The notes under the pieces: model-generated
Database searches by the model: none
What the model was told of the DNA's origin: nothing
What the model saw: the letters and a program-made list of their open reading frames with translations, nothing else
Program-made: the position numbers and the translations under genes
In this document: piece after piece, positions 1 to 55,163 of the stretch
How positions within the stretch are numbered: the stretch's first letter is position 1
How the letters are laid out: the number at the start of each line of letters is the position of its first letter
Virus record (IMG/VR): IMGVR_UViG_3300028641_000003
DNA: 55,163 nucleotides
Reading direction: 5' to 3' (one strand)
From: an uncultured virus (IMG/VR IMGVR_UViG_3300028641_000003)
Lineage: Duplodnaviria; Heunggongvirae; Uroviricota; Caudoviricetes

Positions 1-2171
1 ACCTTTATATTATTCATATATAAGAAGTTAAGAGATGCGGATCCACCTTCTTCTATGGTATATGTTTCAACTTCTGGATCATACGACTGACTTATCTGTT
101 TTGTAAATGTTTCGTGATTGTTTATATCGTTATTAAATCTTAAATTAGTTGCTTTAATCCATTCCAGATACTTTGGTTTTATGTCAAGTTCTTTTTCAGC
201 CGTAGTCCAAAGAGTTTCATCTGGATCAAGAATATTCACCGCTACATCTTTCAATTCCATTATACCATTCTTGCATCCTACGCCATAGTTACCACCCGTT
301 TCTATTTCGGTGTATTGAATAGTAACTGCTTGGTTTCCCTCTTCATCAACAGTCTGAATCTTGACTGAATCCTTTTGTAATGATACGCCTTCAAATAATG
401 TTATCCATTCGCCGCAGGCTTGTTGACCGTAAACAGATCCACCCGTTTCATTATTGACGTTATTGGATATTCTTGTTTCCATGTCGTTGAGGCGAACATA
501 TGCTGATACTAAACTACCAGATACTTGTAACTTAAATTCATAATAAGAGTCATCATTAAAGACATATGCTTCGCAGTTATTAACGACTGGCTTATTGTAG
601 AGTGGCGAATCAGCAGTCCCAAGATTTATTTTTTGTATTATTGCTGTTTCATCAGAAGGATTCTTGACAACTCTTGACAATGACACCCACGAATTTCTTG
701 TGTTGATACTAAATCTATAGTATTCTCCAATATTTGCATAAAAATCACTGGAATTTTTTATACCCCTGAAAATAAAGAAAATTTCATTTTCAGAATATCT
801 GAAGCTTTCTATGGTGTTTGGGTCGTTTATCTTTTTGAATGACCATACAACATTGGCATCAAAGTTCTTAACACTACGATTTGTGTTTGCTATTACAGAT
901 GATATAGTATTTTCTTCAGATAAAGCATATGACAGAGTTATTTTATCTCCATAATCTATCACATCTGGAGATACCTGTAGTATTCCGAGATTGGATGGGT
1001 CTTGCCTTACAGGAATATTCTCATCAAGTGTATATACAAATGGTTCTTGTTGATATGATTCTTCTTCAATTAGTAAGTTTCCATTATTGTTTCTTACATC
1101 GGTAACATATACGGGTTTCTTTTCAATTTCAAACTCGTACCAACCTTCTGTGCTACCGGACATAGTAACAGTAGCTACTTGATCAACATCAAATTCGACC
1201 TTTTCTATTTGGTGATAGTTGTCTATTATTATAGAGTTTAGTGTTTTCTTTATCATTCCATTATCATTGGAGTTACCAACAACACGAATGTCGTTCCACT
1301 TAAACCCGTGTTTGTTGTTCTCCACATCATAGTCAAGGAATAGTTCGTCAATAAGACCAACTGGAGTCTGTCCCCAATTCTTGGTCCAAAGCTCTATTGC
1401 CTTTCCATCTATACTGAAGAAACTTAAGAAAGAACTGATATCTTGATTAGTTCCTTTTTTACGAAATAACTCAGAGCTATGAATGAGGAATCTTCTAAAA
1501 TAATTGATTTCCTTATCGGTTGCCTTATTTCTTGAAATTCTATCGTATATATCATATTCTTCGAAATTTCCAGATTCTTCTTCATTTTTATATCCCACTT
1601 TGGACGAATATAGTGAATCATGTCCAAGAGTTAGTGCTAGATATTCGAAGTAAAGAGGATTTATTTCATTAGCATCCCATAAGCTATATAATGATTTGGT
1701 ATCTTTGTAAATTCTTTCGAATAACTTTGCGGCTGATTTGTAAAAATCATCCGTTGCAACATTTTGCGTGTATGACCATGTTGGATTAAAATCATAGAAA
1801 AGCTTAAGAAACTTAGACTGAACGGTAACATCAATATATCCGCGAGTTTTAAAGTAGAAAACTCTCCCGTCTATGGTTAAAAATGGCTCTGACCATATCG
1901 TTAAGTAAACTTGGAATATTCCGCTATCAGAAAATTTGTAGCTAAGCGAATCATCCGAAAATGATTTTCCGTCACTTGTGTCCCATTGTATTTTGGATAT
2001 TGATGTTACTATATAGTCTTCTGGGTTTATTTCGCTTTTTTCAACGTTTCCGTCTATTTCGAAATCAGATGGCAAAGACCCAACCGTAGAATTATTCGAT
2101 ACTATGAATAATTCGTTTGCATATATAAGAAGATTATGTGATATCTCTGGTATTGCTTTAAATGTTGCCAT
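1..2171 (-). CDS. Baseplate wedge protein (T4 gp7/P2 gpI-like), runs off the window start
   Basis: Hand translation of the first ~280 codons from ATG 2171 (MATFKAIPEIS...YLALTLG...LFRKKGT...SFFSIDGKAIELW). Absent from the ORF track, consistent with an ORF running off the edge. Follows the gp6-like gene. Confidence 0.7.
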   Translation of the reverse strand, partial: MATFKAIPEISHNLLIYANELFIVSNNSTVGSLPSDFEIDGNVEKSEINPEDYIVTSISKIQWDTSDGKSFSDDSLSYKFSDSGIFQVYLTIWSEPFLTIDGRVFYFKTRGYIDVTVQSKFLKLFYDFNPTWSYTQNVATDDFYKSAAKLFERIYKDTKSLYSLWDANEINPLYFEYLALTLGHDSLYSSKVGYKNEEESGNFEEYDIYDRISRNKATDKEINYFRRFLIHSSELFRKKGTNQDISSFLSFFSIDGKAIELWTKNWGQTPVGLIDELFLDYDVENNKHGFKWNDIRVVGNSNDNGMIKKTLNSIIIDNYHQIEKVEFDVDQVATVTMSGSTEGWYEFEIEKKPVYVTDVRNNNGNLLIEEESYQQEPFVYTLDENIPVRQDPSNLGILQVSPDVIDYGDKITLSYALSEENTISSVIANTNRSVKNFDANVVWSFKKINDPNTIESFRYSENEIFFIFRGIKNSSDFYANIGEYYRFSINTRNSWVSLSRVVKNPSDETAIIQKINLGTADSPLYNKPVVNNCEAYVFNDDSYYEFKLQVSGSLVSAYVRLNDMETRISNNVNNETGGSVYGQQACGEWITLFEGVSLQKDSVKIQTVDEEGNQAVTIQYTEIETGGNYGVGCKNGIMELKDVAVNILDPDETLWTTAEKELDIKPKYLEWIKATNLRFNNDINNHETFTKQISQSYDPEVETYTIEEGGSASLNFLYMNNIK

Positions 2172-2172
2172 A

Positions 2173-5100
2173 TTATTCTTCTCTTTCAATTATTACATCA
2201 CCAAGTTTTGGGAACTCAAATTCAGATAGTTTAATATCTAAGGTGTAGTTCCATTCTCGTGTTCCGTCTATCTTAAGCGTGTCGAATAGAGGCTGAACAA
2301 CCTTGACAAGAGACGGATCCTTTGCTATAAGAGACATTATTTTGTTTCTTCTTGCAATGTCAACGTCTACATCAGATTGGCGGAAGTTTATATCATAATC
2401 AGCCGCATTAAATTTATTATCAGGGTCTTTGTTTAACATGATTTCCACAGATTCAACATAATCTATTTGCATAAGGAAGATTATATCAGATGATCTAATA
2501 GTTTCTCCAAGAGTATGATTGTCTGGTGAGAAATAATCTTGGATATTCTTTCTCATTTCTGTTTCTATTTGCTCACCGCTTCCGAATTTTGACTTTTTGT
2601 ATCTTATTGATACATCTATAGGTATCCATTTAGCAGCGGTCACTACATGCTCAGCACCTATCATCTTGAAAGTGGAGTTATCTAACTTTTTTATCATAGC
2701 GTCTGAAAGAGACTTTGATATTATGTTACTTCCGTCTTTATTTAACCCCACGACAAATATGTGATTGAACCAGTACTTTGATTGCTCGCTTTCAGGAATT
2801 AGTCCAGCGTCTTTAATTTCCTGATAGGTTAGTACTTTTGAAGTTTGGAGATAGTTACTGAATACTTCTCGAATGTATCTTTCATAATCTGCCAACGAGA
2901 CGTTTCTTTCTTGCGTTACAAAGGTATTTGTAATGTTTTGGCGTATTTCATCAACAGTTTCTATTTCATTTCCACCAAATGCTATCTTATTCTGAATGAT
3001 TGAAATATCACCTGTACGCAACGGCGTTTTTTCAGAATCTATTATCTTGGAAGATGGTGCGTTTCCGCTGAAGTAAAGAGATGACTTTAGTCCGACTAGG
3101 CTTACGAAGTTTTTCTCGAAGTTAATATTGGTATTATCATCACCAATTATGTACTTAGAAAGTACAACATCTTTACTTAAAGCGTTTTTTGCTATGTTTC
3201 CGTCTTTGCCAACCGATACAAGCCCAAATACGAAAATTTCTTTATCAATTACCGTGCTTCCCCATACTTCACCATCACCAAATTCAATCATAGTCTTCTT
3301 GTCGGGGTTTACCTTCACATAATATACTTCATTACCAGGGGACGGATCGCCATCATATCCCGCCCCTGCCCTATCCCACTCATCCCATGTTCCAGCAGTA
3401 TTTTTGACAAATACCCTAATAGAATTCGTAGAAACAGTATCGTCATTTATAATTAATCTAACGTCATTCTGAAATACTCTTGTTGGATCTACGCTCATAT
3501 TAAGCTTATTGTTGTTATCATCTACAACGGTATTTGCGTTAATATAACTATATGATATTGTTCCCTGCATCAACCCATTTATTTCAAATGTTTCGGGAAT
3601 GTTATTGAAGTAAAGACCCGGTATTTGAAGCTCTGTACTGGTTTGACCACTGAAGTCAATTTCTCCGTGTTTTTGATATGTGTAGTCTGCGGCATTACTA
3701 TCGACATACCAATCAATATCAATTGTCTGATCTGTATTTGGTTCTGCCTTTATTGTAAATCCACTACTTGATTTGTTTGAGTAGAATACCCTAACGTTCT
3801 TATTTGGTACGAGTTGAATAGCATAGTTATTATCGTTAATTGGGACATTTAAATTTACAGGAACTCCGCTTTGTGCCTGGGCAGGAGAAAGAGTTATTTT
3901 TCCTGTTTGTCTATAAGCAGATGCTAATTCCACTGGAACCGAATCTGCGCCATAGTAGTTGAATATACTCCAACTTACCTTTCCAAAAAAGTCCTTTTCG
4001 GTGGCTATGGTAAATCCGTTTTCCGTAATGTTTTCGTACCAAACTTCCACATTATCATTTGGCGTCAATTGAATCATGTAGTTAGAAACATCACCATCAA
4101 CCGATACACCAAGCGGAACTGGGGTGTTAAATGAAACATCAACGCTAGTAGTTTTTAATCTTGATATCTTAGTCGCTGTCCAGCTAATGTAACCCTCGAA
4201 TTGTGTATTTGGCTCAACATATAAGTCAAACGAACGCTCGCTTTTATTCGAGTGCCATGTTCTTACATTTCCCTCTGGCGTAATATTTATTGCATAATCG
4301 GTTGGAGATTCGCCGGGCTGTAAAACAAATGGCTTATCAAAAATAATACGCTGAAAGCGTGTGTCTCTTTCAAAATATACCCTGCTGCCCTTTTGTTCTG
4401 TTGTTAGTGCGCTATCATTTGCAACAAATTTAAGATCCCCAAACTTGTTGCCGGATGTAGTTTCAAGTGTTTTTGTTCCGGTTGCTCCGTCCGTATATTT
4501 TGTGTTTATTTTAGCTATAGTTACCTGATTACTTATTGGCTCCTGTGAAGTAACTATGAGTTGGGCGTTATAATTTGTTTCTGGGGAGTTTTCGTCACCT
4601 ATTGCCAAATTTACATTATATTCTGATATACCAGAGTCCCAATAATTTGATGGTATTTTCTGAGATTGTATTGTTCCACTATTAAAAGTTAATATTTTTC
4701 CATTAACAAGAACCCCAAGAGGCGGCGAGCTTCCGTCTTTATTAATAACTAGCTTTATTCTTTCGACAGAATTTGTCGTTCCGCCAAGTGTATCATATTC
4801 CAATCTGCATGATTCAAGATTTTGAATTCCAGTTACTCCCACCATAAATCTTTGGTACGAATTCATGTCCACAACTTCTAATCTGTAAAATGTATTAGTA
4901 TTATCGGTTGGAACTAATCTAAAAGTACATATAACATCGTCAAGCTTATCATTAATAACATTGTCCGACTCAGCGACAGTCATATATGGCGTCGATGTTG
5001 AAATGTCAAAGTTAAATATAAGAGAATAGATGATGTTTGGTAGGAGAGGATTGGCATATTCAAGGGTATTGACAGTTCTTACGAATGGCTGCCCTATGCT

Positions 5101-5793
5101 CTGATTGTCTGCTGGATTTGACTTGGGGTAATTTTCAACGTCAAATGGTCTATAATTATCACTTGAAGTTTTTACTATTATTGATAGTGGTTTAAGTAGA
5201 GATAGAGGCAAAGAAATTTTGGTTGGGTCAATGCCAATGACACTTCCACCAATATCGAAAAAGCTTGCCCTTGCTGTTGTTGGCATGGAATATCCGGCAT
5301 ATCTAAGATCGCTATCTTCTAGCTGTCTTATACCATAGCCCTTGGTTATGTATACAACTGGCTTTGGGTTGGTAAATGAAAACGATTTTCCATCTTTTGT
5401 TGGTGTATCAGAGGGGAAAATAGAATATGCTGGTATTTCAATATACTTTCCTATTTTTCCAAAAACATATTCTGGATTTAAAGACCCTACCACATCTACT
5501 TCGGCAGACAGTCTTCCACGAGCGTTATATCTCAATGTGTTGCCGATTTTATTTAAGCTCTTATAAAGTTTAGCAGTTGGCTGAAAAATTTCATTTGCGG
5601 CGGCGTGGTTGTAGTAGCTATTTTGCGATCCTATGGCAGCTATTTGTTCCAATAAAACACTGATGTTGGATCCTTCTATGTTGAAGTCCTTGTAGGTGCT
5701 TGTCTCTCGCAAGTTATTAGATATCTCATTTATAATTTCTTGGAAATCGAAATTAGTATATGATATAGTCTTCTTTTCTTTGGATTTATCCAT
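2173..5793 (-). CDS. Baseplate wedge subunit, T4 gp6-like, with internal repeat insertion
   Basis: N-terminal DF.EI..YKDFNIEGSNISVLLE, IEFGDG, GG.E.ETVDEIR and ERNVSLADYE motifs of gp6/baseplate J. Confidence 0.85.
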   Translation of the reverse strand: MDKSKEKKTISYTNFDFQEIINEISNNLRETSTYKDFNIEGSNISVLLEQIAAIGSQNSYYNHAAANEIFQPTAKLYKSLNKIGNTLRYNARGRLSAEVDVVGSLNPEYVFGKIGKYIEIPAYSIFPSDTPTKDGKSFSFTNPKPVVYITKGYGIRQLEDSDLRYAGYSMPTTARASFFDIGGSVIGIDPTKISLPLSLLKPLSIIVKTSSDNYRPFDVENYPKSNPADNQSIGQPFVRTVNTLEYANPLLPNIIYSLIFNFDISTSTPYMTVAESDNVINDKLDDVICTFRLVPTDNTNTFYRLEVVDMNSYQRFMVGVTGIQNLESCRLEYDTLGGTTNSVERIKLVINKDGSSPPLGVLVNGKILTFNSGTIQSQKIPSNYWDSGISEYNVNLAIGDENSPETNYNAQLIVTSQEPISNQVTIAKINTKYTDGATGTKTLETTSGNKFGDLKFVANDSALTTEQKGSRVYFERDTRFQRIIFDKPFVLQPGESPTDYAINITPEGNVRTWHSNKSERSFDLYVEPNTQFEGYISWTATKISRLKTTSVDVSFNTPVPLGVSVDGDVSNYMIQLTPNDNVEVWYENITENGFTIATEKDFFGKVSWSIFNYYGADSVPVELASAYRQTGKITLSPAQAQSGVPVNLNVPINDNNYAIQLVPNKNVRVFYSNKSSSGFTIKAEPNTDQTIDIDWYVDSNAADYTYQKHGEIDFSGQTSTELQIPGLYFNNIPETFEINGLMQGTISYSYINANTVVDDNNNKLNMSVDPTRVFQNDVRLIINDDTVSTNSIRVFVKNTAGTWDEWDRAGAGYDGDPSPGNEVYYVKVNPDKKTMIEFGDGEVWGSTVIDKEIFVFGLVSVGKDGNIAKNALSKDVVLSKYIIGDDNTNINFEKNFVSLVGLKSSLYFSGNAPSSKIIDSEKTPLRTGDISIIQNKIAFGGNEIETVDEIRQNITNTFVTQERNVSLADYERYIREVFSNYLQTSKVLTYQEIKDAGLIPESEQSKYWFNHIFVVGLNKDGSNIISKSLSDAMIKKLDNSTFKMIGAEHVVTAAKWIPIDVSIRYKKSKFGSGEQIETEMRKNIQDYFSPDNHTLGETIRSSDIIFLMQIDYVESVEIMLNKDPDNKFNAADYDINFRQSDVDVDIARRNKIMSLIAKDPSLVKVVQPLFDTLKIDGTREWNYTLDIKLSEFEFPKLGDVIIEREE

Positions 5794-5800
5794 TTGTCAC

Positions 5801-6199
5801 CTATATTTTCTGCAATGTGAAAGTAATCGAATCTCGTTCTTGTAGGTTTAATATTGTATATGTTATGTCTATTTGATAAACTTGAGTATCTAAAAACATG
5901 TTGACATTTACATTATTAATACTTATTCTCGGTTCCCATCTTGATAGCGAATTACTAATATCGTTTCCTATAGAATTTCCAGTTTCTTCATCAAATGGCT
6001 CAAATAAGTAGCTCTCTATCATACAACCAAAGCTTGGGTTAAGATGACGGGATCCGCGTCTTGTATGTAAGATATTAAACATCGACTGTCTAATCGAATC
6101 CTTAAAATTCGTCACAGGTATGTCACCAGTGGCATCTAACTTCATATTAAATGGTAAATCGGAATATACACCGACTTTATCCTGCGTTCTTTTTGCCAT
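5801..6199 (-). CDS. Baseplate protein gp25/GPW-like
   Basis: YSDL, SIRQS..NIL.T..G.R...P.FG, LFEP, WEPRI motifs. Confidence 0.9.
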   Translation of the reverse strand: MAKRTQDKVGVYSDLPFNMKLDATGDIPVTNFKDSIRQSMFNILHTRRGSRHLNPSFGCMIESYLFEPFDEETGNSIGNDISNSLSRWEPRISINNVNVNMFLDTQVYQIDITYTILNLQERDSITFTLQKI

Positions 6200-6234
6200 T
6201 TATTCCTCATTAGTATATTTATACAAATTATATA

Positions 6235-7869
6235 TTATACTTCTCTACCAAGGAATGTATCATTTTTAATAGTTGGTTGCTGCGGTGGAGGTCGCGATAC
6301 AGAATTTCCTTGTTTGTCTTCGTAGGCTGGCGGGTTTGGCGGTTCTAGCGTTGTTTCTGTTCCTGCTACAAATTTGACCGGATCCGGAGGTATAGGCGGC
6401 TTAGGAGGTATTGGTGTTCCTGGGTATGGCATTGCAAATCCGGCTATTGGTCCAGGGAAAGCTCCTGGGTGGCGGGCATTTATCGTATGTGAGCTACACA
6501 TCTTGTCACCACCAAATCCAGCTTGATCTATTCTGAATGTGGATCCTGCGTTGACATGGAATCCACTTGGGGTACATGTGACGCTGTATTGGGTACACTT
6601 GAAAGAAGTGTCGGATGATGAAGATATGTTTAGGGATGCGCCGGATTCGAAGTTTATATCACCAGCAGCTTTAAAGCTTATATTAGAAGAAGATTCTACG
6701 GAAAGATCCGAATTACATTTTATAGAGGTCTTTCCCACTGATTCAACTGTCAATTTACCCTCGACCTTTGCAGTTAAATCCTTTTCGACATGAACTTGGG
6801 CATTTCCTTTGACGTTTAAATTTGTATTGCCCCCTGTATCTATATTGACATCCCCCGTTTCTACAACAATGTTAACATTGCCGTTTCTGGAAACAATTCC
6901 TATGTTTTTATTGGCATTTAACTGATAGTCGCCCTCTACTTGAATAGATTTACTTTTGTTTACAAATATTTCAAAATCGCCGCCTATATGTAATTCATAA
7001 TTATTGGCTACTAGGTTTTCTAAGTCATTTGCCTTTCCGGCATTGTTACTATCCTTGAATCCATTATTCCCCACCATTATCTTACGTTGACCGTTATGTT
7101 CTATATATTCAATAGTTCCCTTGTGAATTATGTAATGTTTCTCTAGGTTGTCTTTATTCACGATAATATGCGTAACACCACCGGGAGATGTATAGCTTGT
7201 TATATGATAATTTTCAATATCGTCAATATTGAAAATTTCTATTTTTGGTTTTTCGTTGATTGTCTTTATCTTAGCGTTTTGAGTTGTGGTGAACTTTCCT
7301 TTATGTTCTTCTTTATCAATAAGTGGGTCAATGTTGTCTTGCCAAAACTTAACATTGTCCTTTTTGATTTTTATTTCATTTACGAGCTTATTTTTCTGTT
7401 TCACCCAGTCATCTTTTTTTGGTGCTAAAGACCAGTATTGTGGTCTGGTATGATCATTATTTTCAAAGAATACCCATACTTGTGATCCCTTACGGGGAGT
7501 AGTGTATATTCCACCAGTTCCGTCGCTTTCTTGTATAGGATCTACGAAAGATATAGTTAGATCGTCAGATGTTCGCTGCGGTGGGATAAAGTTGCTGCCA
7601 CCACCCGGTTTATATCTATCAGAATCTTTGCCTGTTTTATTGTCAAGGTTCTTACCACCAGAATAATACATCGCTAAGCATGGTTCTGCCCACGGCAAAT
7701 GATCGACCGGAGTCTCGTTAACATCAAGAGAGTGAATTCCAGATATTCTTACGCGAACTCTACCAAGCTGAAGAGGATCTTCGTTATCTTCTACTATGGC
7801 TCTGTAGTTGCCAGGAAAGTCGTAGTCTTCTTTCCCGAATGAATTTGCATCTATTTCGCTTGGCGTCAT
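6235..7869 (-). CDS. Baseplate hub/spike gp5 (VgrG-like OB fold plus beta-helix)
   Basis: VEDNEDPLQLGRVRVRI, LPWA, P..GSQVWVFFE motifs; repetitive beta-helix C-terminal half. Confidence 0.9.
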   Translation of the reverse strand: MTPSEIDANSFGKEDYDFPGNYRAIVEDNEDPLQLGRVRVRISGIHSLDVNETPVDHLPWAEPCLAMYYSGGKNLDNKTGKDSDRYKPGGGSNFIPPQRTSDDLTISFVDPIQESDGTGGIYTTPRKGSQVWVFFENNDHTRPQYWSLAPKKDDWVKQKNKLVNEIKIKKDNVKFWQDNIDPLIDKEEHKGKFTTTQNAKIKTINEKPKIEIFNIDDIENYHITSYTSPGGVTHIIVNKDNLEKHYIIHKGTIEYIEHNGQRKIMVGNNGFKDSNNAGKANDLENLVANNYELHIGGDFEIFVNKSKSIQVEGDYQLNANKNIGIVSRNGNVNIVVETGDVNIDTGGNTNLNVKGNAQVHVEKDLTAKVEGKLTVESVGKTSIKCNSDLSVESSSNISFKAAGDINFESGASLNISSSSDTSFKCTQYSVTCTPSGFHVNAGSTFRIDQAGFGGDKMCSSHTINARHPGAFPGPIAGFAMPYPGTPIPPKPPIPPDPVKFVAGTETTLEPPNPPAYEDKQGNSVSRPPPQQPTIKNDTFLGREV

Positions 7870-7879
7870 TTATTCCCCA

Positions 7880-8293
7880 TTAGTAAAAATATACCTTCCA
7901 TTTTCTTCTTGACTCAGTAACAGTGAATCCATGGAATATCCACTGTTCTTCTCTTGCTCGTCGGATAAGGTTGCGGTAAGCCTCTTTTGTCGAGGGTATT
8001 ATTACAACTTCTCCAAACATCTCTCTTTTATTTATATTTAACAGAGATGTCGGATCATCTCCAACGATGAACATTATATCCTGCCAGCTACTTTGGAGTA
8101 TATAGAATTCTTTGCTGTCTCTACTATCCCACATATACTTCAGTATGGTATTTTTACAACTACATTTATTATCTGCAATATATGAATCAACATAACTACT
8201 AAGCTGTGGAAAGTGGGCTATTATATCTTGTCTGAACGCTATATTTTCACGAATATAAACTAGTATTTCTGGATTAATTGTCTGTCCCATCAC
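7880..8293 (-). CDS. Hypothetical protein
   Basis: 137-aa ORF tightly packed against gp5. Confidence 0.6.
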   Translation of the reverse strand: MMGQTINPEILVYIRENIAFRQDIIAHFPQLSSYVDSYIADNKCSCKNTILKYMWDSRDSKEFYILQSSWQDIMFIVGDDPTSLLNINKREMFGEVVIIPSTKEAYRNLIRRAREEQWIFHGFTVTESRRKWKVYFY

Positions 8294-8311
8294 TATATTA
8301 TAACAATAAAT

Positions 8312-8341
8312 AAAAACCCACCCAAGTTAAACCTGGGTGGG
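8312..8341 (-). terminator. Intrinsic terminator
   Basis: CCCACCCAGG-TTTAA-CTTGGGTGGG-TTTTT. Confidence 0.75.
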
Positions 8342-8368
8342 AACTGTAATTTTAGTTTTTATTTTTAC

Positions 8369-8644
8369 TTATTCAGCGCCGACTACAGTCTGTATAGTCG
8401 CAGATGCCACATTTGGCAATGTGACCTTAACGCAACGGACAACTTCTCCGCCATAACGAAGACGAGCCTTCTGAGCGCGGTCATAAGACTGCATTCTGAT
8501 AGCCTGATTGCGGAATCCCTTTGCCCAGCGATACTTGGGCTGGTTGGCATTGACGCTGCTGCGCCTGCGGGCGAGATAAGCTCCACCGCTGGTGCGGTCA
8601 CGCACAATGTAATATTCGCTGACGATAACTTTAGTGTTAGACAT
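8369..8644 (-). CDS. Small basic hypothetical protein
   Basis: Start MSNTKV chosen from the CAGGAG RBS; Arg-rich. Confidence 0.65.
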   Translation of the reverse strand: MSNTKVIVSEYYIVRDRTSGGAYLARRRSSVNANQPKYRWAKGFRNQAIRMQSYDRAQKARLRYGGEVVRCVKVTLPNVASATIQTVVGAE

Positions 8645-8728
8645 ATTTTTCTCCTGTGTTTTTATAATACCGAATGAACCTTTCATTCATAACAATATCA
8701 TACAATATTAATCGTATTAATCAATACC

Positions 8729-9550
8729 CTATTTTCCATCACAGTGACCGGATTTATAGTACTTGCACCAATTGCATAGTCTTTGTGGTTTTTTGACCCA
8801 TTTATTCGAATCTTCAAGCTGTATGCCGTTTGTTTTTAATGTTTCTATAGCCCTTTTGACTCTATTTTCGGCGCGTATAATGTCAAATTCTTCTAGGTTA
8901 TAGTATTCCAAAACTTCATCTACGCTCGTTTGGTCTTCGAGACATAAATTAACAATCTCCCCCGTTGCTTCTACAATCTTTTTATCTTTGGTTGTCTTAT
9001 TAATAACATAAAGATAAAATCCAAGCTGCTTGCTGTGATCTTTCTTCTTTTTTCCTGTTTTAAAATCTGTTATGAATAGTTTGTTGTTTATCTCATATAT
9101 ACCATCAACTTTTCCCTGAACATGAATATTCTTTCCATCTACGTTGTCAATATCATATAGATCAAACTGCTCTTCGTGTTTTATTCCCTTGCACTGTGGG
9201 TATCTTTTTGTCAAGTAAAAGTTAGTGTTGTATGCTGCCTTTGCAATCTTAGCTCTATATTCGGGATTTAACTTATTCCAGTATTTTTCCTTAAGATTTT
9301 CATCTTCTTTGAATAATTTTAATAATCCCTTTATTTCCTCGCCAGCACCGCCTTTATAGTTTTCGATTATTATGTGTAACATGCGCCCAAAAACCAATGC
9401 TGTTTGGTCATCTGGTACTTTTATCTTTGCTATATATTGAAGATAGTATTGATAGTGGCATTTTTCCATCGTATCAATAGATGAAGTAGAAAGAGTTATT
9501 CCTTCTTTTTGCTTCTTTCCGAATTTCTCTATTATTTGGTATTTTGACAT
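8729..9550 (-). CDS. PD-(D/E)XK nuclease, Cas4/RecB-like
   Basis: LS.SS....C..QY, G..LH, GKVD, ITDFKTG, QLGFY and C-terminal CNWCKY....C Fe-S cluster cysteines. Confidence 0.85.
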   Translation of the reverse strand: MSKYQIIEKFGKKQKEGITLSTSSIDTMEKCHYQYYLQYIAKIKVPDDQTALVFGRMLHIIIENYKGGAGEEIKGLLKLFKEDENLKEKYWNKLNPEYRAKIAKAAYNTNFYLTKRYPQCKGIKHEEQFDLYDIDNVDGKNIHVQGKVDGIYEINNKLFITDFKTGKKKKDHSKQLGFYLYVINKTTKDKKIVEATGEIVNLCLEDQTSVDEVLEYYNLEEFDIIRAENRVKRAIETLKTNGIQLEDSNKWVKKPQRLCNWCKYYKSGHCDGK

Positions 9551-9551
9551 T

Positions 9552-9812
9552 TTAAAATACTACATATACAGCTATTTTTTTGGGAGAAAGAGAGGACACG
9601 ATATCGGAAAAAGCTTCTAACTGGCTCCATTCTATGATGATGGTGTCGTGTGAGAATGAAGATTCTTCGAAATCTGAATATTGGTCTGATTCACATTCTA
9701 CAAGATCCATTTCAACTATCTTTCCAAGAACTCTTGCAATATTATCTTCATCTCTATCAACACTGTGAACCCCAACAACAAAATCTTCATCTTCATTGCA
9801 ATAATATATCAT
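9552..9812 (-). CDS. Acidic hypothetical protein
   Basis: 86-aa ORF in operon-like packing. Confidence 0.6.
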   Translation of the reverse strand: MIYYCNEDEDFVVGVHSVDRDEDNIARVLGKIVEMDLVECESDQYSDFEESSFSHDTIIIEWSQLEAFSDIVSSLSPKKIAVYVVF

Positions 9813-10144
9813 TCATTATCTCCGTTTAGTGAATTTTGTATTTCTTTATTTTTCGGTCTTAGGCAGTCTCTACTGATAATCTCCACGATGAAATCAACAG
9901 TTGAACTCATGATTGATTTCGTATAAATCAATTCTTCGTAATCAGTATAGTCCTTTTTAACCATTAATGGCTCGTAGGATACAACCATGGTCTTCATATC
10001 TGGATAGTATTCTAAGACGCAATCTATCTGATCAAGTATTGCTAATTTTGGATGTAAGTAATGACGTGCCCCAGCTTTAAATATTCTAGGAACATTAGAT
10101 GGGGGAATCCCATAATGATTTCTGGCGCGAAATGGTTTTGACAT
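9809..10144 (-). CDS. Hypothetical protein
   Basis: Likely start MSKPF, 6 nt after TATAAT. Confidence 0.6.
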   Translation of the reverse strand: MSKPFRARNHYGIPPSNVPRIFKAGARHYLHPKLAILDQIDCVLEYYPDMKTMVVSYEPLMVKKDYTDYEELIYTKSIMSSTVDFIVEIISRDCLRPKNKEIQNSLNGDNE

Positions 10145-10167
10145 AATGTTATTATATCGACATTTAT

Positions 10168-10204
10168 AAAAAAACAAAGGCTACTTTGTAGTAGCCTTTG
10201 TTTT
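10168..10204. terminator. Bidirectional intrinsic terminator
   Basis: AAAACAAAGGCTACT-TTGT-AGTAGCCTTTGTTTT. Confidence 0.75.
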
Positions 10205-10842
10205 CACCAGAGGGATATTCCGTTTTCTTCGAGACACTTTATCCAGACATTCTTTTCTCTGGACTTAAATCCCTTCAAAGCTGCCATGATCTTTTCCTCT
10301 TCGGTGAGGGCGCGAGGCTTGTTGGCAAGCTTGAATCCAAACTTCTCTTCGAATTCACGGAGAGAAAGGTTGTCCTTCGCGCTGTTGCAACGACGGCAGG
10401 CAGCAACAACGTTTTCTATAACGTCATTTCCACCCTTGCTTCGTGGTATAACATGGTCACGAGTTCCGGATCGCATTCCAATCTTGGCACCACAGTATTG
10501 ACAGGTGAAATTGTCCCTTATCAAGACATTTCGAAGCGAAGGAGCGTTTAGGCGGTTAGCCGAGTTCTTCTTCGTCTTTGTCCAGTAGGTTAGGCGCATG
10601 ACGGCAGGAATACGATGTGTCCCACTGAACGAGCGGACATTTTCCGACTCGTCAAACCATGCCAGTACTTCCATCTTTGGAAGTCTCTTCATTTCCTTGG
10701 CATACTGTGGGAGAGAAGCATCGTTTGCAATGCTTTCGGGAATGTAGGTCTTGTTCAAAAGATTTAGAGCCTTGCGCCACTTGCGGACGCAAAGAAACTC
10801 GTTTGATGCGTTAAGTATAAGGCAGCTTGGTATGTGTGCCAT
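10204..10842 (-). CDS. HNH endonuclease (McrA-like)
   Basis: LILNAS, RNVLIRDNFTCQYCG, TRDHVIPRSKGG, NVVAACRRCN..K. Confidence 0.9.
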   Translation of the reverse strand: MAHIPSCLILNASNEFLCVRKWRKALNLLNKTYIPESIANDASLPQYAKEMKRLPKMEVLAWFDESENVRSFSGTHRIPAVMRLTYWTKTKKNSANRLNAPSLRNVLIRDNFTCQYCGAKIGMRSGTRDHVIPRSKGGNDVIENVVAACRRCNSAKDNLSLREFEEKFGFKLANKPRALTEEEKIMAALKGFKSREKNVWIKCLEENGISLW

Positions 10843-10932
10843 GACTATATTCCTCTTCTGTATTTTTCAACTATACAGTTTATTTATATTAAATCAAGAG
10901 TTATTTTTCCGTTAAAAACAGTGTATCACACA

Positions 10933-11439
10933 CTATCTTTTAAAGGATATTTTATGGGCTTTGTGAGCATTGGCATACTCAAGTCTCTCTTTTTCATCGT
11001 AAGAAAGCTGCACTTTTTTTATGTTCTCTGTTTTCTTATTAAATATATCAATATTAGGATGTGTATAGTTTTCAAAGTCCCACTTAAAAGTAAAATTTAT
11101 ATTTTCTGGTTCCAAAATATTTGACATTATCTTGGACCATGTATCAGATGTTAGATCTTGAATTACTCTCACGAATATTGCCGTTGGACTCTTCCAGTCT
11201 CTTGGGAGTTTTTCGGCAAACCCTCTTACTGAATCAGTGCCATATTTTCCAGTATGGTCAAATATGATAACTGGAGTATATTTCGATAATTTTGCCTTCA
11301 CATCATCGACCGAATTACACCATAAAGTTTTTGCGTAAAATGTCTTATCAAGATAAGGAATCGACAAAACTGGAATAGAGATGAATTTAATCCCAGCATC
11401 GGCAAGTTCTTTTTTCCCAAATGCCCGAATATCAACCAT
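10933..11439 (-). CDS. Hypothetical protein
   Basis: 168-aa ORF. Confidence 0.6.
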   Translation of the reverse strand: MVDIRAFGKKELADAGIKFISIPVLSIPYLDKTFYAKTLWCNSVDDVKAKLSKYTPVIIFDHTGKYGTDSVRGFAEKLPRDWKSPTAIFVRVIQDLTSDTWSKIMSNILEPENINFTFKWDFENYTHPNIDIFNKKTENIKKVQLSYDEKERLEYANAHKAHKISFKR

Positions 11440-11720
11440 TATCCACCCCTAGCAACTGGACCAAGATTAGCAGTTATTTTAGGATGTACTTCGACAAATG
11501 ATTCTACTACGCACCACTGCCCCATAGTCATTTTTAAAGATGCACCAACTGCATTAGTAGTTTCTGTTATAGTTACGACGTCTTTTCCATATCCAGTGAT
11601 TTTTCCATCTGGAATGTTAAGTTGCTTAATAACATCCGATAAGTTCCAACCAGATATTTTTTCTTTAATCTCTGGTTTAAGATCCTCACGCACATAGATG
11701 ACAAAATTAGTTTTTGACAT
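11439..11720 (-). CDS. Hypothetical protein
   Basis: Start MSKTNF after GAGG RBS. Confidence 0.6.
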   Translation of the reverse strand: MSKTNFVIYVREDLKPEIKEKISGWNLSDVIKQLNIPDGKITGYGKDVVTITETTNAVGASLKMTMGQWCVVESFVEVHPKITANLGPVARGG

Positions 11721-11762
11721 ATTAATACCTCGTTGTTGAATATTATAACATAACAAATTATA

Positions 11763-12113
11763 TTATTTTATATCTTCCTTATATTTAATCTTCTCTTCAA
11801 TCCATATATCTATTGTCTTAATAGAATCTGAATATACATTTTCATTTACTTTAATTGTATGTTGTTTGTAATTCTTTTCGTGTGTTATTTTATTATATAA
11901 TATATGTAAACATGTTATATAAAATTTTCCATAGTGGCTAAAATAATAATTATCGTTCATTTCTTTGAATTTTGGCGATTTCCAAACTATATTCTTGGCA
12001 GTTCTATACCAATTTTTATAGGCATATTTGCATTTTCTTTTTATTATAGAAAACTTCTTTAGTTCTTCTTTAATAAAGATTATTTTTTGTTTTCTTAAAG
12101 TATTGGAATCCAT
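11763..12113 (-). CDS. Basic hypothetical protein (resembles 23815-24201)
   Basis: IKEELK...ITCLHILYN similar to FRSEIK...TTCMHIAYG. Confidence 0.6.
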   Translation of the reverse strand: MDSNTLRKQKIIFIKEELKKFSIIKRKCKYAYKNWYRTAKNIVWKSPKFKEMNDNYYFSHYGKFYITCLHILYNKITHEKNYKQHTIKVNENVYSDSIKTIDIWIEEKIKYKEDIK

Positions 12114-12269
12114 TTATATATTATGTATGTTTTTTATTATTTGTCAATCATTTATTAAAAAGTGTATGATACACTATGAAGAAACTATTTGTTTATAGCT
12201 TGCGAGCTTTTATATTGCATTTGGAAATCGTGACAAAATTAGGAGTGGATATACACTCCATGATGTTAC

Positions 12270-13637
12270 TTAGATCTTAGCGATAGATAACATCTTTTTC
12301 AAGATAGAATCTGCTGGTATTCCACCATTATCGCTATGAACTTGGTTCGCAAACCCTTTGAATATAGCTTCTCCCTGAGATGATGTTATCTTTCCTGCTC
12401 TAACTGCTTCACCGACTTGGTTTGCTAGAGCATTGAATGGTTTGCTCATTTCCTCGACATTTCCGCTCATAGCTGCTTTTTGAATAGTCGTCTGGAGTGC
12501 CTCTGCTTTCGATGCTCCATAATTAGTGAACTTATTAAGGTCAGGAGCGGCTGCTACCTGGGCTTCTGGTGCCTTTGGTGCCTCTGGAGATTCCGGAGCT
12601 ACTTCTGGAGCCACTTCTGGTTTTGCTTCAGGAGACACTCCTTGGACCGGAGTATCACCAGAGCGTGCAAGATTCAAATCAACGCTGCCTTCGGGATTAT
12701 ACATCTTCATGGCGTCCATTACGGCAATATCATTCATAATCCCACTTACTGCACTTGACGCTCCCCATGCCCCGAGAGCAACTTGGGAAACTGCTAATAT
12801 GAGACGAGCAGCATTCTTTGGGTCTTTGGATTTCTTAATCCATTCGCCAACGCCAGCAATTCCCTTCTTGCCTTGTGCGAAATCTGCTGTCTTGATGAGT
12901 TCCTTAGATCCCTTATAGATTGAGAACAAACCAAGCAATCCCTTGATGGCACCAAATCCAACAGCAACCCAGCCGCCGATTGCAGCGGCTACAACGCCCA
13001 AAATAACCATAACAGCGCCAATAGCAAGAACCTTATAGGTTGCCTTTGTGGTTGCAACCTTCTTGACAATCTCACCAGTCTTCTTTAGGAATTCCTTTAC
13101 CTTGGTCAAGAATCCTTTTTTCTTTTCTTCCTTTGACTTTATTTCACCGGGTTTAGCCCTTGATTGTGCCTTAGCATCGCCGCCGAAGTCACCCTTGCCA
13201 CCAATACGAGCGTTGGGATCAAATTGGTCTGCGCCAGATGTGAAGTCCATTCCGCCACCCAAAGTCTTGTTGGGGTCGAATTCACCCTCAAGCTCAAGGA
13301 TTACCTTGCAAGACTCGTTCAGCTTATTATTAAAAGTTTCCGGGTCTGTTTCAACGCGGGCGAAATGCTCTGCGATGGCGAAAGCGTCATATGATTTCTT
13401 GAGGTTTCTAGCTGCTGCAAAGCTAATATGTAGAGTATTCATGATGTCTCTAGTAGAGACACTCATTGTGCGTATATTATCAATAACTGGCTTATTTTCT
13501 AAGAGGTAGCTTTCAGTAAGATGAGAGTATCTCTTTTTGGCTTCTGTCAAGTATCTCTTGTTAGATTCGGTTAGAGTAGTTGACCCATTGATAGCAGCAT
13601 ACTTTGCTTTAAGATTCTCAAGAACAATATCACGCAT
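12270..13637 (-). CDS. Probable late/virion protein with hydrophobic segment
   Basis: 455 aa; LTES/LLE sites typical of T4-like head-processed proteins; TM-like stretch; Pro/Glu/Ala linker; TATAAATA upstream. Confidence 0.6.
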   Translation of the reverse strand: MRDIVLENLKAKYAAINGSTTLTESNKRYLTEAKKRYSHLTESYLLENKPVIDNIRTMSVSTRDIMNTLHISFAAARNLKKSYDAFAIAEHFARVETDPETFNNKLNESCKVILELEGEFDPNKTLGGGMDFTSGADQFDPNARIGGKGDFGGDAKAQSRAKPGEIKSKEEKKKGFLTKVKEFLKKTGEIVKKVATTKATYKVLAIGAVMVILGVVAAAIGGWVAVGFGAIKGLLGLFSIYKGSKELIKTADFAQGKKGIAGVGEWIKKSKDPKNAARLILAVSQVALGAWGASSAVSGIMNDIAVMDAMKMYNPEGSVDLNLARSGDTPVQGVSPEAKPEVAPEVAPESPEAPKAPEAQVAAAPDLNKFTNYGASKAEALQTTIQKAAMSGNVEEMSKPFNALANQVGEAVRAGKITSSQGEAIFKGFANQVHSDNGGIPADSILKKMLSIAKI

Positions 13638-13927
13638 ATTAAATACCCCTGGTAGTATTATTTATAGGAGTATATGAGCGTAGTTTGATTTTAAGATACT
13701 TGGGTTGGCTTCTTTCCTCTTTCAGAGGGAGGCGAGTTTTTGTTGTCGCTAAATTGAGTTCTCGAAGACAACACGGGGTTCAGTACGAAGACATAAGGTG
13801 TCAAATACACCCAGCCCATGTAAAGCTGCTACTGACGCACAATCATATAATGTGTCCCTGTTTCCCAATTCCACGACATCCCAAGAGTGTTTCAATTGTT
13901 ACATAAGAGGTTATAAATAATGATGTT

Positions 13928-14241
13928 ATGACTGATTCATCGCGAAAGTACGGGACCGATGAATATACAGCCACTCCGTCGCATTTATTGCCAGCTATTA
14001 GTAAGAAAAGTAGCGGTTATATATGCCAAGTTTGCGGTCACTTAGAGCCATCTTTGGAAAAAATCCATTTGATGATCTATGCCCAAGGTGTGTTATTAGT
14101 GCCCTAAGAAAGATTGATGTTCCCCATATGGTCAAAATTTCTGAGTATTTAAGTGAGCGAGATGAGGCACTCGAACCAACCGTTAGAGTCGATAATAGAC
14201 CAAATAGCGAGAAAACAACAGTCATCATTAAAAAGAAATAG
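13928..14241 (+). CDS. Zinc-ribbon protein split by a -1 frameshift (CQVC...CPRC)
   Basis: Frame A MTDSSRKYG...ICQVCGHLEPSLEK joins frame B NPFDDLCPRC... at GGAAAAAA 14056-14063; TATAAATA at 13912. Confidence 0.55.
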
Positions 14242-14328
14242 TGGGGTATACGACGGGATTCGAACCCGCATTGCGCTCAAGGCGCTCAGAGTCACAATCT
14301 GATGTCCTGCCGTTGGACCTCGTACACC
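14242..14328 (-). tRNA. tRNA-His(GTG) with long variable arm
   Basis: G-1:C73 8-bp acceptor, TCAGA-TTGTGAC-TCTGA, CCA. Confidence 0.85.
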
Positions 14329-14333
14329 ATGAA

Positions 14334-14409
14334 TGGGGTGGATAGCGATACTTGCAATCGCTTATGGAGATTCACAGTCTCCCAGTTTACTATATAACCT
14401 ATACCCACC
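14334..14409 (-). tRNA. tRNA-His(GTG)
   Basis: GGAGA-CTGTGAA-TCTCC, G-1, CCA; atypical T loop. Confidence 0.8.
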
Positions 14410-14419
14410 GTGCTTAGAA

Positions 14420-14794
14420 TGGTGGAGATGTGCGGTGCTGCCCCGCAGTCCAAAATCACTTTCATATTCCGTCTACAAGTTTAGAAGTTTAGACTTAAAC
14501 TCCAAAGATGCTTCTTGTTGATCGTCCTGGCACGGGACTAGGATAATAACGCATATCCGCAACTCACAGTTGTCTTAATCTTGGGTAACTGTCAGTTACA
14601 TTGCCAAGAAGCAACCCCTATGTTACAGAGTTTCCAAGTCGAGATATCCTTGGGACTCTGGCAAGGAGCGATTAAGCTGCCATTGCGTATTCAACTGAGT
14701 CATCAGTTATTTTTTTACATGTTTTTTAAGTGACCACATGTTCCACTACTTGCAAGAGATACTTCCACGATCCTGTCGAATCTGTGTCATCCCC
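14420..14794 (-). ncRNA. ssrA: tmRNA, tag (A)DDSVEYAMAA
   Basis: 5' GGGGATGA...TTCGAC, 3' ...CATCTCCACCA with G3:U70; ATAACT resume context, tag ORF 14704-14672. Confidence 0.92.
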
Positions 14795-14800
14795 ATAAAA

Positions 14801-14878
14801 TGGTGTGCATGAGAGGATTCGAACCTCCAACACTTACGCCCTCAACGTAATACCTCGTGCCAATTGGGTTACACGCAC
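14801..14878 (-). tRNA. tRNA-Leu(GAG), short variable loop
   Basis: TTACG-TTGAGGG-CGTAA, A73, CCA. Confidence 0.85.
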
Positions 14879-15708
14879 ATATTTTTTTCTAGCCAATAAC
14901 CTCTAGGGAATTTTGGAATATCAATCCCTAGTTTTTTGCATCTTTTGCGTATTGCATTATCACTAACACCGAACATTTTAGCTACGCTGGTTAACGGCAT
15001 TTCGTTTATATACTTCGTCAAATCACATGAAGAAACATCAAACTTTTTATTATTTTCACTAATTATAAATTCACCGCATTTTCTATTTTCATTGTAGCAT
15101 TTTGCACAAACTCCTTTACTTTTTTTCGACACCACACACCCGCACATTTTACACTTTTTTTCGAAGCGTAACTTCTGGTCGTTTTCCTTTAATAAATTTT
15201 TTTGTTTAGTATTCTGAAGTTTTCCTTTATTACCCCATGTCAATGTTTGTGAATGACAGTTTGGGCATAGAAATCTAAGGTTGTTTATTCTATTATCATT
15301 ATGAATGCCGTTAATGTGGTCTACTTGCAATGTTATCTTTTCGCCCATCCACGTGTCGCCGTTATTGCATTTTTCGCATTTATATTCTCTTCCATTTTCC
15401 AATAGACGCTTACTAATCATATAACCACTTGCGGGGGTTGAATTTTCGCAGAAAAAATCTTCGTCTGATTTTCTTACTCTTATAGCCTGCATTTTTATTC
15501 TCATATCAGTCAAGGAGGTTTTCCCGCGTGACCAAGCAGACCCAGTAAAATGAGATATATCTATATTGAAGTATCTAATTAAACTCTTTATATGATTATG
15601 ATTTCCACCACTATATGCCAAACCCAGATTTGCTAAAACATTTGATATTGAGGTTGATTTTTTCACAACTTCTTCTAGTATTTCCTTGGTGTACTTTCGA
15701 TGTCTCAT
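14869..15708 (-). CDS. HNH homing endonuclease
   Basis: CEKC...LQVDHING...DNRINNLRFLCPNCHSQT, C-terminal HTH; stop overlaps tRNA-Leu. Confidence 0.9.
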   Translation of the reverse strand: MRHRKYTKEILEEVVKKSTSISNVLANLGLAYSGGNHNHIKSLIRYFNIDISHFTGSAWSRGKTSLTDMRIKMQAIRVRKSDEDFFCENSTPASGYMISKRLLENGREYKCEKCNNGDTWMGEKITLQVDHINGIHNDNRINNLRFLCPNCHSQTLTWGNKGKLQNTKQKNLLKENDQKLRFEKKCKMCGCVVSKKSKGVCAKCYNENRKCGEFIISENNKKFDVSSCDLTKYINEMPLTSVAKMFGVSDNAIRKRCKKLGIDIPKFPRGYWLEKNMCV

Positions 15709-15752
15709 ACTGGCATCCTCCCTATATGTATTTATACACGAGGATGCCAGTA
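15708..15752 (-). promoter_or_regulatory. RBS-sequestering hairpin with T4 late promoter in its loop
   Basis: TACTGGCATCCTC / GAGGATGCCAGTA 13-bp arms; TATAAATA at 15729-15736. Confidence 0.85.
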
Positions 15753-15771
15753 ATACAAATAAAATATTAAC

Positions 15772-16218
15772 TTAAACAACTTGAGCGTTGACTGCTCTGA
15801 TATCTGTTCCAGCTACTTCGGCTACTTCGGCAATCTTCTTGAGAGCCTGTAGTATATTCATAGCATTGTCAACTTTTGTCACCTTAGCATAGATGCTTGC
15901 CATGTCACCACCGTCAGATAATGACTGTGACTCGACATTGGATACGAGCGATTCTATGCTGGACAATATGGTGGCAGGAGGCATTTTTCCACCATAGTCA
16001 CCCAAGCCAAGCAAACTCTGAATCTTGCGGAATTTGCTCGTCTCAACAACAAACTTATAAGGCGAAGATCCGTTCATATTCCAATCTTCGAACATAACAA
16101 CCATCATGCCAGTTGTTCTAATATCACTCTTTGGTGCCTTGGGAAACTCAAGAGGAATCTCTTCCTGTTTCTCCATAGCAATGTAAGTTTCTTTTAGCGA
16201 CTCTAAGATGGTGTCCAT
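15772..16218 (-). CDS. Hypothetical protein (late)
   Basis: 148 aa, AAGGA RBS, TATAAATA upstream. Confidence 0.65.
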   Translation of the reverse strand: MDTILESLKETYIAMEKQEEIPLEFPKAPKSDIRTTGMMVVMFEDWNMNGSSPYKFVVETSKFRKIQSLLGLGDYGGKMPPATILSSIESLVSNVESQSLSDGGDMASIYAKVTKVDNAMNILQALKKIAEVAEVAGTDIRAVNAQVV

Positions 16219-16252
16219 ATGTATTCCTTATTATACCGAGTTATTTATAGAA

Positions 16253-16338
16253 TGGTAGGGGCGACAGGAATTGCACCTGCACGGGATTTCTCCCACAACG
16301 TTCTAAGCGTTGCATGGCTGCTGTTACATCACACCCCC
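16253..16338 (-). tRNA. tRNA-Leu(TAG)
   Basis: CAACG-CTTAGAA-CGTTG, long variable arm, CCA. Confidence 0.88.
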
Positions 16339-16348
16339 ATGATTTATT

Positions 16349-16438
16349 TGGCGGAAGATGAGGGATTCGAACCCCCGGTACCCGTTAAGGTACTTCAAGT
16401 TAGTAACTTGCTGCTATAGACCACTCAGCCAATCTTCC
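16349..16438 (-). tRNA. tRNA-Ser(ACT), A34 anticodon
   Basis: Ser body (GGAAGAT acceptor, G73, long arm); loop TT-ACT-AA. Confidence 0.8.
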
Positions 16439-16441
16439 GGA

Positions 16442-16521
16442 TGGTCCCACTGCTATATCGTCTTATGCTGCGAATCGCTGCGATATTGCTTAATGTCCAG
16501 TTCGCTCGTACACAGTTGGGA
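16442..16521 (-). ncRNA. CCA-terminated non-cloverleaf RNA
   Basis: TCCCA.CTG/CAGTGGGA-CCA closing stem. Confidence 0.45.
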
Positions 16522-16536
16522 TGATACGCTGGACGC

Positions 16537-16620
16537 TGGTAGGCAAGGTGGGACTCGAACCCACAAAACGACCGTGTTTGAGACGGCAAACTGTGCCATT
16601 CGTTATAACGTCACTTGCCC
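16537..16620 (-). tRNA. tRNA-Leu(CAA), enlarged D region, short variable loop
   Basis: GCCGT-CTCAAAC-ACGGT, CCA. Confidence 0.8.
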
Positions 16621-16676
16621 ATGATCAATTTCGTTACTTTAGCGCAACGGAGTAAGAAATTGTAAGAAAGCCGTTT

Positions 16677-16810
16677 TGGTGTTGAGAGAAGGAGTTGCAC
16701 CTTCACAATACAGATTTTCTGTTTCCGTATTTCCTTTTATTCATAGGAAGTCTACTACAGATGTTACCTCTTCATAGGCAATCATTCGTTTCATTTAGTC
16801 ACTACTCAAC
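16677..16810 (-). ncRNA. Expanded Leu-like tRNA-like RNA
   Basis: GTTGAG/CTCAAC-ACCA acceptor, T arm, D-loop insertion; homologous to 16967-17084. Confidence 0.6.
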
Positions 16811-16816
16811 ATGAGA

Positions 16817-16943
16817 TGGTGCCCCGCCGCTGACACGCTCAGCTATTACGGAAGGTCTTTTACCTTTCTAACCCCTCAAATCCTTTCGGATGCTGGAGAG
16901 AAGTCTGCTGTCCCCTACGAGGACAGGTGAAGGTTGGCGGGGC
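16817..16943 (-). ncRNA. tRNA-like RNA with 8-bp acceptor and several hairpins
   Basis: GCCCCGCC/GGCGGGGC-ACCA. Confidence 0.55.
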
Positions 16944-16966
16944 GAGTTGTTTATCCAGCTTTGATT

Positions 16967-17084
16967 TGGTGTTGAGGGTAGGACTTGCACCTACATACTT
17001 GGATGCATGCTGGTCCAAGTTCCCTCTAAAACGAGGGTGCGTCTACTACGGGAATTGAACCCGCTCTTTCCGCCACTACTCAAC
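16967..17084 (-). ncRNA. Leu-like tRNA with hairpin inserted in D loop and non-7-nt anticodon loop
   Basis: GGCGGAA...GTAGACGC D arm, CCCTC/GAGGG, long variable arm, ACCA. Confidence 0.6.
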
Positions 17085-17085
17085 G

Positions 17086-17227
17086 TGGTGTCGATGGTAG
17101 GATTCGCACCTACACGCTCAAGCGTCCATGAGTTGTTTCCTTCTCATTTTTGCTAAGCCCCAGGTTTGGACCATGCTTTCGTTTAGGTCTTCAGCCCAGT
17201 CCGTCTGCTCGTTGCGGCACATACGAC
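17086..17227 (-). ncRNA. Leu-like tRNA with anticodon-loop and variable-arm insertions
   Basis: GTCG.ATG/CATCGAC-ACCA, T arm GTAGG/CCTAC. Confidence 0.55.
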
Positions 17228-17236
17228 AAGAAAACA

Positions 17237-17353
17237 TAAGTATGCTCGGGAGTCGAACCCGACATCATTGGGGTGCATGCAGCCCCTCCACCGTGGATAT
17301 GCATCTCTGCATACGGTAGGATTCGAACCTACTAGCGACCATCGACATACTTA
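17237..17353 (-). ncRNA. RNA with two T-arms inside one closing stem
   Basis: GTAGG-TTCGAAT-CCTAC and TCGGG-TTCGACT-CCCGA within TAAGTATG/CATACTTA. Confidence 0.55.
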
Positions 17354-17356
17354 CTT

Positions 17357-17430
17357 TGGCACATGGGGAGAGAATCGAACTCCCATCTTTGGGTTTGGAA
17401 TCCAAGGTACTACCATTGTACGACCCATGT
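17357..17430 (-). tRNA. tRNA-Trp(CCA)
   Basis: loop TT-CCA-AA, G73, CCA. Confidence 0.88.
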
Positions 17431-17438
17431 ATAAAATC

Positions 17439-17828
17439 TTTGTTGACCCATCCGGTGTGCTGTTACGCTAAAACGGTGGTTTGCTTTACTATCTATTATA
17501 CACCCACAATCACACATAATCCACTCGTGTGGACTTTGACGAGCAATAGATTGCTCTGCGTATGAAAGAGAGGCGGATTTCTTACGAAACCAATCTTACT
17601 CGCCTCACTCGGTGGGAACCCCATACTTGGAGTTGATGTGACAAGTTACTCATACGCTGGCTACAAGTGGTTCTCGGTCTTCCTTTTTATCGGCTGTCTT
17701 TATAGCTTGCTCTAAGGCTTGCTTTCAAGACTCCTTGTAGTAGTCGTATGCTTGCTCATTTCTATACAGCGCCCGTACTCTTTAAATGATGGCTGCTTCT
17801 AAGCCGACATTTCGGTTCGGTCAACAAA
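17439..17828 (-). ncRNA. ~390-nt RNA containing a split 23S rRNA H43-H44 (uL11-binding) mimic
   Basis: ATGTCGGCTTAGAAGCAGCCATCATTTAAAGAGT at the 5' side and GCGTAACAGCACACCGG at the 3' side; closed by TTTGTTGACC/GGTCAACAAA. Confidence 0.75.
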
Positions 17829-17901
17829 ACTTGAGGTTTCTTAAAGTCGCTTATCCTCTTGCGACATGACAGTTTCAACTCCAACTCTGTCAAAGGGAAA
17901 A

Positions 17902-18000
17902 TGGTGCGGGCGACAGGATTTGAACCTGCGATTTCTTGCTCCCTGGCAGTTACTATTAGGTAACTAAAGCAAGCGGAATACCAGACTTTCCTACACCCAC
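17902..18000 (-). tRNA. tRNA-Pro(TGG) with 22-nt GCCA-ended insert (17944-17965)
   Basis: Removing AGTTACCTAATAGTAACTGCCA gives CTTGC-TTTGGGA-GCAAG. Confidence 0.8.
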
Positions 18001-18032
18001 ATCAGAAACTATTATATCACATAAAAAGAAAA

Positions 18033-18107
18033 TGGTCTGGGCGGTTGGAGTCGCACCAACTTCTTCTCCCTTCCAAAAGGAGCCGTCTACTGTTGACCTA
18101 CGCCCAG
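18033..18107 (-). tRNA. tRNA-Pro(TGG)
   Basis: C1:G72, A73, loop TT-TGG-AA. Confidence 0.88.
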
Positions 18108-18108
18108 G

Positions 18109-18819
18109 TTATATTTCAATTCCAAGAATTTTACATCTTTTTCTTATTGCATTATCAGACACCCCGTATTTTACACCTATTTTAGTCATAGGCATTTTGC
18201 TAACATCATCCATTAACTGCTCTTTACTAACTTCAAATTTACGGCGTTTCTTACAAGAACATTTTAGACATTTATTGTTTTTATTTTTTGTTGTTACACA
18301 CCCACATTCGTCACAGTTATGTCTTTTTGCGTGATATTGTTTATTTTTACCAGAAAAAGTAGAAGTTTGAGAGTGGCAGTTTGGGCATAAGAAACATAGA
18401 TTTTCTATTCTGTTATCATTATGTATTCCATTCTTATGTTCTAATTGAAGAGTTATTATCTTACCCAACCATACTCCATTGTTCCCACAGCAACTACACT
18501 CGTATTTTAGTAATCCTTCATTGACCAATCTTTTTTTAAGATAATGTCTAGCGTATGATGAATTCTGGGTTAATACCTGTGATAATGGTTTCTTCTTGGC
18601 GTTAAATTTTCTACCTTTATTGGAACCTACGCCGAGTGCTATATGTGAAATATCTACTTTTTCTTCGATGCATCTATTTTTAATTGTCTTGTAATTTCCT
18701 CCTTTATTTTCCATTCCGACATATTTTAGTATTTCGCTTATAGTGTTAGATGATGCTACTAATCTAGCGAATTCTTCTTTTGGTATTTTCCAAATTATGC
18801 TTCTCTTTTTTCTTGTCAT
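18109..18819 (-). CDS. HNH homing endonuclease (paralog of 14869-15708)
   Basis: LQLEHKNG..NDNRIENLCFLCPNCHSQT; GVSDNAIRKRCK HTH shared with the paralog. Confidence 0.9.
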   Translation of the reverse strand: MTRKKRSIIWKIPKEEFARLVASSNTISEILKYVGMENKGGNYKTIKNRCIEEKVDISHIALGVGSNKGRKFNAKKKPLSQVLTQNSSYARHYLKKRLVNEGLLKYECSCCGNNGVWLGKIITLQLEHKNGIHNDNRIENLCFLCPNCHSQTSTFSGKNKQYHAKRHNCDECGCVTTKNKNNKCLKCSCKKRRKFEVSKEQLMDDVSKMPMTKIGVKYGVSDNAIRKRCKILGIEI

Positions 18820-18828
18820 ATATTCTCC

Positions 18829-18874
18829 TTATCGGTAGTATATTATACCATGTATTTATATATCCTACCGATAA
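18829..18874 (-). promoter_or_regulatory. Hairpin abutting the RBS with late promoter in its loop
   Basis: TTATCGGTAG/CTACCGATAA; TATAAATA 18853-18860. Confidence 0.75.
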
Positions 18875-18878
18875 AAAC

Positions 18879-18952
18879 TGGTTGGCTCACTAGGTTCTGC
18901 CCCTAGACTAAAACGTTCAAAGCGTTGTATGCTGCTGTTACATCATGAGCCA
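18879..18952 (-). tRNA. tRNA-Gln(TTG)
   Basis: TGG acceptor start, loop CT-TTG-AA. Confidence 0.85.
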
Positions 18953-18959
18953 ATGATAG

Positions 18960-19076
18960 TTGGGAGTGAGGGATTCGAACCCCCACAGAGAGATCCTGGC
19001 GACTGTTTATGGACTTGAACCACATTGTTTCCTATAACAATCAAAGTCTCTCGTCCTACCATTAGACGAACCCCCA
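18960..19076 (-). tRNA. tRNA-Gln(TTG) with 46-nt minihelix insert (18997-19042)
   Basis: Removal gives AGAGA-CTTTGGA-TCTCT; no encoded CCA. Confidence 0.8.
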
Positions 19077-19082
19077 ATGAAA

Positions 19083-19157
19083 TGGTTGGCACGGTAGGTG
19101 CTGCCCCTACTACGTCGGGTGTCAGAAACCCGCATTCTGCTGTTGAATTACGTGCCA
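19083..19157 (-). tRNA. tRNA-Gln(CTG)
   Basis: CGGGT-TTCTGAC-ACCCG. Confidence 0.88.
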
Positions 19158-19162
19158 GTAAC

Positions 19163-19600
19163 TTACTTCTTAATCGACTTAATCAACTTAGCAAACTTCC
19201 CAGGATTTACTGTGCATGCTTTTATGCCACCGAAGTAATCGGCAACATGGAAAGCAGCTACACATATCTCTGAGCATATCCACTTACTAGGATCTTCCTT
19301 TCTGAAGGGAAGAATCATGGAAAAGAAAATAGCTTTCCAGTCATATTTCTTATCTACTTGTGTCCAACAGAAAGCTTTAATCAACAATTCTTTTTCTGGT
19401 GGAACATCAACTTCAACTATATCCCAATGCTGATGGAAGTACATCTTATATGTAAATTGTGTCTTAAAGGGAGAAGTGAGAGAAGTCCCAAATGAGGAAC
19501 CGTCAGAAAATATAAGCTCGCAATGGGAATACTTTGAGAATGTCCAGAACTGGATGAGTCTGTCAAGTATTCCCGTTCCCTTTAAGAATGCAACTTTCAT
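19163..19600 (-). CDS. Permuted papain-like amidase (YiiX/C92-like)
   Basis: YSHCEL, KKYDW and KWICSE motifs. Confidence 0.75.
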   Translation of the reverse strand: MKVAFLKGTGILDRLIQFWTFSKYSHCELIFSDGSSFGTSLTSPFKTQFTYKMYFHQHWDIVEVDVPPEKELLIKAFCWTQVDKKYDWKAIFFSMILPFRKEDPSKWICSEICVAAFHVADYFGGIKACTVNPGKFAKLIKSIKK

Positions 19601-19637
19601 AGAGCCTCCATAAGTATTTATCCTACGGAGTAAAAAA

Positions 19638-19712
19638 TGGTGCCTGCCCCCGGTAACGCTCCGGGTTTGTCCGCTCTTCAGGCGGGTGCTTTACTATTTA
19701 AGCTAGACAGGC
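19638..19712 (-). tRNA. tRNA-Phe(GAA)
   Basis: loop CT-GAA-GA, A73. Confidence 0.85.
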
Positions 19713-19715
19713 ATA

Positions 19716-19786
19716 TGCAGGATAGAGGAATCGAACCTCTGACTCCGGCTTAACTGCCGGTGTGATAACCACTTCACCAATCCCGC
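19716..19786 (-). tRNA. tRNA-like gene with 6-nt anticodon loop (undetermined)
   Basis: Good acceptor, D and T arms; CCGGC-AGTTAA-GCCGG; no CCA. Confidence 0.6.
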
Positions 19787-19977
19787 TAGGTTTTTGCAGA
19801 ACCTTAACTGACTTTCTATCATTATAGTGGCGAAGATCATCCACTTTTAAGTAGCTTGGGGTACTACTTGTGTAGCATTCCGTAGCTAACGGAGATGCCC
19901 TTTACCAACCCTCTATAATTATTGTGGCGGGGATCGTCCACAGTAAAGCAGCTTTGAGCGTCCTCATTGCCCTATCA

Positions 19978-20048
19978 AGTATCATTACGGAATCGAACCG
20001 TTCCTCCCGCGTCATAAGCGGGTATGCATCCGTTACACCAAAGATACT
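19978..20048 (-). tRNA. tRNA with ATG (His, A34) anticodon
   Basis: CCCGC-TTATGAC-GCGGG; no encoded CCA. Confidence 0.65.
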
Positions 20049-20062
20049 CTTAGCTTCAAACT

Positions 20063-20139
20063 TGGCGACTCCAGTGGGGTTTGAACCCACGACCTATTGC
20101 GTGACAAGCAATTGCTCTCCCAGGCTGAGCTATGGAGCC
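20063..20139 (-). tRNA. tRNA-Asp(GTC)
   Basis: ATTGC-TTGTCAC-GCAAT, G73. Confidence 0.9.
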
Positions 20140-20143
20140 ATAA

Positions 20144-20218
20144 TGGCGGGTCTAGGGAGACTTGCGCTCCCCTTTTCGGATCGACAATCCGATATGTCGC
20201 TATCTACATTTTAGACCC
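20144..20218 (-). tRNA. tRNA-Asp(GTC)
   Basis: TCGGA-TTGTCGA-TCCGA, G73. Confidence 0.8.
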
Positions 20219-20335
20219 AAAAGACCACACCGTTTCTGCATTGTTAAGAGGCTGGTATGGTGCTACTGAACGACCACTCATGGTTGAGCATCTTAGAGAG
20301 GCTTGAGTGGGGCGGAGCCGTTTCATGCTCCTTAT

Positions 20336-20414
20336 TGGTGGGCAAGGTGGGAATCGAACCCGACCTCAACAACTTTATCAGAGTTGCACTAGCATACCAG
20401 CTAGACTCTTGCCC
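20336..20414 (-). tRNA. tRNA-Ile(GAT)
   Basis: CAACT-CTGATAA-AGTTG; bulged T stem. Confidence 0.82.
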
Positions 20415-20627
20415 AAAAATGTACCAACTTCACGCATCGGTCCATGAGCATTCAAATAAGGTTCTTCCATTGAAGGAAATGAATGATCTTATAGGAGACA
20501 GGGTGCTACCCTGGCTGAACAGCGGCGTTAAGGATCCCCTTCCGGGTCCAAGTGGATTTATTCTCCCCTCGACATGGAGATTTTGGTGGTGGATATATTT
20601 TAAGACCGCTACCGCCACACGGTCTGC

Positions 20628-20702
20628 TGGCACCCCAGGAAGGACTCGCACCTTTCATCTTCGGTTTCGTAGACCGACGTTCTTCTGTTATACTACCGGG
20701 GT
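20628..20702 (-). tRNA. tRNA-Arg(ACG)
   Basis: TCGGT-CTACGAA-ACCGA. Confidence 0.87.
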
Positions 20703-20709
20703 ATGAGAA

Positions 20710-20780
20710 TGGCAGGCAATCGTGGTGCTTACCCACGCTGATCTTCGTTCGAAGCGATGATTGCTCTCGGAGCATTGCCC
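20710..20780 (-). tRNA. Atypical compact tRNA-Arg(TCG)
   Basis: GGGCAAT/ATTGCCT-GCCA, loop CT-TCG-AA. Confidence 0.6.
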
Positions 20781-20791
20781 ATGAAAAAGAT

Positions 20792-20929
20792 TGTAGCAAG
20801 ACGGCTACATAAGCCGCATTCATCATCAAGATAACTACCCGTCCTGGGAACTTAATCGTGGGACTTCAACCCCCGTAGTTAGGCTCTTTATTTCCCCTTG
20901 ATGTGTCTTTATGTTTAGACGATTGCTAC
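20792..20929 (-). ncRNA. tRNA-like RNA with large anticodon-arm insertion
   Basis: GTAGCAA/TTGCTAC, D stem GTCT/AGAC, CATCAAG/CTTGATG. Confidence 0.5.
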
Positions 20930-20930
20930 T

Positions 20931-21118
20931 TGGTGGGGGAGGTTGGATTCGAACCAACATGCCTCATCGGAACTTATCAGTTAAGTCCCACGCCTTACGC
21001 TCGTTGGGTAATTACTCCGTATGAGCATCGTGGGTTGAATTCTCTATTGTGAGTAACGTTATCTCTCACAGAAAATTCGTTTGTTCAACGAGTCGCTTTG
21101 CCATTAGCGTACTCCCCC
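20931..21118 (-). ncRNA. 188-nt Tyr-like tRNA scaffold with ~100-nt insertion
   Basis: GGGGGAG/CTCCCCC-ACCA, normal D and T arms. Confidence 0.65.
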
Positions 21119-21169
21119 AAAAGATGAAGGTTGCTTGCGTTAGTGGAAGCGAGCCTACAAACCTACGCA

Positions 21170-21243
21170 TGGTGGGCAATAAGGGAATCAAACCCCTGTA
21201 TTCTGAACGTCAATCAGATGTTCTATCATTGAACTAATCGCCC
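21170..21243 (-). tRNA. tRNA-Val(GAC)
   Basis: TCTGA-TTGACGT-TCAGA. Confidence 0.87.
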
Positions 21244-21246
21244 ATA

Positions 21247-21280
21247 AATCAAACTACGCTATAGAGTTGTTAAACGAAGC
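21247..21280 (-). promoter_or_regulatory. boxA-like + AGCGTAGTTTG motif preceding tRNA runs (copies at 22698, 29242, 30145, 30638)
   Basis: YTTYACAA-like N7-9 AGCGTAGTTTG repeated five times, each just 5' of a tRNA. Confidence 0.65.
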
Positions 21281-21372
21281 ATTCGCTTCGTGGCTCTACT
21301 ATAAGAGGTCTTCTGTGTAATACAATAGGAGCGACACACATACATCAGGAGTGTATCACACAGAAGCTTTGC

Positions 21373-21461
21373 TGGCGGAATCACACTGAATCGAACAGTC
21401 CAGACCTTCAAGCCTGGGGACGGCTTTCGAAACCGATTGAACACCTTGTTCCCGTGACTCC
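21373..21461 (-). tRNA. 8/4 allo-type tRNA-Ser(CGA)
   Basis: 8-bp acceptor GGAGTCAC/GTGATTCC, 4-bp T stem, long arm, G73. Confidence 0.78.
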
Positions 21462-21468
21462 AAAACTT

Positions 21469-21561
21469 TGGCGGATAGAGAGGGATTCGAACCCCCGGTG
21501 CCCGTTAAAAGGCACTTCGGTTTTCAAAACCGACGCAATCGACCTACTCTGCCATCTATCC
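21469..21561 (-). tRNA. tRNA-Ser(TGA)
   Basis: TCGGT-TTTGAAA-ACCGA, G73. Confidence 0.9.
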
Positions 21562-21565
21562 ATGC

Positions 21566-21952
21566 CTACATCCATAATCTACCTAATCTTTTTTCAAATA
21601 GCTTTTGAGCCTTTAAAAACATCTTTGCGTCCTCCGCACATAAAGATGGATATACTTGAGGTTTCTCTTTACTAGGAAGACGAGTAACAGTGGAGAAGCC
21701 ATCTATCATTGCCTTCAAGTCCCTGACAAGTTTCTTGTCTTGCTTATCATCTGGATGCATCTTATGAAGATACATCTTGAGACGAGGAACTATCCAGCTA
21801 CAAAAGGCAACATCCAAGTTTATTATTTCTTCGGCTCGGATTGCTTTGTTGCTCACGATATCATCAGCGAGTTTGAGAAGGCTCTCATTTTTTTCTCTGA
21901 GCTTCTCGTTTTCTTCTTCGAGTTGCTTGATGTATATCTTTTCCTGTGTCAT
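21566..21952 (-). CDS. Hypothetical protein
   Basis: 128 aa; NLD..F..WI.PRL motif; own sigma70-like promoter. Confidence 0.65.
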   Translation of the reverse strand: MTQEKIYIKQLEEENEKLREKNESLLKLADDIVSNKAIRAEEIINLDVAFCSWIVPRLKMYLHKMHPDDKQDKKLVRDLKAMIDGFSTVTRLPSKEKPQVYPSLCAEDAKMFLKAQKLFEKRLGRLWM

Positions 21953-21986
21953 ACACCTATTATAACTATGGTATATGATATATCAA

Positions 21987-22076
21987 TGGTGGAGTAAGGA
22001 GTAATCGAAACTCTGCCCCCTTGCGGCGACCTTTCGCTTTCCAGGCGAACGCATCTCCCCGATGCTTCTCTACTCC
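21987..22076 (-). tRNA. 8/4-type tRNA-Ser(GGA)
   Basis: Bulged 8-bp acceptor, 4-bp T stem, TTCGC-CTGGAAA-GCGAA, A73. Confidence 0.72.
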
Positions 22077-22082
22077 ATGAAA

Positions 22083-22364
22083 TTAACCGCCAAGTATCTT
22101 ATCAAAATCAAACTTATCTTTGATAAACTTATGAAAAAACTGACCTTTACTTGGTGAAAATTTAAATTTATCTTTTAAGAATCTTGATATGTTGTTATAA
22201 GCATATACTACAGAAGGGTCGCCTTCAAACCTAATATACAATATTTTTTTCTTACGTGAATATCCAGATTGGATAATAGCAGTCGAATCAACATTTGTTG
22301 GTGTTAAATTGGCTTCTTCAAGTTTCTTCCAAGTTTCTTGGAGATGTTTATGAATATTATCCAT
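22083..22364 (-). CDS. KTSC-domain protein
   Basis: VDSTAI...GY...LYIRF...YAY.....SPSKGQFFHKFIK; start re-called after TATAAATA. Confidence 0.8.
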   Translation of the reverse strand: MDNIHKHLQETWKKLEEANLTPTNVDSTAIIQSGYSRKKKILYIRFEGDPSVVYAYNNISRFLKDKFKFSPSKGQFFHKFIKDKFDFDKILGG

Positions 22365-22383
22365 GTATTCATATTTATAAAAT

Positions 22384-22457
22384 TGGTGCTGCTCCAAGGA
22401 ATCGAACCTTGTTTCCCTACATACCAAGCAGGTGTAATACCAGTATACTAGAGCAGC
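22384..22457 (-). tRNA. tRNA-Thr(GGT)
   Basis: CCTGC-TTGGTAT-GTAGG. Confidence 0.87.
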
Positions 22458-22462
22458 ATAAG

Positions 22463-22602
22463 ACCAGAGAAGAGATTGGGAGCAACAGTGTTTTTGCCGC
22501 TCTGCCGTTGAGCTACCTCACCGTTTGTGGTGAGGGTAGGATTCGAACCTACATCCTGCTCCTTATAATGGAAGTAACCGTCACAATGACTACTTCTCTG
22601 GT
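22463..22602 (-). ncRNA. YrlA-like Y RNA (permuted T arm - closed acceptor - D arm on a long stem)
   Basis: GTAGG-TTCGAAT-CCTAC, CCTCACC-acaaac-GGTGAGG, TAGCTCAACGGCAGAGC inside CCAGAGAAG/CTTCTCTGG. Confidence 0.7.
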
Positions 22603-22604
22603 TT

Positions 22605-22695
22605 TGGTGGAAGGTGGGAGAATCGAACTCCATTCCCATTAAAGGGAACAATTTCTTTAGCAAAGAATTCCAGTACCACACTGGTTCTACCTTCC
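22605..22695 (-). tRNA. 8/4-type tRNA-Ser(GCT) with Sec-like D arm
   Basis: GGAAGGT(A)G/CACCTTCC, 6-bp D stem, 4-bp T stem, loop TT-GCT-AA. Confidence 0.72.
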
Positions 22696-22722
22696 ATAAT
22701 CAAACTACGCTTATAATGTTGT

Positions 22723-22759
22723 AAAAAGAAAAACCCCGACTTTTTGAGTCAGGGTTTTC
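22723..22759 (-). terminator. Attenuator terminator of tRNA block 2
   Basis: AAAACCCTGACT-CAAAA-AGTCGGGGTTTT-TCTTTTT. Confidence 0.85.
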
Positions 22760-22787
22760 AGAGGGTGCCTATTTTTAGGTCTTTCTC

Positions 22788-22892
22788 TTACTTACCTGAC
22801 TCCTGAGTAATAAAATCAGAGAGACGGCGACTCGACAACCATGATGGTTGGAGTTGCTGGACTGGCTGATGGGTGGGTAGGAGGTTAATCAT
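22788..22892 (-). CDS. Leader peptide 2 MINLLPTHQPVQQLQPSWLSSRRLSDFITQESGK
   Basis: Lies between late promoter (22906-22913) and terminator; its GAGTCAGG is complementary to the terminator 5' arm. Confidence 0.75.
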   Translation of the reverse strand: MINLLPTHQPVQQLQPSWLSSRRLSDFITQESGK

Positions 22893-22994
22893 AATGTTCT
22901 ATCTTTATTTATATGCGTATTCTAACATGTCCTGAGAAAAATACAATAAGTATTTTTACCATTGCGTAGTTTGTAATGTTTATAAGGACTTACA

Positions 22995-23270
22995 TCAACT
23001 TTCCGAAAGGTCATCTTGAACTTCTTTACGAATAACTTCTTCGAGAAGACCATGCTCATCCTTCCACTTGGAAGCACAGCCAGGAATCTTATGCCCGTGG
23101 CATAACCCGCAGTCAGTACGACCACAGTCACAGGGATGCTTGACGGCAAGCCTATTTTTTTCATTTTCAAAATACTTAACTCGTTTCTTATCCGTTTCCT
23201 TCAAAAACTTTAAACGGTTGTCTGCAACTCGTTTCGTCTGTGATCTGCGCCATACTCGACTGCGTTTCAT
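22995..23270 (-). CDS. Small basic Cys-rich protein
   Basis: AAGGAG RBS; HPCDCG..CGLC motif. Confidence 0.7.
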   Translation of the reverse strand: MKRSRVWRRSQTKRVADNRLKFLKETDKKRVKYFENEKNRLAVKHPCDCGRTDCGLCHGHKIPGCASKWKDEHGLLEEVIRKEVQDDLSES

Positions 23271-23294
23271 GTAATTCTCCTTGTTAATAAAGCT

Positions 23295-23369
23295 TGGTGC
23301 TACTTGAGAGATTTGAACTCCCGACCTTCTGTTTACAAAACAGATACACTACCACTGTGTTAAAGTAGC
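23295..23369 (-). tRNA. tRNA-Thr(TGT)
   Basis: TCTGT-TTTGTAA-ACAGA. Confidence 0.9.
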
Positions 23370-23373
23370 ATAA

Positions 23374-23448
23374 TGGTGCCCCCACCACGACTCTCACATG
23401 GCTTTCCGGAGTACAAAACCGGTGTGTCGATATCTACACTTTAGGGGC
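23374..23448 (-). tRNA. tRNA-Thr(TGT)
   Basis: loop TT-TGT-AC; atypical T loop. Confidence 0.78.
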
Positions 23449-23480
23449 ATATGCCTCCCACTGAAGGGAGGTCTTGTAAT

Positions 23481-23810
23481 TTACTTCAAAAGCGACAGCT
23501 TACCGAAAATAGCTTTGGACACTTCGTTGTCGATGGGTTCAAAAGCAGTTGCGGTTTCTGCGTTAGACATATCGGGTTCTATGAAGGTGGTGTATGATAA
23601 CTCCATTCTGTCATAGAGTGCCTTTATGCTTGCAATTTCGTTATCCGTTGCGGAGAGAAGAATCATTGTCTTGTGGTTGTTCACCCAATCAATGACTTTG
23701 GGCTTCTGTCCGTGTTGTGCCATAAACTCGGCAGCCGCGTGGCTACTCTGTACAGCACAATGAGTTAACGGAAGTATATCTCGTCTGATGAGGATGAACA
23801 TCTTAAGCAT
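23481..23810 (-). CDS. Peptidyl-tRNA hydrolase, Pth2-like
   Basis: KMFILIRRD...AVQSSHAA..W...K..ILL...F.EPD....TA.AFEP...KLSLL; GGAGG RBS. Confidence 0.8.
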   Translation of the reverse strand: MLKMFILIRRDILPLTHCAVQSSHAAAEFMAQHGQKPKVIDWVNNHKTMILLSATDNEIASIKALYDRMELSYTTFIEPDMSNAETATAFEPIDNEVSKAIFGKLSLLK

Positions 23811-23814
23811 TTTG

Positions 23815-24201
23815 CTATATACCTCCGGTGCCACAGGCACACTCGGGTATGAGAGCATCTTGTTTCTCCTTGACGTAATCTTCCATTCTCTTACGAATGA
23901 TTTCAGAAGACTGAACATATTCTTTTTCTCTCTCTTCGTTTAAGTGGCACTTACCACGAACCTGTCCATACGCTATATGCATACAAGTAGTCCGGTACTT
24001 ATCGTTGCGGATTGCGTTCTCTGCACACCACCAGTATTTTTCACCTGATGTATCGTAGGGGTAGGCATTGCCTGGAAGTCCAGTTGATGCACTACGCTGG
24101 TTGCGGCGTAAAGCCTGTTTGTTGTGAGCAAGTCTCTCAGCGAGAGTCTTGATTTCGCTGCGGAAAAATTCCATTGCGAGTTTATGTTGGGTTATATCCA
24201 T
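23815..24201 (-). CDS. Hypothetical protein co-transcribed with Pth2
   Basis: 128 aa; R..HIAYG..RG-type motif. Confidence 0.7.
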   Translation of the reverse strand: MDITQHKLAMEFFRSEIKTLAERLAHNKQALRRNQRSASTGLPGNAYPYDTSGEKYWWCAENAIRNDKYRTTCMHIAYGQVRGKCHLNEEREKEYVQSSEIIRKRMEDYVKEKQDALIPECACGTGGI

Positions 24202-24253
24202 GATTTTATTCCTTAAGGTTGATTGTTGAGTTTACGAACTACAGACAATCAGC

Positions 24254-24301
24254 TTATGGAGGACCACGAATCAGCTACCCATACTCTTTGTTCTAACGCA
24301 T
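24254..24301 (-). promoter_or_regulatory. Leader ORF MR*NKEYG*LIRGPP* with two in-frame UAGs
   Basis: AAGAAAGGA RBS; final TAA lies in the 5' arm of a hairpin reaching the next RBS. Confidence 0.65.
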
Positions 24302-24333
24302 AGCTATCCTTTCTTGTTGAGGTTAATACGACA

Positions 24334-24409
24334 TGGTGCTTCCGGTGGGATTTTAACCCACAACCAAGCGGTTTAGAATCGCTTGCTCTTTCATTTGAGC
24401 TACGGAGGC
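24334..24409 (-). tRNA. Amber suppressor tRNA (CTA)
   Basis: AGCG(A)-TTCTAAA-(C)CGCT, intact cloverleaf, ACCA. Confidence 0.8.
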
Positions 24410-24414
24410 ATGAA

Positions 24415-24489
24415 TGGTGCCCATCTCTGGTAACGCTCCAGATTCTCTACGATACGAATGTAGTGCATCGCTTTTAATGCTTGATGGGC
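24415..24489 (-). tRNA. tRNA-Thr(CGT)
   Basis: loop TT-CGT-AT. Confidence 0.8.
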
Positions 24490-24493
24490 AAAA

Positions 24494-24568
24494 TGGTCGT
24501 GGTGGTGGGAATCGAACCCACTAGGAGCGGCTTATGAAACCGCCGTCCATCCATTGAACTTCACCACG
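24494..24568 (-). tRNA. tRNA-Met/Ile2(CAT)
   Basis: GCGGT-TTCATAA-GCCGC. Confidence 0.82.
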
Positions 24569-24571
24569 AGA

Positions 24572-24835
24572 CGGGGTATGTTATTTCTTACATCTGCATA
24601 CACCCCATGATATGCGGACTTCGATGTTACCTATAATAGATCCCTGACTTTGGCTTAGGGGGAGTAACATTTCCTCTAAGCCCACTGGCTTTTTGATAGG
24701 GTCAACCAGATGGGTAATAATTAGTAGGACAGTCACATGGCATGAGTAATGGGCAACCTAACTTGCCACCATGAATTACACTGAACTCTTTTTACGGGAA
24801 AGATAACCCATCATGTAAGTGTTACATCAACCCTA
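24572..24835 (-). ncRNA. Unassigned ~260-nt structured RNA
   Basis: Ends pair (CTTACAT/ATGTAAG, GGG/CCC); internal GGCTTAG/CTAAGCC. Confidence 0.4.
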
Positions 24836-24854
24836 CATTTGCCTTGCGGCTATA

Positions 24855-24929
24855 TGGCACCCAAACTAGGACTTGCACCTAGAAGAATTCTTTAGGAAAG
24901 AATCAGTTTTCTATTTAGCTTATTCGGGC
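24855..24929 (-). tRNA. tRNA-Arg(CCT)
   Basis: ATTCT-TTCCTAA-AGAAT. Confidence 0.82.
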
Positions 24930-25237
24930 ATGATGAGGAAGCTTCGGGTGTATTCTATAGAATAGAAAACTTGTCCGAAGCGTCTATGCGGTTAGAAGAG
25001 TCCTCTTTCTCTACTAACTGTTCGCGATCCTAAACTCGTATCTCGGTCGTTACTCTCGGAGCCGCATATAAAGTGTCATTTAGGACACGAGTCCACTTTA
25101 CAGGAAGTTCCGTGAGTTGTTCATAGGAACTTCAGCTAATAACCCGTTTCAGTATGACCACATGGTGGTTCAAACCATATTTCTATGGCTACTTAACGAG
25201 CCAACCATATCAACTCATTCCGGTTGGGTTTGAGAAA

Positions 25238-25300
25238 GAGCCGAGATTAATCGCAACGGTGTGTTTTTCCAAAGAAGTAACCGTTACATGACTGCGGTTC
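25238..25300 (-). ncRNA. Minimal Y-like RNA (same stem family as 22463-22602)
   Basis: GCAGTCA.GTAACGGTTACTTC...AAACAC.CCGTTGC...AATCTC. Confidence 0.6.
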
Positions 25301-25454
25301 AGGTGGTAATAGTATTCACTACAAGATTCGTTGGGCATTCCTATGCCTATCTTAGAACCTTCCACTCTCTCTGTGGCAATACTATTGGTAAGATGACAGG
25401 AGCTTCATATACTCTACTGTCTTTAAAAGTGTCTGTCCGACACTTATATGAAGG

Positions 25455-25540
25455 TGGAATCGCACGGGGGAGTCGAACCCCGGACCTTAACAGTTTTGCA
25501 GACTGCTCCCAGAAACCCTCTGAGATGAAGGGCATGCGAT
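25455..25540 (-). tRNA. 8/4-type tRNA-Cys(GCA), selC*-like
   Basis: ATCGCATG/CGTGCGAT, U73, 4-bp T stem, 6-bp D stem. Confidence 0.75.
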
Positions 25541-25838
25541 TATGCTGTGATACTTTCAAGAAAGCTATATCCTTGCCCACCAACACTGTTGGCTACTCAG
25601 ACCTCTCTTGTTGCTTGTCACCCCTTAGTATCATAGAGGCTCGCTTAACGTTTGGGACCGTTTTCCAGATGAAAGACTGGTATGTACTTGCAGCGATTTC
25701 GCAATCCTTTGCGGTTTCACTTGCTCCAGATAAAGACCGCCTTTCACCTTCTAGTGGCGCGGCAATAATCTTCAAGTATTGCAAGAATCCCCTTCAATCC
25801 TTGTACAGTCACAAGTAGTCCTTTTTCAAGGGACGAGT

Positions 25839-25914
25839 TGGTGCAGGTTGTCGGAATCGAACCGACGCCTTCTGATTGGAAGTCAGGCATGCTACCACTG
25901 GACACCAAACCTGC
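25839..25914 (-). tRNA. tRNA-Gly(TCC)
   Basis: loop CT-TCC-AA. Confidence 0.87.
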
Positions 25915-25919
25915 ATAAA

Positions 25920-26031
25920 TGGTGCGCCGGGATGGAATTTAACCACCTTCCCCCTTAACTTACAGGCAACTCGCTACGCGCAGCTTGCTGCTAGTTTTTT
26001 GTAAGGCGCTCTAACGATGAGCTACCAACGC
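25920..26031 (-). ncRNA. tRNA scaffold with ~40-nt anticodon-arm insertion
   Basis: GCGTTGG/CCGGCGC-ACCA, GCTC/GAGC D stem. Confidence 0.55.
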
Positions 26032-26036
26032 ATATT

Positions 26037-26210
26037 TTTCTGTGTGTCTTCCATCCTTTTCTTTTAAGTGTTCTGACCAAACTTCGTCTCACACACCTTC
26101 CTGTTTCAAGGCACTCAATGACATAAGTATAGCCAAGTTAAGAGGAATGGACTTAGGGTTACGGATTGTCATATCTCAAACCAGAAGTAATGGGACATTC
26201 GTCACAGAAA
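26037..26210 (-). ncRNA. Y-like RNA with GNCGAANG motif
   Basis: TTTCTGTG-ACGAATG...TTACTTC...CACAGAAA. Confidence 0.45.
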
Positions 26211-26212
26211 AT

Positions 26213-26287
26213 TGGAGCAGTGTAAGGGAATTGAACCCTTGTATCCAGCTTGGAAGGCTGGCACATAAGCCTCTCTGTCAACACTGC
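26213..26287 (-). tRNA. tRNA-Gly(TCC)
   Basis: CCAGC-CTTCCAA-GCTGG, U73. Confidence 0.88.
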
Positions 26288-26494
26288 ATAGGATCTACTA
26301 TACGCGAGCTAGTAGATGTTTTATTTCTTTCTTTGAATACCACTCATCGTCCCTCGCATCGTAATGGGTGATATGAAATTTAGGCTACTTGGGAATCTTG
26401 TTCGCAAAGGAACCACCCGATGCTACTAGAGACTCCTGTTCACACAGGGTACTTACTCGCCGCAACTGGTTAGGAATTAGCTTTCAATACCGTT

Positions 26495-26614
26495 TGGCTG
26501 GAAAGAAGGGATTCGAACCCCTGACCTAGTGATTATGGTGATGAGCGTAAGAGTTGAACTTACTGATTCCTTTGCCCATTACAGTCACTTGCACTACCGC
26601 TGTGCTACTTTCCA
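26495..26614 (-). tRNA. tRNA-Asn(GTT) with 45-nt minihelix insert (26536-26580)
   Basis: Removal gives AGTGA-CTGTTAA-TCACT; G73. Confidence 0.83.
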
Positions 26615-26620
26615 ATGATT

Positions 26621-26718
26621 TGGCGTTCCCGGTAGGATTTGAACCTACGACCATTGGATTATGGCAGTGATTTGTTAATCACCGAAATCCAAAGCTCTTC
26701 CAACTGAGCTACGAGAAC
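26621..26718 (-). tRNA. tRNA-Arg(TCT) with 22-nt microhelix insert (26662-26683)
   Basis: Removal gives TTGGA-TTTCTAA-TCCAA; A20 present. Confidence 0.83.
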
Positions 26719-26721
26719 ATG

Positions 26722-26800
26722 TGGCACCCATGGTAGGAGTTGAACCTACATGTATCCAGTTAGCTTTCTCCTGCTTAGAAGGCAGGCGGCATACATGGGC
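26722..26800 (-). tRNA. D-arm-less tRNA-Arg(TCT)
   Basis: CCTGC-CTTCTAA-GCAGG; D-loop-like TGGATA in the variable region. Confidence 0.72.
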
Positions 26801-26811
26801 ATGAAGAAATC

Positions 26812-26875
26812 GGGGAGATTAGGAGTTACGGTGTTTTGTTTCATAAGGTGAAGTAACCGTAACAATGACTGCCCC
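26812..26875 (-). ncRNA. Minimal Y-like RNA
   Basis: GGGGCAGTCATTGTTACGGTTACTTC...AAACACCGTAAC...AATCTCCCC. Confidence 0.6.
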
Positions 26876-26883
26876 AAAGGATT

Positions 26884-27001
26884 GTGTTAGCATAGGGGGA
26901 TTCGAACCCAGGCAACATAAGTCGCCTGTTTTACCCGCATGACATTTTAGTGACCGCTATTTGCAGTCTGTCGGATCTACCGCTGAGCTACACGCTAACA
27001 C
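26884..27001 (-). ncRNA. Cys-like tRNA scaffold with insertion, no CCA
   Basis: TAGCTCAGCGGTAGA D loop, CTGCAAA, GGG-TTCGAAT-CCC. Confidence 0.45.
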
Positions 27002-27105
27002 GAAAAGGTGAGTCTCTAGTAGGCTGGCGAGAGGCTACGATGGTTAGTCGTATAAGCGACCTGAAAAAGTCGCTCCACGTTCACTACTAGGCACCCGAAT
27101 TAAAT

Positions 27106-27140
27106 TGGTGGACAGAATTACCTTTTACGATTAGCTGCCC
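27106..27140 (-). ncRNA. Free-standing Ala-type microhelix
   Basis: GGGCAG/CTGTCC-ACCA, G3:U70. Confidence 0.5.
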
Positions 27141-27190
27141 GATCCTAATCAACCATTGTTAGATGGGGAAATGGTATCGAATAACCCCTT

Positions 27191-27266
27191 TGGTGGACAC
27201 AAAGGGAGTCGAACCCTTCACAGATGCATTGCAAGTGCGTCTCGCCCCCACGGAACATGTGTGCCC
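27191..27266 (-). tRNA. tRNA-Ala(TGC)
   Basis: G3:U70, loop CT-TGC-AA. Confidence 0.85.
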
Positions 27267-27330
27267 AAAAATGGTGAAGCTGGTTTCTTTTTATGAGTGA
27301 AACACTTTGCCTCTAACAAAAGTTCTCGTA

Positions 27331-27406
27331 TGGTGGAATGATCCGGCTACGCTCCGGACGCCTCCTGCGTGCAAGGCAGGCGCTCTACTGAATGAGCTAT
27401 CACCCC
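27331..27406 (-). tRNA. tRNA-Ala(TGC)
   Basis: CCTGC-CTTGCAC-GCAGG, G3:U70. Confidence 0.88.
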
Positions 27407-27487
27407 ATGGAAAGCTATATGTTTCTTTTTGTTGACAGGGAAAGAAACTTGTAGAGTCGCTTAGCTTCTACTAGAAAGAACCCACGA

Positions 27488-27563
27488 TGGATGCGGTGGG
27501 CTGGACTTGCACCAGCGATTCCCGCCTTATGAGGGCGGTGAGATGCTACTTCTCTACCCCGCA
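27488..27563 (-). tRNA. tRNA-Met(CAT), initiator-like
   Basis: CCGCC-CTCATAA-GGCGG. Confidence 0.8.
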
Positions 27564-27595
27564 ATGCTGAAGGTTATTAGATACCTACAAACTTT

Positions 27596-27669
27596 TGGAA
27601 GCGCAGAAAGGAGTCGCACCTTTATCTATTGGTTATGAGCCAATTATGCTACTGTTACACCACCGCGCA
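27596..27669 (-). tRNA. tRNA-Met(CAT), initiator-like (1:72 mismatch)
   Basis: ATTGG-CTCATAA-CCAAT. Confidence 0.82.
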
Positions 27670-28418
27670 GTGTTAATACGAATTCTACCCTTTACAAATC
27701 CCATTTCTATATATTTGTTTATGTCATTTTTATTTATTCTAAAACATTCACCAGTTTGAAGATTCTTCACCCATATGAGTTGAGAATATATTTTACCATA
27801 TCTCTCTTTCATAGTGTTTGATAAGTTTTCTCTTGTTTCTTTCGATGACATTCTTTCTTTCATTTTTTGTGAAAGTAATGTCTTAGTTTCGTTACTTCCA
27901 CATTCACTCTCTTTTTTGTATCTTTCTTTTACTGATAATGAGATTTTGTTTCTTACCTCATCATTTATATATCTTTTCTTTGCTCTATCTGACATTTTCT
28001 TTCTCGTTTCATCTGATATAATTCTTGTCTTATTAGTATCTATCATTTTTTGTTTTGATTCTTTCGAGTAGGTTTTTGGTTTCTGACTTATTATGGAGAG
28101 CTTTCTTTTTGTCTCATCAGTGTGATTCTTTCCTCTAAACTTTGGTCCACCTTCGCCACCAACTGATATGTTATAAACATCTTTTCTTTTTATAAAATCT
28201 TCATTCACAATAAGTATTTCCATTTTATCCATTTGCTCTTCGTTGTCAAAAACATGGAGTATTTCTTTTGTAAAGTTACTTCTCCCATATTTCTTAACGG
28301 CAGCCTTTATATGATGTCCGGAACCTAAGTAATCATCGTTGATATTTTCGGTTTGGTGCTTCCCAATGTAAATCTTACCGTTTATCTTATTAGTTATCTT
28401 GTATATGGTATAAAACAT
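27633..28418 (-). CDS. GIY-YIG homing endonuclease, SegB-like with NUMOD3 repeats
   Basis: TIYKITNKINGKIYIGKH, YLGSG, YNI..GG, HTDETKRKLS; 3' end overlaps tRNA-Met; start re-called at AGGAG RBS. Confidence 0.9.
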   Translation of the reverse strand: MFYTIYKITNKINGKIYIGKHQTENINDDYLGSGHHIKAAVKKYGRSNFTKEILHVFDNEEQMDKMEILIVNEDFIKRKDVYNISVGGEGGPKFRGKNHTDETKRKLSIISQKPKTYSKESKQKMIDTNKTRIISDETRKKMSDRAKKRYINDEVRNKISLSVKERYKKESECGSNETKTLLSQKMKERMSSKETRENLSNTMKERYGKIYSQLIWVKNLQTGECFRINKNDINKYIEMGFVKGRIRINTARWCNSSIIGS

Positions 28419-28555
28419 AATACTCCTATTATACCAGTATTTATATTTCATAACCAAACGATTTACTGCTTCTCTATCAAAAATGGGAGCCAACCTAACG
28501 CAAGCTAGGGACACTTTTTACGGCTATCACAACTTACATACGACACAGATGAATC

Positions 28556-28626
28556 AGGGAGATTATTAGCTACGGTGTTTTTTTTTCGTTTTATGTAAAT
28601 GAAGTAACCGTAACAGTGACTGCCCT
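28556..28626 (-). ncRNA. Minimal Y-like RNA
   Basis: AGGGCAGTCACTGTTACGGTTACTTC...AAACACCGTAGC...AATCTCCCT. Confidence 0.6.
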
Positions 28627-28629
28627 AAA

Positions 28630-28705
28630 TGGTACACCCACAGGGAATCGAACCCTGATTAAGAGAATGAAAGTCTCCTGTACTGAGCCATTATACTATG
28701 GGTGC
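28630..28705 (-). tRNA. tRNA-Glu(TTC)
   Basis: GGAGA-CTTTCAT-TCTCT. Confidence 0.87.
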
Positions 28706-28861
28706 ATGTGAGTTACAGAGCCAAATGTAACTCTTATTATATTTACATGGTCGGGTTGGTCCTCCATGGGTCGCTGACAACAGAATTGCTGTGCGAGCCA
28801 ACTCTCCCTCTTGCGAGTTCTATGAGTTGCGCTATCTATTGCTTTGACCGTTCTATACAAC

Positions 28862-28937
28862 TGGTACTCCTTGAGAGACTTGCACTCTACTTTATACGCT
28901 TGAAAGGCGTGTTTCTTACTACATAGAAGAAAGGAGC
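28862..28937 (-). tRNA. tRNA-Glu(TTC)
   Basis: loop CT-TTC-AA. Confidence 0.8.
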
Positions 28938-28988
28938 ATGAACAGAGTTTTTCTTCCGCCAGGAAAAGGAAACTCCAAAACTTTGAGA

Positions 28989-29068
28989 TGGTCCGCGAGG
29001 CTGGATTCGAACCAGCTTGTATCCGTATAACCTTTCAACGATTTATAAGACCGAGGGTGTACTCGCGG
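28989..29068 (-). tRNA. D-arm-less tRNA-Ile(TAT)
   Basis: CGGT-CTTATAA-ATCG; CGGATA in the variable region. Confidence 0.72.
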
Positions 29069-29164
29069 GTAACTTTTCCTCGCATTTCTGCGTTAGGGTC
29101 TAATAGGTTATCAATACAAAGAGATGTAGCAGCGTTTATAGTGAGTTATGCTGCGATCACATTC

Positions 29165-29239
29165 TGGTGGGTCGCCACGGGGTCGATCCGTGTTCCATGG
29201 TTTAAAAGACCATTGCATCAGCCCTAATGCTTGCAACCC
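29165..29239 (-). tRNA. tRNA-Lys(TTT)
   Basis: ATGGT-CTTTTAA-ACCAT. Confidence 0.85.
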
Positions 29240-29336
29240 ATAATACAAACTACGCTATACACTTGTGAAGTCGCTGGCATTGCTGCCGTTGATGATACCA
29301 TCATACAGCCCCTTTCAGGAATGCAAGAGGTAATTT

Positions 29337-29422
29337 TGGTAGGGGTAGTCGGACTTGAACCGACACTCCGGTAAAGGAAGCGGATTTTAAATCCGATGCG
29401 GCTGCCATTACGCCATACCCCC
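29337..29422 (-). tRNA. tRNA-Leu(TAA)
   Basis: CGGA-TTTAAAA-TCCG, long arm. Confidence 0.88.
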
Positions 29423-29440
29423 ATTTTGTCAACAAGAAAT

Positions 29441-29517
29441 TGGTGGGTCCACTCGGTACTGCCCCGAGTCCCTCTGGTTAAGAGCCAGATGCTTACCACT
29501 TTTAGAGCTTTGGACCC
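29441..29517 (-). tRNA. tRNA-Lys(CTT)
   Basis: TCTGG-CTCTTAA-CCAGA. Confidence 0.87.
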
Positions 29518-29588
29518 ATGCCTCCTGTTTATTCCCACTCCTTCGAGTGGACTCACAATGATGTGAGAGGATCAAGAGATTCCTTTGA

Positions 29589-29718
29589 TGGTGTCGTGTG
29601 TAAGATTTTCACTTACCTTGATATCTTAATTGGATATCGTATTTGACTGCTTTTTCTCCTTTTCGTCCTTGGGGGGATCCTTCACCACCCCAGGTCAGAG
29701 AAATAATACGAACACGAC
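29589..29718 (-). ncRNA. tRNA scaffold with large D-arm insertion
   Basis: GTCGTGT/ACACGAC-ACCA, GTAAG/CTTAC T stem. Confidence 0.55.
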
Positions 29719-29719
29719 T

Positions 29720-29794
29720 TGGTAGGCGAGGTAGGTGCTGCCCCTACTACTTCCTGCATGTAAAGCAGGCACTCTGCTGTTGAGTTACGCGCCC
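29720..29794 (-). tRNA. tRNA-Val(TAC)
   Basis: CCTGC-TTTACAT-GCAGG. Confidence 0.87.
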
Positions 29795-29851
29795 ATGTGT
29801 TGGGTTTTTCACTCTTGTGGAGTATAGAAAAACCGTAACAAAACTATTTTT

Positions 29852-29925
29852 TGGCTGCCCCAAAGGGAATCGAACCCCTATGATCTGATTAACAGTCAGA
29901 CATAATACCATTATATGACAGGGCA
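29852..29925 (-). tRNA. tRNA-Asn(GTT)
   Basis: TCTGA-CTGTTAA-TCAGA, G73. Confidence 0.9.
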
Positions 29926-29929
29926 ATGC

Positions 29930-30049
29930 TGGTGGAGTTGATGGGATTCAAACCCATATTTGTCAAATGCCATTTAAGGCGTAAAGATGACTGTCTTTGT
30001 CCTGTTATGTGATGTTGCAACATCCATAAACATTAGACGACTTAACCCC
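29930..30049 (-). ncRNA. Ala-acceptor tRNA-like RNA without a normal anticodon arm
   Basis: GGGGTT/AACTCC-ACCA (G3:U70), T arm ATGGG/CCCAT. Confidence 0.55.
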
Positions 30050-30053
30050 ATAT

Positions 30054-30141
30054 TGGTGGGACCGGTAGGAGTCTCACCTACGGAGCCAATTAAGGCATCG
30101 GTTTTACAGACCGCGCTCGCCATCTACGAGCATACGTTCCC
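30054..30141 (-). tRNA. tRNA-Tyr(GTA)
   Basis: CGGT-CTGTAAA-ACCG, long arm, A73. Confidence 0.85.
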
Positions 30142-30316
30142 ATGAATCAAACTACGTTTATATACTTGTAAAGTCATCAGTCAATCCTATGAGAGTTTTA
30201 ATGTCGCCTGCCGTGTCTTTAGCACGGAGTCTTATGGCTTGCTCTCAGCGGCTTGATGGGTATATCCTAACAGGTATTTTAGGAATGCAAGAAGTATTTT
30301 TTTGAATTCCTGTAAG

Positions 30317-30391
30317 TGGTACTCGTACAGAGACTTGCACTCTGTTTATCCGATTGAGAATCGGGGTTCTTACTACATAGAAGATACGAGC
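30317..30391 (-). tRNA. tRNA-Glu(CTC)
   Basis: loop TT-CTC-AA; paralog of 28862-28937. Confidence 0.82.
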
Positions 30392-30396
30392 ATTAG

Positions 30397-30474
30397 AGCC
30401 TCTGACGGGGATTAGGCACCCCGCTTCCTCCGGTTTACAGTCCGGTGCTTTAAACTAATATAAGCTACAGAAGC
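30397..30474 (-). tRNA. Degenerate tRNA (8-nt loop ACTGTAAA; Tyr/Thr ambiguous)
   Basis: Cloverleaf present, no CCA. Confidence 0.5.
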
Positions 30475-30555
30475 ATGGCTCCGAATTTGTTATTACGCTG
30501 AGTCTATCGGAATACTCTCAGATGCCGCTGTGTTAGAGAGGGGCGGCTCCCCTTA

Positions 30556-30633
30556 TGGTGCGGTAAACAGGACTTGAACCTGCAACATCCACTATGGCAA
30601 AGTGGCGCTCTAATCCAATTGAGCTATTACCGC
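30556..30633 (-). tRNA. tRNA-Gly(GCC)
   Basis: CCACT-TTGCCAT-AGTGG. Confidence 0.88.
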
Positions 30634-30677
30634 ATACTACAAACTACGCTATAGAATTGTGAAAGACATCCGAAACG

Positions 30678-30706
30678 AAAAAAGCCTCTGGTTTGACCAG
30701 AGGCTT
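30678..30706 (-). terminator. Attenuator terminator of tRNA block 1
   Basis: AAGCCTCTGG-TCAAA-CCAGAGGCTT-TTTT. Confidence 0.88.
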
Positions 30707-30734
30707 GTGTATCTCATGAAGAGATAGACAGCCT

Positions 30735-30800
30735 CTAGGAACCCACGCCTTCTGCGTTGGCTCTTTTATATCCTATCTTATTTGTTAAGCAAGTGGTCAT
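30735..30800 (-). CDS. Leader peptide 1 MTTCLTNKIGYKRANAEGVGS
   Basis: TAGGA RBS, late promoter 30844-30851; 21 codons all different; AGAGGCT at the stop pairs with the terminator arm. Confidence 0.78.
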   Translation of the reverse strand: MTTCLTNKIGYKRANAEGVGS

Positions 30801-30835
30801 TGAAGGCGTGTTCCTAAGTGTGTGATACAGGGTTG

Positions 30836-31570
30836 CTATAAAGTATTTATATGGGATATTGTATCACACTTTAAATTTTTTCCTAAACATATTTTAAAGT
30901 AGCTTTCCGATACCTCATAGCCAACATACTCTCTGCCAAGTTTCTCACAGGATTCTGCGACTGTTCCTATGCCCATGAAAGGATCTAGGACAGTATCACC
31001 AGCATCAGTTGATAATTTAATACAGATTTCTGGTAACAATGGATGGAAGGGTGCTGGATGGTCCTTCTGCTTCTTCGGAGGCATGACCCAAACCTCTGAC
31101 CGAAATTCTTTGGGTAGTCTGCTTTTGTATACCTTTGGCTTGCCCTTAGCTAACCAGAATATATATTCAGTGGTTGGAGTCAAAACATCATTCCGTATAT
31201 TAGGAGAGTTTCTTCTGTCAATAATTATAAGCTGATAGAGATTCCACTTTGTCTTGCTCACGATATCGTAGGGGTTGTAGCACTTGTTGCTCTTTCGACG
31301 CATCTTGTGGTTGTAAAACAAAGATCCATCGTCTTTAGTTTTTTCAAATATCTTATCAAGAATCTTTACTTGCCACTCTTGGTATTCACTCTCTGGCATG
31401 TCATCGCCATATACATCATAGTCGATGTTGTGCTTTGACCATATCTGGTTTCCAGTTTTTACCTTCCCCAGCAATCCCTTCTTGTTATAGGGCGGGGAGG
31501 TAATTGTAGTCTGGATGCTATTGTCTGATAGGCTTGAAATACCTTCAAGACAATCCATGTTATAAATCAT
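30836..31570 (-). CDS. DNA methyltransferase (N4-C/N6-A, beta class)
   Basis: TSPPY, HPAPF, VLDPFMGIGT. Confidence 0.9.
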   Translation of the reverse strand: MIYNMDCLEGISSLSDNSIQTTITSPPYNKKGLLGKVKTGNQIWSKHNIDYDVYGDDMPESEYQEWQVKILDKIFEKTKDDGSLFYNHKMRRKSNKCYNPYDIVSKTKWNLYQLIIIDRRNSPNIRNDVLTPTTEYIFWLAKGKPKVYKSRLPKEFRSEVWVMPPKKQKDHPAPFHPLLPEICIKLSTDAGDTVLDPFMGIGTVAESCEKLGREYVGYEVSESYFKICLGKNLKCDTISHINTL

Positions 31571-31606
31571 TAATGTATTCTATGACTTATTTTTTGGAAG
31601 TCAACA

Positions 31607-34087
31607 TTAGCATTTTGAGTAGCCACATGCCTTACAAGTCTGACATCCTTCCATACGGATGATGTCCTTGCTACCGCAGCTTGGACATGTTTCTCCGCTT
31701 ACCTTTACTCCATTTTTAATATACTTCTTCAGGACTCGGCACATGACCTTGGTGAAGGATGCTATATTGTCGGTACGGACCTTTTCAAGTTGATGAACAA
31801 GATGCTCAAGAGGCGTTCCATGTCTCAACGAAATAGATACAAGACGGGTTACAAGCTCTTCTTCCTCTGTCTGGTCCTTCATGATGTTCTTGATAGTGAA
31901 CCCATCATCAAATTCAACGTCATAGTGACCTTTTGCTTTCTTGACAAGCTTTCCATTGACATACTTCTTGTCAATGGTTCCGTTTTCGAAAACGAATAGT
32001 TCGTATGGCTCTCCACCTTCGAACAGACCAACGACCGCACAGTATTCTATTGAGCGAACCTTGTCAAGTTTCTTGCTGAGCTTCACATGGTGTACTTCGC
32101 ACTTGAGAGAAGTGGGACGCTTTGGGGCTGTTGTTTTAGTGATGGTAATAGCGTCTCTTCCGGATTTTTCCTTTGTTTCCTTTGGTTTATCGTCAACGAG
32201 AACACCAGTACGACAGCCATCACGATAGATGGTAAAGCCCTTGCAGCCGCTTTCCCATGCCTTCATGTAAATCTCGGATACAAGTTCCTTGGTAGCAGAG
32301 TTTGGTAGGTTACAGGTCTTGCTGATAGAGTGACTTACCCACTTCTGTGCTGCTGCCTGAAGATCCACGGAAGCGACCCAATCAATCTCGTTTGAGGTTG
32401 CTTTGAAGTATGGGGAGTCTTCTATTTTTTCTTTTCCGGTTACTTCCATCCACTTGCGGAAGCCGTGGTGATAAACAGGAAACTCTTGCCACTTGTCACC
32501 CATGTCATCAACAAAATCAACTTTAGCAGATTTATCGTTTGGATTTATTTTCTTACGACGAGTGTACTTAAGAAGGAACGAAGGTTCGATTCCAGAGGTA
32601 GTCTGTGTCATGGTAGAAACAGATCCAACTGGAGCCGTGGTAGTGGTCGATATGTTTCTACGACCATGCTTCTTGTAAAGGGTCTTGAGTTCGGGGTCAG
32701 ATTCCAATAGCCTCTCTATAAATGGATGACCCCTCTCAAGCTTAGCGTCGAATATCGGGAATGTTCCACGATCACGCGCCATCATACACGATGCCTTCTC
32801 GGAGTTGATGGCAAGTGCCTTGTATATTTCTTCAGTTTTCTTGATGGATTCTTTGGAGCCATAGCGAATATTTAAGGCGGCGAGGGCGTCACCAAGGGCA
32901 GTGATGCCAAGCCCTGTTCTACGACCATTGATGCATGCATTCTTGATGTTATTCCAGAGGTCAATTTCTATCTTCTTAACATTCTCTGGCTCAATATCGG
33001 CATGTATCTTCTTTAGAATCTTATCTATCTGCTCAAGCTCAATATCAATCATATCGTCCATAAGCCGCTGGGCTACTTGAGTAACTTCCGCGAACTTGAC
33101 GAAATCAAACTCTGCTTTGTCAGTAAACGCATCATTGACAAACGAATTCAGATTGACAACCATAAGTCTGCAACTGTCGTATGGAGAAAGAGTTATCTCA
33201 CCACATGGATTTGTTGAAGTGGATTTATATGATTCGTATATATCTGCTGGACCGTTATTTACGACATTATCCCAGAAAAGGATTCCAGGCTCAGCGGATT
33301 CCCAAGCAGCCTGAATAATCTCGCTCCAGATTTCTCTTGCATTTACCATTTCACTAATAGATGGCGTCTTGCTATCTACAGGAAAGCGCAACTCAACTTG
33401 TTTGTCCTGCTTGACTGCCTTCATGAACTCGTCAGTCATACGGATTGAAATGTTAGCACCAGTTACCTTCTTTTTGTCGCGCTTGATGTTGATGAAAGTT
33501 CTTATCTCGGGATGGTGACATGATATAGATAACATTAGAGCGCCTCTGCGCCCGTTCTGTGCAACTTCGCGACATGTATTCGAAAATCTTTCCATGAACA
33601 CGCCGATACCGTCAGTGGTACGAGCAGCGTTCTTGGTTGATAGTCCCTTTGGACGAATATTGGATATATCGAATCCAACTCCACCACGACGCTTCATAAC
33701 TTGAGCCTGCTCTTGGTCTGTATGTAATATACCACCATACGAGTCAAGCGGCGAAGGAATCACGAAGCAGTTTGATGCAGACTGAATCTGATACGGATTT
33801 CCTATGGCTGACATAGGAGAACCCTGTGGAACTATATACTTGAAATTCTTGAAGTAAGAATATATCTCATCTTCTGACAATGGGTTTGGATACTTCTTTT
33901 CAATTCTGGCAAATTCTTTTGCTATTCTTCTGTGGGCTTGGTCGGGGGAACTTTCGAGTAGTTCATGTTTTTCGTTTCTGAGCGCATACTTTCCTACGAA
34001 TACTGAGGCTGCTAGTTCGTCACCATTGAAATATTCTACTGACTCCTTAGTTGCTTCTTCGTGGGTGTAAATTCTCTTATTTGTCAT
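31607..34087 (-). CDS. nrdJ: Class II (B12-dependent) ribonucleotide reductase
   Basis: SNCFV, GGVG, GRRGA, TNPCGE, TTAPVGS, ISKTCN, TIYRDG, C-terminal CPSC..EGC..C..CGYSKC. Confidence 0.92.
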   Translation of the reverse strand: MTNKRIYTHEEATKESVEYFNGDELAASVFVGKYALRNEKHELLESSPDQAHRRIAKEFARIEKKYPNPLSEDEIYSYFKNFKYIVPQGSPMSAIGNPYQIQSASNCFVIPSPLDSYGGILHTDQEQAQVMKRRGGVGFDISNIRPKGLSTKNAARTTDGIGVFMERFSNTCREVAQNGRRGALMLSISCHHPEIRTFINIKRDKKKVTGANISIRMTDEFMKAVKQDKQVELRFPVDSKTPSISEMVNAREIWSEIIQAAWESAEPGILFWDNVVNNGPADIYESYKSTSTNPCGEITLSPYDSCRLMVVNLNSFVNDAFTDKAEFDFVKFAEVTQVAQRLMDDMIDIELEQIDKILKKIHADIEPENVKKIEIDLWNNIKNACINGRRTGLGITALGDALAALNIRYGSKESIKKTEEIYKALAINSEKASCMMARDRGTFPIFDAKLERGHPFIERLLESDPELKTLYKKHGRRNISTTTTAPVGSVSTMTQTTSGIEPSFLLKYTRRKKINPNDKSAKVDFVDDMGDKWQEFPVYHHGFRKWMEVTGKEKIEDSPYFKATSNEIDWVASVDLQAAAQKWVSHSISKTCNLPNSATKELVSEIYMKAWESGCKGFTIYRDGCRTGVLVDDKPKETKEKSGRDAITITKTTAPKRPTSLKCEVHHVKLSKKLDKVRSIEYCAVVGLFEGGEPYELFVFENGTIDKKYVNGKLVKKAKGHYDVEFDDGFTIKNIMKDQTEEEELVTRLVSISLRHGTPLEHLVHQLEKVRTDNIASFTKVMCRVLKKYIKNGVKVSGETCPSCGSKDIIRMEGCQTCKACGYSKC

Positions 34088-34169
34088 CGTTGTCTCCAGA
34101 TTTTATTTTAGTGGGTTATTGTATTTATCAATACCCAATCATGTCATTTTTGATAAAAATATTATACTC

Positions 34170-34766
34170 TTACACAGATAAATAATCATTCTTTTTTTGA
34201 AACACTAAGAAATATGAATGATATTTTCTTGCGTGTTTTTGTTTAGTTGTATTATGTGTAGTCATTCTGTGTTTTGCAGTTAAGATAAATAGATCAACGT
34301 TCTCAAATCCATATTTCTCAGCCATGTTACAAATAAAAACATGTGACAAATGATTGCGACCACCTGAGACTATATCCTGACACTTGACGATTAAATGTCC
34401 TTTCTTACTGATGACGCGATTGAATTCTTTAAGCGAGTCATCATAGAACTGCCATAGTTCTTTCATCGTCTTGTATGACGAGAAACGATTACCTATAACA
34501 GACTCCTTACCGTGTGCAACAATGAATGGTGGGTCATACATCATCGACTTTACAATACCATTAGTTATCGGAAGTTTCCTGCAATCGGCTTGAATAACAT
34601 CGGGTCTATTGGTTGGTGGACAGATGTCGAACTTTAGGGTTGGCTCATCCAATCCCTTCCAAAACGCGCCCTTCGAGAATGTAACATCACACTGGATGTT
34701 GCCAGTATAGAGGGTTTGTATATTCTTGATAATTTCAAGCTGAGAGTCTGATATTGACTTAATCAT
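34170..34766 (-). CDS. DNA adenine methyltransferase
   Basis: DVTFSKG, YDPPF, LIVKCQD, HARKYHSYF. Confidence 0.8.
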   Translation of the reverse strand: MIKSISDSQLEIIKNIQTLYTGNIQCDVTFSKGAFWKGLDEPTLKFDICPPTNRPDVIQADCRKLPITNGIVKSMMYDPPFIVAHGKESVIGNRFSSYKTMKELWQFYDDSLKEFNRVISKKGHLIVKCQDIVSGGRNHLSHVFICNMAEKYGFENVDLFILTAKHRMTTHNTTKQKHARKYHSYFLVFQKKNDYLSV

Positions 34767-34848
34767 TATTTTTCCTAGTTTATATGGACTTGTTGGGTGC
34801 TTCTTGGTTTTATCTTACTGTCATCTCTATATGAATCAATATTTTATA

Positions 34849-36024
34849 CTATTCAATATATATTGGAAAAAGGTTTAGAAGCTCTGTTTTTGATAATTGA
34901 GTATTCCCCGTGATATGCTTGATTGCTTTTAAATTTTTTGGCGATGATAATTGCTTTAGAAGCCACTGAAGTGATAAACGACACTTATCACCGCATGTTA
35001 TTACATTAACATGATTTTCAGTAACGTATTTAATATCGCTCACCAGACAACATCGTAATTTTGCATTCTTCCCGCAGCCAGTTATTCTATTAACCACTAT
35101 ACAAGGCGAAGTATTAAAGGAATTAACTTTTATGTATTGTTTTCTTTTAGTATTATTGTTTAAAGTTAACTTATCTTGTATATTGTGTGCCCAAATTAAG
35201 GTTACATCGGAAGCGTCGTCGGACAGAATATTCTTATTTTGATTCCACACCACATTTCCGGTAGCAACTTCAAACCCAGCATCTTTTAACGATATTGCAC
35301 CTTCATATAATTTTTCAATTTCTTTTACATCTTCAGTGAAGATGGTTATGCCATTGCGCTTGAACACATATCTTCCACTGTTAGTCGTCTTTTTGAGTAT
35401 TAGTATTTGTACTGTTTGTGATGCGTCGTCAAATTCATTTGGATTTAAGACTTTAAGAAAGACAATATCACACGTCTTTACAATATATTCCCTCAATTTC
35501 CTAAAGTAAGACCCATTGTTCATCGAAGGAGGAACTACAAGGGCAATATATCCTTCCTTTTTTGTTACATCAATTGATTTTTTTATGAAAAGGGAATATA
35601 TATTCACTCTTCCGCATATGACATCTTTGAATTTTTCTCTGGTGGTTTTATCTGGAGTGAATTCAAAATATGGGGGATTTCCTATAGTATAGTCAAAATA
35701 TTCTTTCTTGTCCAACAAAAGAGAATTGATACATTCGCTTTCTTTTATGTTTTTATATGTTTCTTTACATATATTAACCATGTTATTATCAGTGTCATAA
35801 GCGTATATTTCGGGGGTGTTGAACGCAGTTTGAAATGATAATATAAATTCTCCCGTTCCGCAATTTAACTCACATACTTTGTAGTTAATATGTGTTTTAT
35901 CTATGGGGAGGTTATCGAATAATATATCTCTTACGTATTTCTTGGTGAAATATTGTCCCATCTTTTTTCTATAGGCAATATCAACTGATTTCAAATACTC
36001 AGATGTTTCTTTGGTATAATCCAT
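34849..36024 (-). CDS. N6-adenine DNA methyltransferase (gamma class, Eco57I/TaqI-like)
   Basis: GQYFT, ELNCGTGEF, IGNPPY, ENHVN. Confidence 0.88.
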   Translation of the reverse strand: MDYTKETSEYLKSVDIAYRKKMGQYFTKKYVRDILFDNLPIDKTHINYKVCELNCGTGEFILSFQTAFNTPEIYAYDTDNNMVNICKETYKNIKESECINSLLLDKKEYFDYTIGNPPYFEFTPDKTTREKFKDVICGRVNIYSLFIKKSIDVTKKEGYIALVVPPSMNNGSYFRKLREYIVKTCDIVFLKVLNPNEFDDASQTVQILILKKTTNSGRYVFKRNGITIFTEDVKEIEKLYEGAISLKDAGFEVATGNVVWNQNKNILSDDASDVTLIWAHNIQDKLTLNNNTKRKQYIKVNSFNTSPCIVVNRITGCGKNAKLRCCLVSDIKYVTENHVNVITCGDKCRLSLQWLLKQLSSPKNLKAIKHITGNTQLSKTELLNLFPIYIE

Positions 36025-36061
36025 GATGTTATTATATGACATGGATTGTATAAAACAACCA

Positions 36062-37189
36062 TTAATTAAATATATCGGCATTTCCTATTATATTTAACTT
36101 CGGTGTCCCTGCTTTAGAGCTTGTGACTCCCCAGCCGCCTCTTATTGGTATGTCTATTTTTGATCCAAGCTTATTTACTATGATGATTGAAAATCCAGAT
36201 TCTTTTTCTTTATGCTCTGCCGAAATATATACTCCCTCTCTTATTTTATTTAAAAGTTCTTTAAAATTCTCGCTACTGTTGGAACTATATAATTTGACAT
36301 TATTTGCTTTACCAACGGCTACATATATATTTTCTGTTTTGTCAAAATTAAATCCACAAACATCAAGGAAATTTTTTATAAAAGTTTGATCTTTTCCGTG
36401 CTTATTTATTATATTTGCCATTAAGTTAGATATTGCTTGTCGATATGTGTCTATATCATTTTCGTTGTTTTGTTTCTTAGCTTCTGCTGCTAATTTTAAA
36501 TATTTAAGTAGATCTAAAAAAAATGGATCATCTCCCATTTTTTGTTTAACTAACTCTAGCCATTCTCTCCGATTTTTCCCTTTATAATCAACAAATAGCT
36601 TTAAAAATGCCGTGCCCGTGGAGCTATAAGGTGTAAATGTTTTTGATGCCATAGATTTAAGAGAGTACTCTAATGTTTTTATAACATCCTCTCTATATTT
36701 TTTCTTAACACTTATAGTTATGTCTGCTCTAACTCCGGGTTTTCCTGTTCTCTGAACTTCAATATGTGATATAAAAAGAAAATCTTCTATTTTTCTCATT
36801 TCATCGAATATAGCCTCTGCTATTAGAGATGCGGATTCTTCTCCGCGTATAATATCTGTTTCGGATATTCCTTTGTTTTTTACTTTTTGAATGACAGAAT
36901 CGTTTACGTTTGTTGTTACATTAATATGATTAATTTTTCCGTCTATAAATTTATTGACTATCTTAAATACCGAGAGGACTTCAACATATTCTCCGTATGT
37001 ATATGAGTCCCCATGTCCCTCAGTTAGAGTTTTTGGTATATGTATTACTATTTTCTTATTCCACCCAAATGGAATATTTTTTAAATTTTTGGTAAATTTT
37101 CTGAAGTATTCTTTTATTTTATCAATATTACGATCTATATGGAGTTCCCCCAATAAAATCGCTTCCATTATCCTTCTAACTTCATTCAT
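36062..37189 (-). CDS. Hypothetical protein
   Basis: 375 aa; possible AD...YSLK nuclease-like motif. Confidence 0.65.
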   Translation of the reverse strand: MNEVRRIMEAILLGELHIDRNIDKIKEYFRKFTKNLKNIPFGWNKKIVIHIPKTLTEGHGDSYTYGEYVEVLSVFKIVNKFIDGKINHINVTTNVNDSVIQKVKNKGISETDIIRGEESASLIAEAIFDEMRKIEDFLFISHIEVQRTGKPGVRADITISVKKKYREDVIKTLEYSLKSMASKTFTPYSSTGTAFLKLFVDYKGKNRREWLELVKQKMGDDPFFLDLLKYLKLAAEAKKQNNENDIDTYRQAISNLMANIINKHGKDQTFIKNFLDVCGFNFDKTENIYVAVGKANNVKLYSSNSSENFKELLNKIREGVYISAEHKEKESGFSIIIVNKLGSKIDIPIRGGWGVTSSKAGTPKLNIIGNADIFN

Positions 37190-38457
37190 GCTAAATCCCC
37201 TATATCAATCGTAAGTAACTGGGTCTTTCTTTGCGTCTTAATATTATACTCAAGTCGAGGAACAACTCTAAAGATAAGCTTCTTGGAGCCATCAATATTT
37301 ATGCCGATAAAGTTTACAATGCCGTTTGGTTCTGATTCTACCTTTACAACATACTCATACTTCATATTCTCAATGTCAGCCTTCTTAATCTCTTTTATGT
37401 CGCTGTCGGTTACGTGTATATATTCTGCTATATCGGTTCCGAATATCTCTCGCTGAATAAAGTCAAAAGTCTTAGACGCAAAAAGACGAGCATGTGGATC
37501 TGTTGTAAACACATCGCTATCAATGCCTTTGATATCACGGGTGAAGGCTACTATAAATTTCTTAAGAAGTGTCTTCAGGTGTGTAAGCTCAGCCGTCATT
37601 TGCTGAACTCTTCTTTCTGACCCACCACCTTCAAACTCATCGTCTTTCTTACTTAGGAACGAATCCTGAATAAGTAGATACTTTCTTAGGTACGATATAA
37701 AGTGTTCTTCATCTGCCCACTTGTCAGGATGCTCGTAGACAAGCTTTTGAGTATCTTTATACTTTCCTGTAAACTCAGTGTCTTTATTGATGTCGCTTAC
37801 GAAATCAAGGTCGTAATGCTGTCCCATCTTTAGTATTCCACCGAAGATACTAAGGTTGCTTACGGTCTTGGTATCTGTGCCGGTTTTCAGAGAAAACGAT
37901 AGAGTCCCTTTTATTTCCTGTGGAATGCTCGTCTTGGTTCTTGCGTGGATGTCAAGTTTTACATCACCCTTGATCAAGCCGCCTTTGGTTGCAGATGCTT
38001 CGCTACCATCAGCGATTACAACGAACTCTATATCATCTGGCTTGTTGTTGGTCAATATATCAACAATGAAGCTTTGGATTTTCTTTATGGTTGATAGATT
38101 GGGAACTTTGTTTACGACTGACGCAACCAATGCATCCACTTTTGTATTTGGCTCCAAGTCATCGCCAAACATGCCACCGACATTCTTGGGGCGTAGGTTT
38201 ATTTCGACGCTGACTGTAATCTTGTCTTCGGGATCTGCCTGTATGCCAATCAAGTTTGCGTTGTTGGCTGTATTAGACTGAATCGAAACTTTCCCTTTGC
38301 CACCTTTGAAGTTGGGTGAGGATCTTATGCTGTTAATAGTGTCTGTATCCAACTTACCGTTGGCTATATATGCCCCAACCGCTATAGCAAATATTCCCTC
38401 CATGGTTTCGCCCATGTTGAGTGCTTCATTGAGGACACAGAATGACGAAAAACTCAT
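37186..38457 (-). CDS. Hypothetical protein
   Basis: 423 aa; G...EG, KGDV...FSLK motif. Confidence 0.65.
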   Translation of the reverse strand: MSFSSFCVLNEALNMGETMEGIFAIAVGAYIANGKLDTDTINSIRSSPNFKGGKGKVSIQSNTANNANLIGIQADPEDKITVSVEINLRPKNVGGMFGDDLEPNTKVDALVASVVNKVPNLSTIKKIQSFIVDILTNNKPDDIEFVVIADGSEASATKGGLIKGDVKLDIHARTKTSIPQEIKGTLSFSLKTGTDTKTVSNLSIFGGILKMGQHYDLDFVSDINKDTEFTGKYKDTQKLVYEHPDKWADEEHFISYLRKYLLIQDSFLSKKDDEFEGGGSERRVQQMTAELTHLKTLLKKFIVAFTRDIKGIDSDVFTTDPHARLFASKTFDFIQREIFGTDIAEYIHVTDSDIKEIKKADIENMKYEYVVKVESEPNGIVNFIGINIDGSKKLIFRVVPRLEYNIKTQRKTQLLTIDIGDLA

Positions 38458-38634
38458 TTATTTCCTTCCGCAGCCGCAGCCGCCTTTTTTCTTAGCTGGG
38501 GTGTTTGGTTTTGGTAATGGGACTGGTGGTGTATTGTTTGGTTTCGCTACTTGCTTTTTAGCAGGCGTTGCTTCTTTGGGTTTGTTATCAGATGTAGGTA
38601 ACGGGCGTCCGTTAATATATCTTTTTATAATCAT
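38458..38634 (-). CDS. 58-aa Pro/Lys-rich protein ending KKKGGCGCGRK
   Basis: Fills the gap exactly (ATGA overlap upstream, TAA abutting the next ATG). Confidence 0.7.
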   Translation of the reverse strand: MIIKRYINGRPLPTSDNKPKEATPAKKQVAKPNNTPPVPLPKPNTPAKKKGGCGCGRK

Positions 38635-41600
38635 TGGGCTTGTTGATTTCCTATGGCTTTTATTATTTTATCATCGTATGGATTATCTTTAACACGATTA
38701 ATCCAATTGTTTATCGTTCTTGCAGATAGCTTGGTTTTGTCCTTTATTTCTTTTATGTCTATCTTCTTCTTTACAGTTAGGTAGAGGCGCGATAAACTGT
38801 CTAAAGCATCGTTGATGGTTTCTTCAGCTAAGAAATAAGAATCCATTTCTCCTGTTGCAGTTATTTCCTTGAGCTTCGTGACTCTATCTGCTGGCATATG
38901 GAGGGGCGAAGCAATATTACCCTTTAGTTCTATGAGGTTATTCTTTATTACTTCGTCTTGATCGCCACTATCAACCATTTCACTTAAATATGGATATGTT
39001 GTCTCCCCCGAACCTAAGAGATATTTCTTTATTGCGGTAACGATATTTTTCTCGCTTTCGGCATACTTTGGGTCTTTGGAATTTGTTGCCGACTGAATAA
39101 GCGTATCATAGTTTGGTATTGTCTTTTTCAACTCGGCAATAAACTTCGAATCTATTCTTCCGGTAGACTTTTTCCACTTATCCAACGCCTGTTTCAGTTG
39201 CTTAGCGTCAGAGTTCTTCTTGAGGTCTTCAATATTTCTCTTTTCACGAGCGGCTTTTATTAGATCATCTGGGTTCTTACCAGCAGCCTTTGCTTTGTTG
39301 ACTATTTCATTGTATGTTCTTTCCATAGTCTTTTCACTTTGCTGTAACTTACGGAAAGAAGACTTCAACTCTTTATTCATCTCATCGGCGTTAGATTGTC
39401 CCTTTTTAACTAAATCATTAATCTTATCCAACCCTCTCGCAATACCACCATTAAAGGCAGATAATACGCTTCCTGCTTTTTCATTTTCTTTTGAAACTAC
39501 CCACGCTACCATTGATAATGCGGTTTTGAAAATAGTGCTAAGGTCAGATATTACATCGGGATTACCCATCATAGAAGCATATGGTTCTGGTTTCTTATTT
39601 TCCGGAAGTTCCTCTGTGGGATTAATTTCTTTTGTCTCAACATCAACTGGTTTATCTTTATCAGGCAATTTTGTTGCTTCTGATTTCAAATACTTTAGGG
39701 CTTCAATGACATCCTTCTTCTTACTGGGATCCTTCTTTATCATATCATCAATGCTTTGGATTATCTTTTGTAGTTCTATATCACTTGCTTGAAGTTCATT
39801 AATAACTTTGAATACTTTTTCATTGAAGGTTTTTCTCATCAAAGTGTTATATTTTTTGGAGTTAAATTCTGCTTGCGAAGCAGAAACAGAAGTTATCTCG
39901 TCTTTTGCTTGGTCAAGAATATGCTGTATAGCCCCATCAGTATCGGGGGTATGCTTAAATTGATTATTTTCCGCTTCTATATCTTGCTGAATACTCTTTA
40001 AATCCAGGGGTTCCTTATTCTGTGCTTTCTTAAGAATTATTTTCTTAATCATATCAGCGGTCCCACCATCAATATTTGTAACTTTAATAGAATTGAGTTT
40101 ATCTTCTAGCTTCTTATTTTGTTCCTGTTTATTCTTCTCAGGATCAACCGCATCCCCAGCGGTTCCTTGGGGAACAGGAGTGTCATTTTTATCGGACTGC
40201 GGCGAATCGCTGCCAAGTTTCTTAATAATATCATCTATGTTTTCAGGAGATAACTTTCTTTCTTTATCTATGGCGTCTGCTAAGGCAATAACTTCGGGAG
40301 TAAATTCCTGCTTTGGTTCTTCTTGTTTTGGATTTTCTGGCTTAGGTGGCTCTGCTGGTTTATTGGTGTCTGCTGGTGGATTAGCTGGAGCAGGTTCGGC
40401 TTCTACAAGTTTACATGAAAACTTGGATCTTACCAGCGACTCAACAGCTTCTTTCTTGTCGATATTGAGCTTATTATAGATGTCATTATACATTTCTATT
40501 ACCTCATTGTCTTTAAGAGCATGTGGAGGACATACATTTGCCACCCATGTTTGGAAATCTGTTGTCTTAGCCGATTCTCTGGCGGCGGTTCCGCTCATAA
40601 CTCTTGGAGTCTGGATGAACGCAACTGCCGAAGTTCCTCTGTCATTTACTTTGAGTGGCAAAGAAGCATGGTCCTGAACCCATAGGTTGGCATTGAATCT
40701 AGCTACATCTTTCTTATAGTCTTCTATTCTGTCTTCACCGGCGAGCCAGCCCGCGACATACATCTTGAGAGGCTCTATTCTTGCCCATATGGCTGATGAT
40801 GTTGAGGTTGGCAACGGAACTGGAGCCACTGATACGGCTGGATCATTCTTATATATTGCCTGAATAAGTTGCTTCTGTTCTGCTTCATTGAGTGGGTTGT
40901 CTTCTTTATTCTTGGATGTCTCTCCGCCCTTGACGATGAAGATAAGAACCTTTTCAGCGCCAACTTCTTTGAGTTTGTCCTTAGCAAGTTGAATCATAGC
41001 GTCATGACCACGGTGCCAAGGCTGCGCTCTACCATTCCAGAGTATTACTGGTGTCTGACCTTCGTAATACTTACTGAAGTCGGTTGTTGGTTTGTTCATG
41101 TGAGCAGCGGCGTAAGTGTTCAAGCGTCTTTCCAAGAAGAACTTGAGAATGTAAATCTGGAATATTTCTGGTGGTATGTCTGTTTGAATAGCTTCTTCAA
41201 TCTTTTGGAACTTGTCAATGACAATTTCAATAGCTTTGGTTGTCTTACGGCGGGTGTCTGGATCCAGTGACTTTGCATTTGCTTTGAAAGCATCTATAAT
41301 CTTTGTAAGTTCTTCCGTGGCACTCTCAAATACAGCATTTACTTTCTGCTTGGTTTCCTCTGGAGAAGACATTGCCCCAGCGTCTTTGAGTGACTCGTAT
41401 AACTTGAAGAGAAACTGAAGTTCCTTCTTCTCAGCGTCTTTTTCGTCACTGGTGAACGACTGAGCGAGCTTCTTAATAGCATTATTCAGAGCGGCTGGCT
41501 GGGCTGTACTCAGCCCAAGAGCATCCTTCAAGAATCTTCCATCGGTTACTTCTTCTAACGACCCAAGATCCATACGAGTTGCCCAAGTCTGCTTCTTGAG

Positions 41601-42521
41601 TTCATCAAATGCCTTGGAGGTTCCTTTGACTTCGAAGATGCTGCCATCAGCTTGCTTGAGACGAAGAACAACGCCTTCTATGGGTGACTTTTCGCCAGCC
41701 TTGGAGAATATAGATGAAGTCTTCTCCGCATAGGCATCAAGAACACTCTGTAGTTTATCTTTGGCGTCACGAATGGCGTTCTTCAAGTGAGCCTTCATGG
41801 TGGTATTGCCACGGGACTTGAGAACTGTGAGAGCCTCGTCAATTCCTTCTTCAGTTGACAGCATCTCATCAAGGTTATCAATCTTGAATTCTATATTTCC
41901 AGATAGCTTCGCGTGCTTTTCGTTGGTGTAAATTCTCCAATCAGCGGAATCTGCTGTTTCTATGGCAGCTATAAGCTTATGGTTGGTCTTTGGATCTGGG
42001 CGCTTCCATTGAGCGTTTTCGTCTTTTATCCATGACTTGAATACAACGAACGCTCCGTTCTTACCAAATTTGTTCTTGTCGTAGCGAGTAGCTACAAAGG
42101 TTATATAACCAGTATCGTCGCCAGTGTGGGTCAATACAGGGAATATTTCGGCATCGTAACGGATGGGACCAAACTTGGCTGATATCTTCTTGAGGGCATT
42201 CTGAAGTATAGTGTTCCCAAGGAGAGACTCAAAGCTTGCCTTAAAGTCCCCGAAGAAGTACTCATTGGAAAACTTCTGTCTGTAATTATCTACAGTGACT
42301 TCTCCCGAGTTCGATGTCTCTATGAAAAATGTCCCATGGTCGTTTATTCCGAAATGACAGAACGCAGAATCCATCTTCTCAACGACATCAATGTTCTTGA
42401 CTTTACTGAGGTCTATCTTTCCCGCCTTTACATAAGGTAATAGTTCTTTGAAAATTTCAAGGAACTCAACATCAGAGTATTCACTCTTTCCTGAAAATCT
42501 GCCTATTCCCTCACGTGGCAT
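38631..42521 (-). CDS. Ligase-fold domain + cytidylyltransferase-like domain + long helical C-terminus
   Basis: EKMDS/EGVVLR/EVK ligase-like motifs; GRAQPWHRGH, NPL, GEDR, MSGTAAR HIGH-type NTase. Confidence 0.75.
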   Translation of the reverse strand: MPREGIGRFSGKSEYSDVEFLEIFKELLPYVKAGKIDLSKVKNIDVVEKMDSAFCHFGINDHGTFFIETSNSGEVTVDNYRQKFSNEYFFGDFKASFESLLGNTILQNALKKISAKFGPIRYDAEIFPVLTHTGDDTGYITFVATRYDKNKFGKNGAFVVFKSWIKDENAQWKRPDPKTNHKLIAAIETADSADWRIYTNEKHAKLSGNIEFKIDNLDEMLSTEEGIDEALTVLKSRGNTTMKAHLKNAIRDAKDKLQSVLDAYAEKTSSIFSKAGEKSPIEGVVLRLKQADGSIFEVKGTSKAFDELKKQTWATRMDLGSLEEVTDGRFLKDALGLSTAQPAALNNAIKKLAQSFTSDEKDAEKKELQFLFKLYESLKDAGAMSSPEETKQKVNAVFESATEELTKIIDAFKANAKSLDPDTRRKTTKAIEIVIDKFQKIEEAIQTDIPPEIFQIYILKFFLERRLNTYAAAHMNKPTTDFSKYYEGQTPVILWNGRAQPWHRGHDAMIQLAKDKLKEVGAEKVLIFIVKGGETSKNKEDNPLNEAEQKQLIQAIYKNDPAVSVAPVPLPTSTSSAIWARIEPLKMYVAGWLAGEDRIEDYKKDVARFNANLWVQDHASLPLKVNDRGTSAVAFIQTPRVMSGTAARESAKTTDFQTWVANVCPPHALKDNEVIEMYNDIYNKLNIDKKEAVESLVRSKFSCKLVEAEPAPANPPADTNKPAEPPKPENPKQEEPKQEFTPEVIALADAIDKERKLSPENIDDIIKKLGSDSPQSDKNDTPVPQGTAGDAVDPEKNKQEQNKKLEDKLNSIKVTNIDGGTADMIKKIILKKAQNKEPLDLKSIQQDIEAENNQFKHTPDTDGAIQHILDQAKDEITSVSASQAEFNSKKYNTLMRKTFNEKVFKVINELQASDIELQKIIQSIDDMIKKDPSKKKDVIEALKYLKSEATKLPDKDKPVDVETKEINPTEELPENKKPEPYASMMGNPDVISDLSTIFKTALSMVAWVVSKENEKAGSVLSAFNGGIARGLDKINDLVKKGQSNADEMNKELKSSFRKLQQSEKTMERTYNEIVNKAKAAGKNPDDLIKAAREKRNIEDLKKNSDAKQLKQALDKWKKSTGRIDSKFIAELKKTIPNYDTLIQSATNSKDPKYAESEKNIVTAIKKYLLGSGETTYPYLSEMVDSGDQDEVIKNNLIELKGNIASPLHMPADRVTKLKEITATGEMDSYFLAEETINDALDSLSRLYLTVKKKIDIKEIKDKTKLSARTINNWINRVKDNPYDDKIIKAIGNQQAQ

Positions 42522-42522
42522 A

Positions 42523-43983
42523 TTATTCTCCCTTCCATTCTACGCCAAGTATTTCAGAGATTGTCTTCATGCCAGTGTTGTAGTCTTCAATATCAATAGT
42601 TCCCTTCTGCTGATCCATCATACGACTGAAGCTTTCCCATATTGCGGGAATCTTGTCGGGCATGGTTTCTTTTACTTTCTCTGCAATCTTTACTGCCGAT
42701 GTAAGTTCGTCTTCAGTTGCGCCGGGAATGATAAATGACGCGAGCTTATTGATGTCTGAGAAATCGACAAGGGGCTTCTCATTCAGTTTTATGGTCTTGC
42801 GGGTCTTGACGCCTTCCTTGAACAAATCAATGACTACATATACCCCACCCTTGCCCAACTGGAATCTTCCCGGCTCAAGCGATGTATCACCATGTCTGCC
42901 AGGAACCCATCCCTTCTTAGCCAGAGTCAGATACTCTTCGTTCTTCTTAAGAGCATCTTTGACCATCTTCTTTTCATTCTCGGTCAGTTCTCTTTCCCCC
43001 AACACCGCACGCATAAGCCACTTCTGAAGTGCCCCCTTGACGCCACGAGAAAGGTCAACAAACGAGCTTGACTGCATAAAGCTTACTTCACCCGCGTCCG
43101 CACCGCCGCCTTTTACGAGGTCAATCTGAATGGTCTTTCCATCTTCCCATACATAAGCCATGAGAATCTCTTCGGCTGATATCTTCGACTTGCGATATGC
43201 TACCTTGGTTGGATACTTCTGCGAGAGGTATTCACCAATTTGTCGAAGCTCAACGCCTTCCTTGGGAACTATATCAATGTCCAAGTCGCCATATGACTTC
43301 TTTGCTTGTGTGGCTTTTGCCATTATTTGTGGATCTTCTGACTTAAGAAGCTTTACTTCTCTACCAGAGACATATGCGGCGAGACGAGTTGAACCAAGCC
43401 CGAAAGTTGTCTTGTATGATGGATCTAAGAACGGAGATATCTCTTTGAGAAGAGGTTCAACAATTTCATTGAAGACGGCTTTTATTTGATCAGAAGGTAT
43501 TCTGATGTAATGAACATTGGTTGCTCCAGCGGCTTCGAGCTTCTGGATAAGCTCATTCTTCACTGCATTGCCACCTTCTAATAAAACAGATTCCTTAAGC
43601 TTTTTATGAGAGTCAAGATTTTTAATTGCTCTCTTCCATGTTATGTTTCCATTTTTATGAAGGAATCTACTTGTCTTAACAAGTTTCTTAGTCTTAAGAT
43701 TGACGGGTAGCAGTTCCTCGTTCGCCCCCCTAAAAAGACCATAGCGAGCGCCATTTTTTCCATGAAGAATATATGTTGGTCCAAACTTACCGGATTCCTT
43801 GACCTTTTCGTAATGATACTTTCTCTTACCAACTTGGACGCACTTCATTCCTTCACGTGCTGGTTTTCTCCAACGCTCAACGAGAGCTTCTGGTTGAGAA
43901 AGCCATACTTGTATGTCTGACTCAAGTCTGCTCTCAAGAAGCTGTTCTGTTGTTTTAGTGATATTAAAAAATCTCATGGTCAT
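42523..43983 (-). CDS. Pol-beta superfamily nucleotidyltransferase
   Basis: LEGGNA, LGST...SYGDLDI, IQIDL. Confidence 0.75.
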   Translation of the reverse strand: MTMRFFNITKTTEQLLESRLESDIQVWLSQPEALVERWRKPAREGMKCVQVGKRKYHYEKVKESGKFGPTYILHGKNGARYGLFRGANEELLPVNLKTKKLVKTSRFLHKNGNITWKRAIKNLDSHKKLKESVLLEGGNAVKNELIQKLEAAGATNVHYIRIPSDQIKAVFNEIVEPLLKEISPFLDPSYKTTFGLGSTRLAAYVSGREVKLLKSEDPQIMAKATQAKKSYGDLDIDIVPKEGVELRQIGEYLSQKYPTKVAYRKSKISAEEILMAYVWEDGKTIQIDLVKGGGADAGEVSFMQSSSFVDLSRGVKGALQKWLMRAVLGERELTENEKKMVKDALKKNEEYLTLAKKGWVPGRHGDTSLEPGRFQLGKGGVYVVIDLFKEGVKTRKTIKLNEKPLVDFSDINKLASFIIPGATEDELTSAVKIAEKVKETMPDKIPAIWESFSRMMDQQKGTIDIEDYNTGMKTISEILGVEWKGE

Positions 43984-44044
43984 AGCATAGCTCCATAAAC
44001 TATGCCTTTATTTATATTAATATCTATTTCTGTCCGTGTAATAG

Positions 44045-44716
44045 CTAATTGTTTATATTTCCGTATTTTCTAACTTTATTTAGGTAGTTTCTGGCATTGG
44101 AATCCAGCGATCCCCAAGGACCAGCATTATACATCATCACGGTCGTGTTCCAATTTTTATTACCTCTTCCGTTGTATATATACACAAGATACATACAAGC
44201 TACTTCTTCATTAAGCTTTGTATCATTTTGCATTTCTTCGTATCTGCGACCACGTAGAGAATCTGGGTATTTTTGCTTCATGTGATTGAAGGCTATTCGC
44301 AAAATTTGAAAAGGACCAATAGCACCCTTTTTGTTATTATTGCCTCCCCTTTTTTTACTAACATACTTTATAGAACCGTCTTCGTTATATGAAGATGAGG
44401 ATTCTGTCATAAGCTGCCCACGTCTAATCCACAGAGGAACTTTATCTTTAAAGCTATCGTTGTGTTGTTCTATGGCTGCCTGTTTTACCCATTGCGGCGT
44501 ATTTGGGTTGTCTATTTGCAGAATATCGTAATAAAAATCGGGGACATCTAAGTTGTTTCGTATCCTGAAATTATAAGCGTCTTTGATGAAATCGCTATAT
44601 GAGTGTTCTAATACCACATAAGTATAACTATCAGTATTCTTAATTCCGTTGTTTGTAAATGACGCTACCATCAAGAGTAATGGAAGAATTGCTATGTTAA
44701 AAAACAGTTTTTTCAT
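44045..44716 (-). CDS. Lytic transglycosylase (SLT-like) with signal peptide
   Basis: TESS, GAIGPFQI, YNAGP. Confidence 0.82.
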   Translation of the reverse strand: MKKLFFNIAILPLLLMVASFTNNGIKNTDSYTYVVLEHSYSDFIKDAYNFRIRNNLDVPDFYYDILQIDNPNTPQWVKQAAIEQHNDSFKDKVPLWIRRGQLMTESSSSYNEDGSIKYVSKKRGGNNNKKGAIGPFQILRIAFNHMKQKYPDSLRGRRYEEMQNDTKLNEEVACMYLVYIYNGRGNKNWNTTVMMYNAGPWGSLDSNARNYLNKVRKYGNINN

Positions 44717-44837
44717 ATTTAGGTTTCTATATTGAATTAAGTTATATTTTATGTTATAATAAAGTTTATGACAATGTTATGTATCGTGAATAGGTATTTA
44801 TCATATATGTTGGTAAAATAAAGTCAAGGGGTAAATT

Positions 44838-45566
44838 ATGAAGATAGGAATAGGGATTATTTCATACAAAAGACCCGAAGAATGTCTATCTGTTTGTCAA
44901 GGGGTTTTGAGTACAATTGATAAATCTGTACATAACTATAAGCTAATATGCAGTATTGATCAGGAAGATATCTCAGAATACAAGGAAGTGTTGAAGATTT
45001 TCCCTGTTGTAAATGGTAAGAACGGCGGAGTTGCAGTAAATAAAAATAGAGCATTGTGGAATTTGAGGGATTGTGATGTTATATTTTTACTTGAAGATGA
45101 TTTTAAACCAATATATACTGGATGGGTTGAGTTATACTTAACAGCGTTGAAAGAATCTGGTATGAGACATCTTAATCATATTAGATTGGACCATAGGGAT
45201 TTATTGTATAAGGTTATTAGATTGCCATCTGTTACTTTAGGTATATACCAAAGAAACACAGCGCAACTTATGGTGATGACAAAAGAAGTTATTGAGAAGA
45301 TAGGAGCTTTTGATATTAGCTATGGAAAGTTTGGATATGAGCATAGTGACTACACAAGAAGGTGTAAGTTGGCTGGACTTTGCTCACCGGCAAATCACGA
45401 TGCCCATCCATTTGTGATTGAATCCGACATATACTTTAAAGACCTTGGAACTGCGCCATGTTTCAGTGAAGAAGAAAGAAAGAAATATTCCGAAGAAGCT
45501 AATAAAATATATATGAAATTTGATCCCAATAAAATATACATACCATTCACAAAGGAGATATTATGA
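44838..45566 (+). CDS. Glycosyltransferase family 2
   Basis: IGIISYKR, GVAVNKN, LLEDD, FGYEHSDY. Confidence 0.85.
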   Translation: MKIGIGIISYKRPEECLSVCQGVLSTIDKSVHNYKLICSIDQEDISEYKEVLKIFPVVNGKNGGVAVNKNRALWNLRDCDVIFLLEDDFKPIYTGWVELYLTALKESGMRHLNHIRLDHRDLLYKVIRLPSVTLGIYQRNTAQLMVMTKEVIEKIGAFDISYGKFGYEHSDYTRRCKLAGLCSPANHDAHPFVIESDIYFKDLGTAPCFSEEERKKYSEEANKIYMKFDPNKIYIPFTKEIL

Positions 45567-45754
45567 AGATTATCAATAGACCACAAGCAGTCGTGACCTT
45601 AGAAGATGCTCAGAAGTTACTAACTAAGTTTCTCGAAAAAAAGACGGGAAAAAAGGTAGTTTCTATTGATGTGCCAGAAGCAGCGAGGGGAATATCATTC
45701 ACGATTAACTTCGAAGAAGAAATAAGCGATTTCGAGGAATCTAAGAATGCCTAA
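45563..45754 (+). CDS. Hypothetical protein
   Basis: 63 aa, AAGGAG RBS, overlaps both neighbours. Confidence 0.65.
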   Translation: MKIINRPQAVVTLEDAQKLLTKFLEKKTGKKVVSIDVPEAARGISFTINFEEEISDFEESKNA

Positions 45755-46493
45755 GCCACTTATTGGTATCGGGCTTATAACTTACAATAGATCAGCAGCG
45801 GCTACGGATGTAGCTGAGTCGATTGTAAACACTCTCGACCGTGACCGTTATGATTACAAGCTTGTTTGTTCGCTGGACCAAACCGACACAACCGGATACG
45901 AAAAGGTATCACAGTTGATGAATCTAATTCCACATCGCAATTTGGGAATATCTATTAATAAAAGTATTGCCATGATGCATCTTCAAGAATGCGATCATCT
46001 ATTTTTGTTTGAGGATGACTTCAAACCTACGAGAGTTGGATGGGACACTCTATACTTAAATGTCCACCGTGAAACTGGTGTTGGTTTGTTTAACTACTGT
46101 CCAAAGTGGGTTTCAGATAACGAGAAGCGACCAAAGAAGATTATCAAGGTTCCATCTGGGACTGTGATATTCGAACATACACACGTCGCACAGATAATGT
46201 CAATCACAAAGCAGACATTGAGCAAGGTTGGTGCTTTAGATCCCGATTACATAGGGTATGGATTTGAACATTGTGATTATACTCGCAGATGTATTTTAGC
46301 GGGTGAATTCCCTCGACATGGGTTTCCGTTTATCAAGGAGACATGGGATTACACACAGATGCTTGATGTCCCAAATACAACAAGCGACGAGGACAGAAAG
46401 CCGCAGATTGACCATAACGGCAGGGTGTATGGGAGAGGCGTCGGGAGAATTTTGATACCATTTACAGAAATAGAAAATAGATTAAGGGGCTAA
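45747..46493 (+). CDS. Glycosyltransferase family 2
   Basis: IGLITYNR, LFEDD, YGFEHCDY. Confidence 0.85.
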   Translation: MPKPLIGIGLITYNRSAAATDVAESIVNTLDRDRYDYKLVCSLDQTDTTGYEKVSQLMNLIPHRNLGISINKSIAMMHLQECDHLFLFEDDFKPTRVGWDTLYLNVHRETGVGLFNYCPKWVSDNEKRPKKIIKVPSGTVIFEHTHVAQIMSITKQTLSKVGALDPDYIGYGFEHCDYTRRCILAGEFPRHGFPFIKETWDYTQMLDVPNTTSDEDRKPQIDHNGRVYGRGVGRILIPFTEIENRLRG

Positions 46494-46495
46494 TA

Positions 46496-47278
46496 ATGTC
46501 AAAGTATGATTTAAGAGACACTACATTTATCATGCCTGTTAGAGTCGAATCACAAGATAGAGCCAATAATATCTTAACAAGTGTTTCGTATCTTTTACAT
46601 CATCTTGATACTAATATTATAATCCTTGAAGATGATAAGGTTTCCAAGGTTCCCACGATACTGGGAAGTAAGATAAATCAGGTAAAATACATATTCAATA
46701 AAAACGAAGAATACTTGTTTTGGAAAACTAAGCATTTAAATACGATGGCTCGTCAAGTTACCACTCCTATAATGGTCATGTATGATTGTGATATCATCAT
46801 GGAACCAGATGGGTATGAAAAGACAAGAAATATGATAACGAAGGATGGATTTGAGTATATAGTTGGGTTTGGTGATTTGATGAGAGTTAATCAGAATCAA
46901 CATTATGTTCTTAGGGGATCAATGAATCCTTTGCTTTTTGCAGATAATGGAAAGATGGCGGCTGCTGTTGGTTCTCCTGCCTGGGTGCTGACTAACAAAT
47001 ACATGGAAGCTGGAATGGAAAACGAGTTCTTCAAGTCGTGGGGATTTGAGGATAATGAAAGGCACTGGAGATTTATCAGAATGGGACTTAAACATCGTTA
47101 CGGCGAAGGAAAATTGTGGCATCTTGAACATTGCAGAGTCTCTAATAACTTTAACTCCAATCCCCATTTAGATGCAAACGCAAAGTTGTTTCATGCCGTG
47201 GAATGTGAGTCGCCTGAACAAACAAGAGAAAGAGTTAAGACATTTCCGTGGCTTAGGGAATATGGAATAATAAAATGA
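46496..47278 (+). CDS. Galactosyltransferase-like (GT7 C-terminal domain)
   Basis: YDCD, GMENEFF.SWGFED, HLEH. Confidence 0.82.
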   Translation: MSKYDLRDTTFIMPVRVESQDRANNILTSVSYLLHHLDTNIIILEDDKVSKVPTILGSKINQVKYIFNKNEEYLFWKTKHLNTMARQVTTPIMVMYDCDIIMEPDGYEKTRNMITKDGFEYIVGFGDLMRVNQNQHYVLRGSMNPLLFADNGKMAAAVGSPAWVLTNKYMEAGMENEFFKSWGFEDNERHWRFIRMGLKHRYGEGKLWHLEHCRVSNNFNSNPHLDANAKLFHAVECESPEQTRERVKTFPWLREYGIIK

Positions 47279-47901
47279 TACCTAAGATAATACATCAAAT
47301 ATGGGTTGGTGATCAAAATAAGAAACCATTTAAGATGATGGAAACTTGGAAGAACATGAATCCAAGTTGGGAATATATGCTGTGGACAGATGCAAATCTT
47401 CCACCAATGATTAATCGCCGTCACTTTGACGCATACTCACCATTTCACGGAAAAGCTGATATATTGCGTTACGAAATACTCAAGCAGTACGGTGGGTTCT
47501 ATATTGATGCTGATTCTGATTGCATTAAACCATTGGAAGATTTTTTAGTTGATAATGACTCGTTTGCGTGTTTTGAAAGCGAGCAGCATAGACCGGGGCT
47601 AATAGCTAATGGATACTTAGCCGGTGTTAAGAATTGCCAGTTATTTGACATATTGATACAGAAGATATCCAGAATGAACCCGCAGCATATGAACGGGATG
47701 GCTCCCCCATGGATTTTAACAGGTCCGACTCTTTTGACCAATAGTATCAGAGAACACAACTATACAAAGATTAAAGTATATCCTTCACATTATTTTATTC
47801 CTAATCATTTTTGTGGTGGTTCTTACACGGGATCTGATCACGTGTTTTGTCGGCAATATTGGGGATCAACACACGATAGTTACGGGAACCTGGGAAGATG
47901 A
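47275..47901 (+). CDS. GT32/OCH1-like DXD glycosyltransferase
   Basis: IPKIIHQIW, ADILRYEIL..YGGFYIDAD, TGP. Confidence 0.88.
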   Translation: MIPKIIHQIWVGDQNKKPFKMMETWKNMNPSWEYMLWTDANLPPMINRRHFDAYSPFHGKADILRYEILKQYGGFYIDADSDCIKPLEDFLVDNDSFACFESEQHRPGLIANGYLAGVKNCQLFDILIQKISRMNPQHMNGMAPPWILTGPTLLTNSIREHNYTKIKVYPSHYFIPNHFCGGSYTGSDHVFCRQYWGSTHDSYGNLGR

Positions 47902-48653
47902 AACACAACTTAAAAAATATAACATTTAATATGCCAATGTTAGTCGATTCCAACGACAGAGTTGAAAATATAGACTTATGTATTGATTATATTTTGCATC
48001 ACTTTGATACAAATATATCAGTTTGTGAAATGGGAACCGAAAGTAAATATAAGAATCCTTTTGGTGTTGAGTATGAGTTTATAAAAACAGACAGTGATAA
48101 AAATCATAAGACAAAAATTCTAAATATTTTAGCAAGAAAATGCAAAACTGAGTTTCATTCCACTTATGACGTAGATGTATTGTTACCAGTTAAAGCCTAC
48201 ATAGATGGGTATAATATGCTATCAAGCGGTAATTACGATATGGTATTTCCGTTTGACGGTAGATTTTTTGGAGTCGGTAGAAACCACTATGGTATTTTAA
48301 GACAGAATAAAAATACAGATGTATTAATTTCTGGTATGTTTTATCCTATTGTTTCGGATTCTGTTGGTGGCTGTGTATTTTGGAACACAAAATCATTTAT
48401 ATCATCGGGAATGGAAAATGAAAATTTCTCTGGGTGGGGCTACGAAGACACAGAAAGATATCATAGAAGTGTAAAACTTGGATTACGCATAGGTAGGACT
48501 TCATATCCAATATTTCACGTAGACCATTTCAGGGGACCAAATAGCAGTCACGGAGAAATGTATTGGAGAAATAAGTCTATATACGATTCAATTACGAGAA
48601 TGAATGCTGATGAGTTAAGAAGACATATATCAGAATGGAAATGGTCTAAATAG
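47898..48653 (+). CDS. Galactosyltransferase-like (GT7 C-terminal domain)
   Basis: YDVD, SVGG, GMENENFSGWGYED. Confidence 0.82.
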   Translation: MKHNLKNITFNMPMLVDSNDRVENIDLCIDYILHHFDTNISVCEMGTESKYKNPFGVEYEFIKTDSDKNHKTKILNILARKCKTEFHSTYDVDVLLPVKAYIDGYNMLSSGNYDMVFPFDGRFFGVGRNHYGILRQNKNTDVLISGMFYPIVSDSVGGCVFWNTKSFISSGMENENFSGWGYEDTERYHRSVKLGLRIGRTSYPIFHVDHFRGPNSSHGEMYWRNKSIYDSITRMNADELRRHISEWKWSK

Positions 48654-49457
48654 TTATCTTAATATTATTGGCATCTCAAAGTGTGGTGATATAAAATTAG
48701 TATTTTCTATGTTGGCGTTTATATACATTCTCTTACCATTTAGATATTCATTTAATATGTAATCTTCCGAAATATTGGAATGCGGAGTATCGTTGTTATT
48801 ATGAACTCTGTTTATTGGATTGTTAAATAGTCTAGACTTCTTATAACATAACATATACGGTTGGTTAAGATAATTTATACTTAAATTATATTCAAATAGA
48901 GTTGGATTATTAAAAGGTATTCTTTCTATTATGGGAAGAATGTCAGAAGTCCTAAATATATGACCATCAACCGACATTGGGTATCCCCAATCTCCCTCAC
49001 ACCCATGCCATCTCCATGTTCCATTTTCTAGTTTAGGTATATTTCTGTATTTTATTCTAGCTGGATGACAGTAGCTCATTCCCTCATTCATTCTCAAGGA
49101 TACGCATAATATTTCTTTATTAGATGATAAGGATTTAATCTCCGTGTCGTCTTCTGAGAATTTTTCTTTGACAATAATATCATCCACGAGGAAAAAAGTG
49201 TACCCCTTTTCTATGTTAATAGTAGATAATGTCAATTCTTTAAAGTTTTTTCCAGAGTTGTTTTCACATATGAAGCTTACTTCATTGTAATCCTTAATGA
49301 GTTTGTCATATCCCAACTTATGCCTGTCGTTTTTAAACTTATATATTACATTTATTTTATTGTCTTTGTAATTTGTGAAATGCTCCTTTAGAGTTCTAAG
49401 AAGCTGATCTAGCTGGCATGCTCTATCTTTACTAAAGACGGTTATATTGAAACTCAT
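48654..49457 (-). CDS. Glycosyltransferase-like protein
   Basis: FSKDRACQL, FLVDD, GYPMSVDGH. Confidence 0.7.
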   Translation of the reverse strand: MSFNITVFSKDRACQLDQLLRTLKEHFTNYKDNKINVIYKFKNDRHKLGYDKLIKDYNEVSFICENNSGKNFKELTLSTINIEKGYTFFLVDDIIVKEKFSEDDTEIKSLSSNKEILCVSLRMNEGMSYCHPARIKYRNIPKLENGTWRWHGCEGDWGYPMSVDGHIFRTSDILPIIERIPFNNPTLFEYNLSINYLNQPYMLCYKKSRLFNNPINRVHNNNDTPHSNISEDYILNEYLNGKRMYINANIENTNFISPHFEMPIILR

Positions 49458-49459
49458 GG

Positions 49460-50236
49460 TTATTTCTTGACTCCGAATAGATAATTTTGGTTTCCTATAT
49501 GCTCAATTGGAACTTTATGCCACTTTATTTCTGGTATGTTGTTACTCATGTAACTAAAGAAATCATTATTATCGACACCTTCAAATGATCCCTGGTATGC
49601 TATAATAAAATTAGATATGTTTACTCTTCGCAGAAAATTTTCCCTGACAGACCTCGGTGCTTCGCTTAATGACCATGTAGCAACTAATAGATCGTATTGT
49701 TTATTTTCTAGATTTTCTATATTATTGCAAAACTTAGTATCTGTTATACCATTTTCGTTTAAATAATATTTCTGTAATAGATTAAATTCCTCAAAGTCAA
49801 ATATTGTATAATCTATTTGATTGTTTTGGTTTTTTATTACCTTGCACATGTTACCAAAACCACCACCAAACTCAACCACGGAATTAAGTGACTTTAAATG
49901 AACTCCTGTTGTATCAGTAAATTTTTGTATATGGTATAACATATGGATAGTATTGGAACATACTCCGTTATGTGTGGTTTCGTGCTTTAAATTGTTTCTT
50001 GACACGAATTTAATATATTCTTTGTCTTTTATATAATCATATTCATTCTTAACATAGCCATGTATATTTGATACATACATTGTTTTGTGAATCTCATCCC
50101 ATGAAGCAAAATCACTAATATCTTCATTGATTATTTTTCTTAGGACTGAAGACCTTATTGAATCCCAAAAACAACTGCCATAGGAGTTTCTGCTAGATAT
50201 TATTTTGGCTTCTTCTTTTATTTGTATGTTTAGCAT
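49460..50236 (-). CDS. Putative sugar O-methyltransferase
   Basis: VVEFGGGFG, YTIFD, ATWSLSE. Confidence 0.75.
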   Translation of the reverse strand: MLNIQIKEEAKIISSRNSYGSCFWDSIRSSVLRKIINEDISDFASWDEIHKTMYVSNIHGYVKNEYDYIKDKEYIKFVSRNNLKHETTHNGVCSNTIHMLYHIQKFTDTTGVHLKSLNSVVEFGGGFGNMCKVIKNQNNQIDYTIFDFEEFNLLQKYYLNENGITDTKFCNNIENLENKQYDLLVATWSLSEAPRSVRENFLRRVNISNFIIAYQGSFEGVDNNDFFSYMSNNIPEIKWHKVPIEHIGNQNYLFGVKK

Positions 50237-50943
50237 TGGTATTTTCCATTTTTTAGTATGTTACATAAATCTTCTTCCGATATCTCACTAAATGACCTAT
50301 TTTTATGTTTTAATAATTTAACACATGAATTTATATTCATACTGAATTTATAATTGTTGTCGTGTACAAACCTCGAACTCCATTCTACGTCCTCGCCATG
50401 CCCCCAACATAAATCCTCGTTTAGCCTTATTTTTTCCATAATATCTTTTTTACAAACAAAATAAGAACCAGAAAAATATTGGTATGTTGATAGATTCATA
50501 TTATACGGTATTAAACACCTTTCTCCACACTCTACAATTCTTTTATGAACATACCCATAGTGTGCAAATGGAAATAACGACCAATCTCTAAATCTGCTTC
50601 CGTCTATTGATATTATTTTGTTCATACACGCCAAGAAATTATTTCCAAAAGCAACATATCCACTATACCATCCGTCACAAAATGTTATGTAATCATGAAG
50701 GTATACTATATTCTCGTGTATTGAATTTTCTGTTATTATGTTCTTTTTTCGTGTTATCCATCCGGGTTTTATGTTTTCATTGAAGTTTATTATTTTAGTA
50801 TTTTTTCTATTTATTTGACAGTTACCGACAATAACTATTTCATACTTATTTTCTGGTATTTTTTGATGTTCTATAGAATCAATAATAAGATTTAAGTTAT
50901 TTTCGTTACCACCGGCGGTTATTATTCCAAATGAAAAATTCAT
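50230..50943 (-). CDS. Glycosyltransferase family 2-like
   Basis: FSFGIIT, WITRKKN, LHDY, GEDVEW. Confidence 0.75.
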   Translation of the reverse strand: MNFSFGIITAGGNENNLNLIIDSIEHQKIPENKYEIVIVGNCQINRKNTKIINFNENIKPGWITRKKNIITENSIHENIVYLHDYITFCDGWYSGYVAFGNNFLACMNKIISIDGSRFRDWSLFPFAHYGYVHKRIVECGERCLIPYNMNLSTYQYFSGSYFVCKKDIMEKIRLNEDLCWGHGEDVEWSSRFVHDNNYKFSMNINSCVKLLKHKNRSFSEISEEDLCNILKNGKYQC

Positions 50944-51380
50944 ACTAAATCCTCAAATTGATCAAAACATATACCGTATATCCTATCATTACGAAGTAAT
51001 TCAAAGTATGTTTGTATTTCTCTAACCATTACAATAGAATTTTCTATTGGCTCGCAATTCGGGTATACAACAGGTATTGCCCGAGAAGTTAGCGTATAAG
51101 TATCTTCTTGATGCCAAAAGCAATGTATTTCACGAAACTTAAGCATAAAACTCAAAGAATTTGAATTTTTTGCATGGCATAATAATCTATTGTTCATTAG
51201 ATAATTTTGATTTATCGGATATGTTGGGGCATCGTGACCAAGATATAAATCGCCATTAATTCTCCACACGTCTATTTCGACATCGTAGCCACTATTAATA
51301 GCAGAATTTATGTATTCTGGTCTGTTTTCATAGATGGGATGTATTCCATTTATGTTTCCTCTATGTGATATTAATTTCAT
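50940..51380 (-). CDS. Glycerophosphodiester phosphodiesterase-like protein
   Basis: ISHRGN, YDVEIDV, LGHD, HAKN. Confidence 0.75.
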   Translation of the reverse strand: MKLISHRGNINGIHPIYENRPEYINSAINSGYDVEIDVWRINGDLYLGHDAPTYPINQNYLMNNRLLCHAKNSNSLSFMLKFREIHCFWHQEDTYTLTSRAIPVVYPNCEPIENSIVMVREIQTYFELLRNDRIYGICFDQFEDLV

Positions 51381-51381
51381 T

Positions 51382-52305
51382 TTAGACCCATCTAGAGAGA
51401 ATATTTGAAAATGAGGTTGCTATATTAAGAAAATTTCCGACAGTATTGTAACTTGGGTGAATCGAATTTGAATTCCTTATAAAAGCCAAATCTAGATTAT
51501 ATTTATCTTTATATAGATTTATAGGAACTTCATCAAATGGATCTCTATATAGGGAAGAATTGTTTATTATATCTCTCCATATTTTAGTCTTTATTATAAA
51601 AACCGAATTACAAAAATAAGGTACTTTTTTGTTTTGAATATAGTAATCTTGTTTTTCTGTTATTTTGTCTTTTTTGTTTTGAATAAAATTCATCATTTTT
51701 ATTTGAGCATTTTCATTTACTCTTATGGGGTGGATGCCTTTGTAAAAATGATTTATTTTAGATACTTCCCCGTAGTAGTAATCAGAATCCCATTTCTCTT
51801 TTCTTTTGTTTAAGATTTCGTAACTAGCCCCCCACAGATTCGGTATATTGGTATTATTAAAAATATCATACATTTCTTGTTTTTCTGTATTATCTAAAAC
51901 ATCTTCAATAAACATCTCTACTGATGGTATTCCAGTTGATAAAACAGGTGTTAAAGCTAAAATATTTTCTTTGTCTAAGTACGATAAATTATCCATAATA
52001 AATTGTAAAACATAATGAGTAATGAAAATATCCTCGTCAATTTTCATTGAATAATCAGATTCTACATTTATCGCATTTTTTATTTTTGGTAAATAATCCC
52101 CACATCCGTTTTCATTTAAGACAATAAAATTTATATTATTACTCTTTAATATATTTTTATGCATCTCAAGATTTAATCCATTTTGAGAATGCATAACAAC
52201 TTGAAATGAATTTTTATATTCATTGTTTATTTTTGATATTTCTTTTATTGTATTTAATAAAAAATACAATCTACTGAATGGCAATACATGAATGGATAAT
52301 CTCAT
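51382..52305 (-). CDS. Glycosyltransferase-like protein
   Basis: KIDED DXD motif. Confidence 0.6.
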   Translation of the reverse strand: MRLSIHVLPFSRLYFLLNTIKEISKINNEYKNSFQVVMHSQNGLNLEMHKNILKSNNINFIVLNENGCGDYLPKIKNAINVESDYSMKIDEDIFITHYVLQFIMDNLSYLDKENILALTPVLSTGIPSVEMFIEDVLDNTEKQEMYDIFNNTNIPNLWGASYEILNKRKEKWDSDYYYGEVSKINHFYKGIHPIRVNENAQIKMMNFIQNKKDKITEKQDYYIQNKKVPYFCNSVFIIKTKIWRDIINNSSLYRDPFDEVPINLYKDKYNLDLAFIRNSNSIHPSYNTVGNFLNIATSFSNILSRWV

Positions 52306-52306
52306 T

Positions 52307-52627
52307 TTATTCTTCGTACTTATCGTTTTTAGCTCCTGGGACTTTTACTACAACTGTCGCAGCGTCTTCGATACATAGGAAATCGGTAACTTCATCTGGA
52401 TGAATAACAAGAATATCGTCTTTTTTGTAGATTTGGTCGTTCATTTTAACTTTGCCGTAGCAAATTAAGGTTATCTCGGTAGCTACTTTATGGTAGTGTC
52501 TTTTATCGTAGTCTCCTTTTTTATATTCTTTAAAAGCCACTTCACATGACGGTGTGGAATAAGCGACCGGAGTTATATCGCCAACAAACCAACCTTTTAT
52601 CATATTTTTTAAGTTAAAAATATTCAT
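52307..52627 (-). CDS. Cupin-domain protein
   Basis: KGWFVG, HYHKVATE, VVKVPG. Confidence 0.78.
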   Translation of the reverse strand: MNIFNLKNMIKGWFVGDITPVAYSTPSCEVAFKEYKKGDYDKRHYHKVATEITLICYGKVKMNDQIYKKDDILVIHPDEVTDFLCIEDAATVVVKVPGAKNDKYEE

Positions 52628-52628
52628 T

Positions 52629-53303
52629 TTACTTTCCTTTGCAGAGGCAAACAATGTTTAATTCGTCGGCTTTATATAACTCTATTATGCCCAACTCACA
52701 AAACTCCAACATCTGTTTAAGATTTTGTATATCAAAACAGTGATGGTGAACTACTCTTGTTAAGTAGTTATTAGCACACAACTCGTTAAAATTTGATATT
52801 CCGCCACGACTCCAATCGTGGAGTGTTTTTTGTTCGTTTATATGTGTTTCGTCTTTTTCGTCCGTTTTGTTATAGTAATCAGATAATAGATGTTCATATT
52901 TTGTCAGTGGTCTTCTATGATCAAAACAGAAATTTTTATCAGGGACAACAAATAGTATATACCCGTTACTAACTAAAACATTGTTTTTCCAATTTATTAC
53001 ACATTGTATGGGGTTTGCTACATGCTCAATAACATGTGCATTAACAATATAATTATATTTGACATTGGGTTTAAATGTTACACAATCGCCGTCGTAATTT
53101 TTCCCCTTTAACATTCCGTCGCAAATGTATTCATTGCATAGATTTCTCTGGAATGGATTATTATCAAATTTATTTACTCCATCTATTTTAGCCAAAGAAT
53201 CATATAGGGGCAATAGGTTATTTTTACAAAACAACTCAGTTGGTCCACCAAACTCAATGCCTCTTTCGAGAGTTTTTAATAATGATATTATGTTATTCCA
53301 CAT
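52629..53303 (-). CDS. SAM-dependent methyltransferase
   Basis: GIEFGGP, HVIEHVANP, FDHRRP. Confidence 0.78.
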   Translation of the reverse strand: MWNNIISLLKTLERGIEFGGPTELFCKNNLLPLYDSLAKIDGVNKFDNNPFQRNLCNEYICDGMLKGKNYDGDCVTFKPNVKYNYIVNAHVIEHVANPIQCVINWKNNVLVSNGYILFVVPDKNFCFDHRRPLTKYEHLLSDYYNKTDEKDETHINEQKTLHDWSRGGISNFNELCANNYLTRVVHHHCFDIQNLKQMLEFCELGIIELYKADELNIVCLCKGK

Positions 53304-53304
53304 T

Positions 53305-54165
53305 TTAATTTTCTATTACGAATGTGTTTGGTAGTATTTCTTTTACTTTAACAAATCTTTTTGCTAAATCAACAGATTCTCTAAATAATAAACCCGCAAA
53401 TGGTTCTATGTCATGTAATACTCTCATTTTTCCTATGTGACTAAATGGAGACACTATTTCGGCGTTATTCAATAAATTTATTTTGTCTTTGAAATAATCA
53501 ATCTCGTTATCTGCGAATTTGTTTTTTAGATTTTTCGAGGAAAAATACTCCTTTTCAATAAGCTGTGTTATGTGGTTTAATTCGCCTGAATCGTATGCCA
53601 AATCTAATTTATTTCCAACTTGGACCCCAAAGCACTCTGACTGACTATAGAGTTGCATTCCTATTTTCATTTCTCCGTCATGGTCGCTAGAGAAATCCCA
53701 ATGTATTTTGTTTAGATACTGTGTTTTTGCGAACCAAAATGGCGCTCTTATGTGGCTTTCGTGGGGATATCTTTTCCCACCGTTAAATACTTGTGATGCG
53801 CCAAATCCACATTTATCATGTATATTAAGATCATGCAATATATTCTTTATCCAACTATCTCTTCGTATAACAACATCATCAGAAACAAATATAAAATAGT
53901 CGTAATTGTTTTTGAGCAGATTGAAATAATGTCTGTAAGCTCCAAATGCTCGGTGTGGTATATCTTCTCCTTTTTGGTTTATTTTATTAAAAAATATAAC
54001 CTCTCCAAATTTGTTTTTGATGTTACTTGGAAGAAACATTCCATTGCGATGTACAACAATTAGATCATGAGACGCTCCTGGCGTGCATTCATTGTAAGAA
54101 TTCCAGAAATATACATTCTGAGCATCGGTCGCTGCCAGTAAAATAACACATACTCTCTCTGTCAT
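53305..54165 (-). CDS. Glycosyltransferase-like hypothetical protein
   Basis: FGAYR, FVSDD. Confidence 0.55.
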   Translation of the reverse strand: MTERVCVILLAATDAQNVYFWNSYNECTPGASHDLIVVHRNGMFLPSNIKNKFGEVIFFNKINQKGEDIPHRAFGAYRHYFNLLKNNYDYFIFVSDDVVIRRDSWIKNILHDLNIHDKCGFGASQVFNGGKRYPHESHIRAPFWFAKTQYLNKIHWDFSSDHDGEMKIGMQLYSQSECFGVQVGNKLDLAYDSGELNHITQLIEKEYFSSKNLKNKFADNEIDYFKDKINLLNNAEIVSPFSHIGKMRVLHDIEPFAGLLFRESVDLAKRFVKVKEILPNTFVIEN

Positions 54166-55163
54166 ATACTGCCTTTATAGTTCTCCAAAAAGTAATTTAA
54201 ATCTTCTGGCGTTCCTATTCCCCACATCTTATCTATATCATATATCTTTATCTTCTTGCCATCGGCTATGGCTTCGTTATAAACAGGAGCAACATAAAAT
54301 TCATTATTAACTCTAATGTTCTTACCGATCATTTGCTCGGCGTATCGAACATATTCACTTCCTCTAGACCAATAATACACTCCAACGGTTGCCTTATTGG
54401 ATATGACTTGCTTTTCTTTTAATTCGGTTACATATCCATCATTATCTATTTTGACGTAAGACCACTTTGGATGGGTGTTTTCAAATGTCAATATACCACC
54501 GTCACATTTTCCAGAAGACATAACATACATAAACTCTGAGCTATTCCATTCCATAAATTGATCGGAGTTGGCTATAAGTAATGGCTCTTGGTTGTTTATG
54601 AATTCTTTAGCCAAAAGAGTCGTGCATGCTGCTCCCTCGGTTAATGCATCTACACAAACGATATTGCAATTTGGGGTTATTATATTTAACATATGTTTCA
54701 AGTTAAATTTATCGTAGTGTTCTTTTCTAACTACATAAGTAAAATTTGCTTCAATATTTAAGTTATCAACAACCACTTGTATCATTGGCTTGCTTCTTAC
54801 TTCTATAAGAGGCTTAGGAAAGGTATATCCTGCTGCGGTAAAGCGACTGCCTGCGCCTGCCATTGGTATTAGAATGTTCATCTTAGTTCCTCTCCATGGG
54901 GTTTTTAATACAGACCGATATTTGTTTATATGATTGTATATATTTTCTATATTTACTTCATTTGTGTCTTTAACAATACATACATTGGCTTTTGAGGCAT
55001 TTGCAGCCGTTATACCAACATGAGAATCTTCTACTATCATAGTTTCACATGGGGAACACCCAGAATCTAACATTGCCTTGATATACATAGCTGGATGGGG
55101 TTTAGGGTACTTAACATCTTCATTTGAAATATAGTCATCTACCCATTCTAATAAACCAAGCCT
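54162..55163 (-). CDS. HAD phosphatase fused to sugar-phosphate nucleotidyltransferase (5' end outside window)
   Basis: SNEDV..PKPHP..Y, IVEDS..G; IPMAGAGSRF...PKPLI, NSDQ, GTPEDL. Confidence 0.85.
   Translation of the reverse strand, partial: RLGLLEWVDDYISNEDVKYPKPHPAMYIKAMLDSGCSPCETMIVEDSHVGITAANASKANVCIVKDTNEVNIENIYNHINKYRSVLKTPWRGTKMNILIPMAGAGSRFTAAGYTFPKPLIEVRSKPMIQVVVDNLNIEANFTYVVRKEHYDKFNLKHMLNIITPNCNIVCVDALTEGAACTTLLAKEFINNQEPLLIANSDQFMEWNSSEFMYVMSSGKCDGGILTFENTHPKWSYVKIDNDGYVTELKEKQVISNKATVGVYYWSRGSEYVRYAEQMIGKNIRVNNEFYVAPVYNEAIADGKKIKIYDIDKMWGIGTPEDLNYFLENYKGSI

Follow-up and report, generated by a model that had tools for sequence, protein, structure and literature searches.

Four minus-strand tRNA genes in the tRNA array of a jumbo phage carry an insert within the anticodon itself, and each insert consists of a 6–7 bp stem followed by NCCA, with a T arm present in two of them (Gln and Asn). 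These interrupted tRNA genes with mini-tRNA inserts are real and rare, and this type of interruption, in which an anticodon-internal hairpin or half-tRNA ends like a finished tRNA, has barely been described so far. The window, which is the whole 55,163-nt stretch that was analyzed (IMGVR_UViG_3300028641_000003), contains the following interrupted genes and inserts. Junctions are given as read on the minus strand, with arrows at the boundaries of the insert.

17902–18000, minus strand: tRNA-Pro(UGG) gene, split at 34/35, own 3′ ACCA encoded, Rfam tRNA score 50.7 bits.
17944–17965, minus strand: Pro insert, 22 nt, a 6-bp hairpin (AGTTAC/GTAACT) with a 6-nt loop, then GCCA (TTT↓AGTTAC CTAATA GTAACT GCCA↓GGGA).
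18960–19076, minus strand: tRNA-Gln(UUG) gene with U1:A72, split at 35/36 with the boundary ambiguous by one G, 48.8 bits.
18997–19042, minus strand: Gln mini-tRNA insert, 46 nt, a 7-bp acceptor-like stem, linker ATAGGAAACAA, T arm with T loop TTCAAGT, then GCCA (CTTT↓GATTGTT-11 nt-TGTGG TTCAAGT CCATA-AACAGTC GCCA↓GGA).
26498–26614, minus strand: tRNA-Asn(GUU) gene, split at 35/36, 3′ GCCA reaching 26495, 57.3 bits.
26536–26580, minus strand: Asn mini-tRNA insert, 45 nt, stem (A)ATGGGC/GCTCAT(C), linker AAAGGAATCA, T arm, then ACCA (CTGT↓(A)ATGGGC-10 nt-GTAAG TTCAACT CTTAC-GCTCAT(C) ACCA↓TAA).
26621–26718, minus strand: tRNA-Arg(UCU) gene, split at 35/36, with no other UCU gene seen in the array, 59.0 bits.
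26662–26683, minus strand: Arg insert, 22 nt, a 7-bp hairpin (GGTGATT/AATCACT) with loop AACA, then GCCA (TTTC↓GGTGATT AACA AATCACT GCCA↓TAA).

Reading of the minus strand bore out the positions that a preliminary description of this DNA had assigned to the four inserts. All four genes scored above the 29-bit cut-off of the Rfam tRNA model, and the alignment placed the surplus bases (22 in Arg, 45 in Asn, 22 in Pro and 46 in Gln) inside the anticodon loop. Interrupted genes scored 42–59 bits, which is inside the range of uninterrupted tRNAs, and their bodies show no decay. In the case of Arg, the predicted fold retains the cloverleaf, with the hairpin branching off the anticodon loop. Because the window also has uninterrupted Pro(UGG) and Asn(GUU) genes, the interrupted copies of these two could be dispensable. 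Homing endonucleases are abundant in the tRNA array.

The anticodon that is read from such a gene depends on the boundary chosen, as ARAGORN with introns allowed places other cuts (Leu-tag, Gln-ttg, Tyr-gta, and Pro-cgg without an intron). We found that L245 and G020 have Pro(tgg) genes lacking the insert, which align to the window Pro gene with identical anticodon arms and a single 22-nt gap that is exactly 17944–17965, and that the insert-free Asn(gtt) gene of L245 aligns to the window Asn gene with a single 45-nt gap. Since these homologues each give one gap equal to the predicted insert, the Pro and Asn boundaries are settled. In 6 of 11 alignments overall, covering 5 of 8 genes, the predicted unit coincided with a single clean gap in an insert-free homologue. 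A distant relative, G011, whose baseplate protein is 42% identical to that of the window phage, has four more interrupted tRNAs, three of which have inserts ending in NCCA. In the window and G011 together, the terminal CCA of 7 of 8 inserts sits at precisely the point at which removal restores a 7-nt loop (P = 3e-6, allowing 8 possible frames per gene); this placement is more than chance. The Gln gene is split at 35/36 in the window versus 34/35 in G011, and removal from stem to NCCA produces the same loop, CTTTGGA, in both. When the computed joined exons were compared with a library of 151 tRNAs, the nearest tRNA had the predicted isotype for 4 of 8 genes, and the predicted isotype was among the top six for 7 of 8. 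The nearest tRNA to the window Gln exons was Gln(ttg) of G020, and the D and T arms of the window Arg gene are close to those of G020 Arg(tct); the Arg(UCU) gene of G011 is also interrupted. The claim that the inserts are discrete units is supported: the 5′ end is the first helix base, the 3′ end is NCCA, and the unit lies inside the anticodon (34/35 or 35/36). However, insertion without target duplication would also give an exact 7-nt loop upon removal, so that the result proves unit boundaries and not splicing.

We considered whether chance resemblance, mis-assembly or decaying pseudogenes could account for these genes. The array does hold irregular genes, as three long tRNA-like genes in the window (26031–25923, 21118–20931 and 17351–17235) lack the stem and NCCA pattern. 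A fifth interrupted gene had also been proposed.

17092–17227, minus strand: tRNA-like stretch with the proposed fifth insert (17167–17189), no ARAGORN or Rfam call.

Although the flanks of 17167–17189 would give a GAA loop, this candidate was not confirmed: its insert has only a 4-bp stem and CA, its body was missed by both programs, and its fold is not a cloverleaf. As for the four genes, other assemblies (G001 and loci L008 and L244) carry the same DNA at 99.97–100% identity, so that an assembly artefact does not account for the inserts. The recurrence of the design in G011, the compensatory changes described below and the CCA placement (P = 3e-6) likewise contradict this explanation, which we regard as barely credible.

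The Gln inserts of the window and G011 came to light without filtering for pairing. They diverge at 11 of 46 positions, of which nine fall in stems, with three double compensatory changes, three G-U-type changes and every pair retained. Pairing was present in 97.2% of cells across the family, whose members were selected for pairing, versus 56% in shuffles and 35–44% in slid controls. Model R1, consisting of a 7-bp stem, an AGGAA-containing linker, a 5-bp T stem with a 7-nt T loop and the 3′ strand of the stem, was built from three sequences. The window Gln insert is one of these training sequences and scored 64.6 bits, while the window Asn insert, which was outside the training set, scored 25.3 bits (E = 3.5e-4); the Pro and Arg hairpins gave no match. 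The T arm has disappeared from the short inserts (22, 22 and 35 nt), 3 of 3 of which retain the stem and NCCA. Grouping of the inserts follows the host tRNA, Gln going with Gln, rather than the phage. Judging from the base differences and the pairing, the insert fold is under selection. Structurally, the inserts mimic the top half of a tRNA: an acceptor-like stem leads to NCCA, and a T arm and a D-loop-like AGGAA linker may or may not be present.

Members of the family to which the T-arm inserts belong also stand alone within tRNA arrays of other phages. Among 58 stretches, 7 of 12 well-paired matches were free-standing, as was the L069 group, with no overlapping ARAGORN tRNA gene, and several of these copies lie in or next to tRNA arrays. 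An architecture that stands alone in other phages is consistent with a nested or mobile mini-tRNA gene that landed in anticodon loops, in which case the host tRNA would be a carrier or a dead gene and its halves would never be joined. As a carrier, it would allow the insert to be processed and stabilized like a tRNA. The mini-tRNA could have arrived when its mature CCA-ended form was ligated into an anticodon loop that a nuclease had cut and the product was copied back into DNA. The insert ends do correspond to mature RNA ends, including the partial ACC of a further phage, G022; no reverse transcriptase was found in any of the 4 phage records. Insert positions vary across genes from 34/35 to 36/37, and mobility would make loop restoration automatic. 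The Gln inserts of the window and G011 are more alike (35 of 46) than the exons (40 of 71), and the Gln gene of G020, which has the tRNA nearest to the window Gln gene, is uninterrupted. Conversely, the absence of decay in the tRNA bodies argues against dead genes, as does the finding that the interrupted four of the 25 tRNA genes detected in G011 are its only Gln, Thr, Gly and Arg(UCU) genes, and hence the sole ones found for three amino acids. Grouping of the inserts by host tRNA rather than by phage is not expected either. Moreover, with neither T arm nor linker, the 22-nt hairpins cannot be working mini-tRNAs, yet they keep the stem and GCCA. We consider a mobile mini-tRNA unlikely.

Our tentative model, which we hold to be somewhat short of an even prospect, is that the inserts are intervening sequences that leave by RNase P and a 3′ nuclease, after which the halves are sealed by an Rnl1-family ligase. 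Removal from the transcript would be needed before an interrupted tRNA can decode. Host RNase P would read the insert as a tRNA 5′ end and cut at the first helix base, leaving a 3′-OH on the 5′ half. A 3′-end maturation nuclease would then cut 2–4 nt past the helix, in the window right after CCA, leaving a 5′-phosphate on the 3′ half. The tRNA body would hold the halves while a phage ligase of the T4 Rnl1 family seals the anticodon loop, with release of the CCA-ended minihelix or mini-tRNA. A minimal substrate of bacterial RNase P has an acceptor-like helix of ~4–12 bp, a single-stranded 5′ flank and a 3′ RCCA. All 4 window inserts have these features by sequence, with GCCA, GCCA, ACCA and GCCA after stems of 6–7 bp.

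An Rnl1-family ligase (PF09511) is encoded by the window phage (G001 and G021), outside the window, and by G011, and is absent from G022. We also found a second RNA ligase flanked by two phosphoesterases, and a CCA-adding enzyme in 4 of 4 phage records. However, jumbo phages often carry Rnl1 and repair enzymes for unrelated reasons (PMC7824862). Neither of the joining enzymes that had been suggested survived inspection: the ORF at 38631–42521 contains no ligase domain, giving a cytidylyltransferase-like match and weak SppA matches instead, and RtcB is absent from all 4 phage records. An RNase Z-like gene (PF12706) and a phage RNase P RNA were each found in 0 of the 4.

Of 10 embedded inserts, 7 end strictly in NCCA. 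The other three end in AA (G011 Thr), in ACC with the exon supplying the A (G022 Leu) and in ACGT (G022 Arg). These tails contradict a cut after CCA as the general rule; a fixed cut at this point cannot explain all members. In addition, the G022 Leu and Arg inserts contain a 5′ leader (hairpin and linker) ahead of the tRNA-like part. Since this leader comes first in these inserts and in those of Lak megaphages, one RNase P cut at the 5′ end of the tRNA-like part would leave the exon attached there. Both the variable 3′ tails (NCCA, AA, ACC and ACGT) and the extra 5′ hairpin would better fit a structure-reading enzyme than two end-processing enzymes. The inserts would then be true introns whose helix is read by a dedicated phage endonuclease, with repair by phage ligases and no involvement of RNase P. 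The two phosphoesterases beside the RNA ligase suggest healing of cyclic-phosphate ends, and the endonuclease could be among the many HNH, GIY-YIG, PD-(D/E)XK or function-unassigned proteins. However, no specific candidate emerged, none of the 4 phage records gave a match to a tRNA splicing endonuclease domain, and the NCCA of 7 of 8 inserts in the window and G011 would be left unexplained. We view a dedicated endonuclease as improbable.

Excision by RNase P and ligation could also be extended to the origin of the inserts. It is conceivable, though we would not expect it, that bacterial viruses possess a third, protein-only route of RNA splicing and that the same chemistry run backwards created the inserts. 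A free mini-tRNA would have been ligated into an anticodon loop just cut by a host anticodon nuclease and then fixed in DNA. If true, the reversed chemistry would explain the origin of the introns, the CCA and ACC ends, the wandering position within the anticodon and a preference for U34. In the window and G011, U is at position 34 in 7 of 8 interrupted genes versus 17 of 52 uninterrupted genes (Fisher P = 0.005), the sole exception being Asn(GUU). Transfer RNAs with U34, queuosine-type tRNAs and Arg tRNAs are classical targets of anticodon nucleases. The U34 bias and the RNA repair gene set of the phage would also suit a purpose that is compatible with either splicing model, in which host anticodon nucleases would overlook an anticodon loop that is broken. 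Precursors would be kept uncut as a guarded reserve that matures only when needed, or they would titrate anticodon nucleases or end-modifying toxins. This association is purely correlative and the sample is small, the window phage has no known host defence to evade, and uninterrupted Pro and Asn copies exist alongside the interrupted ones. We find a reserve or decoy function quite doubtful.

The earlier exclusion of known intron classes was confirmed. Group I introns also occur in the anticodon loop of bacterial-type tRNAs, often with homing endonucleases, and are self-splicing ribozymes with a P3–P9 core of about 200 nt or more that the Rfam model Intron_gpI can detect. In contrast, the window inserts are 22–46 nt long, and no group I, group II or other intron family was among the 62 Rfam matches at E≤1 in 14000–31000. 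The bulge-helix-bulge (BHB) introns of archaea and eukaryotes are short and protein-dependent, with exons joined by a ligase, and those of archaea also occur at non-canonical positions. Their splice sites lie in two 3-nt bulges on either side of a 4-bp helix, where the splicing endonuclease cuts. However, the window folds have no central 4-bp helix and show an asymmetric internal loop joining helices (for example, 1 nt versus 4 nt in Arg), with the 5′ site abutting the insert helix and the 3′ site 4 nt beyond the same helix. Neither splicing endonuclease (PF01974) nor RtcB was found in the 4 phage records. Nor is the position 37/38, as Pro is split at 34/35 and Gln, Asn and Arg at 35/36, with Pro and Asn fixed by alignments with and without the insert. 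We also rejected an integration scar, in which the 3′ end of a tRNA is displaced at an att site: every insert contains a complete stem of its own, with both strands, the stems are unrelated to the acceptor stem of the host tRNA, and there is no foreign DNA between insert and exon.

The proposed excision resembles the release of mascRNA from MALAT1 and mitochondrial tRNA punctuation, in which tRNA-like elements are released by RNase P and RNase Z. There, an embedded tRNA mimic defines both cut sites through tRNA end-processing enzymes. A minihelix with RCCA is a model substrate of bacterial RNase P, and the window inserts appear from their sequence to share the minimal features (helix, purine discriminator and CCA). 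Whereas the flanks of mascRNA-type elements are not joined again, the window tRNAs would need joining inside the anticodon. The PrrC/Pnkp/Rnl1 system of T4 provides a precedent for anticodon-loop break and repair, with the break sealed by a phage Rnl1-type ligase, and the window phage and G011, like T4, encode such a ligase. T4 repair mends a cut made by a host nuclease and removes nothing, whereas the window inserts would be excised first. Break and repair of this type is discussed for jumbo phages in PMC7824862.

The nearest likeness is to the 'enigmatic' tRNA introns of Lak megaphages (Devoto et al. 2019, PMC6784885). That paper proposes no mechanism for them, and our literature search found no later paper on one. 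Its authors remark of one intron that it 'may itself encode a tRNA', with a true boundary offset from the 37/38 prediction. Both groups are non-ribozyme inserts in the anticodon loop of phage tRNAs with a tRNA-like part inside. By eye, the 3′ tRNA-like part in its Table S6 is a 7–8 bp stem with a T arm, as in the window Gln and Asn inserts and unlike the Pro and Arg hairpins, which have no T arm. At 79–140 nt, the Lak inserts listed there are longer than the window inserts (22–46 nt). They open with a hairpin plus A-rich linker and finish in 'ca' or 'cta', whereas a window insert opens with its stem, finishes in NCCA and falls within the anticodon triplet. The G022 Leu insert bridges the two groups, combining a Lak-type leader (both with CAGAGTAAACTGT) with a window-family TATAGGAA mini-tRNA.

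The window is part of the genome of a jumbo myovirus, with baseplate genes, a ribonucleotide reductase gene and several DNA methylase genes. Its nearest record, G001, comprises 113 kb rated 37% complete and is identical across the compared stretch. A tRNA array occupies ~14.2-30.7 kb of the minus strand, in which ARAGORN called 35 genes and Rfam gave 38 tRNA matches plus a tmRNA over threshold; a loose test found an encoded CCA after 34 of 38 ARAGORN calls. The array also contains a PTH2 peptidyl-tRNA hydrolase gene, and genes for HNH and GIY-YIG homing endonucleases are interspersed with the tRNA genes.

Additional elements of the array
24334-24409, minus strand: tRNA with anticodon CUA, 'Pyl' in ARAGORN and of the amber-suppressor type; relative L243 has two
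20273-20310, minus strand: abiF RNA motif within the tRNA array, 41.6 bits against a gathering score of 37 bits
17769-17810, minus strand: ~40 nt matching positions 1098-1143 of the bacterial 23S rRNA model (23 bits), between tRNA-Trp and the interrupted Pro gene

The standard code keeps the long ORFs of the window open despite the tRNA(CUA). Read depth at 17769-17810 was very high with loose ends on both sides, which looks like rRNA reads of other organisms hitting a short rRNA-like fragment in the phage.

The preliminary description had placed within this array four tRNA genes with inserts that split the anticodon. Read on the minus strand, all four were found exactly as placed, base for base. 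The Rfam tRNA model spans each of them end to end with scores above the cut-off of 29 bits, and it assigned surplus bases to the anticodon loop in numbers equal to the insert lengths.

Interrupted tRNA genes of the window (minus strand)
18000-17902: Pro, 50.7 bits, 22 surplus bases, insert 17965-17944
19076-18960: Gln, 48.8 bits, 46 surplus bases, insert 19042-18997
26614-26498: Asn, 57.3 bits, 45 surplus bases, insert 26580-26536
26718-26621: Arg, 59.0 bits, 22 surplus bases, insert 26683-26662

Each insert opens directly with a helix and extends four nucleotides beyond it, ending in ACCA in the Asn gene and GCCA in the other three. The Pro and Arg inserts are simple hairpins. The Gln and Asn inserts consist of a 7-bp stem, a 10-11 nt linker with AGGAA and a canonical T arm, and thereby amount to the upper half of a tRNA. 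The possibility that these genes are an assembly artefact was ruled out, as 99.97-100% identical sequence was present in several other assemblies.

For the baseplate protein 57 homologues were identified (38-91% identity), and some of these sit on 300-400 kb contigs. From viral contigs 32 loci were retrieved, and a tRNA search of 19 records found tRNAs in five. Among these five, long tRNA matches occurred only in G011 (332 kb, baseplate protein 42% identical), where they made up 4 of 25. Another relative, G022 (345 kb), had two long matches among 41 tRNAs.

Interrupted tRNA genes of relatives
G011 Gln(UUG): 46-nt mini-tRNA with ACCA end, at 34|35
G011 Arg(UCU): 48 nt with TCCA end, at 36|37
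G011 Gly(UCC): 35 nt with 6-bp stem and ACCA end, at 36|37
G011 Thr(UGU): 45-nt mini-tRNA with tail AA instead of NCCA
G022 Leu(UAA): 79-nt insert, tRNA-like part preceded by a hairpin and a linker, end ACC
G022 Arg(UCU): 82-nt insert, tRNA-like part preceded by a hairpin and a linker, end ACGT

Three of the four G011 inserts end in NCCA. The own 3′ ends of the four interrupted G011 tRNAs lack an encoded CCA, and these four are the sole Gln, Thr, Gly and Arg(UCU) genes among the tRNAs detected in G011. In the window and G011 together, CCA stands at the only place compatible with a 7-nt loop in 7 of 8 inserts (P = 3e-6 with all eight frames per gene allowed). When G022 Leu was aligned with insert-free Leu genes, the A that would make the insert end CCA belonged to the exon. 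A 142-nt 'intron' tRNA reported by ARAGORN in L242 was spurious. Loci reached through the PTH2 protein were the window phage again or ended short of the four genes, and GenBank phages contained nothing closely related to the array or the Gln insert.

With introns allowed, ARAGORN chose cut points and anticodons that differ from those of the preliminary description (Leu-tag, Tyr-gta and Pro-cgg with a long arm), so that gene identity needed a separate test. Computed joined exons were compared with 151 uninterrupted tRNAs from the window, G011, G020, G009, G005, G012, L245 and L242. The isotype predicted by cutting from stem to NCCA was that of the nearest neighbour for four of the eight interrupted genes (window Pro and Gln, G011 Thr and Gly); within this library it was among the top six for three further genes and absent for G011 Gln. 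Uncut genes were also aligned with insert-free homologues. Of 11 alignments, 6 (for 5 of 8 genes) showed a single clean gap coinciding with the predicted insert; the remaining five alignments were fragmented.

Alignments with a single gap at the predicted insert
Window Pro with Pro(tgg) of L245 and of G020: anticodon arms identical on either side of the gap
Window Asn with Asn(gtt) of L245
G011 Arg with Arg(tct) of G020
G011 Thr with Thr(tgt) of G020
G011 Gly with window Gly(tcc) at 26213-26287

Because of these single gaps, the Pro and Asn identities originally proposed are correct and the Leu/Thr and Tyr identities of ARAGORN are wrong. The other two genes are probably Gln (U1:A72, loop CTTTGGA) and Arg(UCU).

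Other tRNA-like genes of the array are irregular. Alignment to the 151 tRNAs gave no resolution for 26031-25923, 21118-20931, 17351-17235 and the area of 17167-17189, which had been put forward as a possible fifth case.

Irregular tRNA-like genes (minus strand)
26031-25923: tRNA match of 38.4 bits with ~37 extra bases in the anticodon loop, lacking a clean stem or CCA, and with U33 in no frame
21118-20931: 188-nt tRNA-like gene with acceptor GGGGGAG/CTCCCCC, ACCA and ~115 extra bases folding as three helices; Gly-tcc with an intron in ARAGORN
19167-19086, 18955-18876, 16338-16253 and ~16680-17350: group with D loop AAC(G)AGCAG and T loops GGCAGMA or TGCRANT, mostly ACCA-ended

The first of these is an interruption of another kind, or a decayed one. 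The second has no counterpart in L242, which aligns with the flanking DNA at 79-88% identity. In the group listed last, several genes were overlooked by ARAGORN and Rfam, and two adjoin the interrupted Gln gene and by eye have UUG- and CUG-like loops.

The Gln inserts of the window and G011 are mutual closest relatives and differ at 11 of 46 positions. Nine of these differences lie in the two stems, as three double-sided pair changes and three changes from G-C to G-U or similar, and none leaves a position unpaired; the other two affect one linker base and the discriminator. Both inserts came from the tRNA search, in which pairing was not used as a filter, and from this pattern of substitution we conclude that the insert fold is under selection. 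A covariance model (R1) built from the two Gln inserts and one free-standing copy picked up the Asn insert and the Thr and Arg inserts of G011. Pairing across 12 aligned members, seven of which were chosen for pairing and all of which were fitted to R1, reached 97.2% of cells, as against 56.0 ± 3.3% in shuffles (0 of 500 as high) and 35-44% in slid controls.

The window yielded no free-standing copy with R1, and in the 22 records of the window phage and its relatives (G001-G022) the model gave, at E ≤ 0.1, only the known Gln inserts and two weak matches in G009. An Rfam family was not found for the window copies. An exhaustive scan of viral contigs for TATAGGAA, 8-9 bases and GTTCRANTC yielded 58 stretches, 12 of which pair perfectly in both the 5-bp T stem and the 7-bp outer stem, with a chance estimate well below one. 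These 12 comprise five known embedded copies and seven free-standing copies that overlap no tRNA gene in ARAGORN; L069 with at least three near-copies forms an additional free-standing group among the matches listed in the first scan.

Free-standing mini-tRNAs
L069, L206, L211, L215, L221, L232, L238 and L239: 46-50 nt, with 7-bp stem, TATAGGAA linker and T arm, in unrelated phages and some within tRNA arrays

In five phage records with free-standing copies, at least two of which have the mini-tRNA inside a tRNA array, none of 44 tRNA matches exceeded 91 nt. Since the free-standing copies are accompanied by neither overlapping tRNAs nor long tRNAs, some phages carry the mini-tRNA as an independent gene, and the jumbo-phage group has it as a nested element. 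Tails of the free-standing copies are ACAA, ACAC, ACAT, AAAT, CGCC, CCCA and ACCA. By strict count CCA ends 7 of 10 embedded and 2 of 7 free-standing copies, a difference that is not significant (P = 0.15); a count of 8 of 9 embedded copies (P = 0.035) omitted G022 Arg.

The Gln inserts of the window and G011 agree at 35 of 46 positions as against 40 of 71 in the exons, and G020, the source of the tRNA nearest the window Gln gene, has an uninterrupted Gln gene. Comparison of these sequences suggests that the element has spread, or that it is under stronger constraint than the tRNA. U34 is present in 7 of 8 interrupted and 17 of 52 uninterrupted tRNAs (P = 0.005). Because of this excess, and because the ends resemble the 3′ end of a tRNA that is mature or partly trimmed, we speculate that the insertions arose by ligation of a free mini-tRNA into an anticodon loop cut by a nuclease. 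A reverse transcriptase for fixation in DNA was not found in four phage records, two of which are fragments.

A helix begins at the 5′ boundary in every embedded insert, the 3′ boundary lies 2-4 bases beyond a helix with NCCA in 7 of 10, and the restored loop has 7 nt in every case. As both boundaries shift relative to the tRNA body (34|35 to 36|37), a ruler from the body does not set them. Restoration of a 7-nt loop would also be expected from insertion without target duplication, so removal has to be argued from other observations, namely intact tRNA bodies, the lack of duplicates for the interrupted G011 genes, an identical Gln loop from two different insert positions in the window and G011, and retention of stem and NCCA in all three inserts without a T arm. 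This last finding is hard to reconcile with the insert being a mere passenger gene.

The minimal substrate of bacterial RNase P is a helix, a purine and CCA, and the RNase P RNA pairs with the CCA. Cleavage at the insert by this enzyme would leave a 3′-OH on the 5′ half; if a second cut left a 5′-phosphate, the resulting nick would be the natural substrate of T4 Rnl1. An Rnl1-family ligase is encoded by the window phage (412-aa ORF in G001, ~39 kb before the window start) and by G011, and both phages also encode a CCA-adding enzyme and a second RNA ligase with a phosphoesterase on either side.

RNA-repair-like set of the window phage, outside the window
L168 722-2858 and L162 1282-2520 (G001): PF09414 ligase between two calcineurin-like phosphoesterases, with a ClpS-like gene adjoining and the Rnl1-family ligase ~3 kb on

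The ligases named in the preliminary description were not upheld. The ORF at 38631-42521 lacks a ligase signature and matches only CTP_transf_like and, weakly, SppA, and RtcB was absent from the four phage records (two being fragments). Bacterial type A RNase P RNA, a tRNA splicing endonuclease and an RNase Z type gene (Lactamase_B_2) were likewise not found in these records. Thermotoga RNase Z and E. coli RNase BN cut exactly after an encoded CCA. The second, 3′ cut is the weak point of the mechanism: no RNase Z-like gene was found in these records, the tails vary, and a further cut would be needed for the leader of the G022 inserts and of the tRNA introns of Lak megaphages. The proposed sequence of RNase P cleavage at the 5′ side, cleavage after CCA and ligation gains circumstantial support from the Rnl1-family ligase and the helix with NCCA, but it cannot be general as worded, given the tails AA, ACC and ACGT. 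From the sequence evidence we regard end-processing and ligation as a reasonable, if unproven, hypothesis.

RNA was sought in five runs that held 7-22% of sampled words. Four were compared as assembled contigs, which cannot show absence of the spliced form, and among the joints listed for these contigs none fell at any of the four inserts. A contig from run X3, probably DNA, is colinear across the entire Gln insert. A contig from RNA library X1 (26351-26565) enters the Asn insert by 30 bases only and does not bridge it.

To our knowledge, introns of bacterial and phage tRNAs are thought to be exclusively self-splicing. Short protein-dependent tRNA introns are regarded as characteristic of archaea and eukaryotes. 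The Lak introns pointed to exceptions in 2019 but came without explanation. The window contains the smallest and cleanest examples to date, 22 bases of hairpin and GCCA within an anticodon, and the combination of minimal inserts, insert-free homologues and a candidate ligase in the same genome makes the question directly testable. Splicing, if true, would mean an additional intron class and an added role for RNase P and Rnl1, and would affect how phage tRNA sets are read in studies of codon usage and anti-defence. If the inserts are not spliced, the free-standing and nested mini-tRNAs would remain an undescribed family of phage small RNAs. Phage annotation would be affected too if splicing is true, because standard tRNA finders misname or overlook these interrupted genes; ARAGORN gave Thr/Leu, Tyr and Pro-cgg as identities and called Gln only in the search that allowed introns.

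Devoto et al. 2019 (PMC6784885) termed the tRNA introns of Lak megaphages enigmatic and previously unreported in phages, and described one as possibly encoding a tRNA itself, with its real position one base off the prediction. Introns in Table S6 of that paper, with boundaries that are the authors' 37/38 predictions, have a hairpin, an A-rich linker and a tRNA-like part (7-8 bp stem and T arm) followed by 'ca' or 'cta'. Later work on their mechanism was not found in the portions of the full-text literature covered, which included two jumbo-phage reviews, and a term look-up in the huge-phage survey PMC7162821 returned no mention of 'intron'. The leader CAGAGTAAACTGT occurs both in the G022 Leu insert and in one of these Lak introns, and this insert has the TATAGGAA mini-tRNA in common with the window family. 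Because the insert bridges both, the Lak introns and the window inserts are of one broad kind. We conclude that the window inserts are a new, minimal form of a phage tRNA interruption known from a single earlier report and so far without explanation.

What the first reader, a model, noticed from the sequence alone, without database searches (positions are those of the whole stretch)
22723..30851. Two codon-sampling attenuators, each matched to its own tRNA block
Seen: both blocks start with TATAAATA, a leader ORF, an antiterminator arm at the ORF end, a terminator, the boxA-like motif and then tRNAs. Block 1 decodes M,T,C,L,N,K,I,G,Y,R,A,E,V, and leader 1 has exactly these plus a last Ser. Block 2 decodes S,T,V,R,I,D,H,F,Q,P,W,L, and leader 2 has all twelve. 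The match extends to codon boxes: Leu TTA vs CTC/CTA/TTG, Arg AGA vs CGC/CGT, Ile ATA vs ATT and Val GTG vs GTC follow anticodons TAA vs GAG/TAG/CAA, TCT vs ACG, TAT vs GAT and TAC vs GAC. Together the leaders use 41 different codons and all 20 amino acids. Established: trp/his-type attenuation senses one amino acid. Inference: a broad sensor in which loss of any sampled tRNA (e.g. by a host anticodon nuclease) stalls the ribosome and switches on the block that resupplies it. I know of no description of this.
Basis: partly seen in the sequence, partly recalled or inferred. Interest (0 to 1): 0.97.

Follow-up and report, generated by a model that had tools for sequence, protein, structure and literature searches.

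The report
Leader-ORF attenuators before phage tRNA arrays
An uncultured giant phage places a short open reading frame and a switchable terminator ahead of each of its two tRNA gene arrays, which looks like a translation-sensing valve on tRNA supply; this use of attenuation turned up in none of four literature searches and still needs a bench test.

Summary
The anatomy is real. On the minus strand, each of two units has TATAAATA, an ATG ORF (21 and 34 codons), an arm at the ORF end complementary to the 5' half of a strong intrinsic terminator, a conserved about 30-nt motif, and then a tRNA array. The predicted antiterminator hairpins (-21.0 and -21.2 kcal/mol) beat the terminators (-17.6 and -14.9). 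Among 11 strong terminators in the 112.8-kb sister record, these two have the strongest upstream competitor arms.

Both leaders are nearly invariant in about 90%-identical relatives, while the flanking tRNAs differ by 30%. The same layout heads tRNA arrays in three other uncultured phage lineages.

Best reading (about 0.5): these are ribosome-dependent attenuators. Finishing the leader ORF causes termination; stalled or absent translation lets transcription read into the tRNAs.

This is only partly supported. It is significant here (leader 1 p = 2e-4 to 3e-3; leader 2 p = 0.004 to 0.013 after composition control). It is not reproduced in relative G007 and cannot be tested in G008. Translation is unproven: leader 2 has no Shine-Dalgarno. 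The "boxA-like" motif looks more like a sigma-70 promoter and remains unexplained.

The parts
30844..30851 (-). TATAAATA, T4-late-promoter-like box of unit 1. It lies inside the last codons of the methylase gene 30836-31570.
   Evidence: 12 of 13 copies on the gene strand; copies lie 13-43 nt upstream of ATGs. The T4 late-promoter consensus is recalled, not tested.
30735..30800 (-). Leader ORF 1: 21 codons plus TAG. All 21 sense codons are different. A weak SD-like AGGA sits 11 nt upstream (30812-30815).
   Evidence: 20 of 20 non-start codons distinct, p=0.008; identical peptide in L001.
30693..30737 (-). Antiterminator hairpin 1. Its 5' arm TAGAGGCT starts at the stop codon, and its 3' arm is the 5' half of the terminator. 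An inner hairpin is kept in L001.
   Evidence: -21.0 kcal/mol; competitor duplex -16.0, 3 of 500 shuffles as good.
30676..30706 (-). Intrinsic terminator 1: 11-bp stem, 3-nt loop, T run.
   Evidence: (-17.6 kcal/mol).
30634..30664 (-). Conserved motif TTCACAATTCTATAGCGTAGTTTGTAGTAT, abutting the 5' end of tRNA-Gly(GCC). It is sigma-70-promoter-like (TTCACA-18-TAGTAT). Function unresolved.
   Evidence: Other copies lie at 30146-30175, 29240-29270, 22696-22726 and 21244-21274.
23295..30633 (-). tRNA block 1, with a GIY-YIG endonuclease gene, a PTH2 gene and small ORFs interspersed. Anticodons: GCC, CTC, GTT, TAC, CTT, TAA, TTT, TTC, CAT x3, TGC x2, TCG/CGG, GTA, TCC x2, CCT, CGT, CTA, TGT x2. 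Weak tRNA-likes: TCT, GCA, TAT, GTA.
22906..22913 (-). TATAAATA box of unit 2, only 13 nt upstream of the leader-2 ATG.
22788..22892 (-). Leader ORF 2: 34 codons plus TAA, C-rich (31% C), with no Shine-Dalgarno.
   Evidence: L211 peptide differs only by N3T.
22742..22802 (-). Antiterminator hairpin 2. Its 5' arm GAGTCAGG lies in codons 31-33 and pairs with CCTGACTC of the terminator.
   Evidence: -21.2/-21.5 kcal/mol; duplex -11.0, p=0.042.
22729..22759 (-). Intrinsic terminator 2: 13 pairs, 5-nt loop, T run.
   Evidence: (-14.9 kcal/mol).
22696..22726 (-). Second copy of the conserved motif (TTTACA-18-GATTAT), abutting tRNA-Ser(GCT).
   Evidence: 1 substitution against L211.
14242..22695 (-). 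tRNA block 2, plus the tmRNA gene (14420-14794). Anticodons: GCT, GGT, TGA, GAC, ACG, GAT, GTC x2, GTG x2, ATG, GAA, CTG, TTG x2, TGG, TAG x2, CCA, ACT, GAG. Weak: GGA, CGA.

Best explanation
Each unit is a ribosome-dependent (leader-ORF) transcription attenuator at the head of a phage tRNA array.

Shown by the sequence and folds: RNA made from the TATAAATA box, or from upstream genes, carries a short ORF. The last codons or stop codon of that ORF overlap the 5' arm of an antiterminator hairpin. That hairpin uses the 5' half of a strong intrinsic terminator, so the two structures exclude each other.

Inferred mechanism: a ribosome that reaches the stop codon promptly covers the arm, so the terminator forms and transcription stops before the tRNAs. 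A ribosome that stalls earlier in the ORF, or no ribosome at all, leaves the arm free. The more stable antiterminator then forms and RNA polymerase reads into the array.

Because the leaders are codon-diverse rather than runs of one codon, the signal would be general decoding capacity (shortage of any of many tRNAs), not one amino acid. This would feed back on tRNA supply. Whether each leader is tuned to its own block is a further, weaker inference.
For: 1. Both units have the same order of parts but unrelated sequences.
2. The antiterminators fold at -21.0 and -21.2 kcal/mol against terminators at -17.6 and -14.9. With a ribosome footprint placed at the stop codon, the predicted fold keeps the terminator; with the footprint at some upstream codons (4 and 16 in L1; 10, 19 and 25 in L2) it switches to the antiterminator.
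3. Among 11 strong terminators in the 112.8-kb sister record, these two have the lowest shuffle p for an upstream competitor arm (0.006 and 0.042; the other nine range 0.09-0.85).
4. Conservation starts at the ATG. Against L211, the ORF has 2 substitutions in 105 nt and stop-to-tRNA has 1 in 92, versus 23 in the 107 nt upstream and 28 in 91 nt of tRNA-Ser. Against L001, the ORF has 2 in 66 versus 22 in 74 nt of tRNA-Gly.
5. Three of the 4 ORF substitutions are synonymous; the peptides are identical (L001) or differ by N3T (L211).
6. The layout recurs at the head of tRNA arrays in G007, G008/G009/G010 and G004. In G007 (39-codon ORF with a good SD) and G008 an arm sits in or just before the last codons; in G004 it ends 24 nt before the stop. 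The antiterminators fold at -19.6, -20.9 and -44.4 kcal/mol against terminators at -20.5, -15.2 and -18.5.
7. Three leaders share the start ATGAC(CAC)TTG.
8. Context: the phage also carries tmRNA and PTH2, two rescue factors for stalled ribosomes.
9. Leader-to-block match in this phage: 19 of 20 and 29 of 33 non-start residues are in the set, and all set members are covered. At codon level, the own block decodes 13 of 20 and 26 of 33 codons, against 2 of 20 and 5 of 33 for the other block.
Against: - No expression or translation data exist: RNA contigs of two runs do not cover the leaders.
- Most genes of this phage have an SD 5-10 nt before the ATG. Leader 2 has none and starts 13 nt after TATAAATA; leader 1's AGGA is 11 nt away.
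- There is no run of regulatory codons, unlike the classical leaders.
- Thermodynamic folds with a footprint at other upstream codons still give the terminator.
- A sigma-70-promoter-like motif lies right after each terminator. In G007 it reads TTTACA-17-TATAAT. The arrays may therefore have their own promoters, with the terminators simply closing upstream operons.
- Near-total nucleotide conservation also fits a structured small RNA.
- ORF-near-arm geometry arises in 7-19% of shuffles per unit.
- Codon matching is not reproduced in G007. In L211, GTC became GTA, a codon read by the other block's tRNA.
Confidence: 0.5

Rival explanations
1. The units are stand-alone late genes for small RNAs or micro-peptides. 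TATAAATA drives a 165-175-nt transcript that ends at its own terminator. The tRNA arrays are driven separately from the promoter-like motif just downstream. The alternative hairpin is simply part of the small RNA's structure.
For: Promoter plus about 170 nt plus a strong terminator is the usual shape of an sRNA gene. The folds are more stable than shuffles (z = -4.4 and -3.4). Conservation is almost complete at the nucleotide level, synonymous sites included. A sigma-70-like motif follows each terminator. Small stable RNAs within the T4 tRNA cluster are a precedent that I recall, not one I checked.
Against: There is no Rfam match. The alternative hairpin specifically consumes the terminator's 5' arm in all five units, although their sequences are unrelated. 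Conservation begins at the ATG, not at the promoter. An in-frame 3-nt difference separates the L1 and G007 starts. The units always sit at the head of a tRNA array.
Confidence: 0.2
2. This is an ordinary operon boundary. The terminators end the upstream operons (RNR-methylase; block 1), the motif is the next promoter, the short ORFs are chance, and the codon match is a by-product of composition.
For: Both terminators are the first strong terminators after upstream genes. Other frames of the leader-2 region are also 76-79% block-2 amino acids by my own count from the translations, against 88% for the ORF. 4.6% of genome windows are as C-rich as leader 2. ORF-near-arm geometry appears in 7-19% of shuffles.
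Against: The ORF bodies are 10-15 times better conserved than the flanking tRNAs and upstream spacers. Antiterminator arms are absent from the other 9 strong terminators. Leader 1 has 20 of 20 distinct codons (p=0.008) and joint match p = 2e-4 to 3e-3.
Confidence: 0.1
3. The units are attenuators switched by something other than the ribosome: a phage or host RNA-binding protein, a tRNA, or polymerase speed chooses between the two hairpins, and the ORFs are irrelevant.
For: The terminator/antiterminator pair is solid, while ribosome loading on leader 2 is doubtful.
Against: There is no T-box or other riboswitch match. No repeated protein-binding motif was seen in the leaders. In four of the five units the ORF stop lies within or at most 11 nt past the arm; in G004 it is 24 nt past it. 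Substitutions are mostly synonymous.
Confidence: 0.1

Closest known systems
Leader-peptide attenuators of amino-acid operons (trpL, hisL, thrL, ilvL, leuL, pheL) and of pheST (pheM)
   Same: A short ORF lies near the promoter, followed by an intrinsic terminator and a mutually exclusive antiterminator. The position of the ribosome on the ORF decides which structure forms. pheM also controls a gene of the translation apparatus. (Family features are recalled. PMC3082878 and PMC4046918 were seen as search listings and abstract openings only.)
   Different: There is no run of codons for one amino acid; instead the codons are maximally diverse. The regulated genes are tRNAs rather than enzymes. The element is in a phage and sits behind a T4-late-type box. 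No clear 1:2 pause hairpin was identified.
Antibiotic-responsive ribosome-stalling attenuators (e.g. mef/mel(msrD), PMC4335068; yxjB, PMC6851288; search listings only)
   Same: A leader ORF is paired with a terminator/antiterminator switch. Any slowing of the ribosome on the leader opens the downstream genes, which makes them general translation sensors.
   Different: The trigger there is a drug acting on the ribosome and the output is a resistance gene. Here the presumed trigger is decoding shortage and the output is tRNA.
Phage tRNA arrays as counter-defence against tRNA-cleaving systems (PMC10264068, PMC11555353; abstract openings seen in the listing)
   Same: A large phage-encoded tRNA set that could replace depleted host tRNAs.
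   Different: Judging by the listings and abstract openings alone, those papers concern the tRNAs themselves. No conditional control of their transcription was found in four searches.
rrn / lambda boxA antitermination elements
   Same: By eye, CTTTCACAA resembles the recalled boxA core CTTTAACAA.
   Different: The motif lies after the terminator, not before it. It occurs 5 times, each abutting a tRNA 5' end. It scores as a sigma-70 -35/-10 pair. The consensus is recalled, and no test supports boxA function.

Membership tests
Ribosome-dependent leader-peptide transcription attenuator | Short ORF with a usable start, close to the transcript's 5' end | tested here: inconclusive
   ATG ORFs of 21 and 34 codons lie 43 and 13 nt after TATAAATA. 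SD is weak in L1 and absent in L2, whereas most of the 35 genes listed have an SD. The G007 homologue has AGAGGGAA 7 nt upstream.
Ribosome-dependent leader-peptide transcription attenuator | Intrinsic terminator between the leader ORF and the regulated genes | tested here: met
   Stems of 11 and 13 pairs with T runs; these are the two strongest of 33 sites in 13000-32000. They fold at -17.6 and -14.9 kcal/mol.
Ribosome-dependent leader-peptide transcription attenuator | Mutually exclusive antiterminator that uses the terminator's 5' arm | tested here: met
   Energies are -21.0 and -21.2 kcal/mol. Competitor arms have shuffle p of 0.006 and 0.042, the two lowest among 11 strong terminators.
Ribosome-dependent leader-peptide transcription attenuator | ORF end placed so that a terminating ribosome masks the antiterminator arm | tested here: met
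   The stop codon starts at the arm (L1), 4 nt after it (L2), directly after it (G007) and 11 nt after it (G008). In G004 it is 24 nt after the arm, inside the long hairpin. Shuffles give such an ORF in 7-19% of trials per unit.
Ribosome-dependent leader-peptide transcription attenuator | Tandem regulatory codons for the sensed amino acid | tested here: not met
   There is no run. L1 has 21 different codons in 21 positions; L2 has 26 in 34.
Ribosome-dependent leader-peptide transcription attenuator | Read-through depends on leader translation and rises on tRNA shortage | not testable with these tools
   The phage is uncultured. RNA contigs do not cover the leaders.
T4-type late promoter | TATAAATA box shortly upstream of late genes, recognised by a gp55-type sigma factor | tested here: inconclusive
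   The box is enriched and strand-biased: 12 of 13 copies on the gene strand, upstream of baseplate-region and other ORFs. The baseplate wedge protein is distantly T4-like. A gp55 homologue was not searched for.
T-box or other known RNA leader (Rfam) | Match to a curated covariance model | tested here: not met
   No family reaches its threshold on either leader. The best is the rnk leader at 25.6 bits against a gathering score of 55, E=0.58.
boxA antitermination element | Conserved boxA sequence located upstream of the terminators it overrides | tested here: not met
   The motif lies downstream of both terminators and also at three internal sites. The consensus was compared from memory only.

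The most novel reading that the evidence does not exclude
Each leader is a multiplexed codon sensor tuned to its own tRNA block. Loss of any sampled tRNA, for instance through a host anticodon nuclease, stalls the ribosome on the single cognate codon and opens exactly the block that carries the replacement. The family would then evolve by re-writing the leader whenever the block's content changes. One hint fits this: the G007 leader reads like a leader-1 half joined to a leader-2 half, ahead of a merged block.
Probability: 0.2. Interest if true: 0.92.

Novelty: new variant of a known kind. Interest (0 to 1): 0.72.

Why it matters
Phage tRNA arrays are now discussed as a counter-measure to tRNA-cleaving defences and as codon-usage aids, but how their expression is controlled is barely studied. 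A translation-sensing valve on tRNA transcription would be a direct feedback between decoding capacity and tRNA supply. It would extend leader-peptide attenuation from sensing one amino acid to sensing decoding in general.

The element is small (about 220 nt) and modular, and it can be tested in reporter constructs without culturing the phage. If the codon-to-block tuning is real, it would also be a natural multiplexed biosensor for tRNA depletion.

Tried and rejected
- Near search of the 8.4-kb region in 50,697 phage records found no match.
- Distant searches with the leader-2 unit and the G007 unit gave only 30-40-nt chance hits, E of 0.3 or more.
- A tblastn of the baseplate protein gave only 6 distant cyanophage hits.
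- A 14-mer scan for TATAGCGTAGTTTG in viral contigs returned 121+ single matches, judged chance because each locus holds one copy; only the later hit sets were checked for tRNAs.
- Of the 78 RNR-based loci, only 1 (L001) carries the leader.
- Methylase and PTH2 scans of viral contigs found only L001 and a second copy of the same genome.
- Terminator-pattern scans: 4 of 5 leader-2-type hits and 2 of 8 leader-1-type hits are in tRNA contexts; the other 7 are ordinary gene-end terminators.
- The motif-pattern scan gave 2 hits, one of them an unrelated locus without tRNAs.
- The TATAAATA...ATGAC...TTGCTTA scan gave 29 loci, of which 27 are chance and 2 were already known.
- L213 (PTH2 78% identical) has no block 2 and no leader 2; its array ends at a plain terminator.
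- The other TATAAATA copies in the window and in G007 precede ordinary protein genes.
- The earlier-findings look-up returned nothing.
- Sequencing runs: two metatranscriptome runs hold contigs over the GIY-YIG gene and some tRNA spacers but none over either leader. Contigs cannot show starts or ends. Run X18 holds an 85-90% relative of both leaders, but its letters across the leaders were not listed.
- The leader peptides are too short for the protein search.
- A swap test of leaders against blocks has only two units and so no power; I did not use it.

Full report
**What the window is**

The window is part of an uncultured giant phage from activated sludge.
- It carries a gp6/gpJ-like baseplate protein, a class of ribonucleotide reductase, several DNA methylases, homing endonucleases and a PTH2 peptidyl-tRNA hydrolase.
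- It has a tmRNA gene (14420-14794, 108.7 bits) and about 40-55 tRNA or tRNA-like genes, all on the minus strand between 14.2 and 30.6 kb.
- The virus record G001 (112,822 bases, estimated 37% complete) is the same genome: 100% identical over both leaders.
- The only similarity to cultured phages is a distant match of the baseplate wedge protein to T4-like cyanophages.
- DNA runs that hold the stretch are activated-sludge metagenomes.

**The observation**

Both units exist as described, on the minus strand.

| Part | Unit 1 | Unit 2 |
|---|---|---|
| TATAAATA | 30851-30844 | 22913-22906 |
| ORF | 30800-30735, MTTCLTNKIGYKRANAEGVGS, stop TAG | 22892-22788, MINLLPTHQPVQQLQPSWLSSRRLSDFITQESGK, stop TAA |
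| Antiterminator arm | TAGAGGCT at 30737-30730 | GAGTCAGG at 22802-22795 |
| Terminator | 30706-30682 plus T run | 22759-22729 |
| Motif | 30664-30634 | 22726-22696 |
| First tRNA | Gly(GCC) from 30633 | Ser(GCT) from 22695 |

- In both units TATAAATA starts exactly 218 nt before the tRNA.
- TATAAATA occurs 13 times in the window, 12 of them on the gene strand. Shuffles give a mean of 6.8, and 2 of 100 reach 13.
- Most copies lie 13-43 nt upstream of start codons.
- This matches the T4 late-promoter consensus as I recall it.

**tRNA content**

ARAGORN, Rfam and a cloverleaf parse of my own agree on most anticodons.
- Block 1 decodes G, E, N, V, K, L, M, A, R, Y and T with good support.
- Cys rests on a gene with a ~44-nt insertion, found only by my relaxed parse.
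- Ile rests on a tRNA-like gene with loop CUUAUAA, scoring 17 bits.
- Arg-TCT rests on a 39.6-bit Rfam hit whose anticodon loop I read by eye.
- Leu-CAA was not found.
- Block 1 also holds an amber suppressor (CTA).
- One gene in block 1 reads either as Arg-TCG with a 22-nt insertion or as Pro-CGG.
- Many genes in this region are non-canonical, so the sets are good but not exact.

**Is the leader-to-block match more than chance?**

| Measure | Leader 1 | Leader 2 |
|---|---|---|
| Non-start residues in own block's set | 19 of 20 | 29 of 33 |
| Set members covered | 12 of 12 non-Met | 12 of 12 |
| Joint p, random peptides with this phage's amino-acid usage | 1.2e-4 | 1.1e-5 |
| Joint p, shuffling the ORF's own bases | 2.1e-4 | 4.1e-3 |
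| Joint p, shuffling within codon positions | 2.8e-3 | 1.3e-2 |
| Codons decoded by own block, confident anticodons | 13 of 20 | 26 of 33 |
| Codons decoded by the other block | 2 of 20 | 5 of 33 |

- Leader 2 is C-rich (31% C; 4.6% of genome windows are as rich).
- By my count from the translations, its two other frames are also 76-79% block-2 amino acids, against 88% for the ORF.
- Leader 1 has 20 of 20 distinct non-start codons (p=0.008). Leader 2 has 25 of 33 (p=0.34).
- The outsiders sit where a stall could not matter. In leader 1 the only one is the last Ser. In leader 2, E31, G33 and K34 lie in or after the arm, and only N3 lies in the body.
- The match is therefore real for leader 1 and modest for leader 2. 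All of it is post hoc.

**Structure**

- Without the terminator's 3' arm, both leaders fold into a long hairpin that joins the ORF end to the terminator's 5' arm: -21.0 and -21.2 kcal/mol, against -17.6 and -14.9 for the terminators.
- The whole leaders fold better than shuffles (z = -4.4 and -3.4).
- I found 11 strong terminators in G001. These two have the strongest upstream competitor for the 5' arm: -16.0 (p=0.006) and -11.0 (p=0.042). The other nine have p of 0.09-0.85.
- With a ribosome footprint masked at the stop codon, the predicted fold keeps the terminator. With the footprint at some upstream codons it switches to the antiterminator, and at others it does not.
- With no ribosome, leader 1's UTR-to-ORF-end helix is compatible with the antiterminator. 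The default state is therefore probably read-through.

**Close relatives**

- L001 (RNR 93% identical) keeps leader 1. The peptide is identical, with two synonymous changes (GTG to GTA, TCC to TCT). The terminator, the arm and the inner hairpin stems are kept, and the changes fall in loops.
- L211 (PTH2 87% identical) keeps leader 2 with two changes. AAC to ACC (N3 to T) removes the only in-body outsider. GTC to GTA is synonymous but moves to a codon read by block 1's Val-TAC.
- Segment counts:

| Segment | Leader 2 vs L211 | Leader 1 vs L001 |
|---|---|---|
| Upstream of the ATG | 23 substitutions + 3 gap columns in 107 nt | 10 + 2 gap columns in 120 nt |
| ORF | 2 in 105 nt | 2 in 66 nt |
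| Stop to tRNA | 1 + 1 gap in 92 nt | 19 in 101 nt |
| First tRNA | 28 in 91 nt (tRNA-Ser) | 22 + 4 gap columns in 74 nt (tRNA-Gly) |

- The count of 19 is inflated by a one-base alignment offset; by eye I count about 8 differences.
- The constrained element starts at the ATG.
- The tRNA content of these relatives is essentially the same, so they cannot test covariation.

**Other phages**

Pattern scans for the two terminators found the same layout at the head of tRNA arrays elsewhere.

*G007* (133 kb, from the same sample series):
- It has a sigma-70-like promoter, TATAAATA and the SD AGAGGGAA.
- The ORF is MTCLSLNTKYNKQNMAPKYCHITSLSVDSFSDRIGGIQR.
- The arm TCCAGAGG lies in the last codons. 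The antiterminator folds at -19.6 and the terminator at -20.5 kcal/mol.
- After the terminator come the motif as TTTACA-17-TATAAT, a second hairpin with a T run, and then 23 tRNA genes decoding 15 amino acids.
- Its leader contains all 15 of those amino acids and lacks E and W, which the block also lacks.
- However, 32 of 38 residues in the set is what chance gives (81% expected, p=0.38; coverage p=0.057).
- Its two Cys and two Tyr codons have no cognate tRNA gene anywhere in the record (26 Rfam hits).

*G008, G009 and G010* (identical over the region):
- These carry the arm GTCAGGGT and the leader-2-type terminator.
- The ORF ends 11 nt after the arm. It is 16 codons from the nearest ATG, or 60 codons from ATGACTTGG.
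- The array behind it covers all 20 amino acids, so matching cannot be tested.

*G004* (RNR 63% identical, 45 tRNAs):
- An 85-nt hairpin (-44.4 kcal/mol) overlaps a terminator (-18.5 kcal/mol). A 57-codon ORF ends inside the hairpin's 5' side.
- An 84-codon gene lies between this element and the first tRNA.

Three of the leaders begin ATGAC(CAC)TTG, which suggests one evolving family.

**Against translation, and the motif**

- Most of the 35 genes I listed have an SD 5-10 nt before the ATG. Leader 1 has AGGA at 11 nt, and leader 2 has nothing and a ~6-nt 5' UTR if the box is the promoter.
- The motif after each terminator scores as a sigma-70 promoter.
- GCGTAGTTTG, the motif's core, occurs 6 times in G001, all inside the tRNA region.
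- Five full copies directly abut tRNA 5' ends. A start site there would fall inside the tRNA.
- I could not decide whether the motif is a promoter, a processing signal or a protein site.
- If it is an early promoter, the attenuators would gate only late or read-through transcription.

**Literature**

Four full-text searches listed no paper, by title or abstract opening, on a leader-ORF attenuator before tRNA genes, in phages or elsewhere. The library lacks most subscription journals. I saw only listings and abstract openings and opened no paper.

**Verdict**

The units are real, conserved, recurrent regulatory elements. The best-supported mechanism is ribosome-dependent attenuation of read-through into the tRNA arrays, acting as a general sensor of decoding (about 0.5). 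The block-specific codon tuning is an attractive but unproven refinement (about 0.2).

Noticed in passing
window 14420-14794 (-): A full-length tmRNA gene (Rfam 108.7 bits, model 1-374) sits at the far end of tRNA block 2. Together with the PTH2 gene at 23481-23918, the phage carries two ribosome-rescue functions inside its tRNA region.
   Followed up: partly
window 24334-24409 (-); also L212 278-353 and 600-674, L211 1254-1328, G004, G008: Amber-suppressor tRNA (anticodon CTA) is present in this phage and its relatives. Leader 1 ends in TAG, and read-through would extend it by 6 codons to a TGA at 30714-30716, over the antiterminator. Long ORFs look intact under code 11, so general TAG recoding seems unlikely.
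   Followed up: no
window 26621-26718, 26495-26614, 25924-26031, 29934-30049, 18959-19076, 17902-18000 (all -): Several tRNA genes carry 22-46-nt insertions in or next to the anticodon loop, too short for group I introns. The 98-nt form is also present in L001 (12572-12669). Whether these are introns, extra arms or decayed genes is open.
   Followed up: partly
window 30634-30664, 30146-30175, 29240-29270, 22696-22726, 21244-21274 (-); partial copies on + at 13679 and 22965: A ~30-nt motif, TTyACAA..TATAGCGTAGTTTGwwkTAT, occurs five times and each copy ends exactly at a tRNA 5' end. Its core GCGTAGTTTG is found nowhere else in the 112.8-kb record. It is sigma-70-promoter-like, but the implied start site would fall inside the tRNA.
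   Followed up: partly
window 20273-20310 (-): An Rfam abiF RNA motif hit above threshold (41.6 bits against a gathering score of 37) lies between tRNA genes of block 2.
   Followed up: no
window 27633-28514 (-) and 14869-15708 (-): GIY-YIG/NUMOD3 and HNH homing-endonuclease genes are inserted among the tRNA genes. The GIY-YIG gene is covered without differences by contigs of two metatranscriptome runs (X21, X22).
   Followed up: partly
window 29318-29335 and 30270-30290 (+ strand coordinates): A second repeated module (CTTGCATTCCTrAAA on the gene strand) lies 70-130 nt upstream of two internal copies of the motif. This suggests repeated inter-tRNA spacer cassettes.
   Followed up: no
L234 7812-7841 (G007): In G007 a second hairpin with a T run (12-bp stem) lies between the promoter-like motif and the first tRNA, giving two terminator-like structures in tandem.
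   Followed up: no
window ends versus G001: The window starts at G001 base 63762, and its last 40 bases match G001 bases 1-39. The two assemblies are therefore circular permutations of each other, and the window holds about 6 kb that G001 lacks.
   Followed up: no

Follow-up and report, generated by a model that had tools for sequence, protein, structure and literature searches.

What an amber suppressor tRNA does in a phage that ends its own genes in UAG is the question raised by a locus in the window analyzed here, a stretch of 55,163 nucleotides that is a section of a jumbo phage encoding baseplate proteins, ribonucleotide reductase, and methylases. A candidate suppressor, tRNA(CUA), is followed there by a short leader with two in-frame UAG codons and an RGPP motif and then by two genes. 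What we establish here is how the locus is built, that its frame is conserved, that it is linked to tRNA(CUA), and that the phage uses the standard code. The leader is real and conserved in frame, and it is probably regulatory. Its sequence and folding models point, with a probability of roughly 0.7, to a translational ON switch that would gauge amber suppression against RF1, the next two genes probably being made only when the phage tRNA(CUA) overrides both UAGs. Only 32 nt from it, the suppressor tRNA of a standard-code phage would have a concrete and conserved target, and a fragment of about 250 nt would suffice to test the role of this tRNA in a laboratory strain.

Activated sludge is the origin indicated by the best public holders of the sequence; 14 of the 24 listed runs carry at least half of its words, and one may be the source. 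TAG closes ordinary open reading frames in the window, in positions 1-64000 of G001, in positions 1-55000 of G002, and in all of G004. It terminates 9 of the 43 non-overlapping window ORFs of at least 100 amino acids, with read-through tails of 2 to 18 codons, and 11 of the 190 long ORFs in G004. No code-15 signature was found in these four stretches, where decoding TAG extends coverage no more than decoding TGA, and the long extensions under TAG decoding are next genes or antisense frames. Since ordinary genes end in UAG in the phages examined, these phages are not recoded and use the standard code. Elsewhere in the window, positions 44838-55088 hold a glycosyltransferase-like gene cluster, and 47275-47901 gives weak matches to Gly_transf_sug, Caps_synth, and the TcdA/TcdB glycosyltransferase domain, below the cut-off length; an ordinary DXD glycosyltransferase is its likeliest identity.

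The tRNA(CUA), the leader, and both downstream genes form one uninterrupted minus-strand run (Table 1), located within a minus-strand cluster of about 40 tRNAs and one tmRNA that extends from about 30600 to 14200 (ARAGORN, Rfam). In the 5'-to-3' direction, the tRNA, the RBS, the leader, and the hairpin precede the two genes. The leader parts named in the original prediction (RBS, ATG, both in-frame TAGs, RGPP, and TAA) are read directly at the places it gave, and the tRNA that it put about 30 nt upstream ends 32 nt before the leader ATG. No promoter above chance level was detected near the locus, and an RNA-library contig (run X16) spanning 23929-24292 reveals neither transcription nor ends.

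Table 1. Features of the leader locus in the window
Feature	Position	Strand	Remarks
tRNA, anticodon CUA, candidate amber suppressor	24334..24409	-	ARAGORN; Rfam 56.9 bits; encoded CCA end, A73
Leader Shine-Dalgarno AAGAAAGGA	24307..24315	-	5 nt before ATG; AAAGGA kept in 5/5 loci
Leader ORF	24254..24301	-	M R x N K E Y G x L I R G P P UAA, a length of 15 codons when both UAG are decoded; frame kept in 5/5 loci
First UAG	24293..24295	-	codon 3 (codon 4 in L005 and L036); next base A in 5/5 loci
TAT GGG TAG, Tyr-Gly and second UAG (24275-24277)	24275..24283	-	invariant in five-locus alignment A7
RGPP codons CGT GGT CCT CCA, arrest-type motif	24257..24268	-	followed by TAA at 24254-24256
Hairpin, Pro-Pro codons to downstream Shine-Dalgarno AAGGA (24214-24210)	24210..24260	-	-14.7 kcal/mol; z -3.4; 0/200 shuffles as good
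128-aa all-helical protein	23815..24201	-	first regulated gene; ends in TAG; 20 homologues, 14 cluster representatives; model pLDDT 83
Pth2-fold protein, 109 aa	23481..23810	-	start 4 nt past preceding stop

Five distinct loci, each with upstream DNA, were counted (Table 2). Of 40 candidate stretches that 21 aligned homologues picked out in metagenomes, 6 were confirmed: the three distinct loci L005, L007, and L008, two copies identical to the window, and one stretch lacking upstream DNA. A search of viral sequences with six distant members of the family yielded 66 candidates, of which L036 alone was confirmed. Loci identical to the window (L003, L004) or without upstream DNA (L001, L002, L006, L009, L015) were not counted as independent. 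Protein scans of the genome contigs, and of 240 stretches with alignment A6, gave no further locus, and the leader pattern was found once in G001 and once in G004. The original prediction was staked on conservation of the in-frame TAGs and of RGPP; both UAGs, YG-UAG, and RGPP are found in one shared frame in all five distinct loci. Four of these are close kin, so their conserved letters are not independent. The fifth, L036, lies in a 214-kb record of a distant phage, whose two downstream gene products share 34% and 44% identity with those of the window.

Table 2. Leaders of the five distinct loci (@, UAG), their spacings in codons, and the modeled cost of opening the downstream start region (kcal/mol) for each ribosome position
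Locus	Leader	Start-UAG1/UAG1-UAG2/UAG2-R	No ribosome	At UAG1	At UAG2	At Pro/Pro
Window	MR@NKEYG@LIRGPP, stop	2/6/3	8.9	13.1	5.0	4.5
L005	MRR@KEYG@LIRGPP, stop	3/5/3	11.4	13.6	7.3	4.5
L007	MR@NAEYG@LIRGPP, stop	2/6/3	14.4	16.1	14.6	6.7
L008	MR@NKYG@LIRGPP, stop	2/5/3	14.8	14.3	8.4	7.7
L036	MIA@KKLEYG@VGCRGPP, then 18 codons to TGA overlapping next ATG	3/7/4	7.6	7.5	8.6	3.0

Contigs of runs X15 and X22 (depth below 5) carry L005-type substitutions at 24257-24296, the one-codon shift of the first UAG among them, and are not independent of L005. The mis-extended N-terminus MDLL of homologue P0017 matches the +1-frame VDLL over the L036 RGPP codons, a hint at a sixth leader that was left uncounted. 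Seventeen pattern-scan matches were excluded from every count: L010, the single viral-contig match to the DNA pattern, sits inside a long opposite-strand ORF; the 14 relaxed-pattern matches L017 to L030 are GC-rich, and inspection of all 14 found neither the 128-aa gene nor the Pth2 gene after any of them, so they were read as chance, as were the two genome-contig matches L034 and L035.

As predicted, the leader lies beside an amber tRNA, and it does so in all five loci, where tRNA(CUA) is upstream on the same strand, with 32, 32, 316, 661, and 30 nt between it and the leader ATG (32 nt in the window and 30 nt in L036). In three of them, a tRNA 3' end directly precedes the leader element. The tRNAs(CUA) of L036 and the window share 43 of about 76 bases, and judged by their sequences the leader-linked tRNAs belong to at least two lineages. 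The tRNA(CUA) of L008 is missed by ARAGORN and was detected by Rfam and by eye, and L007 has two different tRNA(CUA) genes (278-353 and 600-674). Among the six CUA tRNAs, the discriminator base is A73 in four and G73 in two. The anticodon stem varies on both sides among the window, L005, and L008, with an A31-C39 mismatch retained, and the window tRNA(CUA) has a C3-A70 mismatch. The cloverleaf, the CUA anticodon, and the CCA end are all present and conserved in this candidate suppressor, which would decode UAG if charged. The "Pyl" label given by ARAGORN derives from the CUA anticodon alone, and an identity as pyrrolysine tRNA was rejected. Immediately 5' of tRNA(CUA), at 24414-24490 on the minus strand, lies a tRNA-like element with loop TT CGT AT and a CCA end that is called by neither ARAGORN nor Rfam and is also found in L005.

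The two genes under this leader had been proposed to be rescue genes, with Pth2 second. The Pth2 fold is borne out; the gene starts at 23810 (109 amino acids) and not at 23918. Its product matches PF01981 with 36 bits, over the cut-off of 23, and scores 25.6 against the cut-off of 126 of the NCBIfam Pth2 equivalog. The model (pLDDT 96.6) superimposes on the archaeal Pth2 3erj with a TM of 0.86 and an E value of 5.9e-08. In archaeal Pth2, we take Lys, Asp, and Thr to be the catalytic positions; these align with His17, Glu78, and Ser82 of the phage protein. Glu78 is fully and His17 nearly invariant across 19 Pth2-like homologues. By its model, the second gene product has a Pth2 fold and is a putative hydrolase with altered catalytic positions. 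This change at the catalytic positions weakens the rescue assignment, as does the 128-aa protein, whose model of three long helices finds no family and no distinctive fold match (generic helical hairpins only, best Z of 6.6; Atlas matches below 0.8). The 128-aa family has no match among GenBank phages, and a fused longer form was not found in a weak search. Complex prediction for the two proteins gave a score of 0.00, which weighs neither way.

A paralogue of the 128-aa gene (window 11763-12113, minus strand; E value of 2e-11 to the family profile) has neither a leader nor a Pth2 neighbor. It is preceded by a sigma-70-like TTGACA...TACATAAT, and no RBS is found there. G003 carries a Pth2-like gene that is 46% identical, with no tRNA, 128-aa gene, or leader pattern; this record is only 84% complete and has an insertion element before the Pth2-like gene, so it is a weak control. 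No RxPP leader was found at the Pth2-like genes of four phage records (LR756500, Aeromonas phage 65, and two Vibrio phages). In L016, an IS200/IS605-type element with a TnpB-like ORF (1220-2500) lies directly before the Pth2-like gene and downstream of a Thg1-like ORF, as named from the translations.

In the switch that we favor, ribosomes would initiate at the leader's own RBS and, under the standard code, host RF1 would terminate at the first UAG by default, the hairpin keeping the Shine-Dalgarno of the 128-aa gene shut. Once tRNA(CUA) is mature, charged, and able to outcompete RF1, the ribosome would pass both UAGs; because the two gates stand in series, output would roughly follow the square of suppression. 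The RGPP literature and the folding models suggest that the ribosome would then halt or dwell, with Pro-Pro in the P and A sites over the anti-Shine-Dalgarno codons, and free the downstream start, so that the 128-aa protein and the coupled Pth2-fold protein would be synthesized. Read-through would cross the anti-Shine-Dalgarno even if no lasting stall occurred, in L036 ending on the next start codon, and thus the sign of the switch would be independent of arrest. The purpose may be read-through clean-up, suppressor feedback, or a match in time with the maturing set of phage tRNAs: most likely, both proteins would appear once this set works and UAG-ended host and phage genes are read through, and would clear the resulting peptidyl-tRNA or damp suppression.

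The same anatomy could serve another input if the leader sensed a shortage or inhibition of RF1, the suppressor tRNA being a constant competitor and the Pth2-fold protein substituting for failed release. More suppressor and less RF1 cannot be told apart in sequence, the output gene has a peptidyl-tRNA hydrolase fold, and no RF-1 family gene was found in G002 and G003 (both incomplete records), so the phage appears reliant on host RF1. We consider RF1 sensing unlikely, since the window shows no sign of an RF1-directed function and a signaling role of the tRNA is the simpler explanation for the tight leader-tRNA(CUA) linkage in all five loci.

The hairpin proposed to run from the TAA to the AAGGA RBS is real and does reach AAGGA, and it begins within the Pro-Pro codons rather than only at the TAA: the UCC of these codons is base-paired to GGA in the Shine-Dalgarno of the 128-aa gene. 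A hairpin is present in all five loci (z from -1.8 to -5.0). In L036 its stem is rewritten in sequence, yet the Pro codons again pair with AGGA. To follow the consequences for translation, a ribosome footprint was stepped codon by codon along the leader in a folding model and the cost of opening the downstream start region was computed (Table 2). From 7.6 to 14.8 kcal/mol without a ribosome, this cost falls to 3.0 to 7.7 kcal/mol with the ribosome at Pro/Pro in all five loci, as computed only. The modeled costs imply that a stop at UAG1 would leave the genes off and that arrival at RGPP would open them, in five of five loci. The original claim that only a ribosome reaching RGPP opens the hairpin holds in these models as far as Pro/Pro opens the start in every locus, but a ribosome paused at UAG2 already opens it partly in three of five (the window, L005, and L008; not L007 and L036).

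This partial opening bears on a second alternative, in which the working stall would be at the second UAG, through a termination-blocking E-Y-G-stop peptide as in TnaC or PepNL, or in which a default minigene of two or three codons would sense peptidyl-tRNA drop-off and the level of Pth, RGPP being secondary in either case. TAT GGG TAG is indeed the longest invariant stretch of the five-locus leader alignment, and PepNL is a short peptide that arrests at its own stop codon and is freed by read-through, according to the available text of PMC11890864. A stall at UAG2 leaves the in-frame RGPP unexplained, chiefly in L036, where the spacer is changed by one codon and the Gly codon is synonymous, and a ribosome at UAG2 fails to open the L036 start (8.6 versus 7.6 kcal/mol free). 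As for the minigene, the drop-off link drawn in the original prediction relied on two codons, which are found in only three of the five loci (three codons in L005 and L036), and both length and second residue vary (R, RR, IA). Together these observations make the second alternative improbable.

The leader is conserved as codons. All three of its spacings vary between loci, invariably by whole codons, and the RGPP codon differences are all synonymous (Gly GGT/GGA; second Pro CCA/CCC/CCT). RGPP stands immediately before the UAA in four of five leaders and 18 codons ahead of the stop in L036, and reaching it needs both UAGs to be read. To gauge chance, a first-order Markov model of the tRNA cluster was used to generate 6 Mb of sequence, and the RBS-plus-ATG starts in it were scored; an early TAG occurred in 683 of 10,989 such starts, and R[AG]PP in the read-through frame in 0 of 683. 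Two context rules, that GGG before UAG raises read-through and that UAG-CUN is exempt from the purine rule, were given no weight. GGG makes up 14% of Gly codons in the window and 13% in G004. The second UAG is followed by C in four of five loci, and not by the favored purine. The base after the first UAG is A in five of five loci, whereas among true TAG stops it is A at 0 of 9 in the window and at 3 of 11 in G004; the available text of PMC6266110 describes A after UAG as favoring suppression.

The conservation of codons also bears on whether the element acts as RNA only, as a processing or structure signal of the tRNA-cluster transcript in which the codons would be incidental. CCUCC is an anti-Shine-Dalgarno, and the element lies directly behind a tRNA 3' end in three of five loci. 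The RGPP codons and the GGG of the four closely related loci also pair with the downstream start region, which could account for part of their conservation. However, this pairing is missing in L036, the leader RBS and ATG are kept in all five loci, the spacing changes are all multiples of three, UAG1 is displaced by exactly one codon in L005 and in the X15 and X22 contigs, the RGPP differences are solely synonymous, and there is no Rfam family match; a purely RNA-level role is thus very improbable.

The +1 frame across the second UAG reads Met-Gly-Ser/Arg-stop in the window (24282-24271, minus strand) and in all four related leaders, with three different stop codons. That the functional product is this overlapping minigene beginning inside TAT GGG is hardly credible even with ATG GGT AG(C/G) followed by a stop (TGA, TGA, TAA, TAA, TAG) in five of five loci, since it is without a Shine-Dalgarno at a usable distance, ATG GGT AG arises automatically from TAT GGG TAG, and the stop may merely trap +1 slippage at a paused UAG2.

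The suppression-gated switch shares parts with several known systems. In ermC, cat, secM-secA, and mifM-yidC2, the position of a ribosome on a short leader opens a sequestered Shine-Dalgarno. The phage locus resembles these attenuators in that a hairpin over the downstream Shine-Dalgarno is opened, by computation, by a ribosome at the stall site, and differs from them in its proposed input, which would be the decoding of UAG by a phage tRNA and not an antibiotic or the state of secretion. The programmed frameshift of prfB serves RF2 autoregulation, and prfB senses RF2. Competition at an internal stop codon would set the outcome in the phage leader as it does in prfB and, from the available text of PMC11890864, in PepNL. 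Unlike in prfB, the ribosome would stay in frame as it reads through to a stall motif whose effect, in cis, is on the genes downstream; unlike in PepNL, where that text has read-through relieve arrest, read-through would here cause it.

Among the closest known systems are the RAPP/RGPP arrest peptides (ApdA, ApdP, ApcA, SecM with RAGP, CruR, and Streptomyces lividans uORFs; PMC12992588, available text), which share with the phage locus a uORF whose C-terminal RGPP lies in one arm of a hairpin covering the RBS of the next gene. Those are mostly secreted or membrane proteins, the Sec/YidC cases being released by pulling, whereas the phage leader would give a cytoplasmic peptide of 14 to 15 residues reached only via two UAG codons. 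The leader peptides are polar, of 14 to 15 residues (33 in L036), and contain no hydrophobic, signal, or transmembrane segment. In the available text of PMC12992588, RGPP gives the most robust arrest across several contexts, the ribosome stalling with the third codon in its P site and the fourth in its A site; a RAPP-like motif by itself is insufficient for arrest without an upstream segment. In the phage leaders, YG-x is invariant ahead of RGPP, L-I versus V-G-C differs, and just 10 to 14 residues precede the motif. The main text of PMC12992588 contains the words "phage," "stop codon," and "readthrough" nowhere.

In stop-codon-recoded phages (bioRxiv 10.1101/2021.08.26.457843, available part), a phage tRNA(CUA) is likewise proposed to time or gate expression via in-frame UAG, and suppressor tRNAs of standard-code phages are viewed there as a step toward recoding; in the present phage, UAG stays a normal stop and the gate would be confined to a regulatory leader. 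Streptomyces UUA/bldA gating, as in the adpA uORF with UUA, also makes the availability of one charged tRNA gate a uORF codon, but with a rare sense codon, a host tRNA, and no arrest motif reported in the available part of PMC10732093. Pth2-type genes are known in jumbo phages and have been proposed to aid ribosome rescue (PMC7824862), and the available part of that article mentions no leader or regulation, unlike what is found at the Pth2-fold gene of the window. The full-text literature searched, with most subscription journals and all supplements outside its scope (e.g., the uORF lists of PMC12992588, drawn from annotated bacterial proteomes), gave no description of an amber-gated arrest leader. 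What would be new is leader-peptide translational control with stop-codon suppression as its input.

Stalling at RGPP and read-through of the UAGs, if they occur as the sequence suggests, would bring this input to arrest-peptide regulation, put RGPP arrest into phages and into a very short peptide, and supply a gain-of-signal reporter for amber suppression or RF1 activity. A wider reading, tentative and at a little less than even odds, is that in standard-code jumbo phages an "orphan" amber suppressor tRNA serves as a regulatory signal private to the phage. It would be read by a dedicated class of leaders, in which serial UAG gates are followed by an RGPP stall over an anti-Shine-Dalgarno, and a feedback loop would be closed by the action of the Pth2-fold protein and the 128-aa protein on the suppressor or on the peptidyl-tRNAs it creates. 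If true, this loop would be a natural sensor of nonsense suppression.

The surrounding tRNA cluster holds further unusual elements. A phage tmRNA lies at 14420-14794 of the window (minus strand; Rfam 108.7 bits) and at 561-939 of L008, where the tag frame appears unusually long. An abiF RNA match above the gathering score lies within the cluster at 20273-20310 (minus strand) and at 1881-1917 of L008, and weak Y-RNA-like (YrlA) matches below the gathering score lie at 22496-22559 and 26661-26773 (minus strand) and at 4344-4471 of L036. Over-long tRNA matches of 109 to 117 nt at 18960-19076, 26498-26614, and 25923-26031 (minus strand) possibly carry insertions or introns. A tRNA at 19713-19786 (minus strand), called by ARAGORN as "tt" and by Rfam with 55 bits, has a 6-nt anticodon loop containing TTA and may be of ochre type or cause frameshifting. 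An A at the wobble position is rare among bacterial tRNAs. Such tRNAs (ACT, AGT, ATG, ACC, AAG) are found at 16349-16438, 17902-18000, and 19977-20048 of the window (minus strand), at 1657-1746 and 1921-1994 of L008, and at 2061-2152 and 4721-4806 of L036, and the Ser(ACT) tRNA with wobble A recurs in three phages.

Follow-up and report, generated by a model that had tools for sequence, protein, structure and literature searches.

A candidate leader-ORF transcription attenuator at the head of the tRNA gene block of a large uncultured phage

We found that the tRNA gene block of a large uncultured myovirus-like phage is headed by a short leader unit, in which a small open reading frame is combined with a helix over its start region, an antiterminator hairpin and an intrinsic terminator. 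The reading frame, the helices with their statistics and conservation, and the match of the codons to the downstream tRNAs are observed in the sequence. By analogy to the trp operon, the unit could be a ribosome-sensing leader-ORF transcription attenuator that gates the phage tRNA array, and we judge the chances of this to be evenly balanced. Dozens of tRNA genes are found in large phages, and little is known of the control and timing of their expression.

The leader unit between the methylase gene and the first tRNA gene

The window, the whole stretch of 55,163 nucleotides that was analysed, encodes baseplate proteins, a ribonucleotide reductase (RNR), several DNA methylases and homing endonucleases, and the stretch was matched at 100% in runs labelled activated sludge metagenome. 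On the minus strand, positions 30633-14242 hold a block of at least 40 tRNA genes and a tmRNA. The leader unit lies at the head of this block, between a gene for an N6/N4 DNA methylase of 244 amino acids (31570-30836, minus strand, stop codon TAG) and tRNA-Gly(GCC) (30556..30633, minus strand), with which the array begins behind the terminator. All features of the unit, including everything that the first-pass annotation had listed, were confirmed in the sequence and are on the minus strand; most of them exceed chance expectation. Contigs of the RNA-type libraries X17 and X23 match 31314-31595 and 31372-31547, respectively, in the region of the methylase gene, and none of them covers the leader unit. 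Library X17, which is labelled 'probably DNA', also has short partial matches elsewhere.

The leader ORF, ORF1, extends over 30735..30800 (minus strand, ATG at 30800-30798, TAG at 30737-30735) and translates to MTTCLTNKIGYKRANAEGVGS. The first-pass annotation had remarked that none of its 21 codons is repeated. This was borne out, and the same is true of only 24 of the 8092 windows of 21 codons inside the phage's own genes. The mere presence of such a reading frame is unremarkable, with five ORFs of 21-26 amino acids on both strands of the same 200 nt. The Shine-Dalgarno-like AGGA of ORF1 (30815-30812) lies 12 nt from the AUG, and the genes of the phage usually have AGGA or GGAG 5-8 nt ahead of the ATG. 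The AGGA and the neighbourhood of the AUG are both contained in the helix P1 described below. The ribosome-binding site is poor and masked, which speaks against an attenuator.

It had also been proposed that the TAG stop of ORF1 matches a suppressor tRNA of the same block. A tRNA with the anticodon CUA is indeed present inside the block (24334-24409), but the link is at chance level: TAG terminates 8 of the 42 ORFs in the window, and no gene of the window needs TAG read-through. We rejected the link and regard TAG as an ordinary stop.

Upstream of ORF1, TGATACAAT at 30858..30866 (minus strand) was read from the sequence as an extended −10-like candidate promoter. It has a weak −35 region and is absent from the list of the promoter scan. 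If this site at 30866-30858 were active, transcription would start near 30851. The first-pass annotation had given 30851 as the upper coordinate of its feature.

Three overlapping helices were found in the leader. The helix P1 is formed by the 5' arm UUAGGAACACGCCUUC (UUAGGAAC-ACGCCUUC, 30802..30817, minus strand), which holds the AGGA, and the 3' arm GAAGGCGU-GG-GUUCCUAG (30735..30752, minus strand), which spans the last six codons of ORF1 and its stop. It has 16 pairs and a GG bulge with −24.7 kcal/mol (z −3.57), and one of 200 shuffles was as good. P1 ends one base short of the AUG and joins the Shine-Dalgarno-like region to the end of ORF1, which confirms a long helix between these two regions that had been noticed earlier. 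Its 5' arm would serve as an anti-antiterminator and as a mask of the ribosome-binding site.

The UAG stop at 30737-30735 is common to the 3' arm of P1 and to the second helix, the antiterminator (30698..30737, minus strand), whose 5' strand starts at the stop codon. In this hairpin of 16 bp, an apical stem of 6 bp (30726-30721 / 30715-30710) stands on a lower stem in which AGAGGCU (30736-30730) pairs with AGCCUCU (30705-30699) of the 5' arm of the terminator, together with two more pairs. The first-pass annotation had pointed out the AGAGGCT/AGCCTCT pairing alone, so that the structure is larger than claimed. It contains single-base bulges only and reaches −21.0 kcal/mol (z −4.98); none of 200 shuffles and none of 2000 separate upstream shuffles were as good. 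As its 3' strand takes 9 of the 11 nt of the terminator 5' arm, the two helices are mutually exclusive.

The third helix is the intrinsic terminator (30678..30706, minus strand, −18.1 kcal/mol) with an 11-bp stem at 30706-30682, a 3-nt loop and a run of six U residues. It was the top match of a terminator scan over 12 kb and lies 130 nt behind the methylase stop and about 45-50 nt before tRNA-Gly. The whole leader region folds with a z score of −4.76. When increasing prefixes of the transcript were folded, the antiterminator was in the minimum free energy structure for every transcript end from 30700 to 30685, and the terminator displaced it only after completion of the terminator 3' arm.

The pairing of the upstream sequence with the terminator arm brings a gain of −14.7 kcal/mol, which was reached by one of 2000 upstream shuffles. 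For an empirical comparison, we collected 48 distinct strong terminators (68 before the removal of duplicates) from the window and from fetched phage loci; nine loci duplicating the element were left out. The three strongest gains among the 48 were those of the unit described here (−14.7 kcal/mol), of a second terminator in the tRNA block (−10.7) and of the homologue in the related contig L004 (−10.6), and the remaining 45 had −6.9 or weaker. The two terminators of the window outside the tRNA block showed gains of −4.0 and −0.9 kcal/mol.

A second unit within the tRNA block

A second unit, unrelated in sequence, was found at 22729..22892 (minus strand). It consists of a 34-codon reading frame, ORF2 (ATG at 22892, TAA at 22790-22788), an antiterminator and a strong terminator (22759-22729, minus strand) that is followed by the short motif discussed below and by tRNA-Ser(GCU). 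The 5' arm of the antiterminator, GAGUCAGG (22802-22795, minus strand), pairs with the 5' arm of the terminator, and ORF2 ends just after it. The antiterminator region has −19.8 kcal/mol versus −17.1 kcal/mol for the terminator. The pairing gain of the unit was −14.4 kcal/mol, and none of 2000 shuffles reached it. ORF2 has no Shine-Dalgarno sequence at all, which again speaks against an attenuator.

The architecture proposed by the first-pass annotation, a leader ORF with a helix masking its ribosome-binding site, an antiterminator and a terminator, is therefore real and non-random; it is kept in one relative and duplicated in unrelated sequence. We conclude that a conditional terminator of some kind is probably present.

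Codons of the leaders and the tRNAs behind them

We then compared the codons of both leaders with the tRNA genes of the block. The tRNAs between the two terminators were called segment A and those behind the second terminator segment B. Anticodons were assigned with default ARAGORN, relaxed ARAGORN and Rfam alignments. About 20 tRNA-like genes were excluded, 18 of them with an ambiguous anticodon (30474, 30141, 30049, 29680, 29065, 26982, 26718, 26031, 22599, 21018, 20048, 19786, 19156, 18000, 17400-16676 and 16438) and two, at 23448 and 20218, with anticodons already in the sets. Segment A then comprises 15 distinct anticodons: Gly GCC and UCC, Glu CUC and UUC, Asn, Val UAC, Arg UCU and CCU, Leu UAA, Lys, CAU, Ala, Tyr, and Thr CGU and UGU. 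The 17 distinct anticodons of segment B are four for Ser, Thr GGU, Val GAC, Arg ACG, Ile GAU, Asp, His, Phe, Gln, Pro, Trp, and Leu CAA, UAG and GAG. By the standard wobble rules the two segments share only the codon TTG.

In frame, and with ATG excluded from the counts of both leaders, ORF1 has 15 codons read by segment A only, three read by segment B only and two read by neither, among 20 sense codons; the other two frames gave 8/8 and 8/9. ORF2 showed the mirror pattern, with 27 of 33 codons read by segment B only and four by segment A only, and with 21/9 and 19/8 in the other frames. The segment-B codons of ORF1 are at positions 2, 3 and 21, and the segment-A codons of ORF2 at positions 3, 31, 33 and 34. 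The minority codons of both leaders are located near the start or the end, and a ribosome stalled there would fail to release the antiterminator. The codons of ORF1 mostly start with a purine and those of ORF2 mostly with a pyrimidine; taken together, the two sets make up nearly complementary halves of the genetic code.

A bias as strong as that of ORF1 was seen in 156 of 10607 gene-internal windows, and one as strong as that of ORF2 in none of 10217. When all six frames were counted, the numbers were 369 of 110208 and 13 of 110130, respectively. In permutations of the tRNAs between the segments, the joint score was reached in none of 20000 cases and the score of ORF1 alone in 10 of 20000. The latter rose to 51 of 20000 when ATA was not credited to a CAU tRNA, and was 18 of 20000 when amino-acid families were moved as units. 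The bias of ORF2 is partly compositional, as the ORF is C-rich. Since the codon test was chosen after the sequences had been seen, the true significance is weaker than the raw counts, and for the match of ORF1 alone we take it to be about 0.01. ORF1 shows the cognate codons of leader-peptide attenuators in an altered form, without tandem repeats, and the frame-specific match to the tRNAs directly downstream strengthens the attenuator reading of the first-pass annotation.

Folding with a ribosome on the leader

Once P1 has formed, the terminator state is the more stable one by 8.3 kcal/mol. To follow the effect of a translating ribosome, an equilibrium model with a ribosome footprint of 27 nt was used. 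In the window, the antiterminator was favoured only with codons 15-17 in the P-site; the A-site codons are then GCA, GAA and GGC, which are read by the Ala, Glu and Gly tRNAs of segment A. In L004 the terminator won at every ribosome position, and in the second unit there was essentially no sensitive position. The direct refolding barrier from the antiterminator to the terminator was only 3-4 kcal/mol, so that any effect of the antiterminator must be kinetic. In this it would resemble classical attenuators. The equilibrium models are not robust.

Relatives of the element

The element is confined to a narrow group of two lineages. Besides the records identical to the window (G001 and L086), it was found only in the contig L004, which is also recorded as L005, L083-85 and L087 and encodes a methylase that is 89% identical as a protein. 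Between the window and L004 the element is 93% identical over 211 aligned columns. The ORF1 peptide is identical. GTG>GTA and TCC>TCT, the sole substitutions in the reading frame, are both synonymous and do not change the tRNA species that reads either codon. The stem bases of the apical hairpin and of the terminator are all kept, and both loops are changed. Three substitutions in the P1 arms lead to two wobble pairs and one A.C mismatch, and a fourth change lies in the GG bulge. No true compensatory substitutions were seen between the window and L004.

L004 also has insertions on both sides of P1, CU on the 5' side and G directly behind the stop codon. The outer stem of P1 is thereby lengthened to 11 bp (CUCUUAGGAAC / GUUCUUAGGAG), and the extended P1 enters the 5' strand of the antiterminator, with which it shares about 6 nt. 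P1 and the antiterminator are therefore more clearly exclusive in L004. The energies stay balanced there, with −19.2 kcal/mol for the antiterminator and −18.2 kcal/mol for the terminator.

Further variants were found in the sequencing runs X15 and X16. Both have GTG>GTA again and also carry A30687>G, by which a U-A pair of the terminator becomes U.G. In one X15 contig, the end of the RNR gene (31606) is joined to position 30866 through 17 other letters, and the methylase gene is absent. The junction lies exactly at TGATACAAT (30866-30858), which indicates that the leader unit is kept independently of the upstream gene. The leader unit may have its own promoter.

Wider searches gave no additional relative. 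Among viral contigs, the methylase search returned one locus and the RNR search 78 loci, in which the element was detected by blastn only in L005 (the L004 contig) and by nhmmer in none. An exact 26-mer and two peptide-degenerate patterns matched the L004 contig only. In the metagenome contigs, the methylase alignment gave 68 loci, of which two were close, the window's own type and the L004 contig. Fifteen other RNR loci had no tRNA nearby.

Alternative explanations

The terminator could be an ordinary one that ends the RNR/methylase unit and is followed by a promoter of the tRNA block itself; the helices would then stabilise the 3' end or be incidental, and the ORF and its codons would be due to chance. 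This is rather unlikely, yet several observations agree with it. The distance from the methylase stop to the terminator is 130 nt, and at equilibrium the terminator state prevails. In the 33 kb of G003, a more distant relative whose RNR is 63% identical and which has 42 tRNAs, no terminator with strong upstream pairing was found directly before a tRNA, so that such a layout is absent there. In addition, a conserved motif of about 30 nt, TTCACAATTCTATAGCGTAGTTTGTAGTAT at 30634..30664 (minus strand), adjoins the 5' end of tRNA-Gly.

This motif has the consensus TT[C/T]ACAA..TATA[A]GCGTAGTTTG..TAT, follows both terminators and abuts the 5' end of the next tRNA. The window has four copies, all of them immediately ahead of tRNA genes, and in the 112-kb record G001 there is none beyond the tRNA block. 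The motif may serve as a promoter or as a processing signal. The motif holds sigma-70-like hexamers between the terminator and the tRNA, and the repeat TTCACA-18-TAGTAT after both terminators favours a promoter of the tRNA block. If it were a promoter, read-through would not be needed for tRNA synthesis and the attenuator would govern read-through only. However, the usual spacing between a sigma-70 −10 element and the start is 6-7 nt, and TAGTAT as −10 would start transcription inside the mature tRNA. The motif ends in TATG with the G of the tRNA as the start, a feature reminiscent of promoters of phage RNA polymerases; no RNA polymerase was found among the scanned ORFs of the window (10 + 30 ORFs).

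The structural data also argue against an ordinary terminator. The antiterminator pairing stands out from the shuffles as well as from the 48 real terminators. Such pairing recurs at the second terminator of the tRNA block, whereas the two terminators beyond the block are without it. Nor would the joint codon match be expected, which none of 20000 permutations reached.

A conditional terminator with the same three helices could also respond to something other than a ribosome, such as a protein, a small RNA or a tRNA that binds the loop of P1, or to the speed of transcription, and the ORF would be incidental. We consider this unlikely. It shares the structural evidence with the attenuator, and the P1 loop, which is A-rich and 50 nt long, has no substitution in L004, X15 and X16, while the other loops vary. 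The weak and masked ribosome-binding site of ORF1 and the frequent occurrence of small ORFs by chance fit as well. Against such a sensor stand the frame-specific codon match (15/3 versus 8/8 and 8/9), the 21 distinct codons and the placement of the stop codon, which in two unrelated units falls precisely where the antiterminator arm begins, all of which it leaves unexplained, and the lack of a match to an Rfam family, T-box included.

A small RNA or small-protein gene of about 175 nt, reaching from the candidate promoter to the terminator and without control of tRNA genes, is very improbable: the unit is self-contained with its candidate promoter, structured RNA and terminator, is kept where the upstream gene is absent and has only synonymous changes in ORF1, but such a gene would not require a hairpin in competition with its own terminator, the peptide pattern has no relatives outside the lineage, and no Rfam match was obtained.

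Discussion

Under the reading as a ribosome-sensing attenuator, ORF1 would be translated, the candidate promoter may be active, and the whole dynamic logic would follow the textbook model of the trp attenuator. Transcripts would enter from the RNR and methylase genes or from the candidate promoter at 30866-30858 and then meet the terminator, and the three overlapping helices would decide whether it acts. With no ribosome on the leader, P1 would close, mask the start region and occupy the beginning of the antiterminator arm, a longer part of it in L004 than in the window, and the terminator would form. A ribosome at the UAG would cover the 5' strand of the antiterminator, and the terminator would form as well. 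A ribosome stalled in the last third of ORF1 would keep P1 open and the antiterminator strand free. The freed antiterminator would capture the 5' arm of the terminator, and RNA polymerase would run into the tRNA genes. Since the codons of ORF1 are mostly read by the tRNAs encoded just behind it, the switch would report the slow decoding of segment A codons and respond by making those tRNAs.

Leader-peptide attenuators are well known from the amino-acid operons of enterobacteria, such as trpL, hisL and pheL, and from the multivalent thr and ilv leaders. The phage unit resembles the trpL-type leaders in that the end of a short ORF overlaps the first of a series of mutually exclusive helices (anti-antiterminator, antiterminator and terminator), in that the stop codon is placed at the antiterminator arm, and in that the codon content is tied to what is supplied by the genes downstream. 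By this analogy, termination would be expected both without translation and with unimpeded translation. It differs in that the downstream genes are tRNA genes and not genes of biosynthetic enzymes. Instead of repeated regulatory codons, there are 21 different codons that sample many tRNA species. In the first helix, the 5' arm is located ahead of the AUG and masks the ribosome-binding site, and the element is carried by a phage.

A terminator/antiterminator switch that reports the status of tRNAs, as proposed here, is also found in the T-box riboswitches. T-boxes, however, bind the uncharged tRNA directly through a specifier loop and the conserved T-box bulge, whereas the phage antiterminator has single-base bulges only and no match to the T-box in Rfam. 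In addition, T-boxes control aminoacyl-tRNA synthetase and amino-acid genes, and the phage element precedes tRNA genes. Nothing in Rfam, T-box included, scored above the gathering threshold; the best weak match over 30600-30900, the trpB motif, reached 21.4 bits with the cut-off at 59 (E 0.87). In the titles and abstract openings of the literature matches, no attenuator was described before tRNA genes; the matches dealt with leader-peptide attenuators of operons for amino acids and resistance, and with surveys of tRNA arrays. A ribosome-sensing attenuator of the tRNA array is the best reading of the unit, with about equal chances for and against it.

More tentatively, the block could be divided into two sub-arrays, each gated by its own codon-sampling leader that would measure how fast the host decodes its codons, and each half would be switched on only when the matching host tRNAs are limiting. 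We regard this extension as plausible, although somewhat more doubtful than not. Host tRNAs could become limiting through a mismatch in codon usage or through tRNA cleavage by host defences. This would amount to a feedback in which decoding speed controls the supply of tRNAs, and no such control of tRNA genes was described in the titles and abstract openings of the literature matches.

The element is short, about 190 nt, and the contrast between the two units makes reporter tests easy. If the attenuator is confirmed, the phage would adjust its supply of tRNAs by itself to the decoding capacity of the host. Classical attenuation would then extend from amino-acid supply to tRNA supply, and the tRNA arrays of phages would be connected in a testable way to the codon usage of the host or to its tRNA-targeting defences.

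A methylase gene upstream of unit 1 is present in some variants only

The methylase gene, which lies upstream of the attenuator at the head of the tRNA block (unit 1), was present in some variants and absent in others (variable segment 30867-31605). In a contig from the sequencing run X15 the gene was absent, and position 30866 was connected to 31606 via 17 other letters. Since the junction is at 30866, the final 10 codons of the methylase ORF lie in sequence that is likewise found where the gene is missing.

Suppressor-type and unusual tRNA genes

The first-pass annotation had linked the TAG stop of the leader ORF in unit 1 to a suppressor tRNA in the same block. A suppressor-type tRNA with the anticodon CUA was located at 24334-24409 (minus strand), and the more distant relative G003 carries one too. 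Despite this tRNA, TAG is a normal stop in the window, where it ends 8 of the 42 ORFs, and none of the ORFs there requires its read-through.

Rfam alignment revealed that five tRNA genes on the minus strand (26621-26718, 26495-26614, 25920-26031, 18957-19076 and 17902-18000) have an extra 25-48 nt inserted in the anticodon loop. A small hairpin, T-arm-like in some cases, is present in several of these insertions, which are too short to be group I introns. ARAGORN assigned no amino acid to two further tRNA-like genes (30396-30474 and 19716-19786, minus strand), whose anticodon loops are unusual: 8 nt long in one (ACUGUAAA) and 6 nt in the other (AGUUAA).

Other genes and RNA elements of the block

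Scattered among the tRNA genes are four homing-endonuclease genes (14869-15708, 18109-18819, 10204-10842 and 27633-28514, minus strand), three of the HNH type and one of the GIY-YIG type. The same strand encodes a full tmRNA (14420-14794, 108.7 bits) and a second, very short gene that resembles a tmRNA or a tRNA and has an acceptor end of the alanine type (29930-30049), scoring below the cut-off at 18.1 bits. Within the block, an abiF RNA motif was matched at 20273-20310 (minus strand, 41.6 bits, cut-off 37).

A second attenuator-like unit and a conserved motif before tRNA genes

A second attenuator-like unit, unrelated in sequence to unit 1, was found at 22729-22892 (minus strand). Many codons of its 34-codon ORF are decoded by tRNAs downstream of the unit, and its antiterminator is predicted at -19.8 versus -17.1 for the terminator. 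The terminator is followed by the same motif of about 30 nt as behind unit 1 and then by tRNA-Ser. This motif, with the core TATAGCGTAGTTTG, occurs on the minus strand at 30634-30664, 29240-29270, 21244-21274 and 22696-22729, with a weaker copy on the plus strand (22960-22973). It ends in TATG, the G being the first tRNA base. The motif is restricted to the tRNA block, with three exact cores in G001, the 112-kb record identical to the window, and two in G002. It could act as a promoter or as a processing signal.
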